Of a stretch of 64,000 bases of DNA, positions 1 to 64,000 are shown in pieces. Source of the DNA: Eukaryota sp. TZLM1-RC. Lineage: Eukaryota > Protista > Metamonada: BaSk clade. The stretch covers positions 628,159 to 692,158 of the forward strand of contig JAUPSS010000011.1 in NCBI GenBank assembly GCA_040285825.1, in the 5' to 3' direction. Positions within the stretch are counted from its first letter, which is position 1. Every line of letters starts with the position of its first letter. The notes beneath the pieces are model-generated. The model was not told the origin of the DNA, did no database searches, and was given only the letters and a program-made list of their open reading frames with translations. A program made the translations under genes and the position numbers.

Positions 1-143
1 TCCATTGAAACAAGAGCTGCAGTAGAGAAGAACTGAGCAGCACTTGCTGGAACTGTCGTCTTGCTGTCGTTTATTGGTTGCTCACGACGGTTAACCTCCC
101 AGGGGAGTACACGCCCTCGACGTGGCAACTCTGGATTTGCCAT
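1..143 (-). CDS. 5' part of a hypothetical protein running off the window edge (MANPELPRRGRVLPWEVNRREQP...)
   Basis: Manual translation: ATG at 143, frame open to position 1. No recognisable motif. Confidence 0.45.
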   Translation of the reverse strand, partial: MANPELPRRGRVLPWEVNRREQPINDSKTTVPASAAQFFSTAALVSM

Positions 144-1095
144 TGGGGTGAATATGTCAGTCGAGAAAAGATCAGACAGTCAATAAAAATTTGATTTATT
201 CACAACTTCTTACATCTATACAAATACAAAGCCTGAGCAAAATGATAATTAAACACTATAATACGTGATATTTAAGCTGCCGCAACTATTTTCTTTCGTG
301 AAAAGGTTACAGTTGAAGGAGTTTTTTAGGTGATAACATTAGCATATCCAATCAAGAAAACGTGTTGTTTCATTGTGTTCGTATAAAGTATATTTTCGTA
401 ATGGGATCAACTTGACACTTCTTTAATCTTGAAATAGAAACCACTCAACCTAACAATGACTCTTGACAGGACAACATTCACAACCTCCTTCGTGACCCTG
501 GTACCTCTACCATCCTGTCTTGTCCTGTGTCCTTAACTTCCTTCAACGTCAGCGGAAACAACATTTCTGACTCCCTTACACCTACAATTGTCTCGTTCCT
601 AACTATTAATAGTACGCTAACCACATTCGCTCTTGGCCTTTCTCCTAGGAACCGACCTAAATAGACAAAAGCCTGATTTTTCAAGTTACTTCAAAACTAT
701 ACATTGTTCTTCAACTTTCGCTTTCGCTACTGGTGACAATGTATTGAGGTCAGGTTGTTGCATCGGACTCATAGCTATACCAGCACTTTCAGTACCCTTT
801 CCAGCAGCCTTTAGACTGTCATCAGTAATTTCAATAACAATGGTTTGAGACTGTTGTTTCTTAAACACCTCTGATCTCTCTCTTCCATCCAGAATGTGTT
901 CAGCCAACATCAGAATATCTAGAGCAGAATTGGTAGAAGATGTTCCTCCTGTCTTCACTTTTATTACCATCAGTTATCAATATACACCCTTGCACCTCTG
1001 GTATCGTTTTTTCAACGAATCAACTCAATGGTTATGAAAATCTGTGAACCCTGACTCTTTTGCGTCAAATTGAAAAATTTTTGAGGTTGTTCGAA

Positions 1096-1850
1096 TATTG
1101 TACCATCTTTACGTATTAAATCCAAACCCCCGTCGAACCCTCTACTGAGAAACAAAAGAAGATTTATCAAAAGCTCAATGAACGAAAATGACTGTTTGAA
1201 TTTGTTTTCTTGCTTGGCTTCTGAATCCAGCTATTCTATGATTTCAAGGAACTTTTACCTAAGAGCAGGTTGCGAAGAAGTAAAGACTCCTAGAGAGGGA
1301 GAAGGTGGATCTAGTGATGAATTGTCAAGCGATTTCAGTAACCTAAAACTTGATTACGATCATTTTTCTCTTTTTGATTTCGAGCTTTATTCAAACTTTA
1401 GCATTCCCAAACTATTATTTGATTTAGTGTTAGACCTCAAACAATCACTCTATGATAATCAATCAAATTTTGATTGGTTCGATCTTTCTGTCATCAATTC
1501 GCTCACTGATATAGCAATTTCGCTTGTTTTGTTTTTTTTATTGAAAAAATTAGACTATTCGTACTTGATGGATTTTGTTGATGCCCTTTCTTTTTTTACT
1601 CGGTTTGGGTCATTACGAGTAGCATTAACGGAAAGAATTGTTTTTAGTTTTCATCTATTCAATGAAAAAATTCAAATGTTTAGTTGTTTGGTGCTTTTAT
1701 TGTTTTTTGAGTCGCCGTTTTCCACCATTATTAAAATTTTAACTTTGGGTAAAAATTTCAAGAGGTCTGCTTTGATTGATCTATTTATACTAATCTTATT
1801 CAGAAATGAAAATTTAAAAAATTCGGACTATTTGAATCTTGTTGGTGATT
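1096..1850 (+). pseudogene. 755-bp duplicated internal fragment of the kinase gene at 35653-39063 (copy of 35997-36751); gives ORF 1178-1870
   Basis: Near-identical sequence at constant offset 34901 with only about 8 substitutions. Breakpoints are sharp and the kinase domain is absent. Confidence 0.95.
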
Positions 1851-1885
1851 CAATGAGTACACAATACTGAATGAGTACATTGATT

Positions 1886-2891
1886 TTAAGACTCTAGGTA
1901 AATACACCACATTATACACCACAAAGATGAACACACACCACACTCTTGGGTCTTAGTGACATAAACTTTGAAGACTCCCTTTGAAGTTGATGAGTATATT
2001 TGTTTCTTGACAGTGTGAATACAAGGGATTTCCAGTGTTGTACGTTCAACACAACAACACTGTTCTCCCCTGTTGTTCACTGGTTGTACCATCATTTGAT
2101 TTAATTTTTTAATAATAAAATGGCTGACCCTTTTTTATTTTGATAAATAAGGGATTAGACAAAAGCTGACATTTGACTGCACTGGTTTCGATACAGATAG
2201 TTTTTCTGATTTCATCAGATTGGTGCAGTAAAACATCTTTGAATTGAATTAAAGCTATCAAAAAGTTGGAACCTCGCAGTGCCAGGTCCCTTTTCAATTG
2301 AAAATGACTTCCTTCAACTCTAGAAATAGTATAATTGCCCAAATGAGTGACCTCATCCATCTTAGACTTGATGAAATGTTGATAATAAAGCAACCAACCA
2401 GTAACCATTAACTTTGACAACTCTGATTTTCAATTGACACTGTGTTTTCACTGTTGTGCGAGTTCTTTGACGAGAACCTTCGGGTAAAGGTTTGTAAGAT
2501 CCAGAAGGTGAACATACAACATAAACAAAACCGTATTGTATATCATTTTTGTATCATTTCATAAATTTCTTTCTTATTAACTCTATTTACACGCACTTCA
2601 AATACCGTTTTTGATAGACCTCTCTGCCATTTGAAGAATGGAAGGCAGTTTGTGAGGTTGTTGAAGTACTCTCAATGACCTTTGCTGGGTTTCGATGCAA
2701 ATTATGTGATTTATCCAGAAAGGAACTGGTCCGATTCTAAAGTGGTATATACTAAAAAAAAGATTCAGATTGAGAAGTGAGTGAGCCAAGGACAATGTTG
2801 TTGTCAAGCAGCATGTGAGAAAGTGTAAAACTCCATCAAGGAAGTATTTTGAATGGATAAGACCCAATATCGTGGAAGTCGAAGGAGACAA
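1886..2891 (-). pseudogene. Degraded Mutator-like (MULE) transposase remnant
   Basis: Fragments occur in MULE order on the minus strand: FAR1-like 'GPVPFWI...LRVLQQPHKLP' (2598-2891), 'KMIYN', 'WLLY..HLGNYTISRVEGSHFQLKRDL' (2109-2420, region of the catalytic E), and SWIM-like 'CCCVERTTLEIPCIH' (1886-2095). Stops and deletions throughout. Confidence 0.65.
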
Positions 2892-3655
2892 CTTGGAAGT
2901 TTTTAGAGGAGGAACTTGGCAGCAACGAAAAGAACGAGGAGGAAATTATAGTTCTGTGAAATTCTTATGAATCATGTCTGTTGGTTGACCGCCTTGCCAT
3001 CGTGATTGCTTTTCAGCTCAGTTATTAACCTTTCCTTTTCAATCAAATCATTTTCAAGTTCGGAAAGCTGCAGACTCTGAGATTGAGTAGTTTCATTTAA
3101 TTTAGATACTTCACACTCAAGTTGCTGGTTTAGTGATTGAACACTGCTCATTTCTTGGTTAAGTTGTGATATGTGCGCATCATGAGAGTGTAGAGACGAC
3201 AGAGCAAGGGAAAGAGAGGACTGTAGTTGAGATTCAATTGAAACCTACGCATTTGAAACCTTCTGGAGTGTGTCTGGAGCGAAAAATACATCACTTACTT
3301 GTGGAAGAGGAAGATTATGTGATTTGCAGTAGTTTTGATAAGTAGTGATTGTGTGTTTAAGCTGAATCACCTTGGTTTGTAAAGAATTGAGTTTAGACAT
3401 CGGCTAATAACACAAAACGTCAAACAGTGGTAACCTGTTGAGATTGATGGAGGACGTGGATAAAATGAACTGAGATGCTGAACTACTCAGTTGGAGAATT
3501 CTTACAAAGTAAATGGAAAGTGTGGGAAAGTGTGGGAATAGTGAAAACCTCCCAAAACCAAGTTGAGGGTTAAAAACCTCCCAGAATAGGCAACCAGAAG
3601 TCGAAAATGGGTGACAAGTGTAAAATTTGATAGATGAGCTCTTTATTCTCACTAC

Positions 3656-5611
3656 ATGTCAGACACCCCCTCTGTATCACGTGTATTCACTCGGTCTTGT
3701 GCACTTAACTCGCTGCTGACCCCTGCAGCGGTGCAACAAATTCGGACTGACCTTCCAGTGGTCACCGAGATTTGTCATGAAGCTTCTTTATTACTTCAAT
3801 CTTTTCTTCTAAATTTTCCGTTGGCATCAAGAGCTTTAGTGGAACAGGATGTATGGTATCTGTTTATGACCGTCATCACCACTGGTTCTTTTCCAAAGCC
3901 TTCCACATCTAAAGGCCAACGCCAATTACTCCATATCTTTTACAATGGATTTCTTCCTGAATGCCCACAAGACAGGTCTCTTGTTTCTGTGTGGGAAAAT
4001 TCTTTAGTGCCTTACAGAAATTCATTCAATCTTTTCCTCAATGATTGGCTGCAGTCCCAGAACTGTAATTTTATCAATAGAAAAGGGCTTTCTTCTTATC
4101 TTGCCTGTCGTGCTCGTCAATTGGCCTCCAACGTTAAGACATGTTTACCCAAAATTTGTCAATCCTGGACAAAAAACTTTATTCGTGCTCATTGTAGAGC
4201 CCTGAATAAAACAAATGTCTTTGCAAATAATATTCTTTCACTTTTGCCAGATGAACTACTAGCCCAACCCGAGGAAGTAGTAGTTGATTCTGTTCTTGAA
4301 TACCTCATCAATTTCAATTTGAATAATTCAAGAGAAAGATTTTTTTTATTGAATGCATGTAGGTTTATCTTGAATCTCTTTCAAAGATTTCCTACCACTG
4401 CCTCCCTACTGTCCTCACATGATAAAATCACTTTTCATCAAAGGAAATTAGTGAGCTTTTTCTCTTCAATCTTAAAATTTCACAATACTTACTCACTTTC
4501 TTTTCTCATATGCATTGCTGGAAGAAATTTAGAATAATACCTTTAGCTTCCCATAAAGGTTCTAAATTTATTGAGGTACCTTCACAAATTTTCCACTCTG
4601 TGAAAAAATTTCCAATTATTGAAGGATCATCTTCCAAAACAAAGTTCATCAAAAATACATGTCTGAAACGAATATTCAAACAATGTCCTTACCAAAAATT
4701 CAATATCAACAGAAAAAGTTTGAAAAATAGATTTAACAAAATTTTATTGAAAACTAATGGTAATGAACTGCTTTTGACCTTTGAAGGTAAAAATAATGAC
4801 TCAGAAAACACAGATGAGCTGGATGAACCACCGAAAAAGAAAAGAAGATCAAGAAATGAAATGAAAAGTGACCCTAATGCCAACAAAACCAGAGAAACAC
4901 AGTTGAAGGGTACTAAAAAAATGCCCCGTCGAAGACGTAGACATCCAGTCGAAATTTTACCTGAAAGGCCCCTTATCGGCGTTGATCTTGGCCAATCAAG
5001 ATTATGTGGTTACTTCTTAAATGACAATCAATGTGGAGTTATCCCTTGTCCAACTGGCAGGAGGTACAGGACAAAACCTTCACCCAGTAAACACTCTCCC
5101 AACCAATATTCCGTTCAAAATTTCAACCAATATTTGAACCATTGGAATTTGGTCAGGAGGAAAGTGTATTTGGAAAGTAATCGCCAGAAATGGAAAATAA
5201 TTAAATTTGATAACCGCAGACGAAAAGAGAGACGGTTCAGAGAGACTCTCAACAAATTTCAAAGGCTGGCTGGACATCCTGAAAAACTCTATCTTGCTGT
5301 GGGTTCTGCTAATTTCCCTTCTCATTGCCGAAAAGTCAATCGATATGGATCAGCAAGGGCTTTCAGAAAATGGTTGTGTTATCAAAAGGACGTGAAGCAC
5401 TTGTCAACCAGTGAATTTAATACAAGCAAAATGTCAAGTTGTTGCATGGCCGAGAATATTCAAGCAGGCTCATGGCAGATGCGTATTTGTACTGAGTGTC
5501 AAATAGTATATGACAGAGATATTTCCGCTGCAAAAAAATATTCAAATTAAGAAGAAAGCGGAATTGTGGCCGGAAAGATACATTTGCCCAGATGCTCTGC
5601 TGAGGAGATGA
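3656..5611 (+). CDS. Fanzor1-type RNA-guided nuclease (TnpB family), split by two frameshifts
   Basis: N-terminus 'SCALNSLL...VTEICHEASLLL', 'FRIIPL', RuvC-I 'LIGVDLG', RuvC-II 'LAVGSANF' with the shifted Glu in 'SEFNTSKMSSCC', Zn finger/RuvC-III 'CTECQIVYDRDISAA'. One frameshift lies between ~4425 and 4537. Removing one A from the A7 run at 5532-5538 gives a typical end, 'AAKNIQ...WPERYICPDALLRR*', stopping at 5611. Confidence 0.85.
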
Positions 5612-5652
5612 ATAGGGAACGTGAGCATACAGAAACAAAAACTTTTGAGACC

Positions 5653-5686
5653 GATCTACAAATACCTTAGTAGCATTTGGTAGATC
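5653..5686 (+). ncRNA. Stem-loop downstream of the Fanzor; candidate omegaRNA or element-end hairpin
   Basis: GATCTAC-AAAT...ATTT-G-GTAGATC inverted repeat about 40 nt after the reconstructed stop codon. Confidence 0.4.
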
Positions 5687-6161
5687 CACTTAGATACATC
5701 AAGTCGCGAGGCTTTGTTCTGTGAATGCAGTAGGTGTATTTAAGTGAGGTAGCCCATTGATGAAGATCATGATTGTCTTTGTCAAATGATGCTACATGTC
5801 TCTTACAGCCTGTGAGTAGACATTGAGAAAGTTGAAAACAGGAGTGAATTTCACAGGGGAATGCATGATAAGTGAAATTCACAGTATGAATCATGATTAT
5901 CCACAGGTGGTGCTCACTAGCGCATGTTATTTGTTCAGTTTTTTGTAGTTATTAGTGAGTTGTTACAATAATAAAGTCCTACATTATCTACAAGTGTTGA
6001 TTAGTAATGGCTTGACCAATAGAAAAAGGCGTTGTATACGTTTACTGAGAAGTTTGAACTTTATGATTTATATTTCTAATGTAAAGTGAAAGTACTTGAC
6101 AACTTTAGTGAAGCCTGTTCTTTCAATTTAGTTTTGATTCATTGCTCTTTCAAAATACTAT

Positions 6162-7133
6162 ATGGATGTCAGTCAAACATCTTTTGATGCAGCCAGTGCC
6201 AAATTGTCAGCTTCCACTGTAGGCTACTTTCCAGATCCTTATCTACCACATCTTGTTCCCACAGATAAACGTAGACGCTACGATCCGGTTATGCATCGTG
6301 GTTATTATTTACGTGTACACTTGGTTCGTTATTGTATTGATCAGTTTATTCAAAGATATCCTCAACACAAAATACAAATCGTTAATGTTGGATGTGGAGT
6401 AGATTCTCTGTTTCTTCATTATCTATTAGACCCATCATTCTCAAACTTAACTTGGCTAGAATTAGACTTGCCTTCAATTGTCAAGGAGAAATGCACATCC
6501 ATAATTAAGCACTGGAAGAATGAACTACAATTGGTTAAATCACGGAGTGTTTATGGAAGAGAGCTTCATGGACCTCGTTATCATTTAATCTCTGGAGATA
6601 TTACTGCTAGTGAAAGCTTGACACACTGCCTGTCTTTTATAGATCATCAGCAACCAACGTTGTTTCTTTTCGAATGCGTAGTCACATACCTTGATCCAGA
6701 TAATATGAATGATAGTTTATCCAAGATTAGTGAACAATTCCAGAAATGCTATTGTTTTCTCTATGACCCATTCAGATCACATACTACCTTTGGGACTATC
6801 ATGTTAAGAAATATTTCTGCAAGAGTGTCTTCATCATGTCCTTCATTGCAAAGATACAAGACACTGGTTGATTTCAAACAACGAATGTGCAATGTAGGTT
6901 TCAAGTGGGTAGTAGCAGGAGATCTCTTAACTATGGAGAAATCAGTTGTAGATGAGAAAGAGATTGCTCGACTTTTGAAGCTTGAACCGTTCGCTGAAGT
7001 CGAAGAGTATCAAATGTTACTTTCTCACTATTGTGTAATAGTGGCAGGTAACGACTTGGACAATGGGCTCATAACATTTGGATTGGAACAAGTGTCCCTA
7101 ATGGATGATAAGCCTGGATACAGCATTTGTTGA
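6162..7133 (+). CDS. LCMT1: Leucine carboxyl methyltransferase (PP2A methyltransferase, LCMT1/PPM1)
   Basis: 'AKLSA..VGYFPDPY', 'PVMHRGYYLRV', 'QIVNVGCGVD', 'PTLFLFECVVTYL', 'LEPFAEVEE...HYC'; 323 aa. Confidence 0.9.
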   Translation: MDVSQTSFDAASAKLSASTVGYFPDPYLPHLVPTDKRRRYDPVMHRGYYLRVHLVRYCIDQFIQRYPQHKIQIVNVGCGVDSLFLHYLLDPSFSNLTWLELDLPSIVKEKCTSIIKHWKNELQLVKSRSVYGRELHGPRYHLISGDITASESLTHCLSFIDHQQPTLFLFECVVTYLDPDNMNDSLSKISEQFQKCYCFLYDPFRSHTTFGTIMLRNISARVSSSCPSLQRYKTLVDFKQRMCNVGFKWVVAGDLLTMEKSVVDEKEIARLLKLEPFAEVEEYQMLLSHYCVIVAGNDLDNGLITFGLEQVSLMDDKPGYSIC

Positions 7134-7169
7134 TTTATAATAAACAATAAAAAACAGTATGGTCTATTA

Positions 7170-7778
7170 TTATACAATATTTCTAAGTGCAACAGCAGAT
7201 TTGACTGCTTCAACCTTATGTCTCTGAGACCTATAAACCAAAAAACAAGAAATCAAAGAAAGAAGAGAGATCACAAACCACATACAAGACTCTGAAATAG
7301 TAGTAAACCTCCAAAAGAAAGACATGTCAGACATTTTGGCCGTCTCCCAATTGGAAATACCCTGGAAGTTTCTATGGTCGGAGATAGCTGCAATGTAGTA
7401 GAACACATTCATGGAGAGTTGAAGGAGTATGTATTTGAAGCCCCTGGAAGGACAACCAAAGCCAAGAGCTCTAAAACCAGAAAAGAACACATACAGAGCG
7501 AGAGATGAGATCATAACAAACACTGAGATAAGTAAGCGAATTGACATACTAAAGAAAGAGTTGACTGCACCTGTCCACGAAATATCACTGCCAAAAAGAA
7601 GAACAAAATTGCTAAAGAAATTAAAGATAAGGGCGATAAGGGTTGCAATGAAAGTCCAGTGCGAAAAGCGGGCTGCAATTCGTCGGCCCTCGTCTAATTC
7701 ATCTATATTAACATGTACTATACGGAGACCAGGAGGATAGTTGAAATCATGCCAGTTGATTTGCTTTCGAGGGTTCAT
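7170..7778 (-). CDS. SCAMP-like four-TM membrane protein
   Basis: 'FNYPPGLRIVHVNIDEL' resembles the SCAMP NWPP..HHDI motif and is followed by about 4 hydrophobic helices. Confidence 0.6.
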   Translation of the reverse strand: MNPRKQINWHDFNYPPGLRIVHVNIDELDEGRRIAARFSHWTFIATLIALIFNFFSNFVLLFGSDISWTGAVNSFFSMSIRLLISVFVMISSLALYVFFSGFRALGFGCPSRGFKYILLQLSMNVFYYIAAISDHRNFQGISNWETAKMSDMSFFWRFTTISESCMWFVISLLSLISCFLVYRSQRHKVEAVKSAVALRNIV

Positions 7779-7847
7779 TTATTAGATACTGTCTATAATA
7801 ATGAGGTGTTCTTAGAGGGATTGAGTTGTTCAGAAGCGGAAGATTTT
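7779..7847 (-). promoter_or_regulatory. Conserved upstream module, copy A (homologous to 31062-31149)
   Basis: Manual alignment of AAAATCTTCCRCTTCT..AACTCA.TCCCTC..AAGAACAC..TTATAGAC..TATCT..AATA(A)ATG, ending at the ATG. Confidence 0.55.
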
Positions 7848-7856
7848 CGCATTAAT

Positions 7857-8114
7857 TCATTCATTTAAACCTCCAACAACCTTGGCTCTCTGTAGGTATA
7901 CTGGTCTATCTCCGCCATTTACGTGAGCCTCCATCACTACAAACATATTCAGCGAAGCATTTCGATCTCTATTCCACATATTTTCGCATGATTTACACAT
8001 AATAAGCCCGTGACGAATAGACATCTTATGCCTCTTCCATGGCCTTGTAGTGCTTTTAATGGCACGGAAGAAAACATCTGTGGTCCTTGTACGGATTACC
8101 ACTAAGGACGCCAA
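7857..8114 (-). pseudogene. C-terminal remnant of a Fanzor1 nuclease
   Basis: 'RPWKR..RHGLIMCKSCENMWNRDRNASLNM...GGDRPVYLQR': Zn finger, RuvC-III NRD and terminal RP.YL.R motif. Confidence 0.85.
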
Positions 8115-9370
8115 AGTCCTTGAGGTCCTTCAAAATTCAATTTTATTAACAAAGATGAGACTAGATTCAGTGTATTGAATACATATATAATCTGAAATTT
8201 TTTAGAGAGTCTTATAACCACTTCTTCTGTCTCGTTACATCTAAATGCAAAATAATTGTGTATATCATTTAGGCCTTCTGAATCATTGAGCCAAAGAATA
8301 CCAACATCATTCATTACATTCAATACCATATTGGCGTCAATTATGGTTGAAATATTTACGACTCTGAATACAGTATTTTTTTTAAAAAATGAGCCAATCA
8401 AAAGTTTAGTGAATTCATCAGAATAATCAAGAAAATCCACCAAAAGATGTGTTACCAATAAAAAACCTATAACTTTCAGGTTTGCAAACTCTATTTTTGA
8501 ACCTATAATATTCGGACATTTTCAACAACAACAGTAGAATTTCCGTCAAGATTGAAATCTCCGTAATTGGCCAATTGGCATTCTGGGAAAGTCATACAGT
8601 TAAACAGAGTGGAAAAATATACCCAAAGTAGAATGAGCAATTGTTTAAACAGATTCTCTAAAGCACAATAGAACCGACAACCCGTGATTATTGAAAGTGG
8701 ATTAATATTATAATAATATATCAGAACTGATAGATTCACTTACAATTACTTACTATGAAATAAACCATTACTAGAATAGAAGCAAGATCTATAAATTGAG
8801 AATCAAGAAAATAAATTCCAAGGAAATCAAGTTGCCACATATTTTGAGGGTTTTCACAATTTCGAAATTAAAGTTTTCCTGAAATAATTTTGAAAAATGT
8901 ATGTTGGGAATCAAAAGTTTCAATAACAAATTTCCAAGTAATCAACAACTGAATACTTACTAATTAAAGTATTTATTCTTATGGACCAATGAATAGTCAA
9001 TTCAAAACATCCAAACCAAGAGCAGTATTATCATCATGTATTTCAAAAATATCTGTTGCTAAATCAGATAGATTGTGTCAAATCATCAGTGATAAACAGT
9101 ATTGAAGGCCTTGTAAAATGATTCATTTGCTCATGAATGGCAGAATGGTAAGGTCATGAAACCATCAGCGTTGCCTCATAATGCTCTGAATCCATGTCCA
9201 CAGCAGTTGAATAATAGAATCAATAATTAAAACAATGTCACATAATCAAACCGATCAACATCAAATACTGGTGGGTATAGATGCAATTTTGAGAAACAAC
9301 GTATAGTTTTGAAATAACTTAAACTTTCAAACCGGATTTCTTATCAGAACAATACTTATTATTCTCATTG
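8102..9370 (-). pseudogene. Degraded leucine-rich gene relic of unknown family
   Basis: Chain of short co-oriented ORF fragments (8102-8458, 8503-8739 and others) with many stops. Confidence 0.3.
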
Positions 9371-9431
9371 CCATATGGGAAATTCCCAAAAATATACGAT
9401 CAATTTTCGTGTGGAATAATTACAAAAACTA

Positions 9432-11690
9432 TCAACTACACAGATACTGAGGCCTTTCATTACCACTCATTCTGGCTTCAGCAATTGCAAACATATTCAG
9501 ACAAGCCAGCCTATTTCTATTGAAAAGCTTTGTTCAGCCCTTGTTACCGAGTTTACAACTCTCACTGTTACAAGCTAATAAACCATGACATGTAGTAACA
9601 GGAGTCTTTTCTCTTCTATAGAATCTGGGATTTGTTACTCTCAAAAACGTAGTAACCTTTTCAAAACAAACAGGACATTTTGCTGAAGTAAAAGCTTCAT
9701 TAATCATCAATACTTCAAATCCATTCCTTTTCAGAAATTGAATCCATCCAATTCCACGAGTAGGCCTTTGATGTTTTAAATTCTTGGAACCTTTTTTACT
9801 ATAATCACCCATTAGAATTAAAGTGTCTTTTGGATTGCATAACTGCTGGACAAGGTTTTTTAACAACCAACTTTCAGTCTTTTGCTTGTGAATGAAAGCT
9901 TGCATTTTATGAGTGCTCCACAAGCCAAAACTGTAAAAGTCAATTGTCAAAAAACTTGCCGAAGTTTGGCAACCACAAAGTTGGAAAAATCTATAAAAGT
10001 TGCTGAATTGGCAGCAAACGTGAATAATTCGGTGTTGGCATCTTCAATTGTCATTTCGTTAGACTCTATCATTTGGTTCCTATCGGAACCTACCTCAGTA
10101 TACTTTGTCGACCATCGTTTCTGTTTTTCATTCATCCTACTTTTCAAAGACCAGGACATCTGAGTCATTCTCAACCATTTGTACTTCTTGTCTTGATTCA
10201 TCACCCGACTATTTCTTTGCTGTTCAGTTTCATGTTCAGGCACCATGGCTAGTTCTTCATCAGTCTTTTTGCTGCCAAAATACAATAAGTCACGTTTTCC
10301 AGGATCACAAACAACAATTCGTTTGTCTTGAAAAGCATCAACATCAACATCATGAATATATAAATCAGAAATACTAGCCTTGTTGTCTGGCTTACATTTC
10401 TGACCTTGTAAATCCCGACGAACAAATTCTACTGCAATATTAAATCCATCTGTGTGTATAATGTTGTTGAATTTATAGCTCTTCTGTTTGAACATTGGTT
10501 GATTTAAATCGAGAATATTAGACCAAAAGTCAAATTGCTCAGGTGGTTTCAATTTCGTAATTTGGGCTAATGTATTGGACATTTTCAGCGTCTGTGTAGA
10601 TGATAAATCATCAATACATGTTTGTCTAATAATTCTCCATATTGTTCTTGTATCAATGGGAAAATATCCAGGGCCTACAGTGGTTGAAACAGGAGAAATA
10701 TGATACGGTTTCTTCTCTTTCTACTGGAGATATATTGGGCAATTGTAATTGCTGGTTTTAGGAATATTTGCGGATCTTTATCAACAGCGTCTGCAAGAAA
10801 ATGATTATCCACTGGAAATATATTATCAACTAAATTCTCGTCAATGACCAAATTCTCAATTTGGCAAGTAAAAGGCTCAATAAGACCTTCAAATATGTCT
10901 CTAAGTTCATTATTTGTTATATCATGTTGTTCACATAAATCGAAAAGTTCATCATTCAGAAGGACTCTGAAATATTTTCAGGATGATGAAACAAAGAACT
11001 CAAGGAATCTCTATCATCAACTAAAAACAAGTTTTTGAATTGACGAAGCCTAAATCTATATAGTGAAATAATTGTAGATAATCGCGTTGAGTATCCACCC
11101 AGCTTGTGCATTTCTGCTAACACACTTTCCACATCTACTTTGTCAAAGTAAACATTAATAAATCGATTGATTTGTTTTTCATAATTTAGTTTCAAATTAT
11201 TCTCAAAATTGGCAAACATTACCGGGGCCATATACTGAGGTGGTCTACTGAAGCCATCAGTTGGAAATCGTGGAAAAAACTCAGGCCTTTATCTCAAATG
11301 GCCTACATAACTTATGGTTTTGTTCAACTTTTGTTGTTCAAAGGTGGTCGATAATCTATAATCTTCTTCACCATAATCAAAGTTTTCAAAATCCTCTGGA
11401 AGTACACTTTTTGGTTTCATCATTTCTTGCCCATAATACTCAGCTGAAATATAACAAATTCTGGCCATTAATGATTCATATAATTGGGCAGATATTCGTG
11501 GTAATGACAAATTACGTTCAAAACAAGACTGTAAATACAGCTTTAAGCAACATGTGATGTGAATACGTAACTGTTGAAATTTTAAAGCAGTTTCTCTCAA
11601 TTTGAGTACCACATTTGAATGTTTGACCATTGAGTTGACGGTTGCTCGAATGGTTTTATAAGATGATAAAATAAATTTGTCTTTCTGAAA
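9432..11690 (-). pseudogene. Fanzor1 nuclease body of the exonuclease-Fanzor fusion gene (frameshifts and stops)
   Basis: N-terminus 'YKTIRATVNSMVK..LRETALK..HITCCLKLYL', 'ANFENNLKLNY', 'IHTDGFNIAV', RuvC-I 'IVVCDPGKRDLLY', 'LMGDYSK..PTRGIG', 'INEAFTSAKCPVC', 'CHGLLAC', then past an in-frame TGA 'FNRNRLACLNM..GNERPQYLCS*' ending at 9432. Confidence 0.9.
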
Positions 11691-11699
11691 CAGCCCAAA

Positions 11700-12474
11700 A
11701 AGTTTCAGACAAAGGATACAATCATGAAGCCCATATTGAATCGAATTTCGTATAAGAGGAGAAGTAGCTAAACAATCAATTGGCAAAATATGGGAAAATT
11801 CTTGATGAAGTTTGATTTTCTTTTCATTTATCATTTTATATGCCAGATTGCCTAATCCATGTCGTTAGGGTATTTTTATGAATTTTTTGGCAAAAACCAA
11901 AGTATCTAAAAGAACAAAGCTATTTTCCCTGATGACAACTTCTCTCCATCTCGGTGAAAGTTGATTGAGTACATCAATTGCTGTATCATCTGGAACAGTG
12001 GGAAATGGTAAATCAAAATAATTTAATCTATTTTTTAAAACCTATAAATCAAACTGCATTAAGTTTTGATTAAGAAAACAATGGGGTTGATAATTACCAA
12101 TAATGTTTAAAAACCTACGAAGCAAGGCTTTTTCGTCAGAGAAAATTTCTGCCTGAACATCCATATCAATGTCTGGTAATGTAATTTGAGGACTCATCCT
12201 CAACATAAGTGAATATTTACTCTCCAAAAAGAAATTATGGCGATCAAATTTACCAATAACAATCGAAATTAAAAAAACTTTTTGATCAGAAATTTGCTCA
12301 CCCATTTGCTCATCAGTTTTCTTTTTCAAAAGATTTGCACCCACTTTTCTCCTTTTGTCGGTTAATCTCGTCAGGAGGGAGAAATTGGCCATCTTGACTT
12401 TGATAAAGATGACCATCCTGATAGGTTTCAAGATCAAAGCACATAACAGTGGGAAAATTTTCATTTGAGGTCAT
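11700..12474 (-). pseudogene. DNA polymerase B-type DEDDy 3'-5' exonuclease domain, in frame with the Fanzor N-terminus
   Basis: ExoI 'VMCFDLETY' (12424-12438), 'FSDEKALLRRFLNII..YQP', ExoII 'NQNLMQFDL*VLKNRL' (~12045-12070), 'LLDTLVFAKK..HGLGNLAYKMINEKK', ExoIII 'IQYGLHDCILCLKLF' (11721-11735). ExoIII and the Fanzor start share ORF 11289-11834. Confidence 0.8.
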
Positions 12475-12731
12475 TCATTTGAATTGAATCAAAGGATTAG
12501 GCTTGAATCCACTAAGACTTGGCTCAGTTTTTCCAACCATACTCGGTTTCCATGGTTTGTTTGTCAAAATCTTCCTGTTCTCGATATTCAACATTGTATT
12601 CTCAATACAAATTTCTCGGTTCAGTGCTTTTTGTTGTTTTTTAGCTTACGCTTTGATGTTTGTTGGTCAAAAATCGCATTTCTAATATTTTTTTATGGAG
12701 GAGTTGATTTATAATTAGATCTTCTCTTTCT

Positions 12732-12779
12732 GGGACCAGGATTTGCTTCAACATCTCCATACATTGTTAAATCAACAGT
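12732..12779 (-). other. 2A ribosomal-skip (StopGo) peptide TVDLTMYGDVEANPG|P
   Basis: Exact D(V/I)ExNPGP consensus (GDVEANPGP at 12732-12758) preceded by 'DLT..', upstream of and co-oriented with the exonuclease-Fanzor frame. Confidence 0.8.
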
Positions 12780-14394
12780 AAATGGGTTTGTTGATAGAAG
12801 ATGTTGGCAGCTAATGGATTGAAAAGATAAATTATAAACATAATTATCAAACTCAACATTATCAAAATAACAATTTTAGACACAACATCCCACATCTAAA
12901 GTGTAAGAATCTAAACCACAAAAATGAACAAACTCAAAAACATCAAAATAACAATATAAAACAAAACATATTTAGAAGAAGCATCTCACATCTTGGCTCT
13001 GACCTTCCGTTTATTCCTGTAAATCAGGATGACTGTTCCCGACTGAGGAGTTCGGGAAGAAGTACTCTGCTGTTCTTTGAAGAACAGGTTGAAGGAGGAG
13101 GTGCGAACTGAGTCCGTAACCTCGTTATCCTTTTTCTCGTTTTGCTGCATGATGTTAAAAAGAATGGGAAGAGTCAAGATAATCTCTCTGTCTGACACGA
13201 TGTCTGATATGCTGATTGCAATTTCAAATTGATTGCTAATTTCCACTATGGTATCAAATGCCTATCCAATGTATCTCTAGTGGTCATCAGCATCAGCTCG
13301 TTACCCTCTAGCTCTTCTGGTCGTTGTTACTCCGTCTAAACTCTATGTTTTTTCCCAGTTTCCTTCTCCTTCCTTTACCTCTTGTTGTCTTCCCATTCAG
13401 CTATCTCAACAATTCTCCCTTCCCCTCTCCCTCTGTGTTTTGAGGGGACCTAAACAATTGCTTGTTTGGCCCAGAATCAACAAAATTCATAAGTGAGTAG
13501 ATGGTCTATTGATTTCAGACGTCTCAAATTTACATGGACCACAATGAGGTTGAGTCCCCACACCTGGACTTAGTTGGATGTTTCACTTACAAAATCAGAG
13601 AACATAACAGAGACTGATCATCTATCTGATTGGAGAGACAGTAGGTGAGTAACCCTTTCAATTTTCAGCAAAAGAAGTTGAATAGTTTTAAGTTTTTGGT
13701 TCAAAACTCCAGTTTTTGGAAAACCAGTAATTTCTCCAATGATATTGATAACTATGTGAGTAAAAATTAAATCATTATAAGAAAAAGGAATCCAAATGTC
13801 TACTGTCAATCAACTTCCTCAATTTAGAGCTCTGTGAAGTAGGACAACATAGGATCAAAGAATTTGACCAAAGCTGCATTCATTGGTGGAAAAATTTTGA
13901 TTTTGAATTTTGTAGAAGATATCCTTTTGCCAAAAATCTTCTTGAAACAACAAAGTCTATTCATGGATAACTGATTTGGTTCACCAGTGATGGTTATCTT
14001 GATGTATCCTCAATTCTCTTTGTTTAAATAAATACATCACAAATTTCCATCTATCTTTGACATCGATTGCTGATTGTTTAAAGTTACACATAATTTTATG
14101 CTTCGAATAAACAGTTTGAAAATTACACTGAAATTGGCAAATGCTGATAGGATTTGTTCACGTATTAATTTGTCAGGACGTGCCTCCTGAAAACTGTAAA
14201 TTTGTAAATTATCAATTCAGATAAAAAACAAATTCTCATATTCAAAGTTCAAGCAGAATCAGTTAAGAGAGTGCCATAAACTTGAGGATTTGTTGTTACT
14301 AAGGCAGAAGAAGTACTATCACACATATCTTGTAAAAGATTTGCAAAAGCGGGATTCTTTTACCATTCTTCTTACATTCCATTCTTCTTCCATT

Positions 14395-15513
14395 ATGTGG
14401 ATCTTCTTCCTACTCTGTTTAACGTTGTTGGTCTCTGCAGACTCTTCTCTCCATGGTGTTATAGTTACCACTCGCCATGGAGATCGCTCACCCTTACGAA
14501 CATATCCCCAACAATTTGCCACCTGGAACTGCACGATGAACTTGTTCTCTTCCCTTCATTTTGGAGAAAACTCTGTTCGATATCCTTATTTCCGAAAAAA
14601 CTATGTTGCTGACAAACAAGCCCTGAGTGGTAGCTGCTTCCTCGGCCAGCTGACCAATAAAGGAGGGTTGCAACACTTTGACCTAGGTCGTCGTCTCCGT
14701 GAGCAATACAACTCAATTCTGCCCTCCATTCCTGATGAAACAACCTATTTCAGATCCACTGATCTTCCTCGTACACAAGAAAGTCTTATCAGTAACATTT
14801 TAGGAACTTTCCCATCACTCCAGAGCAGCAGTCACGTACCTGATATCAATATATTTGAAAGACCTCAGGAGACACTCTTAGCCAATGCTGGTGCCTGCCC
14901 AAGACTTAAAGCAAGATTGGATGATCTTTATAGTAGCAACGAATGGGTTTCAAAAGAACAATCCCTTGAACATGTCAGAAGGAAGCTAGAAATTGCCTTG
15001 GGGGTTGAAGTGGTGACCTTAGACGACTGGAATAAAGGCTTTGATTATCTTTACACATTGGTGAACAATGCATTGCCTCTGCCTCGGCCAATTACTTACC
15101 AAGATTACCAAGAACTATTTGAGTTGAAATCTTGGCAGCTTTATAGAATGTACTCTGAAGAATTTTTAACTTTATCTTTAGGAGTTTGGTTTAAGGAATT
15201 GAAAGACAGTATTCGAGAGGTTTTTGAAGGTAAGTCAATTGTAAAGTACAGAGTTTTCAGTGGTCATGACACAACTGTTATGCCTTTGCTTCAGGTATTA
15301 GACATCGCCAACCCTGAATGGCCTCCCTATGCAGCTAATGTTGCTCTTGAGTTGTGGTCGGTTGATGGCAAACCCACAATTCGAGCAGTTTACAATGGAG
15401 AACCAATTAAAATGAGGTATTGCTCTTCAGTAAATTGTCCTTTGCAAATGTTTGAAGAAAGAATAGGGCAATTCTCTGTCTCCAGGCAAGAATGGGAAAC
15501 TCTTTGTATGTAG
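14395..15513 (+). CDS. Secreted/lysosomal histidine acid phosphatase
   Basis: Signal peptide 'MWIFFLLCLTLLVSA' from ATG 14395; RHGDRSP motif, 'GQLT..G..QH..LG', 'RSTD..RT..S', 'SGHDTT'. Confidence 0.93.
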   Translation: MWIFFLLCLTLLVSADSSLHGVIVTTRHGDRSPLRTYPQQFATWNCTMNLFSSLHFGENSVRYPYFRKNYVADKQALSGSCFLGQLTNKGGLQHFDLGRRLREQYNSILPSIPDETTYFRSTDLPRTQESLISNILGTFPSLQSSSHVPDINIFERPQETLLANAGACPRLKARLDDLYSSNEWVSKEQSLEHVRRKLEIALGVEVVTLDDWNKGFDYLYTLVNNALPLPRPITYQDYQELFELKSWQLYRMYSEEFLTLSLGVWFKELKDSIREVFEGKSIVKYRVFSGHDTTVMPLLQVLDIANPEWPPYAANVALELWSVDGKPTIRAVYNGEPIKMRYCSSVNCPLQMFEERIGQFSVSRQEWETLCM

Positions 15514-17294
15514 TTTTTTATTATAAAGTTGAAAATAAAGTTGACTTTTGTTTATTTTGATTTCTTGGAGCAAGAATTTCTGGGTTATTAGGGATCTGCA
15601 ATGGGTTCAATTTTGAAAAGTGTGTTATCCAACTGAATATCGATGTGAAATCACTCAGCTATAATCAAAGTACTTTTATCACCTTCAAAAGCTGCTGTTT
15701 TCAAAGTGTAGACGTTTTGCCAATTACCATCTTTGGAATCAGTATCTACAAATCAAACTTTCACCAAAGTCTCATCTGCTACTTTAGATATTGACTCAAA
15801 CCTTGTCAAATATACTTCAATACAACTTCAGTGGTGAGACGCTGAATGGATAGTTGATGTTGTGAAGAAGCGAAGAAGCGTCATAATTGTTTATTGACTT
15901 GGTCTTTGGTTCTTACTAGCTGTGCGTGTGGTTGGCAGCAAACGCAGCACGACCTGTCTTGAAACTTTTTCAAACAGTTTTTGTCTTCCTAGTCCTTTTC
16001 ACAAAAATGAGTAGGAAGACATGACAATAATATTTGTGTTGAAACCATTGCTATTGCTACATTACCATCAAACAATTCATCAAAACCCGTCTCAATAACA
16101 ATGCCAAATAAATTCTTGAAGACCCCAGCATTGATGGTACGTGTAGTAATAGCGCTTCTATTGATCCTACAACACAGTGATTTGGTTGTTCCTGGCTTAA
16201 ATGGAAGCTTCACTATTTTAAATGCCATGTCTATTGACTCTTCAAGAGTCACTTCTTCTAATTCTTTCAATGAACATTTCATTAATTCTGATGACTTTTG
16301 CTGGCAAACACTGCAAGATTGCTGAACACGTGAAACCGATTTCTTTTGTTCTCAAAGCTTAAAACAATTTATGTTCCGTTGTTTTTTCTTTGCTCGGTTC
16401 TTTAGGTAACGTGGCTTTGGCATTCCTTGAAGTTCTCTGCATAGTTGTAAAAGAAAGGACTGGAAGATTTTTCAATAGTGTTTACTGGCAAAACAGCATC
16501 ACGTTTTCAATATATAACGGGATGGTGAAATTTATTTTTGATTCACTTTCTACTTTTGGTAGATTTCCCAAATCTTAGGTAGTAAAAAAATTTCGAGTTC
16601 GAAAGACAGGTTTTGATGATGTGGAGCTCTAGTTGTGTATTTGATAATATGGTTCATATTCGTTGTGTATCGAATAATAGCAAAAGAAGGCCACGTTAAC
16701 AAAACAAATGACTTCACTTAATTTTATTTCAATTCCTTGTCCCAACACTTATACCTTCTCTACTCCTTTTTTAAACATGTTTTCATCTTGAAAATATTGG
16801 TGTCTAAAACCAGGAAGTTTCAAGATCGAACGGACGATATAACGACATCTGAAGTCTATGGTCAAAAGATTATCGAAACGTTAATCGAAAGTATCGGATA
16901 CGATACTGCGGTTGTATGTTGATTTTTGAATAACAAAAGGATGATTAAACAGAATAATTCTATATCTTCTATACCCAATTCAACCAAGAACAATTGACTG
17001 GAAGTTTTCCTTTCATGAAACGAACCCAGAAAAGAACAATACAGATGATAATAAGACTATCACAACAAATTGATATGTAATATGATGTTCCGAATGTCAT
17101 GAAGACATCCAATAGGAGTCATTATGACCTGAGATCACACATTTTTATGGGTCAATGTCTCACTAACTTTGCTCATGTTAGTGTTGGTCTTCGTGCATTT
17201 GAGTTCATAAACTAAAATAAATAAAAGCACAGACGTTTATGCCAGAGTTAAGAAAATCAACTAAAAGGAAATAACAAAAACAAATTTAAACTAC

Positions 17295-17484
17295 TGTTGC
17301 CTGTGGGCTAGAGTCAGACATATATGTGAACAGATAGTAATTTTATTACGACGAGAAATGAGCTATGGTGAATTTCAATACCATCACTAGTGAGGTCTCC
17401 ATGAATAAACAATGAACATTAAGCTAATAAACAAGAATAAATAGATAAGTCTATCTACACTCTAGAATAGTGTAAAGACTAACA
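17295..17484 (-). repeat. 3' LTR (190 bp)
   Basis: TGTTG...TAACA ends, abuts the PPT and pol stop codon, carries AATAAA on the minus strand; 17439-17489 is identical to 22789-22839. Confidence 0.7.
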
Positions 17485-19293
17485 CTACTTTTTCCCCTCC
17501 ATTCGACGGTCTTTTCTAGCTCTTCTGCGAGGTTGTTTGCGAGTAGGTTGACTAGTTGGGGGTTGTGACTTATTAGTCTGGAGGAAGGCTCGGTAGGCCT
17601 TGGTGTTCTTAATGCGGTCGACAGGCTCAGTGCCTCGTACATCTCCAGCGTATACGACTTGACACTCGTTGCCATCCTGGCTGAGAACTTCTAATAGAAG
17701 ATGTTCCTCAGTATAACCTGAGGCCACGATACGATAAAACTCATCATCAGTGGGTTTGTCAGAATGGTACAATTTGCATTGTGAAATGCTAGCCTTAGAT
17801 TCGACACCTGTGATTAAATTCTTTAATAATAAAGTTGATTTACTAGGTTTGTCGATGACCAGATATGGGCCCAGATAATTCCCATGTAATTTGGAGTTAC
17901 TAGATGATTTGAGGATTAAACATCCAACTTCGAATAGCAGGTTACTCGTGCTTGGCTTCTCCTCTGGCGATTTCGATGTTTGGGTGATTTCTGCTTTTTC
18001 TCCTTTTTCTTTTAGTCGATTAAATTTAGATTGGATATCCAGAATGAAAGGAACCTCAGTGGTAGCCTTTTCGATGGTGGAAAAAATTGATAAAGGGTCA
18101 GCTCTGGGACTGACGTCTGACCCAAACATAAGCTCGAATGGACTGAAACCTGTGACAGAGCTCTTAGACGAATTCGTTAAGAGTTGTACGTAAGGCATGT
18201 ATTCTGACCAGTTGTCATAGGCGTTAAAATCGATTAGGAGCTTCCTAAGATTTTGTAAAATAACTCCATGACGTCGTTCAACTAGGCCATTTGATTGACT
18301 GAAATTTGGAATACTGTTCGTCATGTTGATAGACAGGAATTCGCACAGTAATTTAAACACGTTGTTGGCGAATTCTGGGCCGTTGTCACTGTGAATGCTG
18401 TAAGGTATACCAAAGATTGTGCACACACTCCAAATCAAAGCGTCGGCTGTCAGCCTTGCGTTTAATTCTTTGAGGGGCACGAGGACTGTATACCGAGTGA
18501 AACTGTCCACGAAAACTAAGATGTATTTATTGGCCTCTTGATCTGGAGGAAGAGGACCAATGGTATCCACGTTCAATCTCGCGAAGGGTTTGTCAGCCCA
18601 GAGAGATCCGGTGGAAGGAGTGATAGATTTGGGGACAGGTGCCGTTTTCTGACATAATGGACAAGAACGCACGTGGTTCTTCATATCATCAGTCATACTG
18701 GGCCAGTAGTAGTCGCTAGAGGATAGCCTGCGTAAACTCTCAGACATACTAGGATGACCGCTTGATACATAACCATGTATGATCAAGAGCGTGTTGTTGA
18801 TGAGTGATGACGGGATGATGATCTTGCCTGATTCGTTAACGTAGAGGTCAAGATGATTGACGGAACAGTTATTAAATGAACGTTCGTGAGCTGCAACAGC
18901 TTGTCTTTGCTCTGAACGGATTCTACTCAACCAAGGATCGAACATGGGGGTTGCAGATGCACATTTCTCTTTTAGAATGAGGATTTTGTGGGTATCCCGA
19001 AGGTCGTCTGGGTCTGGAAGAGCAGAGTCGTCTGATGGATCATAGTTTCTGATATAATAGATTGGGTGAAACGGTTCATAGGTGGTCTCGCTCGCTGATG
19101 AACGAGTATTGCCTGTGTTGATTGTGTTTATGCGTACAGGATCGGTCGTTGGGACCTGTCTGGATAGCATGTCTGCCCAGTAGTTGTCTTCCCCCGAGGT
19201 GTGTACCAACTCGAAGTCGAACTCACTGAGTATTGGTAACCAACGTGTGACAATTCGATTCTTATCAGGGGCTGTTACCAGATATGAGAGCAA
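17485..19293 (-). CDS. Pol C-terminus: end of RNase H, integrase (HHCC, DDE), GPY motif and degenerate chromodomain-like tail
   Basis: 'H..G..N.WADMLSR', 'HGYVSSGH...CPLC', 'VDTIGPLP', 'VDSFTRY', 'HSDNGPEF', 'SNGLVERRH', 'YLGPY'. Confidence 0.92.
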   Translation of the reverse strand: MLSYLVTAPDKNRIVTRWLPILSEFDFELVHTSGEDNYWADMLSRQVPTTDPVRINTINTGNTRSSASETTYEPFHPIYYIRNYDPSDDSALPDPDDLRDTHKILILKEKCASATPMFDPWLSRIRSEQRQAVAAHERSFNNCSVNHLDLYVNESGKIIIPSSLINNTLLIIHGYVSSGHPSMSESLRRLSSSDYYWPSMTDDMKNHVRSCPLCQKTAPVPKSITPSTGSLWADKPFARLNVDTIGPLPPDQEANKYILVFVDSFTRYTVLVPLKELNARLTADALIWSVCTIFGIPYSIHSDNGPEFANNVFKLLCEFLSINMTNSIPNFSQSNGLVERRHGVILQNLRKLLIDFNAYDNWSEYMPYVQLLTNSSKSSVTGFSPFELMFGSDVSPRADPLSIFSTIEKATTEVPFILDIQSKFNRLKEKGEKAEITQTSKSPEEKPSTSNLLFEVGCLILKSSSNSKLHGNYLGPYLVIDKPSKSTLLLKNLITGVESKASISQCKLYHSDKPTDDEFYRIVASGYTEEHLLLEVLSQDGNECQVVYAGDVRGTEPVDRIKNTKAYRAFLQTNKSQPPTSQPTRKQPRRRARKDRRMEGKK

Positions 19294-19631
19294 TGTCCAT
19301 TGGATCTGGATCCATTGCTGGACAAGGATCCATTGCTATTGTGATCTGTGAATATCGTGAGCTTCCTGCTTTTGAGGTAACTCTCGATGCATGATTTTGT
19401 TAGGATGAGAAGTATAGCGTAAAGCTCTTTCTGCATCGTTGACCAATTCTTTTGGGAATTGGAGAGAATCCTGCTAAAGAAACTGATAGGTCTGACCTTA
19501 GGGTCAATGAGAGGAGTGCCATTGTGTTCACAAGGATCATATTCTTCCCAAATGACGCCGCCAATAGCAATGTCTGATGCGTCACAACTGATAGGGACAC
19601 AGTTATCTGCTGGGGGTAAACTCAATGGCAT
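19275..19631 (-). CDS. RNase H fragment of Pol (frameshifted)
   Basis: 'CDASDIAIGGV', 'PISFFSR.L...QKNWSTMQKELYAI', 'IFTDH'. Confidence 0.9.
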   Translation of the reverse strand: MPLSLPPADNCVPISCDASDIAIGGVIWEEYDPCEHNGTPLIDPKVRPISFFSRILSNSQKNWSTMQKELYAILLILTKSCIESYLKSRKLTIFTDHNSNGSLSSNGSRSNGHCSHIW

Positions 19632-19679
19632 ATTCTCCTTTACGAGTTGCTTGATCTTGTTGAAGCGAAGTTCATGATC

Positions 19680-21443
19680 TCAGGTCCACTCGATACGGCG
19701 GTGGTTTCCTCTAATAAGCTCGATGATAGGAGATAAGATTTCGGATACCGAAGGTAGCCAGTTTCTAATGTAGTTGATGGATCCTACAAAACTTCTGACG
19801 TCATTCACTGTCTTGGGAGCTGGAAGCTCGACTTGTCCAGTTAGTCGTGAGGGATCGATTTGGTGTGTACCGTTGACGAAGATACTACCAAGAATCTTGA
19901 TTTCATGATCTTTAGACTTGAAATGGCATTTTGGTAGGCCAAGGCTGACCCGCTTCTCTTTAGCGCGGAAGAGGACGGCTTTGAGCCTGTCGATGAATTG
20001 AGGAAGGGTATTACCTATGATAATGATTTCGTCGATGTAGATAAACACGCCTTCGATGCTAAAGATGTTGGACATTACATTTTGAAACACTGCCGGGACG
20101 TTCTTGAGACCGAAACATGCCCTGTTGAAGCTGATACTGCGACCAGGAATGCTGAGGGTGGTTTTCTCGATGTCTCTTTCGTTGATCTTGAGCTGCCAAT
20201 ATGCTTTTGGGAGATCAAGTGTTCCAATGTAATTGGCTTGAGATAAGAACTCTAATACATCAGAGATCTTGATTGGAGCAATGGAGATAGTGTTTGCATT
20301 GACTCCATTCGGACCACTGAAGTCGCCTGTAAGACGTGGTTTCCGATGATCAGGATAAACTACAAGAACGACTGGGGAGCTGAATCTACCGTTGGATTCT
20401 GTGGCGAAACCAGATTCGATTAACTCATCGAATATTTGGTTGGCGATTTTGAGTCGTTCAGGGTTTAACCTGCGAGGTGGACGATAAACAACAGTGTCTT
20501 CATCGTAGAAATCGATGTCCATGGGGTTACAGTCGATGCCGTCTTCATGGGGTTTCAACGTGAAAACATCTTTGAACTCTTCAAGAGTTGCGAGGAGCTG
20601 TTGATTTTCTGATTGATTGTTGAGCTTTATTTGACAACCTGACGAGTTGACGTGATCTTCGAATGTTTTTGACACCTTGAGGTCAGATATCTGTGAAATT
20701 CTGTGGTCAAACTCAGATTCAGGTAACATTAGTGTTCTGTGAAGCTCATCGAGATGAATGTGTACCCTGTCGTTGTTCATGAGGCTGAGTTCATATAGGA
20801 TGTATATTCCTATAATTAGAGTGTTGTTGCCTGGAACGATTGGTAAGGATTTGGTAAGATGCACAACTTTGGCAATGCTACCGACGTTGAAGGATAGGAT
20901 TCCTTTGGTATTGTAGTCAGAGTTTGATGGTTCTTTGTTAACACCAATGAATTTGAAAGATTCAGTGCAGTGTTCCATCTTGCATTTTGTAGATAGGTCT
21001 TTCGAGATGACGGATATGGATGCTCCGCTATCAATAAGGCCAGATACCTTTATGTTATTAATCTGCAACCAGAGTTCAATAAACGTGGGACAATTAATAG
21101 ATTTATTGGCACAAACAGAAGACAAACTAAAAATTCTATTGGTATGCGAAGATTCAGGGTCACATGTGCTCAAAGGATTTAAGAGGCGTTTGGGAGGAGA
21201 ATGCGACGATGTCAAAAAACGATTGTTTGAGAGAGTCGGTAGTATGATCTGAAGATGGATTGACGTTGGTAGATTGTGGATTCTTGATGTTAATTGTATT
21301 GATCCTGTAACTACGAGAACGTTTACTATCACTACTACTATAACTATCCAAACTACGGCGCTTATTCTTAGGAATTGCAGATCTCTTGCAATGTGGATGT
21401 AGGCATTCCTTGACAGAATGACCTGGCTCTTTGCAAAATCCAT
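19680..21443 (-). CDS. Pol N-terminus: aspartic protease and reverse transcriptase
   Basis: 'LIDSGAS', 'SSPVVLV', 'LDLPKAYWQ', 'FGLKNVPAVFQ', 'YIDEII' (YxDD changed to YIDE). Confidence 0.92.
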   Translation of the reverse strand: MDFAKSQVILSRNAYIHIARDLQFLRISAVVWIVIVVVIVNVLVVTGSIQLTSRIHNLPTSIHLQIILPTLSNNRFLTSSHSPPKRLLNPLSTCDPESSHTNRIFSLSSVCANKSINCPTFIELWLQINNIKVSGLIDSGASISVISKDLSTKCKMEHCTESFKFIGVNKEPSNSDYNTKGILSFNVGSIAKVVHLTKSLPIVPGNNTLIIGIYILYELSLMNNDRVHIHLDELHRTLMLPESEFDHRISQISDLKVSKTFEDHVNSSGCQIKLNNQSENQQLLATLEEFKDVFTLKPHEDGIDCNPMDIDFYDEDTVVYRPPRRLNPERLKIANQIFDELIESGFATESNGRFSSPVVLVVYPDHRKPRLTGDFSGPNGVNANTISIAPIKISDVLEFLSQANYIGTLDLPKAYWQLKINERDIEKTTLSIPGRSISFNRACFGLKNVPAVFQNVMSNIFSIEGVFIYIDEIIIIGNTLPQFIDRLKAVLFRAKEKRVSLGLPKCHFKSKDHEIKILGSIFVNGTHQIDPSRLTGQVELPAPKTVNDVRSFVGSINYIRNWLPSVSEILSPIIELIRGNHRRIEWT

Positions 21444-22788
21444 AGATGTCAGAAGGGGACGCAGCAGATTTATCGTCTTTGGCAGAGCGTTTCTTTAGAT
21501 TTTTGACTCTGCGTCTGAGCTGCTCCTTGTTGGTCGATACTTGTTCGACATAATCGTAAATGTCGATAAGCTTTTGGTCTTGGGGATGGGGTCTCCCACC
21601 GAACATAGGACCTTGAGCTCCTGGACCAGTGAAGTTTCTGACGGATTTCCGAGCTCGCTTTTGTTCCTCGAAGGTTCTGGTATTACACCAGTTGTTATAA
21701 AACTTAGAGAGAACATCGATGAAATCACTTAGACGGCGTTTAACGTAAAAAGAAGAGTACGTCCAAGGATTGAAGAGCTCGTTGAAGAGAGGGTCAATTC
21801 CGAGGTTGTCGAGAATAGAGAACGCAATGTCCCATTCTTCGAGCTTGATTACCTCTTGATGGGGTTGGAAGCGATCGATAGCTAGTGTATCTCTCATCCC
21901 CATTGATTGATTGACGACAAAGCCGACCTGCGATATATATTTAATCCATCTACTCTGGTAATTGGAGATATTCCAATCCATTTTGACTTGGGATAATGTG
22001 AGTTTGGCAGTGGCCAGATTTGGAAACTGGGAAGCGAAGAGAATGTTCTCCCACAGTTCTTCATCGTTGATATGATGGAGATGGAGACCGGGCCTTGTAC
22101 CATCTGCAGCCTCGGCAAGGGTAGATATGACATCGGTGTCAACGCAAGAGCTGATGCCAGCTGGATTGATTTCAACGCCAGCTCTGAAAATGTCCCACTT
22201 GTGGGCTGGCTCATCGTATCGTTGATTTAACGAAATGTAGTTGGGAAGATGAGTAGCGCGGAGAGTACAGGCTCTGTGAGCTACTGTAAGTTGTGTGAGA
22301 CGTGCAATTTCATTAGTTAGAGCGACTTCGCGAGGGTTGTTGGGGTCACATTTGAAATCTTGAGAAATTCTATCATTGTACGCCGAAGAGATGAAGTCAT
22401 TAATAAATGCAATGACCTTGCCAGTACTGGTAATCGTGTCCTTCTTGAGACGAGGGCGATTACGATCTTATTGAAGTTTCTTGGCTCGGTCGTCATAGAA
22501 ACTACGAGACGCTTTGGACATAGCCGCAAGAACAGCGTTAGTGGTAGTAGTGGCGTTTTGAGGAGGGAGACTAGCACCATAGACTGTTTTTCCGCAGTCT
22601 GATACTTTAGTCTAGCGCATCCTGTCTACTTGTTCCATGGGTTTATCATATCGAGTGTGACTTGGAACACCATCAAAAGTAGGATCGACTTCTTGTCCAT
22701 CTCTGGTGATTTTAGGGAAACAGCGAGAGGGGCTGTCCCTGATTTTGGTGGTGGACTGTGATGTTTTAGGAATGTTAAGCGAGGAATG
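21160..22788 (-). pseudogene. Gag-like ORF with two in-frame stops and a degenerate CCHC knuckle
   Basis: The frame of ORF 21160-21981 extends to the 5' LTR remnant through one TAA and one TAG; 'YGFCKEPGHSVKEC'. Confidence 0.7.
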
Positions 22789-22834
22789 AAATAGATAAGT
22801 CTATCTACACTCTAGAATAGTGTAAAGACTAACA
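22789..22834 (-). repeat. Truncated 5' LTR (46 bp)
   Basis: Exact match to the first 46 nt of the 3' LTR, then runs directly into the gag frame. No PBS seen. Confidence 0.8.
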
Positions 22835-23082
22835 CTACTGATGATGTGATACTTTCCTAATCTGGAGGGTCACCTTTAGCCAAGGCTAACATATAAAGGG
22901 ATACCATTGAAACTGTTGATTAAGTACAACCTTATCAGCCATGTACTATATTGAAAGTGAATAATATCAATTGTTACTAATTATTGATGCAATACGCTAC
23001 TAATTTATCAGCCAAAAAATGTCATTAAAAAATCCCATTAACAACTCATCTATTTATCTCTTAAACAATCAAGGACCATGAC

Positions 23083-25690
23083 ATGCGTAATTTGCTTTTT
23101 AAGTGTGTTCACAATAGCCACTTAGCTACTGTCAGAGGAACATCCTTCCTTAAATATTTTTTACTGTGCAGGAAGTTAGAGCTTGATTTTATGAATGGTT
23201 GTGATTACTATGCATTTCAAATTGAAGAAACAATTTCCCCAATCGAAATTCCAAATTCAATGCATGAATACGACTATGATGCCTTTTCTATTTTAATGAT
23301 TTCTCAATTCAATAACCCGATTTAAGCTCCATAATTTTCAAAGAATCAATTGAATTAGTTGCAAGGAGGAAGTATGTTGTAAAACCAAATAACGAAAAGA
23401 TTCCAGATTTGTAACTATCAAAGATTGAAGCTAAAAAAGTAAATAAAGATATGGATATTTCGAATTGCACTCTGAAACAGAAAATCAGTTATAATTTATT
23501 GAATTATTATATCCACTTTTACAAAATCTTGATACTGAGCTTGGTCAAAGAAGGATCAATTTCCAGATAATACATCAATGAATCGAGTTTCACACTATAC
23601 GGCCAAACAACTTGCCATTAATTATGGAAATAATCTCCGCAAACACTTTCATCGATACGTTTTGCGTTGGCTAAACATTATCACCTTGAAGTAGTTCAGA
23701 CTAGAACAAATTCAGGAAAATCATTTGAGAAAGAATTATTGACTAAACTCAAAAAAGTCAGGTGAAGCCATTATCCGTATGAACTTTGATGAACTTCCTA
23801 TCAATGGTCACATTGTTTTTCCCTTTCCCCAGTCAGAGTTGACTTCGAAGTTTTTTGCTTATGTGAAACATTGCTGAATTCCAACTTTTATTTAATGTAA
23901 AAATCTTTATTATACTCAATAAGCCAAGCCACTGAATTTTCTCTCTCATGCTATAGTTGTTAACAGAACCATTCAATCATTCTGTTCCCAGGATGGCAAA
24001 CCTTTGTCAGTCAGTAATCCTTTTGCATTGACAACTACATTGATTCCACAGAATATAAGACTTGATACTCATTGGGTCAATGAAAGATTGGGCAATTTCA
24101 AAGGGAGAGCAAATGACATAAGGTCATCAGTTTTTACCGAAATGCTAACTGATAAGGCATTAGATTCTTACAAACGTGAGACTAAAGGTTGCTCTCAATT
24201 GTAACAGACAGGATTGCTTGTTCAGTCGTCTTAATTCGTAAAGACCAGGTTGATGAAAATGGAAATGTTTTCAAAAATTTTACTTCCAAGACGTTAGCGC
24301 ACCCAGAGCGATGCATACATTCCTTGTCTGAAAATGTCGAAAAGGTGAAGTTAAAAGATAAAAGAATAGTTGCCATTGACCCTAACGAGTACGATTTAAT
24401 GCACTGTGTTTCTCCAAATCCTACTGTAACTATTACCCCAGAACAAATTTCACAAAATGTGTTTTATAAAAAAGGACAACTTCCAGAAATTAGAAGCAAA
24501 AAACACAAATGCATTAAAAGAAGAAAAAAACAATTACAAAATCTATAAACCTATTCAAACTCTGACTCTGATTATGTACGGCTGAAACTCAAACACTGGA
24601 GGAACACGTTCAAATATACTGCCGGTGAACACCAATTTGACAGAAAAAGTACCAAATATCGTTCAACGGAAAAAAGGAAAAAAGAAAATTGGAAAGTACA
24701 ATTACCTCATGGTGATTACTCAAGTCAGGATATTGGAAATCAATTTTCTTTATTTGTATCAAACAGACAACAAAAATCTTGTTTCAGTCAACATTTTGGT
24801 CATTACATCAAGGAATTTGAGCAATGCAATGTTCATAAATATACTTTTTACCAAGATATATGGTTCAGAAAAAGAAAATTTCAAACGTATTCGAATAATC
24901 AAAGAAGTGAAAAAAACATGTTGAAAAGATTCAAATTGACCTTTGGCTCCCCTGAAAACGTAGTTACTGGTTATGGTGACTGGAGCTCGAAAGAAAAAAC
25001 AAGGAAGGGAAAAAAGACAACCATAAGAGGAACCGAAATTCGCAAACTATTAAGAAGATTTGGTCATCGAATTTTCCTAGTTGATGAATATAGAACGAGT
25101 ATATCTTGTCCTAGTTGTGCTGCCAAGGGAAATTTTGGAGAATGTGTCAATGATTCTTGTATTAAAGTGTTAGGTCCTAAGTGCAAACGACAACTAAAAA
25201 GAAAAGCAAACAGTTAAAACAAGAAATTGATTTATTTAATCAAAACAATCCTACTAGAAAAAGAGATTTTCAACAAGAATGGGGTGAGCAGAAGGATTCA
25301 CTAGAAGAAAAAGCAAAATCCACATCGTGGGGTTTAGTGAAGTGTCAGACGTGCAACACGTATTGGAATAGAGACTTCAACTGTGCCATAAATAAATATT
25401 CCATTATAACATCTGCAATCAACGGTAAAGGTAGACCAAAAACTCAAACAAAAAATTTCGAAAATGGATCATCTACTTCACAGAGAGATCAGAAAAAGAA
25501 GACTGCTGAGAAGGACAAAAAACCGAAAAGATTTGGTAAATGTCGCGGAAAAGGCCACAACAGAAGAAACTGTCCATCGCAAGTTCCTGAAACTAGCATA
25601 TCCTCATCGGGCACTAAAAGAAGACAAGGAGGAACTAAAAAGAGAGTAATCAAGACGATCTCTGTAGAAGAAAAAATCAGTCCATCTTAA
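23083..25690 (+). pseudogene. Degraded Fanzor1 nuclease with C-terminal zinc-knuckle tail
   Basis: N-terminus 'RNLLFKCVHNSHLATVRGTSFLKYFLL', 'SIVTDRIACSVVL', RuvC-I 'IVAIDPNEYDL', 'GYGDWS', 'LVDEYRTSISCPSC', 'WGLVKCQTCNTYWNRDFNCAIN..GKGRP'. Many frameshifts. Confidence 0.88.
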
Positions 25691-25693
25691 TCG

Positions 25694-26333
25694 ATGTGGC
25701 AGCTCAATTGTGTCAGGAGTTGTAATGAAGAATGGATTTCCAATGTAGGTTTGGTGAATGCATATGGATTTGGACTCACAGTATTTATCTCTCTTCAAGC
25801 AAATGCATATTTTTCGCTCCTTCCAGTCTCTTTCTCTTCAAAGGCAACAGAAGTTCTTATGTTTGTGGGTGTGGTCCTCTTTTTTTGTGGTCATACCATT
25901 TTTTATATTCTTCCCTCGTTTCTTAAGTATAGATGACGACGTAGTACCACTTGTGTCAATTGGCATGGTTTCCGCTGGAGTGACTTGCCTCTTGTCTGCT
26001 ATTTTTTCATCTAAACCCCAACACTCCTTACTTTGCTTTGTTTTTGTTTCAATCACATCTGTTTTACATGGTTTTGTCACTCTTGTTGTTTATGGCTTGA
26101 CAAAATCATTTCATCTTCGCTGCCGAGACGACCCTGATACATGTTCAGACTCTCGCTTTCTCATCACTTTCTTCATAGCTAGTGCAATGTATAGCTTTCT
26201 ATTAGTCCCTCCTCTCTTCATTTCGACTTCAATACATATATCAACAATGCCACTACCACCATGGGAGCTCGCTGATGCTAAGCTTGATGCAAAAATAGAA
26301 CAATGTGAGGAAAGTTCACATAATTTTGATTAA
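25694..26333 (+). CDS. Multi-pass membrane protein, probably one gene frameshifted at the T-run near 25880
   Basis: ORFs 25694-25936 and 25758-26333 join into a continuous hydrophobic protein if the T homopolymer length is adjusted. Confidence 0.55.
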
Positions 26334-26396
26334 AAAAATCTTTTTAAATAATTTATTTACAAATAATAATTTTCAACAATAAATAAAACAATAAAA

Positions 26397-29300
26397 TTAA
26401 ATTATTTCTGAAATAATGCCAAACTCATTCGAATTTGAGATTAATAAATTCTTGAATTTTGATAAACTATCATTACCATCATTAAACAAATCAACTAATT
26501 TTAACATAGATTGATTTGAAGGAATGAAATCAACCAATTTAATAAAGTTTTGAAATTCAGTATTTGATTGAACAGAATCAATCAAATTGATTGACAGTGA
26601 CAACAATTGTATGAAACAATTTAAAATTTTATTTAAAAAGTTCTGATCAAATGAATCCAATGGAGCACGACCAACCAAAGCAGAAACGTTAATCAAAAGA
26701 TTAATCAAATTTGGATTTGATTGATTGAAGTTTGATTGAGAGCTAATCACATTTGTATCAATTGGTAAACAATATTCCAACAAATTCACCAAATAATACT
26801 GATCAGTACCCATCAAGCAATGAGTTGAAAAAGGAAACAAATTAACATTTGATTGATTAAAAAGAGTTTGAAACCTGGAAATATTAGAAAAGCAGTAAAT
26901 CAAATCAAATGCAATCAAATCTAGGGTATTTTGATTGAATTCCGAGTAATTGGTGGTTAAAAATTTTGACAAAAATTGATCAATAAACATTGGTGAAGGT
27001 GAATTAATGGAAAAAAGAGTAGAAAAAATCGAAAACTCCTTAATAAAACCCATTTTCAAATATTTGATAAATGTATCTGAAATTTTTAACAAAAAAACTT
27101 CCACTGCAGTTTCTGTTGACGAAAAGTACTTGATCAATAAATCAATCAAATTTTGATAGAAGTCAACAACCAGGAAGGTGGGAGTAGACTGGTTTTCAGT
27201 TGGATCAGTAAAAGTACTAATAACAAAGTTGAGTAACCTCACAGTAAATGATTCTGGAATTTGACAATAATCAATCAATCCTATCAAATTGATTGCCCAT
27301 GAACCGAGAGTTAAGTTCATAAAATTTTGGTTGACAAGTTCAAAATTCTGAGCCAAAGTTGCAACAACAATTGAAAATAAATTAGAATTTTGAACTGCGT
27401 TAACATTGTTTGAGAATACATTGACTAAACAATTAACAAAAAGCAAATGGTTTTTTCTAGAAATCAAGTTCAAGCATAAAGTCCAAAATTCAAAGACTTC
27501 AGGTGACCGGAAAGTACCAAAATTGACTGAATTTATCAATAATAAATAAATTGAACTAACTTCTGTATTTGGTTTGGTAAAATCGTCCATCAAGAGGTCA
27601 ACTGACTGCCAAATTGATAATCCCCAGGTGGTGACAATTTTGGCTAGCGATGAATAAAATAGACTAGAAAGTCGTTGCCTAAGGGATACTTTGCAAAGGA
27701 ATAGTAACACAGGAATAGCTGACGTCATTGCTAGATCAATACTGGGTAGGTCAATAAGAAAATTGAGCCAATGGAGTGTCAAATTTTCAACAAAGAGATC
27801 AAAATTTGGTCCAAAATTGACATCAGACAAAACTTGAAAAAATTGAGTGATGAAAGAAACTATATTAATTAGATTTAAATCAGACTTGAATGAAGTTTGC
27901 TGAAGATTTTCTGGGAATAATTTCAAGCAAAAAACGATCAAAGCTTTTGCAAAAGCACGAGAAGTAATTAATTTTGGAAATAAGTCAAAAAGAATTGACA
28001 AGGATGACTTCAAGTGTTCAGCAATAATATTTAAATCAAAAAATCCAAGAATTTCAATCAAACAAATGGATAAGGAAGCCATAACATCAGTAGATAATTT
28101 CTTTTCCTTAAAAAGGACGATGGTGTTGTTGAAAATACTGAGAAAAAACTCAAAAAAGGAATCGGGAAGCAAAACATGACTTTGAGATGATAACAAAGTC
28201 ACTAATCGGGAAAAAAAGGATAGATCATAATAAACGTGGTCCATAACGTCATGGTCGCTCAACAATCTTGACGGGCTAAGATTTTGATCAAAAGAAAAAA
28301 GAAAACACGACTTAATTAGATTTTCAATGTAAAGGAAGTTATTACCAATATTGTATTGAGAGAAAAAGACCACCAACGATGATAAAGTATTGTCTGGTGG
28401 AAAATTAAGAAACTTACAAATGTCACTTAAATGCAAAGACGGACTTTGCAAAAATTCAGAATTTAAAAGATGACTAAATAAATTCGAAAGTGCTAAACCA
28501 TTCAGAATGACAATTGAAACACCAAAGCTATCAAATACTGATTTGAAAACCATACCAATAGTAGTTGATTGTTCGGTCATTTCCAAATCAAATCTGGCTA
28601 AAGAGGTGGATAGAAAAGCCGGTGAAGTTCTCGGTAACGTAATACTGTATTCAGGATCAGAAACTTGACTGTCAGAATGATTGATTAACAGAAAATTGAT
28701 GATTGACAGTTTATAAAAGGACTCTGACAAAAACTTTCCAATTTCAAAGCAATTTCGATGATGTGCGAATTCAAGCACAATTTGAGGACTTAATTTACAA
28801 ACAAAGGAAATCAGTAAAAGAAATGAATCATCTTTTTCGCAACAATTATCAAAGAGTAATTCGAGACAAAAGTCGACGAATCTTTTGACTGATCCATTGG
28901 AGGGATTCAAATCAAACAGACACTTCGGAATTAATACAAGAAGAGAAGAAGGAAACGCTGAAACCTTATCTAAGTATCCATATAAAGATCTATCAAGAGA
29001 TAAAAGGTCAAATAACGGCGAGTCAAAGTCAAGGGTACCTTCAGACCCTTCTTTTCCTTTTTCTACCTTTTCTTTTTCTTCTTTTTCTTTTTTGTGCTCA
29101 GAATTCCAGAAAAAGTCAGATTTTGAAATATTGTAGTTAGTAGTAATGTGATCAACTTCAAAAAGGGAAGAAGCACCAGATACTACAGAACCAATTGAAC
29201 AAGATCTAGATCTACAATCTATACTGGAAACTGATGACTCATCAGGGTCAGAAAATGATTGACTTGTTTCAGGAAAAGAATGTGCAAGATTTAATTCGCA

Positions 29301-31061
29301 ATTAAATTGTGAATTTCCCTTAAATGGAGATAGAAGTGTTTCTTTGGTTGAAACTAATTCTGAATTGGATCTTTGACAAAAAAACTTGGAAACAGAAACG
29401 ACAACATCCAACAAGACACAAGATTCAAGCTCCAGTAAATAATTATTTTGAGGGCCAACAAAGATTAGCAAAGTATTAATTAACCATGATAGAGATGTTA
29501 GTAAAGGTAAAAATGAGGGGAGATCTAAACCTGAATTCGATTGGATTAAAGATTCAAATTTGACTAAAAAACAAACCAAAACACATAGGAAATCGGAAAC
29601 CCAATCACAAAACTGATTATCTTCACTATCATTTTGATTTGATTGGTAGCTTCTCAAGATCATACCGTTAATTCCACAGAAAAATAAAGCAAGATTAAGT
29701 GCTGAAACATTATTTGAATTACTTAAACAGTGCTTTAAAAGTCCCGAAATTAATTTTAAATCAATTAATTGATGGAGGTCCAAAAACTCGGAAAGAATAA
29801 CAAAATGGTCAATTACTGTTACAATAAGAGAAGAGTCTCTATGGCTGAGTGATTTTAACATTGATGAGTAAAATACTTGAGGAAAAGAATTGGAAACTTT
29901 CTTGAATAAATCTTTTGTATTAGAAACTAAATGTAAATTGACAACATTAATTGAGTGATTATTTAACGACAAGTTTCTGACACTACCAATACAAATAAGG
30001 AAAAGTTCAAAAAATTCAGCTAATATTAAAGAATCAATATCTGAAAATTGAAAAAGAAACGTACATAATCTGCTTAGATGACAACTAAACACAATCATTT
30101 GGTCCAATCCATCAATTTTGATTGATTGACTATCATTGACACAGCAACTGCCACGTAACCAGTCAGAAAACCCTTGAAACAGCTCATAATCTCTAACTAA
30201 CAAGTGACTCAATGAATGAAAAAGTTTATGATAGACCTTTTCTGAAAATGCAGTTGAAGGCAACCTTCGAAAAAGGTCAAAAAGGCAAATAATACATGAT
30301 TGGTGGCAGTTAATAACTGGGAAGAGTACACAGTCAATCAAATCATTAACGACAGCAAGTGAATGCTTTAATGCATAGTCAAAAACTAAAGGAAACAAAG
30401 AACTAAATCGTTTTTCAAAATTTAAATTAAATTTACTACTATTTTCAAGATAAACTCCAACTATTAATATAAAAAGATCAACTATTTTAAAAGATTTGGT
30501 TATTATTAAGTTACTTTTAAAATGATTTTCAAAGCAAAAAAGAATATTATCAAGTGTTATAAAAGTAAAGTCTTCAAAACGAGTCAGTAAATTGACCCAT
30601 GTTATGGAGCTACTCTTTTCACCTGATGAGCTATCTGCCAACTCATGACAAGACTCAGCCATTATTGCTGAGTAAACAGCCAGAGGAAGAGAAAGATCAA
30701 AAAAATCATCCTTTCCTTTCGGTGTAAAAAGCTCCATAAAAAAGCTTGGGCAGCTACTTTCAATTAAAAGACAAAGAGTTGTGTCAAGTGAAGTAATCAT
30801 TGACTGAGTGAACAACTTTGAGTTTGGTGAGTTAAGGCATAGACCTCTTACAACAGTCTGTACAACCGATGCTACAGCTGACACCGAAGCAGAGTCAGTG
30901 GTAAGGGTTCGTTGAAGATAGAAGCAAAGGTGTGAGGTGAAAAGTTGTTGGTCAGATTCAATGGATGTTACTGACTGTAGAAGAGTGAGCAACTCTTGGC
31001 AATGTGAAGCATTGTACCTGTGTTTTCTAAGATGTGTGAAGATATTCTTCAAAGACTTCAT
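26397..31061 (-). CDS. Large hypothetical protein (1554 aa), Leu/Phe/Ser-rich, possibly alpha-solenoid
   Basis: Uninterrupted 4.7-kb ORF with no recognisable catalytic motif. Confidence 0.8.
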   Translation of the reverse strand: MKSLKNIFTHLRKHRYNASHCQELLTLLQSVTSIESDQQLFTSHLCFYLQRTLTTDSASVSAVASVVQTVVRGLCLNSPNSKLFTQSMITSLDTTLCLLIESSCPSFFMELFTPKGKDDFFDLSLPLAVYSAIMAESCHELADSSSGEKSSSITWVNLLTRFEDFTFITLDNILFCFENHFKSNLIITKSFKIVDLFILIVGVYLENSSKFNLNFEKRFSSLFPLVFDYALKHSLAVVNDLIDCVLFPVINCHQSCIICLFDLFRRLPSTAFSEKVYHKLFHSLSHLLVRDYELFQGFSDWLRGSCCVNDSQSIKIDGLDQMIVFSCHLSRLCTFLFQFSDIDSLILAEFFELFLICIGSVRNLSLNNHSINVVNLHLVSNTKDLFKKVSNSFPQVFYSSMLKSLSHRDSSLIVTVIDHFVILSEFLDLHQLIDLKLISGLLKHCLSNSNNVSALNLALFFCGINGMILRSYQSNQNDSEDNQFCDWVSDFLCVLVCFLVKFESLIQSNSGLDLPSFLPLLTSLSWLINTLLIFVGPQNNYLLELESCVLLDVVVSVSKFFCQRSNSELVSTKETLLSPFKGNSQFNCELNLAHSFPETSQSFSDPDESSVSSIDCRSRSCSIGSVVSGASSLFEVDHITTNYNISKSDFFWNSEHKKEKEEKEKVEKGKEGSEGTLDFDSPLFDLLSLDRSLYGYLDKVSAFPSSLLVLIPKCLFDLNPSNGSVKRFVDFCLELLFDNCCEKDDSFLLLISFVCKLSPQIVLEFAHHRNCFEIGKFLSESFYKLSIINFLLINHSDSQVSDPEYSITLPRTSPAFLSTSLARFDLEMTEQSTTIGMVFKSVFDSFGVSIVILNGLALSNLFSHLLNSEFLQSPSLHLSDICKFLNFPPDNTLSSLVVFFSQYNIGNNFLYIENLIKSCFLFSFDQNLSPSRLLSDHDVMDHVYYDLSFFSRLVTLLSSQSHVLLPDSFFEFFLSIFNNTIVLFKEKKLSTDVMASLSICLIEILGFFDLNIIAEHLKSSLSILFDLFPKLITSRAFAKALIVFCLKLFPENLQQTSFKSDLNLINIVSFITQFFQVLSDVNFGPNFDLFVENLTLHWLNFLIDLPSIDLAMTSAIPVLLFLCKVSLRQRLSSLFYSSLAKIVTTWGLSIWQSVDLLMDDFTKPNTEVSSIYLLLINSVNFGTFRSPEVFEFWTLCLNLISRKNHLLFVNCLVNVFSNNVNAVQNSNLFSIVVATLAQNFELVNQNFMNLTLGSWAINLIGLIDYCQIPESFTVRLLNFVISTFTDPTENQSTPTFLVVDFYQNLIDLLIKYFSSTETAVEVFLLKISDTFIKYLKMGFIKEFSIFSTLFSINSPSPMFIDQFLSKFLTTNYSEFNQNTLDLIAFDLIYCFSNISRFQTLFNQSNVNLFPFSTHCLMGTDQYYLVNLLEYCLPIDTNVISSQSNFNQSNPNLINLLINVSALVGRAPLDSFDQNFLNKILNCFIQLLSLSINLIDSVQSNTEFQNFIKLVDFIPSNQSMLKLVDLFNDGNDSLSKFKNLLISNSNEFGIISEII

Positions 31062-31149
31062 TATTGCAGATATAGTCTATAACAAAGGTATAAGTGTTCT
31101 TTTTACACCAATGTGGAGGGAGTGAGTTTTTTGAGAAGTGGAAGATTTT
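31062..31149 (-). promoter_or_regulatory. Conserved upstream module, copy B (homologous to 7779-7847)
   Basis: Same ordered blocks as copy A plus a ~15-nt insertion; ends at the ATG of the 1554-aa gene. Confidence 0.55.
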
Positions 31150-32534
31150 GGTGTTGGGGATAAATTTGAATTTTTTTATTAAATTTCGAAATAGAATTAT
31201 TTCTTAAACAACTAAGCCTCCACTTCCTCAAAAACTGCCTCTGCAACATCGAAATAATTTCTTAACGATATGTAAATCGACCAAAAGAGGACAGCGAATG
31301 TACAATTAATTTCACCATTTTCTCATAAATTGAAAACACAATTTAATTTTGCAATAAAAATGACTTCCCCGCTTTGAAAATTTTTGAAGACGTGACCACA
31401 AAAGAAAATTGCACTTTCATTTTTGGTAACACATCATCAGATTTTTAGTCCAAAAAGTTTAAATAATTCCCCCAAATAAACTCTAATTCAATACTAGAAT
31501 TATTCCGACTCCTAATTACCGCCACATCATATCACGTCATCATATCACGTCAATCATTATCGGTTCTCTAATGACATTGTTTATAGCATTGCTTTTGAGC
31601 ATCATAAGATTTGTCTTCAACAATTTCCAGTAGTTCACCATTTCTAATGAACTAAATCAATATATCTGAAAGAAAAACTACAAGAGCTTTTTTCTTTGAG
31701 ATGAGGAAAAATCTTAGGAGGAATAATCCATTTTTTTATATAAAAATAACAGTTTTTTTTACTTTTTTTTTATTCAAACGAAGTTATTAAAAACTAAAAA
31801 TCAATTTCCTCAAACTCCAAATTCACCATTGGAAATTTACTCGGAGCATTTTCTTCACAAAATCTTTCTAGTGATAACTACGGGCTAGAAACAAGGCTAT
31901 GCATTCCTTTAAAAATAGAAAACACAATTCTGTTTTGTCAAACGGTTCGGTCAAATATTCTTCCAGTTCTATTTTCGACAACAGATGAAAAATCGTCTAT
32001 AAAAGATAAGATAATGCAGTTTTACCCAAGGTTCCAAATAAAGAAAAAGCAAAAGGACAAAGAAGGTATTGAGTATGTGAGTTGGAGTTCAAATTATTGA
32101 TCTTTTCAGCATATTTGATAATTTTCGCTTCTTTAGGTCTACGTAAAGGTGTATTAAAAGATGGTAGCAGTACTTTATTTGAACTGTTTGATACATCAGT
32201 AGATCTGACGTCAATAATGATCGTTGATCATGATAATAAAACTTTAACTTCACAAAAACTTATGCAATCAAATTTGGCAATGGTATTGATTCCCTATGAA
32301 TTGTTAAATACTCAATCTATTTTGTCAAGAAGTTGTTCCTAATCGAATAAATTCACCAGATTTATCATAATTTATTGTTAAAACAGAACCTTGTCACGTC
32401 ATCATTGTTGTCCAAGAGTTTCAAATGATACTCTCCAAATTAATCTTATTAGGATATCTGAAATTTAGAGAAATATCTTATTAGCGAATGATGTTGATTA
32501 TTTAGTCCGACTTCATTTTGCTACTTGGTCAGGA

Positions 32535-34508
32535 ATGAGGACAGCAGGGAAAGTGGCAGCGTCCCTTCTTACCGGGACTGTGGTTTTAGCTGGAGGAGTT
32601 GCTCTCTACCGTAAATTCGTTTCATCTAGCATTGATGTTTCAGATGATCTCTGTTTTCAATCTCTTCATAATGATCTCCCATGTTTACTCGATCTTCTAA
32701 ATCATCGATCTTTAAGAAAACGCATAGTAGCAACAAAATTTCTGTCCAAGCTTTCCAACACAGAGTACATGACGAAGTTAATATCAAGTCCCACCTTCGT
32801 AGGTTACATTCCTACTTTGTTGTCTGATTCATCAACATGCAGTGACTTCTTCAACTTCACCACAAGGGTTCTCTCAACCACCGCGCCCCCTGAACCTTTT
32901 CTGTCGTCTATAATTTCCAACTTTCATCATTTTCTCCTCCGTTCTCGTTCAATAGACAAGGCGTCCCTGCTTCTCTTAGACCTAACACGTTCTTCTGAAG
33001 GCATATGTCGTAGTGTGATGAGTAATTCATGCCTGATTGACGTCATTTATCTCTGCATTCTTGACCCTGAGCCATCTGACACTTGTAAACATAATTTGGT
33101 TTACATTCTTGTTTTGTTGAGTAATGTGAAAGATTTTAGTAAACTTTTATGTAATAAGGACATTTTATTTTTCTTGACTACCACAGAGTCAAGTTTTCAC
33201 TTACCGACATGTTCTCTTTTAGCAAATCTTAGTAGATGTCAAGAAAATCATCAAGTTTTGATTAATTTTCTCGGATTCATTTCTCGGTTGATTAATTCTT
33301 CACTTGAAGAAAATCGTTTTGGTGAAAGCTTTTCAGAATGTTTACGAAGTTTAGCCAGTCTTTCTGTTTCTGATCAAGTCGTAGAGTTTCTTAAACAAAG
33401 TGATCTGATAAAGACTTTGATTAATGTCTCTACATCAATTTCTCCTAATCATTCGTATGATCTTTTATGGTGTTTTTGGATCTTTGCTAATTTTTGCAGA
33501 ACATTAGAATTGAGTCAACTCTTAATTAAACTAAACATTATTAATTTTTCGTTAAACATACTGGGCGGGATTGATGAGCTCAAGAGAAGTACTTTTTCTA
33601 TTAACAAGTTGAATCCATTTTTGAAGTTACAGATAGGTAGATCATTTGGTAATATTGTTGAAGTTTTTGGCGACAAGCTCTCAAAAGATAATTTTTCTCA
33701 ATCACTGTTGATCGTCCGAAGTCTTTTGACGTCAACAACTGACAGGGTTAGAAACCAAGCATTCATTATTGTCGAACATTTACTTTCCATAAATTGCTAT
33801 AAGGAAAGAGTCAGAGAGTTTCTTTCAATCAATTCTCCATTGTTGATCTTTATTGATCGAACCACTGCTTCTAGTGCTATCAAGTCTCGAATTCAGCATC
33901 TTGGTGTCAATTCTACTGGTAACGATTCTTTTGAAATTCCCTTTCCCTTAAAAACTGGCTACACTTGGCATTGTATCTTTAATGAACCTTTACCAATATA
34001 TTTACCCATTCCAATGAATTATTACTATGCTATTGATCAAGATAGTTCATCAAATACTATTTATCTTTCCAAAAGTCCCATATCTAATACAAGATTTATT
34101 GAATGTGGCATTTCTATTTCATTTTTAATGGGGGTTTCTTCATTTGAAACAACACCTTCAGAACTAGGATTTCAATTTGTTTCCCGCTTTGTTGCTGGGG
34201 TTGAAGGTCGTTCTGATGTAGAATTGAGCAATGAAGTCACTAGCTCAAAATTTAGATGTTTTCAAACTTTTTCTGCGGTGATTACTGATCTTGAATCAAA
34301 GTACACAACAGAAGTAACTCAATCTCAAATAGATACGCCTATTGACAAAATTGAAGGTAAAAGGTTCATAAAGAATTTTGTAGTTTGTTTAGACAAAACT
34401 GATTTCTTGATTGTCTTCAATACACAAAGCTCACAAGACAATTGGAGTGAAGTTTTGCAAATAGAGCAGTTCATTTTGAATAGAATTCTTTTAGATGGTT
34501 TTGTTTGA
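32535..34508 (+). CDS. ARM-repeat-like protein with N-terminal membrane anchor
   Basis: Hydrophobic 'LLTGTVVLAGGVALY' followed by repeated helical 'LLANLS', 'SLASLS', 'IFANFC' segments; 657 aa. Confidence 0.7.
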   Translation: MRTAGKVAASLLTGTVVLAGGVALYRKFVSSSIDVSDDLCFQSLHNDLPCLLDLLNHRSLRKRIVATKFLSKLSNTEYMTKLISSPTFVGYIPTLLSDSSTCSDFFNFTTRVLSTTAPPEPFLSSIISNFHHFLLRSRSIDKASLLLLDLTRSSEGICRSVMSNSCLIDVIYLCILDPEPSDTCKHNLVYILVLLSNVKDFSKLLCNKDILFFLTTTESSFHLPTCSLLANLSRCQENHQVLINFLGFISRLINSSLEENRFGESFSECLRSLASLSVSDQVVEFLKQSDLIKTLINVSTSISPNHSYDLLWCFWIFANFCRTLELSQLLIKLNIINFSLNILGGIDELKRSTFSINKLNPFLKLQIGRSFGNIVEVFGDKLSKDNFSQSLLIVRSLLTSTTDRVRNQAFIIVEHLLSINCYKERVREFLSINSPLLIFIDRTTASSAIKSRIQHLGVNSTGNDSFEIPFPLKTGYTWHCIFNEPLPIYLPIPMNYYYAIDQDSSSNTIYLSKSPISNTRFIECGISISFLMGVSSFETTPSELGFQFVSRFVAGVEGRSDVELSNEVTSSKFRCFQTFSAVITDLESKYTTEVTQSQIDTPIDKIEGKRFIKNFVVCLDKTDFLIVFNTQSSQDNWSEVLQIEQFILNRILLDGFV

Positions 34509-34599
34509 GTCTTTGTAAATATTTTTCCCAATTTTTTGATCTTTCAATTATAAAATAATCAATTGATTTAAATTTATGGATTAATTACTTGAAAACTTA

Positions 34600-35286
34600 T
34601 CAATCACCTTTTGAATCAATCAAATGCCAGCAGAGACGAACTCTTTTTAGATCTTGAACTGTATATTTGTGGTTGAAATACAATAATAAAAAAACAAACA
34701 AGTGTTCAAATATTGGAAAAACAAAAGCTCGGTATTTTGAGAAAATAAATCTTTCCCCAACAAGAAAAAACCCGGCAAAAGGAAGAATTGTTGCGTACAA
34801 AAGCCAATTAGTAACCAGCCTTCCCCAACCACAGAGACTATCTTTACAATGTCGAATTCTTAAACTTGTCAGAAAGCAGCATGTTGAACTACAAACAAAG
34901 AACATAGCAGTAGTGATCAAATGAAGAGTGGTATTGTGTTCGATAGCAGCAAGAGCTCCCAGTGTAAAACCTAAAAACAAAGTCAAGAAAAAGTCTAGGG
35001 TTGATATCGAGAGACCGAAGAGTTTTCGAAAGGAACGTTGAGGAATGATATAGCAAGTGAAGTGAATTAGTGTGGTGAAGAACCAAAAAATTCCAGAAAT
35101 TGCTAAAAATAATGAAAAAATGAATCGTTCAATCAATCCACCATGTCCAATTGCACTTAAAGTGGATAATAATGGCAAACCTCTTTGAAACAATCTTGTT
35201 AATAGATGTGGCATAATGCAAGCAATGACTGAAGTGTAGATGGCTATTATACAGACATAGTGTGCACTAATGTAATTATTTGACAT
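34600..35286 (-). CDS. Frag1/DRAM/Sfk1-like multi-pass membrane protein
   Basis: 'STLSAIG.G..ERFIF', 'LHLITTAMFF', 'IFEH'; about 6 TM segments. Confidence 0.6.
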   Translation of the reverse strand: MSNNYISAHYVCIIAIYTSVIACIMPHLLTRLFQRGLPLLSTLSAIGHGGLIERFIFSLFLAISGIFWFFTTLIHFTCYIIPQRSFRKLFGLSISTLDFFLTLFLGFTLGALAAIEHNTTLHLITTAMFFVCSSTCCFLTSLRIRHCKDSLCGWGRLVTNWLLYATILPFAGFFLVGERFIFSKYRAFVFPIFEHLFVFLLLYFNHKYTVQDLKRVRLCWHLIDSKGD

Positions 35287-35652
35287 GACAAGAAGAACGA
35301 ACGAGAGAAAGGACAGCTGAAATGATACTTTTTGTTGAAGGTTAGTAGATCAGTAGTAACAGCGATTTCAGTTGTCATGACTTGATTTAACCAAATCACT
35401 TCATATGGTTGAAAGGGTAGACAAACTTGGTAATTGAAACAGGTTAAAAAATAGAACATACACATGAACAGCCAGGTTCACCTACATCAATGTCAATTGA
35501 AAAGACTAATAGTGTCTTGGTAGTTGAACTAAACCAATAAGGAGGGACATGAAACCTGTAATGACATCTGTTGCTCTTTATTTTGTAAACATTTTAGTTT
35601 GAGATTAAAAAATAAAATAGCAATAACATTTATTCCTCCTTGATTCTCCTCC

Positions 35653-38600
35653 ATGAACTCTTCGCTTCCAGATCTCTGTTCTCAGGTACGTTGTTTGTGC
35701 CATGAATTGTGGAAAACCTCGTCACCATCTAGAGCTGATTTTGATTACACTACAACTACTCCACTACGATTTAATTCTTTAGCCCAACTACAAACTCCCC
35801 CGTTCAGCAGAAGCCCTTCTAAAGCCACTCTGAGTCGTTACAACTCTCGTTCATCTTTCAAATCTTCACAACCTCATGCCTACATCCCAGTCAACAGTGC
35901 CAGCGTTTCTTGTCCTCAACGTGATACACATCTCTCTATAGGTCTTAATGAAACCAACAGTTCTCCTATCATTTTATCTTCTGCATTGAATTCTTCTATT
36001 GTACCATCTTTACGTATTAAATCCAAACCCCCGTCGAACCCTCTACTGAGAAACAAAAGAAGATTTATCAAAAGCTCAATGAACGAAAATGACTGTTTGA
36101 ATTTGTTTTCTTGCTTGGCTTCTGAATCCAGCTTTTCTATGATTTCAAGGAACTTTTACCTAAGAGCAGGTTGCGAAGAAGTAAAGACTCCTAGAGAGGG
36201 AGAAGGTGGATCTAGTGATGAATTGTCTAGCGATTTCAGTAACCTAAAACTTGATTACGATCATTTTTCTCTTTTTGATTTCGAGCTTTATTCAAACTTT
36301 AGCATTCCCAAACTATTATTTGATTTAGTGTTAGACCTCAAACAATCACTTTATGATAATCAATCAAATTTTGATTGGTTCGATCTTTCTGTCATCAATT
36401 CCCTCACTGATATAGCAATTTCGCTTGTTTTGTTTTTTTTATTGAAAAAATTAGACTATTCGTACTTGATGGATTTTGTTGATGCCCTTTCTTTTTTTAC
36501 TCGGTTTGGGTCATTACGAGTAGCATTAACGGAAAGAATTGTTTTTAGTTTTCATCTATTCAATGAAAAAATTCAAATGTTTAGTTGTTTGGTGCTTTTA
36601 TTGTTTTTTGAGTCGCCGTTTTCCGTCAATATTAAGATTTTAACTTTGGGTAAAAATTTCAAGAGGTCTGCTTTGATTGATCTATTTATACTAATCTTAT
36701 TCAGAAATGAAAATTTAAAAAATTCGGACTATTTGAATCTTGTTGGTGATTTTTTTGGCGGTTCTGAATTTCTTATAAAGTTTTCCACTGAAATTTTGTT
36801 AGAAAAACATTCATTTTTCAGCCAACTCAATTCAATTATGGATCATTTTAGAACAGACTTCTGGACGTTGGTCAAACAAAGTTTTTGGTTTTTGATTGAT
36901 GTATCCTATCATTCAGTCCAGAATTCTGAAGATCGACCTTCTCTCTGTGATCTTTTGACCTTTATTTTCAAAACTGACAGCATTACTTGCAAATCCAAGA
37001 AAATTGAACTTTTAGGATTGATGTCGATGAATTTTCTTCAGGTAACAACTCAGTCCCAGTTGCTTTTATACCAAATTTGTAAGGATTTTGCCAAAGATTT
37101 AACAAAAGACCCAATTTCAGATCAGGTTACCATTTCCTTCTTTATGCATTTGTCCCAGGCGGTGTTGCTGAATCGTCAGTTGTTTTCAGAGTTCTTGAGA
37201 CTGTTAGCAAATTCCGGATTAATTTCTGTAATTTTGGTTTCCTTAATGAATCTAACTGCTACATCAATCAATCAATCTTCAGTTTCCTTCAATAAGAGTG
37301 AGAGTGATTCTTTCGACGAAGAGCACTCTTTTGCTGATTATTACGATTATTGTTCTTCTTCAGATGGGATTCCATTCAGTCCGCCTGAAACTCCCCCAGA
37401 TATAGTAAACAAGCTCAGACTTGGAAGTGATCCAGAAATCAATCATTTTGATCTTAATGACGTTACTTCTGAGGTCATTATTGAACCTGTTCCTAAGCAT
37501 GATTCCACATTAACGTGTTTTGCCCTTCTTTTAGTTTTTGCAATAGATTTTGATTTCAATCTTTCAGTTTTTGATTTGGCATTTTGCTATCTATATAATC
37601 TTGAACAGAAGTTTCATTGTCAACTAAGACAGATTGTCAGCAGCTTATCTTTAGATTATTCGAAAAGAACTTTCTTGTTAAAGTTCATTTCACAAAAGCG
37701 AAACTTGTTCTTGACAAAGTCCTGGCTTAGCAGCGGTACTTTTGGTCGAGTTTCTGAGGTGATTGGTTACAATTTGTTTCAAAATAATGTAGTTGTGAAG
37801 GAAATTAGTTGGGATGCTAAAGGTTTAGATCTTTCAAGTTCTCTGAGTGAGATTTTTTTACAGTCGCTTGTCTATAAAAAGAGTAAAGTTCCAGTAACTT
37901 CCAGAATTTACAATTTTGGTTTTGATCAACATGGTATCTGGATATTGATGGAAAAAGGAATATCTCTAGATTGTTTTAGAAAGAGTCTTGGGTTCTCCAT
38001 CGATGACGTTACATCTCAATCTTTTTTGACTTTCACTTTTGACTTTTTCAGAAAACTGGCAGTTGTTCTGAAGACTTTGGATAGTTTAAGCATTGCACAT
38101 TGCGATGTCAAACTTTCCAACATTCTGGTACTTCCTAATTCTCAATCATATGACGTTATTTTGATTGATTTTGGGGAGGCTAGGTTAGAGACTCACAGTC
38201 CCTCATTAGATAGAACTTTACCCACTGATAGAGAACGTGGAACACAGTACATAAAGGGACCAGAAGTCATGAGAAGTCAAGGTGTTCAACGACAGTCAAT
38301 CACGTTTTCTACCGACGTTTGGGCTTTTGGCATTGCTTTAATTGAATTTGTCACAGGCAGACCCCCTGAAATTGATCATTCTCAAGACATTGGTAAAAAT
38401 CGAGTGAAATTCAATGAATTTTTTCCATCAGGTACTCCCAACCAAATTATTAGTCTTGCTGATTTTGTTTTGCATTCAAATCCACATCACCGACCTCATC
38501 CAAATCAAATTGTTGAATTTATTGATAACTTAAACATCCCACCTGTTGAATTTAATCCGTGCGTTCTAAACCAAAAAGATTTAGTTCTAGATTCAACGGA

Positions 38601-39063
38601 GAAAAATGGTTTAAGGCTTGATTGTTGTTCCTTCTGTAAGTGTCAAGTAATCAATGTTTGCAAACAAAAGTTGACTGTGACAGTTTCCTCACTTGGTACT
38701 TTGCATTTGGTGCAAAATTCTTCTATTTTGTTCTATACTGCAGATGTTGATGACGTTTGTTGTAATACTTTTCCGTCAATGTTTAAACTTAATTCGATTG
38801 AAGATTTTTCCACCGTTGATATGGATAAGGTTAGTGCTGACCTTGAATTATTGGACAGTTTTTTGTTAGGCAATCCTTCGTCTTCATTTTGCTTTTTATC
38901 ACCTGAAGGGACGGGTTTTTCTGTTTTCTTCTCTATTTACTGTCTTCTAAAGCTTGGCTATTGTGACAACATTGGGGATATGCTTGAAGAAATGTCCCGC
39001 CATAAACCTTGCCTAACGTTGTATCAAATTCCAAATACTCTTTTAAGCATTTTGGTTAATTAA
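35653..39063 (+). CDS. Ser/Thr protein kinase with long N-terminal region and degenerate phosphatase-like C-terminus
   Basis: 'LSSGTFGRV', 'VVVKE', 'HCDVKLSNIL', 'DFG', 'GT..IKGPE', 'DVWAFG', 'HRP'. Confidence 0.92.
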   Translation: MNSSLPDLCSQVRCLCHELWKTSSPSRADFDYTTTTPLRFNSLAQLQTPPFSRSPSKATLSRYNSRSSFKSSQPHAYIPVNSASVSCPQRDTHLSIGLNETNSSPIILSSALNSSIVPSLRIKSKPPSNPLLRNKRRFIKSSMNENDCLNLFSCLASESSFSMISRNFYLRAGCEEVKTPREGEGGSSDELSSDFSNLKLDYDHFSLFDFELYSNFSIPKLLFDLVLDLKQSLYDNQSNFDWFDLSVINSLTDIAISLVLFFLLKKLDYSYLMDFVDALSFFTRFGSLRVALTERIVFSFHLFNEKIQMFSCLVLLLFFESPFSVNIKILTLGKNFKRSALIDLFILILFRNENLKNSDYLNLVGDFFGGSEFLIKFSTEILLEKHSFFSQLNSIMDHFRTDFWTLVKQSFWFLIDVSYHSVQNSEDRPSLCDLLTFIFKTDSITCKSKKIELLGLMSMNFLQVTTQSQLLLYQICKDFAKDLTKDPISDQVTISFFMHLSQAVLLNRQLFSEFLRLLANSGLISVILVSLMNLTATSINQSSVSFNKSESDSFDEEHSFADYYDYCSSSDGIPFSPPETPPDIVNKLRLGSDPEINHFDLNDVTSEVIIEPVPKHDSTLTCFALLLVFAIDFDFNLSVFDLAFCYLYNLEQKFHCQLRQIVSSLSLDYSKRTFLLKFISQKRNLFLTKSWLSSGTFGRVSEVIGYNLFQNNVVVKEISWDAKGLDLSSSLSEIFLQSLVYKKSKVPVTSRIYNFGFDQHGIWILMEKGISLDCFRKSLGFSIDDVTSQSFLTFTFDFFRKLAVVLKTLDSLSIAHCDVKLSNILVLPNSQSYDVILIDFGEARLETHSPSLDRTLPTDRERGTQYIKGPEVMRSQGVQRQSITFSTDVWAFGIALIEFVTGRPPEIDHSQDIGKNRVKFNEFFPSGTPNQIISLADFVLHSNPHHRPHPNQIVEFIDNLNIPPVEFNPCVLNQKDLVLDSTEKNGLRLDCCSFCKCQVINVCKQKLTVTVSSLGTLHLVQNSSILFYTADVDDVCCNTFPSMFKLNSIEDFSTVDMDKVSADLELLDSFLLGNPSSSFCFLSPEGTGFSVFFSIYCLLKLGYCDNIGDMLEEMSRHKPCLTLYQIPNTLLSILVN

Positions 39064-39791
39064 ATGTTGTTGTTTTATCAGTTGAGGTTTTCTGTGTCGT
39101 AGTCTGATATACAGAGGTTGATTTTGATTGTTCTGATTTTGTCTTATTTAATTGTATGGTGGTTCAAATTTAAAAGTTGACTTTGTAATATATTAATATT
39201 TCCAACACCAGTACTGTTTTATTTAATCCTCAGAAAATCAAATTATATATCAGTTAATTCTGTTTTTGAACATCTACGGAGATTTGGTTATTAAATTCCA
39301 TCAATTTCTTTTTGTGATATAAACCAACTATGACTAGCTTTTAGTCACCACACAGCCAGTAATCAAATACATCCAACATATTCAGACAACCCATTTCGTT
39401 ACTATTCCAATACTTTGCATTCATTACATCTCTATATTGGGACCGTTTGCGTCTTGATTTAAATTATTTATACAAACGGTTTTACATACAACAAAAACAA
39501 AAAACCCATAAGGCGCTTCCAGTGGTGATTTTCAGCACACTTTGGGTTTTTCTTTGCTCTTATCTTTGTTCCATATGCCTTTTCAATGAAGGCTCTTTGT
39601 GTTGGGATAGGTATGAGATTACTGAGTTTTTTACAACTCAAATCACTATTGCCCAACACAACTTTGTCTTTACCACCTTATTTTGTCATGGAATTCTTGA
39701 CAAGTCTTGCTTAATCTACAGAGTAAAGAACAATTTGAGTAAGGTTTTATTATGTTAGTGAAATTATTTTTTTGGAAAAATGGACATTGTA

Positions 39792-39860
39792 TTGACATTG
39801 GTTTGCTAACTTAATTAATCCTGTTACTTTACATCAGGTTTCCTGTTTCAGGATTAAGGA
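39792..39860 (+). pseudogene. Rearranged 28S rDNA fragment
   Basis: 39792-39821 = 59671-59700 (30/30); 39835-39850 = 59705-59720; 39851-39860 resembles 59747-59757. Confidence 0.85.
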
Positions 39861-40807
39861 TATGGAGTGTATGATTTTAGTGTATGATGTCATGCCACAT
39901 TTACACTTATGGTCATGTCATTGCTTGGAGATTAATTACATCATTTGTCAATCTTTTGCAACATTTACATCAATCTATACAAGATTAATTGCCATTGAAA
40001 AAATCAAAACTGAGTGCGCATTTTACAATTCAAGCTTCCAAGTTCTTAAATAGTACCACTTGTCTTTCATGACATTTGGTGTGTATTCAAACAATGTTGG
40101 ATGAGGTCTTACAATGATAAACAAATATTGTTTTTTTAATCAACATAAATTCAATGTATATCCAAGAAACAATTTTAAAGCTAAAACTATGGGGCTCTTT
40201 TTTCCATTTGAAAAACTCCATTTATGAGGAAAAACTCGACACTTGACAACAAACCTTTAAATTGTAATTTACATATAAGTTGCTTCACACACCTTTGTAT
40301 GATATTGTTTCTTCACACTTCTTGTGAAAACGTGCCTATGCATATTTGATACAATGCAGGTTTTATACATGAGTGAATGATTCATGTCTTCTGCTGTAAT
40401 AGCAATCCTGAAGACAATGGTGTAAGCAGTAAAGATGATGTATGTATTGAAAAGAATAATATACAGGAAAAGTGTATTACGAAAGAATCTACATCAAGAA
40501 AAGCGTACAGCGGTGTAGACATCAAGCCAATCAATGAACAATTGACATCAAAAGATTGATTGAGTCAAACGAAACCCTTGAGAGACCCTATAGGTACAAA
40601 GGTTTGCGGTATACAAATGTAGAATGCGCTAGGCAAGTCTGCTGTGGAAGAAATCGTATTGTCTACTTTTGTACCTCCAATAATCATGACACTAAGGATA
40701 TGTAGTGTTTGATGTTACTTACTCATCTTAAAGTTGAGTAACCAAAGAAGAAAGACCACAGAATGTCGCTCAGGCTGGAAAACAAGATTTTTGGTGTGGT
40801 TCCAATG

Positions 40808-43800
40808 TATTAGATGTGATCAACTTGTGATTAAACTTTGTGTGAAATTGTGTGTGAGTAATGTTGGCTATGTGTTACAAACAGATCAGTACAAACTCAT
40901 GATTACATTTTCAATTGATTTTGTATATATTTGAATTAATTGAGTTTATTCATTTTTAAACATTAAATTGTAAAAATAGTAAAAAATCAAAAAGTATACA
41001 ATTGAATGTTGCAAACTAATAAAACCATTGCTGTAAGTGTAAGAGTATCGTTTTTGATACGATTTACTGAGGCTCATATGAAGTTCCTAGTTTCGTATAT
41101 TGACCAATGGTTGTTTATTACAATCATTGGTCACATCTTTAAAGTCCATTTTGGGACAATTAATATAACAATTGTGGTGTTAAAGTCCGTGCTATGATCA
41201 TTTGAGTAGTCATTGGTGTGATTGGTTGAATGGTCATTGGTGTGATTAGGTGAGTTGCATGTAGTCCTTATGTACTAGATGTGATCAACTTGTGATCAAA
41301 CTTTGTGTGAAATTGTGTGTGAATAATGTTGGCTATGTGTTCAGTACAAACTCATGATTACATTTTCAATTGATTTTGTATATATTTGAATTAATTGAGT
41401 TTATTAATTTTTAAACATTAAATTGTAAAAATAGTAAAAAAATCAAAAAGTATACAATTGAATGTTGCAAACTAATAAAACCATTGCTGTAAGTGTAAGA
41501 GTATCGTTTTTGATACGATTTACTGAGGCTCATATGAAGTTCCTAGTTTCGTATATTGACCAATGGTTGTTTATTACAATCATTGGTCAAATCTTTAAAG
41601 TCCATTTTGGAACAATTAATATAACAATTGTGGTGTTAAAGTCCGTGCTATGGTCATTTGAGTAGTCATTGGTATGATTGGTTGAATGGTCATTGGTATG
41701 ATTTGGTGAGTTGCATGTAGTCCTTATGTACTAGATGTGATCAACTTGTGATCAAACTTTGTGTGAAATTGTGTGTGAGTAATGTTGGCTATGTGTTACT
41801 TGATCAGTACAAACTCATGATTACATTTTCAATTGATTTTGTACATATTTGAATTAATTGAGTTTATTAATTTTTAAACATTAAATTGTAAAAATAGTAA
41901 AAAATCAAAAAGTATACAATTGAATGTTGCAAACTAATAAAACCATTGCTTTAAGTGTAAGAGTATCGTTTTTGATACGATTTACTGAGGCTCATATGAA
42001 GTTCCTAGTTTCGTATATTGACCAATGGTTGTTTATTACAATCATTGGTCAAATCTTTAACGTCCATTTTGGGACAATTAATATAACAATTGTGGTGTTA
42101 AAGTCCGTGCTATGGTCATTTGAGTAGTCAATGGTATGATGGGTTGAATGGTCATTGGTATGATTTGGTGAGTTGCATGTAGTCCTTATGTACTAGATGT
42201 GATCAACTTGTGATCAAACTTTGTGTGAAATTGTGTGTGAGTAATGTTGGCTATGTGTTGATCAGTACAAACTCATGATTACATTTTCAATTGATTTTGT
42301 ATATATTTGAATTAATGGAGTTTATTAATTTGTAAACATTAAATTGTAAAAATAGTAAAAAATCAAAAAGTATACAATTGAATGTTGCAAACTAATAAAA
42401 CCATTGCTGTAAGTGTAAGAGTATCGTTTTTGATACGATTTACTGAGGCTCATATGAAGTTCCTAGTTTCGTATATTGACCAATGGTTGTTTATTACAAT
42501 CATTGGTCAAATCTTTAAAGTCCATTTTGGGACAATTAATATAACAATTGTGGTGTTAAAGTGCTTGCTATGGTCATTTGAGTAGTCATTGGTTTGATTG
42601 GTTGAATGGTCATTGGTGTGATTTGGTGAGTTGCATGTAGTCTTTATGTACTAGATGTGATCAACTTGTGATCAAACTTTGTGTGAAATTGTGTGTGAGT
42701 AATGTTGGCTATGTGTTACTTGATCAGTACAAACTCATGATTACATTTTCAAATGATTTTGTATATATTTGAATTAATTGAGTGTATTAATTTTTAAACA
42801 TTAAATTGTAAAAAAAGTAAAAAATCAAAAAGTATACAATTGAATGTTGTAAACTAATAAAACAATTGCTGTAAGTGTAAGAGTATCGTTTTTGATACGA
42901 TTTACTGAGGCTCATATGAAGTTCCTAGTTTCGTATATTGACCAATGGTTGTTTATTACAATCATTGGTCAAATCTTTAAAGTCCATTTTGGGACAATTA
43001 ATATAACAATTGTGGTGTTAAAGTCCATGCTATGGTCATTTGAGTAGTCATTGGTATGATTGGTTGAATGGTCATTGGTATGATTTGGTGAGTTGCATGT
43101 AGTCCTTATGTACTAGATGTGATCAACTTGTGATCAAACTTTGTGTGAAATTGTGTGTGAGTAATGTTGGCTATGTGTTACTTGATCAGTACAAACTCAT
43201 GATTACATTTTCAATTGATTTTGTATATATTTGAATAAATTGAGTGTATTAATTTTTAAACATTAAATTGTAAAAAAAGTAAAAAATCAAAAAGTATACA
43301 ATTGAATGTTGTAAACTAATAAAACAATTGCTGTAAGTGTAAGAGTATCGTTTTTGATACGATTTACTGAGGCTCATATGAAGTTCCTAGTTTCGTATAT
43401 TGACCAATGGTTGTTTATTACAATCATTGGTCAAATCTTTAAAGTCCATTTTGGAACAATTAATATAACAATTGTGGTGTTAAAGTCCTTGCTATGGTCA
43501 TTTGAGTAGTCATTGGTTTGATTGGTTGAATGGTCATTGGTGTGATTTGGTGAGTTGCATGATGTAGTCCTTATGTACTAGATGTGATCAACTTGTGATC
43601 AAACTTTGTGTGAAATTGTGTGTGAGTAATGTTGGCTATGTGTTACTTGATCAGTACAAACTCATGATTACATTTTCAAATGATTTTGTATATATTTGAA
43701 TTAATTGAGTGTATTAATTTTTAAACATTAAATTGTAAAAAAAGTAAAAAATCAAAAAGTATACAATTGAATGTTGTAAACTAATAAAACAATTGCTGTA

Positions 43801-46800
43801 AGTGTAAGAGTATCGTTTTTGATACGATTTACTGAGGCTCATATGAAGTTCCTAGTTTCGTATATTGACCAATGGTTGTTTATTACAATCATTGGTCAAA
43901 TCTTTAAAGTCCATTTTGGGACAATTAATATAACAATTGTGGTGTTAAAGTCCTTGCTATGGTCATTTGAGTAGTCATTGGTTTGATTGGTTGAATGGTC
44001 ATTGGTGTGATTTGGTGAGTTGCATGATGTAGTCCTTATGTACTAGATGTGATCAACTTGTGATCAAACTTTGTGTGAAATTGTGTGTGAGTAATGTTGG
44101 CTATGTGTTACTTGATCAGTACAAACTCATGATTACATTTTCAAATGATTTTGTATATATTTGAATTAATTGAGTGTATTAATTTTTAAACATTAAATTG
44201 TAAAAAAAGTAAAAAATCAAAAGTATACAATTGAATGTTGTAAACTAATAAAACAATTGCTGTAAGTGTAAGAGTATCGTTTTTGATACGATTTACTGAG
44301 GCTCATATGAAGTTCCTAGTTTCGTATATTGACCAATGGTTGTTTATTACAATCATTGGTCAAATCTTTAAAGTCCATTTTGGGACAATTAATATAACAA
44401 TTGTGGTGTTAAAGTCCGTGCTATGGTCATTTGATTAGTCATTGGTATGATTGGTTGAATGGTCATTGGTGTGATGAGGTGAGTTGCATGATGTAGTCCT
44501 TATGTACTAGATGTGATCAACTTGTAATCAAACTTTGTGTGAAATTGTGTGTGAGTAATGTTGGCTATGTGTTACTTGATCAGTACAAACTCATGATTAC
44601 ATTTTCAAATGATTTTGTATATATTTGAATTAATTGAGTGTATTAATTTTTAAACATTAAATTGTAAAACAAATAGCAACTTTTATTCAACAGCGTTATG
44701 AAGATATTGGTCTCTCATTGAATATCTCCAAATGTTTGATTATTGGCCATGAACCAATTGATTTTTTCATTAATGATGTAAATGTCCCCTTTATCAATTA
44801 TGATCAGTCTGGTTTTCGTTTTTTGGGTTGTTATCTCGGAAATATTGATGAAGTGAAAAGCCAACTTTCGACTCTGTTGACTCAATTTGGAAATGAATTA
44901 GAATCAATAGAAAATTTAAATATTGAGAAACATTTGAAATTCTTTTCCTCAAAATCTGTTATTCTGGAAAATTTACTCATATTTTGAGATCAACATCACC
45001 ATCAATTTCCTTGGAGTTCTGTCGCATTTTTAATGAACAAAGAACTAATTTTTTAGCAAAATTATTGGAAATTGATGCATCTCAGTTACGAAGCCACATT
45101 TTTGTGGTACAAATTTTGGTGGTGTTGATTTTCATAAGTCAAGCTACCTTTGTAAAGCTGCCTTTATTGGAGGTGGAAAGAATTTTATTTATGAATTTGT
45201 GAATCGTTTTCCTGAAAAAATTCATCTCATTGAAAATTGTAGCAGCTCCTATCTTATTTCTTTGCAACAGGAAATTGAAACTCTTTCACCCAATATTTGG
45301 GCTAAATGTTTCCCCTCTGATATTGTGGAACTTCCTTCAAGAAGCTTGCTCTCCTTACCATTGACTTTTGCAAAATTGCAGAAAAAATTTTGAAAGTTTT
45401 AGAAAACTTGGATTATATTGTACGTCTTAGCTTGGCTAAGGAAAAATCCCGTTTTTTGCAAACTTTTTGATTGATCTTGAAGACAGTTGCTCAAGTTGCT
45501 TAATCTCCCAAATTCCCAACATTTACGGCCTTCTACTTAATGATCACCAATGGACCACTGCAATGAGATTGAGATGTTTTCTATGGCCTTGCTCATTGCC
45601 AAATGATTTAATTTGTCGCTGCAAGAGTGTTGTTACGCTTTCCCATATTTTAAACTGTAAGTATTTCATAACTTATCGCTCACTTGTTCATGACTCAGTT
45701 CGTGATCAATTATATGCCATGTGCAAAAAGTTTCAATATAGAGGCATTTATTGAGCCACTAGTACGTAAGCTGTCTTCAGATCAAACTGATGATTCCTTT
45801 GGTAAAAGAAGGGCAGATTTAGTAGCTCCAGGGATCGATGGTGTTCTCAATGTTGTAGACGTTGTCTCAGTGGATGTTTGCAAAAATTCTGCTGCTCGTT
45901 TAGTGTATTCCGCTGACTCGCCGTTATCTAACGCCGAAAAAAAGAAGATAAAAAATATGAAGAACCTTTGGCACAGTTAGGTAGAGTGGAACATGTGAAA
46001 TATCAGTTTGTGCCGTTTGCAATTTCTCTTTTTGGCAATATTGGACCTTCAGGCTTGCACTTTTTGGAAAATTTTAAAAAAGTGTTACTGAATAGGTCTG
46101 GTAAAACAATGAACTCCACTTTCTGGTTAAATAGAATTGTTTTTTGCATTTTCAAGTCTATTCCAACAATGATTTCAAAGGCACTTTTAGCTATTGGTGT
46201 AGAATATGAACGTAATGCTGTGAGTAGGTTCAGTAATAGTGACGCTTGTTTGGAGGATATTGAATTCTAGATGGTTATTTTTATCTCAATAAATATTCCA
46301 GTTTTTTTTTAAAAAAAAAATTGTAAAAAAAGTAAAAAATCAAAAAGTATACAATTGAATGTTGTAAACTAATAAAACAATTGCTGTAAGTGTAAGAGTA
46401 TCGTTTTTGATACGATTTACTGAGGCTCATATGAAGTTCCTAGTTTCGTATATTGACCAATGGTTGTTTATTACAATCATTGGTCAAATCTTTAAAGTCC
46501 ATTTTGGGACAATTAATATAACAATTGTGGTGTTAAAGTCCTTGCTATGGTCATTTGAGTAGTCATTGGTTTGATTGGTTGAATGGTCATTGGTGTGATT
46601 TGGTGAGTTGCATGATGTAGTCCTTATGTACTAGATGTGATCAACTTGTGATCAAACTTTGTGTGAAATTGTGTGTGAGTAATGTTGGCTATGTGTTACT
46701 TGATCAGTACAAACTCATGATTACATTTTCAAATGATTTTGTATATATTTGAATTAATTGAGTGTATTAATTTTTAAACATTAAATTGTAAAAAAAGTAA

Positions 46801-64000: not shown

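Follow-up and report, generated by a model that had tools for sequence, protein, structure and literature searches.

A decayed single-ORF exonuclease-Fanzor1 element in Skoliomonas litria and its recurrent gene family

The window, a 64,000-nucleotide stretch of the Skoliomonas litria TZLM1-RC genome (GCA_040285825.1), carries a pseudogenised single-ORF element of about 4.1 kb, read on the minus strand from 13467 to 9373, in which an exonuclease domain of the family-B DNA polymerase type is fused to a Fanzor1 protein. The exonuclease-Fanzor fusion is a real and recurrent gene family. Taken as a whole, the locus is very likely a dead copy of a single-ORF exonuclease-Fanzor1 element, the mechanism of which is inferred. 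In the ancestral ORF, about 1,200 aa long, a leader comes first and is followed by a 2A-like peptide, a basic linker, the exonuclease and Fanzor1, in that order (Table 1).

Table 1. Parts of the decayed element, in positions of the window
Feature	Position	Strand	Basis or remark
Whole decayed element	9373..13467	minus	blastn against paralogue L005
Conserved 5' non-coding part, candidate promoter/5' UTR	12990..13467	minus	91% identical to L005:3956-4425
Remnant of hydrophobic, Cys/Phe-rich, repeated leader peptide	12759..12989	minus	translations
2A-like motif GDVEANPGP, with DLTMY just before it	12732..12758	minus	translation
Basic linker (RKRRSN..., NLS-like)	12448..12731	minus	translations; stops and a frameshift in the window copy
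Family-B-polymerase-type DEDDy 3'-5' exonuclease domain	12447→~11670	minus	motifs, Pfam, tblastn
Complete Fanzor1 moiety (WED/REC/RuvC/TNB)	~11669→9435	minus	alignment to P0033/P0034
Short 3' tail with small terminal hairpin GGGAATTTCCC (about 9378-9388)	9373..9434	minus	similarity to L001 ends at ~9373

The exonuclease domain is of the DEDDy type found in family-B polymerases; its 3'-5' exonuclease activity is inferred, as there are no biochemical data. The minus-strand translation contains all three motifs, ExoI VMCFDLETY (12421-12447), ExoII NLMQFDL (12045-12065) and ExoIII YGLHD (11721-11735), and passes the DEDDy motif test (ExoI D.E, ExoII N...(F/Y)D, ExoIII Y...D). The window piece around ExoII matches Pfam DNA_pol_B_exo1 (PF03104) with an E-value of 2e-4 and 21.3 bits, slightly below the gathering cut-off of 23 bits, while intact relatives score 42-61 bits (maximum 60.7; E 2e-13 to 2e-16). 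In tblastn, the exonuclease domains of six subfamilies match the window from 12374 to 11532. A phmmer search of the PDB with the single ExoII piece of the window returned nothing, and a match there required the family profile, which finds Pol delta with an E-value of 6.5e-10. In a Foldseek search with a model of the domain, the top 50 matches are all exonuclease domains of family-B polymerases. Since the E-values of the family profile against Pol delta, herpesvirus polymerase, Pol alpha and Pol epsilon in the PDB are less than 100-fold apart, the donor of the domain, whether host Pol delta, a virus or a stand-alone exonuclease, is unresolved. No polymerase part (PF00136; palm, fingers and thumb) was found after the exonuclease in any member. 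Because the sequence behind ExoIII is Fanzor1 and has no PF00136 match, the protein is not a polymerase.

The four metal-binding carboxylates (D4, E6, D126 and D230 in P0027 numbering) are invariant in eight sequences that are 26-53% identical, and none of them changes across the subfamilies. This conservation bears on the possibility that the domain is kept for its structure, for binding DNA or for recruiting partners, perhaps by mimicking a replisome surface, and that its catalysis is irrelevant. Pol zeta and Pol alpha do retain inactive exonuclease folds, and the ExoIII Tyr is not strictly conserved, being displaced in two subfamilies (P0028 and P0007). However, inactive folds normally lose the carboxylates that are kept here across such divergent subfamilies, and a purely structural role is very unlikely.

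The C-terminal half is a Fanzor1 protein. RNA-guided cleavage by it is inferred, in the absence of omegaRNA or biochemical data. Its minus-strand translation includes YKTIRATVNSMVK at 11622-11660, a RuvC-I motif VVCDPGKRD at 10289-10315 that aligns with VIDPNKRD of SpuFz1 and whose Asp is invariant in the family, and LMGDY at 9801-9815, which places GD at its canonical site. The (N/D)E..TS..C..C signature, with its Glu before the TNB zinc finger, is present as INEAFTSAKCPVC at 9666-9704 (NE..TS..CPVC) and aligns with LLDEYKTSSVCPRC of SpuFz1. RuvC-III follows as FNRNRLACLN at 9495-9524 (NRN), and ERPQYLCS lies at 9435-9458. The family keeps the DPGK, GD, (N/D)E..TS..CP.C and WNRN motifs. Pfam and NCBIfam searches with window pieces alone give weak matches at most, those of the C-terminal piece being to Cas12f1-like_TNB and guided_TnpB. 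The Fanzor family profile matches SpuFz1 (5.5e-45), PpFz1 (1.2e-42) and GtFz1 (9e-10) in the PDB, and its fold matches SpuFz1 in Foldseek with an E-value of 1e-25 and a TM score of 0.74-0.77, normalised to the target.

The RuvC-III motif reads WNRN in the family and WNRD in SpuFz1 and PpFz1; GtFz1 likewise has an Asn (N658). A reading in which this Asn marks a dead RuvC domain was rejected, since GtFz1 is active with the identical Asn and the D606N variant of SpuFz1 is more active than the wild type (PMC11423790). The D-E-N triad of the Fanzor half is thus a non-canonical but documented variant that is active in GtFz1; cleavage by the family itself remains an inference.

The extent of the window copy can be seen by comparison with its paralogues. 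In blastn, L005 covers the window from 13467 to 12995 and from 12992 to 9373 with 90-91% identity. L001, L003 and L005 have a common 3' end at 9373-9376, and similarity begins further inside for L001 (12582), L004 (12391) and L003 (12145). The window translations contain no long ORF in the conserved 5' part, which might act as promoter or 5' UTR, a function that is only inferred. The direct repeat D1 (12842-12888 / 12923-12969) falls inside the leader remnant. The frame of L005 joins the homologous leader (L005:4585-5106) to the 2A motif and continues through the linker to about 25 codons short of ExoI.

The window copy has four frame changes and, from ExoI to its C-terminus, at least four stops, with additional stops upstream at 12475-12477 and 12693-12695, and it is non-functional. 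One frameshift and two in-frame stops damage the exonuclease domain, and the Fanzor1 moiety has three frameshifts and at least two stops. ExoI is in a different frame from ExoII, with one frameshift between about 12316 and 12365. The frame from 12470 to 10959 (504 codons) has three in-frame stops only (12042-12044, 11865-11867 and 11289-11291), far below the expectation for a random frame in DNA of 34% GC. Short-read contigs over the element are short pieces, mostly from paralogues of 97% identity, and are uninformative on the window frameshifts; the search for sequencing runs gave DNA runs only, from one study. A tblastn comparison of window pieces with the window found no second exonuclease-Fanzor copy within it. 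The neighbourhood is rich in transposon debris, and Rfam and tRNA scans of the window identify rDNA only.

An earlier note, made from the sequence alone, had described this copy as decayed, with the three exonuclease motifs and their DEDDy residues intact, two in-frame stops after ExoII (12042 and about 11866) in a frame running into the Fanzor1 N-terminus, and one frameshift needed near 12320 for ExoI. All of these claims held. Its limits of 9432-12474 were too narrow and overlooked the 2A-like motif, and its ancestral protein of about 1100 aa is corrected to the length given above, with leader, 2A-like peptide and basic linker at the start.

The fusion is not confined to this damaged locus. 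The paralogue L001 can be read through ExoI, ExoII, ExoIII and Fanzor without a change of frame, over 1003 codons interrupted by only two stops. Skoliomonas sp. TZLM3-RCL has many intact fusion genes of 940-1846 aa, which form at least six subfamilies that are 25-57% identical. Intact family members include P0006 (1281 aa), P0026 (1846 aa), P0027 (940 aa) and P0028 (1194 aa). Three uninterrupted ORFs of 3585 nt are found at separate loci in genomic DNA, which rules out a gene-model artefact. Altogether, fusion copies are spread over different loci, with differing flanking sequence, in three or more Skoliomonas genomes. When the exonuclease and Fanzor parts served as queries, word-indexed protein searches returned nearly exclusively family members, plus two Fanzors without an exonuclease, and they give little information on the distribution outside Skoliomonas.

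Both halves are under purifying selection, as judged from three intact copies in which dN/dS is 0.15-0.22 for the exonuclease part and 0.15-0.21 for the Fanzor part. Their divergence across the six subfamilies is also similar (25-49% identity for the exonuclease, 26-57% for Fanzor), indicating that the fusion is ancient. The junction is set by Fanzor1 proteins that have no exonuclease: from their residues 13-33 onwards they align directly after ExoIII, and P0033 and P0034 align to the window from 11660/11669 down to 9441. Fanzor1 is therefore joined directly behind the ExoIII helix.

A rival to a true fusion is chance juxtaposition, in which a Fanzor landed in frame in a polB gene, of host or virus, that was already decaying, as an accident of this locus. 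The window copy is indeed a pseudogene with weak domain scores, and transposon debris is abundant in the region. However, the identical junction is present in L001, L003, L004 and L005, whose flanks are unrelated, and dozens of genes from a further two Skoliomonas species share it; the exonuclease is never followed by a polymerase domain in any copy, and selection acts on both halves. Chance juxtaposition is all but excluded. Of the two outcomes that the earlier note named as refuting it, a lack of any DEDD exonuclease match in 11700-12474 stands against the match of the ExoII piece to DNA_pol_B_exo1 (E 2e-4, slightly under the cut-off), and an accidental landing in a polB pseudogene stands against the intact copies with the same junction in related genomes. 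Its other claims also held: the absence of a polymerase palm with Fanzor in its place (fingers and thumb are absent too), the position of the junction, and the Fanzor1 assignment, supported by the SpuFz1 profile and fold matches, with the RuvC-III Asn added as a correction. A natural guided endonuclease joined to an exonuclease stands as a fusion, while the resection and omegaRNA-trimming functions proposed for it remain inferred.

A 2A-like motif is conserved upstream of the exonuclease. The pattern W(I/K)(R/K)(D/N)L..DGD(V/I)(E/H).NPGP occurs in P0007, P0009, P0023, P0024, P0026, P0028, P0029 and L005, and the window motif passes the test of a D(V/I)ExNPGP motif closing a tract of ~20 aa; in some relatives His replaces Glu (DVHKNPGP, DIHPNPGP). 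Ribosome skipping at this motif is inferred. Among the longer relatives, P0026 has a Ulp1/SENP protease (peptidase C48) domain behind the 2A motif and ahead of the exonuclease (E 5.7e-17, in two stretches) and P0029 has one weakly; neither the window copy nor the P0028 subfamily has this domain. The 2A leader, together with Ulp1 in some relatives, suggests a polyprotein expression strategy, of which no report was found for TnpB-family genes.

How the unit spreads is not explained by any familiar signature. It contains no transposase, and no convincing terminal inverted repeats or target-site duplications were found in the two subfamilies checked. A conserved 3' tail of 60-67 nt ends in a hairpin, the counterpart in the P0028 subfamily being 67 nt long with a hairpin at its end. 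The tail could conceivably be the end of an omegaRNA scaffold, for which there are no RNA data. Since folding of the 3' region is no better than that of shuffled sequences (z -0.17 and -1.34), an omegaRNA is not claimed. Purifying selection and the lack of transposase, terminal inverted repeats and target-site duplications might suggest a domesticated host gene, a guided nuclease-exonuclease serving host DNA metabolism or defence, rather than a selfish element. Against this, there are dozens of copies per genome, many of them truncated or decayed, at non-syntenic loci, and several deeply divergent subfamilies exist side by side in one genome. Copy number, decay, non-synteny and coexisting subfamilies together make a pattern like that of a mobile element, and domestication is very unlikely.

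In the mechanism proposed for the mobile element, the 2A peptide would free the nuclease from the leader, or from anything translated upstream, and the basic linker would deliver the protein to the nucleus. Fanzor would then make an omegaRNA-guided break, and the tethered exonuclease would trim its 3' ends, blocking simple re-ligation and stripping short non-homologous 3' tails. Repair might then copy the element from a donor, so that its retention or spread is favoured. Processing of the guided break at its 3' ends by the exonuclease is likely, but it is a functional inference without expression or biochemical data. A 3'-5' exonuclease leaves 5' tails, which are not the canonical substrate for recombination, so that end processing is merely one option.

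A rival role is that the exonuclease, like several DEDD nucleases, acts on RNA and trims or matures the omegaRNA or guide at its 3' end. The DEDD superfamily contains RNA 3' trimmers, the guide is the 3'-terminal part of the omegaRNA and needs to be defined without a terminator, and the protein is reported not to protect guide sequence past about 15 bp (PMC11423790). Nevertheless, the nearest relatives in both sequence and fold are all DEDDy proofreading domains of DNA polymerases, and other Fanzor1 proteins function without such a domain. RNA trimming is unlikely, and processing of DNA ends is preferred. A bolder reading goes beyond this and is possible but less likely than not: the family would be a self-contained, transposase-free mobile unit expressed as a 2A-released polyprotein, with guided cutting and an exonuclease that conditions the ends for element-copying repair. 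It also takes in the Ulp1 protease domains within the polyprotein of some lineages. If true, the family would be a 'cut-and-process' RNA-guided system of natural origin, and no guided nuclease before it would have been known to bring its own end-processing enzyme.

Fanzor and TnpB have been described as compact, single-function effectors, and the exonuclease fusion is a new domain architecture. Its maintenance under selection across deep subfamilies may mean that end processing matters, whether for homing, repair-pathway choice or guide maturation. Through this family, dozens of 'hypothetical proteins' of a recently described lineage of metamonads also gain a putative role. In genome engineering, Cas9, Cas12f and Fanzor are joined to T5 exonuclease or TREX2 for higher editing efficiency, and the natural fusion offers a template with an evolution-optimised linker, domain order and compact DEDDy domain.

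Compared with known systems, the C-terminal ~690 aa of the fusion align end to end with Fanzor1 (SpuFz1, 8GKH/9CEU; PpFz1, 9CF0; GtFz1, 9CER), sharing the RuvC-I DPG, the relocated Glu before TNB, the CxxC...C..C zinc finger and the C-terminal helix. Unlike the fusion family, described Fanzor1 proteins have no N-terminal exonuclease, 2A leader or Ulp1 protease. With family-B proofreading domains (Pol delta, Pol epsilon, herpesvirus UL30) and stand-alone PolB-exonuclease-like proteins (PF03104/PF10108), the fusion shares motifs, comparable spacing and fold, but it has none of the N-terminal, palm, fingers and thumb domains of the polymerases, and Fanzor comes directly after the exonuclease. N-terminal 2A/StopGo peptides are known in ORFs of non-LTR retrotransposons and in picornavirus-like polyproteins. 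As in the non-LTR elements, D(V/I)ExNPGP is found close to the start of an ORF of a mobile element; in the Skoliomonas family, however, it heads the nuclease gene of a DNA element, with skipping inferred. No paper describing a natural exonuclease-Fanzor fusion was found in the literature searched, in agreement with the earlier note. The closest parallels are engineered, namely T5 exonuclease-Cas12f 'exoCasMINI' (PMC12337685) and TREX2-SpCas9 (PMC13370227), which raise editing efficiency through processing of the cut ends. The engineered and the Skoliomonas proteins both couple an exonuclease to an RNA-guided nuclease, but the Skoliomonas fusion is natural, ancient and under selection, and its exonuclease is a PolB-type DEDDy domain.

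The fusion of a Fanzor to a PolB-type DEDDy 3'-5' exonuclease, read by the earlier note at 9432-12474 as a decayed copy, is real and recurrent. All the motifs it claimed were found on the minus strand at or near the positions it had assigned, and a single frame from 12470 to 10959 is interrupted by three stops only. The ExoII piece matches Pfam DNA_pol_B_exo1 (E 2e-4), while the C-terminal piece is a weak match to the TnpB/Cas12f TNB domain. When a nearly intact paralogue is mapped onto the window, the segment from ExoI to the C-terminus proves to have changed frame four times and to contain at least four in-frame stops, so the claim of decay also held, and the window copy is a dead pseudogene. 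Where these stops stand, L001, a paralogous locus in the same genome, has Gln, Tyr, Tyr and Ser codons, so each is a simple nonsense change. The frameshifts could not be verified with short-read contigs, and some indels in this long-read-based assembly may be errors; the stops are substitutions.

Features of the element and of its surroundings in the window
Feature	Position	Strand	Remarks
ExoI, VMCFDLETY	12421-12447	-	translation
ExoII, NLMQFDL	12045-12065	-	translation
ExoIII, YGLHD	11721-11735	-	translation
RuvC-I, VVCDPGKRD	10289-10315	-	translation
LMGDY motif	9801-9815	-	translation
INEAFTSAKCPVC motif	9666-9704	-	translation
FNRNRLACLN motif	9495-9524	-	translation
5' part of element			about 480 nt, conserved, non-coding
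Leader			after 5' part; hydrophobic, Cys/Phe-rich, repeated
2A-like motif DLTMYGDVEANPGP	12732-12758
Basic linker, RKRRSN...			between 2A-like motif and exonuclease
Exonuclease, then Fanzor1			after basic linker
3' tail			about 60 nt, end of element
Second, unrelated Fanzor/TnpB-like gene	3656-5550	+	split: ORFs 3656-4537 and 4510-5550
Fanzor C-terminal/RuvC remnants, other lineages	7881-8069; 24198-25456	-; +	23-48% identity to P0033 and P0034, exonuclease-less Fanzor1 proteins
LTR retrotransposon pol region	17485-21443	-	two long ORFs; protease, RT, integrase H2C2 and rve
Tandem repeats, 462-464 bp	40805-44669; 46306-54471; 60483-64000		97-98% matches; flank rDNA unit
Complete 18S-5.8S-28S unit	55051-60552

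L001 is 92.6% identical to window positions 12582-9376 over 3209 nt, and its ExoI, ExoII, ExoIII and Fanzor share one 1003-codon frame with just two stops. The flanks of L001 and of three further paralogous loci (L003, L004 and L005) are unrelated. Intact relatives also exist: P0006 (1281 aa) has a full Fanzor behind a PF03104 domain at residues 369-504, and P0026 (1846 aa), P0027 (940 aa), P0028 (1194 aa) and P0022 (1096 aa) have several copies each. The exonuclease might have been a chance remnant of a host polB gene, with the other copies lacking it. This is ruled out by the paralogues and relatives at unrelated loci, which keep both halves; the refuting condition set by the earlier note is not fulfilled and the fusion therefore stands. 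The 191-aa junction piece (11292-11864) was the query of a full HMMER search against 1.84 billion cluster representatives, which returned 15 matches. Those covering ExoIII and the Fanzor N-terminus are confined to three genomes of Skoliomonas (TZLM1-RC, TZLM3-RCL and GEM-RC1). The five matches outside Skoliomonas begin only past ExoIII and have no exonuclease domain. Outside the genus, the distribution rests on this one profile-free search and word-indexed searches only. TZLM1-RC is the type isolate of Skoliomonas litria, a free-living metamonad of soda lakes (PMC11603281).

Over their whole length, the C-terminal ~690 residues of the fusion can be aligned with Fanzor1 proteins of other origin that have no exonuclease (P0034 33-672 with P0027 251-939; P0033 13-653 with P0028 460-1193). 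In the window this alignment begins at 11660-11669, about 17 codons past the ExoIII Asp, so a complete Fanzor1 is joined straight to the exonuclease, with no sequence resembling a polymerase palm, fingers or thumb after that domain. The profile of the exonuclease half is closest to Pol delta (6.5e-10), followed by herpesvirus polymerase, Pol alpha and Pol epsilon. Its model, with a pLDDT of 75 alone and about 90 inside the full-length model, has only family-B polymerase exonuclease domains as top Foldseek matches, and an ESM Atlas look-up leads to PF03104 clusters, among them stand-alone exonuclease-domain proteins. These three comparisons do not resolve the donor lineage.

Since the homology of L005 reaches 13467, the element is about 4.1 kb long (13467 to 9373). 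In L005, the 2A motif stays in frame with the linker until about 25 codons before ExoI. The motif W(I/K)(R/K)(D/N)L..DGD(V/I)(E/H).NPGP lies upstream of the exonuclease in P0007, P0009, P0023, P0024, P0026, P0028 and P0029. The canonical Glu is a His (DVHKNPGP, DIHPNPGP) in P0009, P0023, P0024 and P0007 (TZLM3-RCL); whether these variants skip is unknown. Ulp1 (peptidase C48) domains occupy the interval between 2A motif and exonuclease in P0026 and, weakly, in P0029. The unit shared by the P0028 subfamily extends from 173 nt upstream of the ATG to 67 nt past the stop codon and has a terminal hairpin, GCTACAG...CTGTAGC. No second gene, transposase, terminal inverted repeats or target-site duplication was seen in the element. 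Several S. litria copies have differing internal start points and a common 3' end. The 3' tail is less variable than synonymous sites, and RNA folding of the 3' region gave no significant signal; an omegaRNA is possible, as a candidate only.

The metal-binding carboxylates D4, E6, D126 and D230 (P0027 numbering) are invariant in eight sequences of 26-53% identity, and the ExoIII Tyr is present in most members, being displaced in P0028 and P0007. Each of six subfamilies keeps both halves, which have diverged similarly (25-49% identity in the exonuclease, 26-57% in the Fanzor), so the fusion is older than the subfamily split. Three intact 1194-aa copies of the P0028 subfamily at separate loci (L006-L008) are about 97% identical. 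Their dN/dS is 0.15-0.22 for the exonuclease, where counts are small (6-9 synonymous versus 4-7 non-synonymous changes), and 0.15-0.21 for the Fanzor. Within their ORF (4001-7585), the first ~550 nt, comprising leader, 2A and linker, are identical or nearly so, whereas synonymous divergence in the Fanzor half reaches 0.12-0.155, which suggests recombination or gene conversion between them.

Architecture, conserved chemistry and selection are shown for the family, and the mechanism is inferred. The 2A peptide would separate the nuclease from the leader or any upstream translation, and the basic linker may be a nuclear localisation signal. Fanzor1 with its omegaRNA would cut the target, and the tethered exonuclease would trim the 3' ends left by the cut. 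Judging from man-made editing fusions of TREX2 and T5-exonuclease (PMC13370227, PMC12337685), such trimming may block faithful re-ligation. In gene conversion, short 3' tails without homology are removed by Pol delta proofreading; by analogy, the exonuclease could allow repair to copy the element from a donor. Alternatively, the exonuclease might trim the 3' end of the omegaRNA, or its domain might have a non-catalytic role. The invariant carboxylates, and the fact that DNA proofreading domains are the closest relatives, place both below trimming of DNA ends.

The window holds at least four Fanzor-derived loci, counting the additional gene and remnants. In the gene at 3656-5550, ORF 4510-5550 matches Cas12f1-like_TNB (E 3e-5); tblastn at E 1e-2 links the gene to no member of the exonuclease-Fanzor family, and no exonuclease match lies nearby. 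At L005 (3390-3814) and L001 (7302-7592), a remnant of a different Fanzor precedes the exonuclease-Fanzor copy, its C-terminal end lying about 140-270 nt upstream of where the copy starts. This arrangement could come from nesting within an island rich in transposons, or from insertion beside other Fanzor ends. The window, which carries a complete rDNA unit, is eukaryotic. The 462-464 bp repeats, probably rDNA intergenic spacer, account for blocks of about 29% GC and a GC skew of +0.3 in the composition profile. Two intact long ORFs, 26397-31061 (-, 1554 aa) and 32535-34508 (+, 657 aa), have no Pfam match at E 0.01; the first of them exactly matches a gene of contig JAUPSS010000011.1 in assembly GCA_040285825.1 (TZLM1-RC).

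A natural fusion of Fanzor or TnpB to an exonuclease is undescribed in the literature searched, including the main Fanzor papers, the first Fanzor survey and the Skoliomonas genome paper; papers beyond these are not excluded. The databases label the proteins 'hypothetical protein'. Against Fanzor1 proteins of solved structure, the profile of the Fanzor half matches SpuFz1 (E 5.5e-45), PpFz1 (1.2e-42) and GtFz1 (9e-10), and the AlphaFold2 model of P0027 (mean pLDDT 80) superposes on SpuFz1 with a TM of 0.74-0.77, normalised to the target. RuvC-III reads WNRN in the family, in contrast to WNRD in SpuFz1 and PpFz1, but the Asn is shared with GtFz1 (N658). Since GtFz1 with N658 is active and SpuFz1 D606N outperforms the wild type (PMC11423790), this Asn is no mark of inactivation.

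What the first reader, a model, noticed from the sequence alone, without database searches (positions are those of the whole stretch)
12732..12880. Viral-type 2A StopGo peptide at the head of the exonuclease-Fanzor gene
Seen: ...LLSTNPFTVDLTMYGDVEANPG|PRKRRS... on the minus strand, ~290 nt upstream of ExoI and linked to it by a reading with two stops and one frameshift. The basic RKRR right after the skip site looks like an NLS. Established: D(V/I)ExNPGP causes ribosomal skipping in picornaviruses and totiviruses and occurs at the N-termini of some non-LTR retrotransposon ORFs such as trypanosome L1Tc. Inference: the element may release its nuclease from an upstream peptide or from a host ORF it landed in. 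A 2A on a Fanzor is not something I recognise.
Basis: partly seen in the sequence, partly recalled or inferred. Interest (0 to 1): 0.85.

Follow-up and report, generated by a model that had tools for sequence, protein, structure and literature searches.

The report
Ribosome-skip peptide heading exonuclease-Fanzor polyproteins
A family of mobile genes in anaerobic protists joins a proofreading-type exonuclease to a Fanzor nuclease (predicted to be RNA-guided) and keeps a virus-style 2A peptide in front, which likely makes the ribosome cut the nuclease free from a leader; this copy is broken, but whole relatives keep the layout.

Summary
GDVEANPGP lies at 12758-12732 (minus strand), the only such motif in the window; none appeared in 150 shuffles. 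The window copy is a dead gene. In other copies the motif is in frame with a PolB-type DEDDy exonuclease fused to a Fanzor1 with a D-E-N RuvC (fold hit SpuFz1, E 1e-29). Six subfamilies, mostly 25-30% identical and from two protist genomes, carry it, as do 7 of 10 complete chains; 0 of 68 other hits do. The 14-residue site is 72% identical across subfamilies against 7-8% in the flanks. It belongs to the DLTxDG StopGo class, whose tested viral members skip. In this subfamily the leader belongs to the element, not to a host gene. The basic patch after the site occurs in only two subfamilies. Two subfamilies add a SENP8/Ulp1-like protease. Skipping, RNA guidance and mobility are untested, and one subfamily shows no 2A. 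I found no 2A-Fanzor or exonuclease-Fanzor in the papers searched. This scan noted 2As in Helitrons and FEN1-Fanzor fusions on other DNA, but not this pairing.

The parts
13410..13457 (-). Candidate 5' end of the element, with a 7-bp hairpin
   Evidence: One contig of run X2 leaves the window sequence at 13457 and depth falls beyond it; the hairpin region folds at -8.0 kcal/mol as DNA. Weak: one contig.
12989..13150 (-). Start of the leader ORF (ATG at 13150, 54 codons)
   Evidence: 83% identical to P0170 residues 1-54 and 81% to P0008; ATG checked.
12774..12992 (-). Rest of the leader, with remnants of an 81-nt (27-residue) Cys-rich hydrophobic repeat. About 135 codons are missing before it in this copy, with a frame change.
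   Evidence: P0170 residues 55-189 are absent from the window; repeat D5 has spacing 81; contigs show loose ends at 12995 and extra repeat units.
12732..12773 (-). 2A/StopGo peptide of the DLTxDG class. Predicted skip between Gly (12737-12735) and Pro (12734-12732). This copy has Tyr where relatives have Asp or His.
   Evidence: motif class from PMC12846837 section 10.
12720..12731 (-). RKRR basic patch, a candidate nuclear signal, shared only with subfamily B
   Evidence: Function inferred.
11718..12444 (-). PolB-type DEDDy 3'-5' exonuclease: ExoI 12441-12421, ExoII 12065-12045, ExoIII 11735-11718. Broken here by a frameshift near 12350, TAG at 12044 and TAA at 11867.
   Evidence: Pfam DNA_pol_B_exo1 at E 2e-4 for the window piece (under the cut-off) and 1e-6 to 1e-16, above the cut-off, for most relatives; fold hits to Pol delta; coordinates.
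9432..11717 (-). Fanzor1 body: RuvC-I DPG 10309-10289, RuvC-II Glu 9704-9684, zinc finger from 9677, RuvC-III with Asn 9524-9501. Broken by TAA at 11291, frameshifts near 10963, 10720 and 9948, and TGA at 9536.
   Evidence: Collinear tblastn with complete relatives P0118, P0135 and P0140; model of P0118 matches SpuFz1, E 1.2e-29, TM 0.82 by target; coordinates.
9376..9431 (-). Conserved 3' end of the element, the candidate omega-RNA scaffold end, closing in a 5-bp hairpin
   Evidence: Contig cover ends at 9376-9401 with loose ends in both runs. The fold is no more stable than shuffles (z 0.73) and there is no Rfam match, so the RNA is not shown.

Best explanation
This is a broken copy of a multi-copy mobile gene whose single reading frame runs leader - 2A peptide - proofreading-type exonuclease - Fanzor1, and the 2A likely makes the ribosome release the leader so that the two-nuclease protein is made as a separate chain. 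Shown: the order of parts, the shared frame in other copies, the island of conservation at the 2A, and intact exonuclease and RuvC motifs in whole relatives. Inferred, step by step: (1) Translation starts at the element's own ATG and makes a fast-changing, repeat-rich leader, which is Cys-rich and hydrophobic in this subfamily. (2) StopGo at NPG|P frees a roughly 1,100-residue protein that begins with Pro and, in subfamilies A and B, with a basic nuclear signal; it would otherwise stay tied to a greasy leader. Incomplete restart would also ration a toxic nuclease. (3) The Fanzor would bind an omega-RNA from the element's 3' end and cut element-free alleles. (4) The fused 3'-5' exonuclease would trim the cut ends, most plausibly the short non-matching 3' tail that blocks copying of the element by recombination. 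Step 4 is the least supported.
For: The motif is far beyond chance. Both intervening stops are sense codons in related contigs. One ORF runs from leader to exonuclease in P0170 and P0008. A 2A-like site is in 25 of 171 proteins held, all in this clade, and in 7 of 10 complete chains. It is in 0 of 68 other hits of the same search and in none of the window's other Fanzors. Six subfamilies carry it; five of these form, with G, H and K, one branch of the Fanzor tree at SH-aLRT 100 (quick tree, F not included). Mean identity is 0.72 over positions -13 to +1 against 0.08 upstream and 0.07 downstream; L, T, G, D, N, P, G and P are invariant. The natural changes are V/I and E/H. V13I is tolerated in both peptides of a published mutant scan, and E14H is the only substitution at D12, E14 or N16 that keeps activity (0.85, in P2A only). 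The site matches the DLTxDG class, whose tested member skipped at almost 100%. Table S1 of PMC12338488 lists PnPV 2A1, the same as P0126 at 13 of the last 14 residues, with activity 0.6. D-E-N is an active Fanzor1 triad in GtFz1.
Against: No skipping, expression or cutting was measured. Subfamily G (3 of the 10 complete chains) shows no 2A in its gene models, one of which extends 320 residues ahead of ExoI; H models and one D model (P0169) also lack it. Within the window's subfamily the 9-residue core has decayed as fast as its flanks (7 of 63 against 29 of 350), so these copies show no current selection. Motif matches often fail in reporters: only 18.6% of cells in a 1,602-member viral library fell in the active gate, though 21 of 34 were active in another study. 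The window's own peptide has Tyr at the acidic position, and motif changes usually abolish activity. The conservation figure is partly circular, since members were picked by the core motif; the LT pair was not selected for. Leaders and sites look swapped between subfamilies (P0010; C and D share a leader), so the six cases are not fully independent. All relatives are gene models whose splicing I could not check against DNA. No transposase, target-site duplication or omega-RNA was shown.
Confidence: 0.7

Rival explanations
1. The peptide works mainly as a brake: ribosomes stall and drop off at it, limiting a toxic nuclease, and clean separation from the leader is secondary.
For: Leaders are unrelated between most subfamilies and look low in information; the Atlas gave no usable match for the subfamily A leader. 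Eukaryotic 2A-like peptides that skip without restart or lower protein output are reported (abstract), and down-regulation was proposed for retrotransposon 2As.
Against: The downstream Pro is invariant. The output-lowering class is tied to poly-leucine helices, whereas these are DLTxDG peptides, a class with efficient tested members.
Confidence: 0.13
2. The 2A is a relic, picked up once and passed between subfamilies with leader swaps, and no longer works on this host's ribosomes.
For: It decays at the background rate in subfamily A, is not seen in G and H, and chimeric leaders exist.
Against: Eight positions are invariant while the flanks are at 7-8% identity, across two species, and the variation stays within tolerated substitutions. 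It is intact in all 7 complete chains that carry it.
Confidence: 0.08
3. The 2A is a gene trap: the element lands in host reading frames and uses the skip to free its nuclease from host protein.
For: Near-identical subfamily C bodies have four different leaders that share at most about 20 residues before the site. P0010 has a long unrelated front end.
Against: In the window's subfamily the leader is the element's own. The nearest upstream host gene (14200-15513) points away on the other strand. Some C, D and F leaders recur in several copies, so they are element sequence. Differing leaders may be splicing guesses of the gene finder.
Confidence: 0.07
4. The motif is chance, or belongs to a separate retroelement or virus fragment inserted ahead of the Fanzor.
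For: DLTxxGD peptides are common in viral contigs (96 stretches).
Against: Chance expectation is 2.6e-5. The frame is continuous in paralogs. The same position is used in six subfamilies. None of the 97 viral loci held matches the exonuclease or Fanzor beyond the peptide itself.
Confidence: 0.02

Closest known systems
DLTxDG-class (motif 4) StopGo peptides of RNA viruses, e.g. Perina nuda virus 2A1 and Ectropis obliqua virus 2A1 (PMC12846837 section 10; PMC12338488 Table S1)
   Same: Same core and the same upstream W-x-x-DLT-x-acidic-G signature; P0126 differs from PnPV 2A1 at 1 of the last 14 residues.
   Different: It sits in a DNA mobile element of a protist, ahead of nucleases. Some subfamilies use His for Glu or Phe for Trp. 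Activity is untested.
2A-like peptides of APE-type non-LTR retrotransposons: L1Tc, Ingi, CR1, Crack, L2 (Odon 2013, PMC3708506)
   Same: A 2A near the N-terminus of a mobile element's long ORF, ahead of a nuclease; the DVHxNPGP variant also occurs there.
   Different: No reverse transcriptase or APE domain here. The upstream class is DLTxDG, not the leucine-rich type in the listed CR1 examples.
Fanzor1: SpuFz1, GtFz1, PpFz1 (Saito 2023 PMC10432273; Xu 2024 PMC11423790; Bao and Jurka 2013 PMC3627910)
   Same: Same fold (TM 0.82 to SpuFz1 by target), DPG RuvC-I, zinc finger, the D-E-N triad seen in GtFz1, multi-copy, a conserved 3' end, and no transposase inside the element, as for Spu-1.
   Different: About twice as long, with a fused DEDDy exonuclease, a 2A-separated leader and, in two subfamilies, a SENP8/Ulp1-like protease. 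The word 'exonuclease' occurs 0 times in the main text of the Saito, Jiang and Bao-Jurka papers.
Proofreading exonuclease domain of family B DNA polymerases (Pol delta 3IAY, HSV-1 polymerase)
   Same: ExoI D-x-E, ExoII and ExoIII Y-x3-D motifs and fold.
   Different: There is no polymerase domain; it is joined directly to the Fanzor.

Membership tests
2A/StopGo peptide | Core D(V/I)ExNPGP | tested here: met
   Window 12755-12732; E/H variant in subfamilies C and F.
2A/StopGo peptide | Supporting upstream hexapeptide of a known class | tested here: met
   DLTxDG class in relatives. The window copy itself has Tyr at the acidic position.
2A/StopGo peptide | In frame inside a longer ORF | tested here: met
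   P0170, P0008, P0007 and 7 of 10 complete chains. Not met by the broken window copy alone.
2A/StopGo peptide | Measured peptide-bond skipping | not testable with these tools
   Needs a reporter assay.
Fanzor1 | Split RuvC with catalytic triad and zinc finger | tested here: met
   D, E and N in all complete chains; N is an active variant in GtFz1.
Fanzor1 | Fanzor1 overall fold and sequence affinity | tested here: met
   The top seven Foldseek hits are SpuFz1, PpFz1 and GtFz1; phmmer of P0126 to SpuFz1 gives E 1e-22. Tested on relatives P0118 and P0126.
Fanzor1 | omega-RNA from the element's 3' end | tested here: inconclusive
   A conserved end at 9376-9401, but no unusual stability, no Rfam family and no RNA run to lay.
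Fanzor1 | RNA-guided, TAM-dependent DNA cleavage | not testable with these tools
   Needs biochemistry.
Fanzor1 | Carried by a definable transposon (ends, target duplication or partner transposase) | tested here: inconclusive
   Multi-copy with a sharp 3' end; the 5' end rests on one contig; no long inverted repeat joins the ends; no transposase between the ends.
DEDDy exonuclease of PolB type | ExoI, II and III acidic residues with Tyr | tested here: met
   Present in subfamilies A, B, C, G and H and in D. ExoI is absent from the P0126 gene model; the F model departs at ExoII and ExoIII.
APE-type non-LTR retrotransposon with 2A | APE endonuclease and reverse transcriptase after the 2A | tested here: not met
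   Pfam scans of window pieces and relatives found neither.

The most novel reading that the evidence does not exclude
A virus-like, self-processing RNA-guided polyprotein (leader - 2A - optional SUMO/NEDD8-type protease - proofreading exonuclease - Fanzor1) that spreads by homing without a transposase of its own. The Fanzor cuts the empty allele, the fused exonuclease removes the non-matching 3' tail so host recombination copies the element in, and the protease strips ubiquitin-like marks at the break. It would be a natural cut-and-trim editor, and the first 2A on an RNA-guided nuclease that I could find.
Probability: 0.25. Interest if true: 0.9.

Novelty: new variant of a known kind. Interest (0 to 1): 0.73.

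Why it matters
In the papers searched, 2A peptides are described from RNA viruses, retrotransposons and scattered cellular genes. Here one is kept across a deep clade of Fanzor elements, which suggests a eukaryotic RNA-guided nuclease made by translational recoding. The clade also supplies whole natural exonuclease-Fanzor fusions (for example P0140, P0147, P0161, P0135, P0118) that can be expressed. They allow a test of what end trimming does to the outcome of a Fanzor cut, which bears on the open question of how Fanzors help their elements persist, and on editor design. The peptides give natural E/H and W/F variants of the DLTxDG class and a way to test StopGo on a divergent protist ribosome.

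Tried and rejected
A non-standard genetic code was considered for the stops and rejected: related contigs have sense codons there. An exact 26-nt search of metagenome contigs gave 0. A family-pattern scan gave 320 candidate stretches and 0 confirmed. Viral contigs gave one weak 17-residue hit. No RNA holder was listed among sequencing runs, which says nothing on expression. Runs X3 and X4 laid nothing. The Atlas gave no usable match for the leader. Folding of the 3' end was unremarkable, and Rfam gave only a chance-level hit. The careful tree did not finish; the quick tree is used. Literature searches: Fanzor+NPGP 0 papers; Fanzor+exonuclease domain+fused+IS607 0; Fanzor+DEDD 6, Fanzor+Ulp1+transposon 2, 2A-like+NPGP+transposon 2, judged from listings only, with none describing this system. 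Reading RuvC-III Asn as a dead nuclease was rejected. No complex prediction was run.

Full report
OBSERVATION. The minus strand at 12773-12732 encodes DLTMYGDVEANPGP, followed by RKRR. It is the only NPGP in six frames of the window. The expected count of D[VI]ExNPGP is 2.6e-5, and 150 shuffles gave none.

THE WINDOW COPY IS A DEAD MEMBER OF A MULTI-COPY FAMILY. Searches with two window pieces returned 6 and 10 proteins. Of these, 15 are labelled Eukaryota sp. TZLM1-RC and 1 TZLM3-RCL. That these labels are Skoliomonas-type metamonads is recalled; the genome paper names Skoliomonas sp. GEMRC, but 'TZLM1' is not in its main text (passages). Laid on the window, these proteins tile one ORF from the ATG at 13150 to about 9432. 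P0170 runs from that ATG through the site into all three exonuclease motifs; P0015, P0002, P0001 and P0033 carry the overlap through the RuvC. The window copy lacks about 135 leader codons and has six premature stops and five further frameshifts. Contigs of runs X1 and X2 (one sample) show other copies with sense codons at 12694, 12476 and 9535, insertions near 12640 and 9948, and Asp for Tyr at 12761. Cover ends sharply at 9376-9401. On the 5' side it thins beyond about 13270, and one contig leaves at 13457.

THE 2A IS A FAMILY FEATURE. A search of 1.84 billion representatives with P0002 gave 101 hits. Cluster look-ups and one more search added relatives from TZLM3-RCL and GEM-RC1. A 2A-like site is in 25 of the 171 proteins then held, all in this clade; P0170 has a further, decayed one. 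They fall into six subfamilies, A (window) to F, mostly 25-30% identical, with C and D at 52%. Of 10 chains with a complete RuvC and exonuclease motifs, 7 have the site in frame: P0126, P0135, P0140, P0145, P0146, P0147 and P0161. The other 3 are all subfamily G. H models and one D model also lack it; I could not check their upstream DNA. None of 68 other hits, some of them fragments, has the motif or an ExoI motif. In a quick tree of 28 rows (F and the GEM-RC1 proteins not included) the 11 clade rows are one side of a branch at SH-aLRT 100. With one member per subfamily, mean identity is 0.72 over positions -13 to +1, against 0.08 upstream and 0.07 downstream. This is partly circular for the core but not for the invariant LT.

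IT IS THE RIGHT KIND OF 2A. PMC12846837 (section 10 and passages) defines a DLTxDG upstream class with a W-V-(R/K)-DLT-x-acidic-G signature. Its tested member skipped at almost 100%, and motif mutants mostly lost activity. Table S1 of PMC12338488 (supplement rows) gives PnPV 2A1 an activity of 0.6 and EoPV 2A1 0.99; P0126 differs from PnPV 2A1 at one of the last 14 residues. [quoted passage not shown] The clade varies at just these places. Against this: 18.6% of cells in that paper's 1,602-member library were in the active gate (section 27 part 1 of 2); the window's peptide has Tyr at the acidic position; and within subfamily A the core decays like its flanks (7 of 63 against 29 of 350), as expected for dead copies.

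WHAT IT SEPARATES. Upstream in subfamily A is a leader of about 260 residues that belongs to the element, with 10-15% Cys and 27-residue repeats. Other subfamilies have unrelated leaders, some Ser-rich and some shared between subfamilies, which points to swapping. No family match was found for the leader. Downstream, an AlphaFold model of P0118 (pLDDT 75.6, pTM 0.67) matches SpuFz1 (E 1.2e-29, TM 0.82 by target), then PpFz1 and GtFz1, then PolB exonuclease domains. The RuvC triad is D-E-N in all complete chains, a form that is active in GtFz1 (passages). P0126 and P0032 put a SENP8/Ulp1-like protease between the 2A and the exonuclease (E 2.9e-6 and 3.7e-4; Pfam C48 just under the cut-off). The basic patch follows the site only in A and B; N-terminal nuclear signals are common in Fanzors (passages).

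MECHANISM. Shown: the layout, the frame and the conservation. Inferred: skipping frees the nuclease from the leader and may ration it; the Fanzor cuts element-free alleles with an RNA from the 3' end; and the exonuclease trims the ends. A cut 15-20 nt from the TAM leaves a short tail that does not match the donor junction. Removal of such tails by Pol delta proofreading in yeast is recalled, not checked here. A fused proofreading domain fits that job. Alternatives are degrading the ends to prevent re-ligation, or trimming the guide RNA. No transposase lies between the inferred ends, as is also reported for Spu-1.

NOVELTY. Searches for Fanzor with NPGP, exonuclease domain, DEDD, Ulp1 or 2A terms found no description (listings only). 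'Fanzor' occurs 0 times in the main text of four 2A surveys and in the supplements of PMC12338488, which also lack 'TZLM'. 'Exonuclease' occurs 0 times in three Fanzor papers; their supplements were not read and may list such proteins. The bioRxiv supplements were closed and could hold these peptides. Odon 2013 (passages) covers retrotransposons and has no mention of DNA transposons; Heras 2006 was seen only as a citation. Unchecked notes of this scan report 2As in Helitrons and FEN1-Fanzor fusions in other genomes, so each idea has a parallel, but no note held the pairing.

VERDICT. A real, conserved feature and a new variant of Fanzor1 elements. Confidence that the 2A separates leader from nuclease is 0.70. 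Interest is 0.73, held down by the lack of functional data, the dead window copy and the narrow known host range.

Noticed in passing
window 39344-39707 (-): Decayed 3' remnant of a second exonuclease-Fanzor subfamily (B), 59% identical to the end of P0135.
   Followed up: partly
window 3638-5550 (+), 24549-25690 (+), 7857-8129 (-): Three more Fanzor/TnpB-like genes, split or fragmentary, with a normal Asp in RuvC-III and no 2A. The window holds five Fanzor loci in 40 kb.
   Followed up: partly
window 17439-22839: Retrotransposon-like element on the minus strand (gag-, pol- and integrase-like ORFs by eye) between two identical 51-nt repeats.
   Followed up: no
window 40805-44669, 46306-54471, 60483-64000: Satellite of 462-464 nt units at 97-98% identity with strong GC skew, interrupted twice.
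   Followed up: no
window 1096-1395 and 35997-36296: A 99% identical duplicate of part of a long kinase-like gene; the first copy is truncated.
   Followed up: no
window 680-714 and 9289-9323: A 35-nt match at 86%, inverted. The second arm lies just outside the element's 3' end, about 50 nt beyond the predicted guide start; meaning unknown.
   Followed up: no
P0138 residues 1-100: A short stretch like the tail of a Ulp1-type protease lies upstream of the 2A in subfamily B, whereas E and F have the protease downstream. The match is very weak (E 0.34 pairwise).
   Followed up: partly
P0117 (2027 aa): A gene model joins a DEAH-type helicase to a whole subfamily G exonuclease-Fanzor with no 2A; a real fusion or a merged prediction.
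   Followed up: no
P0007, P0008, P0013, P0170 leaders: The Cys-rich repeats hold 2-5 MGC motifs each, like N-terminal lipid-anchor signals (recalled), which could tie the leader to membranes.
   Followed up: no
L073 about 4800-8700 (+): A 39-kb viral contig has a 1,307-codon open frame with three identical DLTxxGD-type 2A motifs, unusual for a contig of that size.
   Followed up: no
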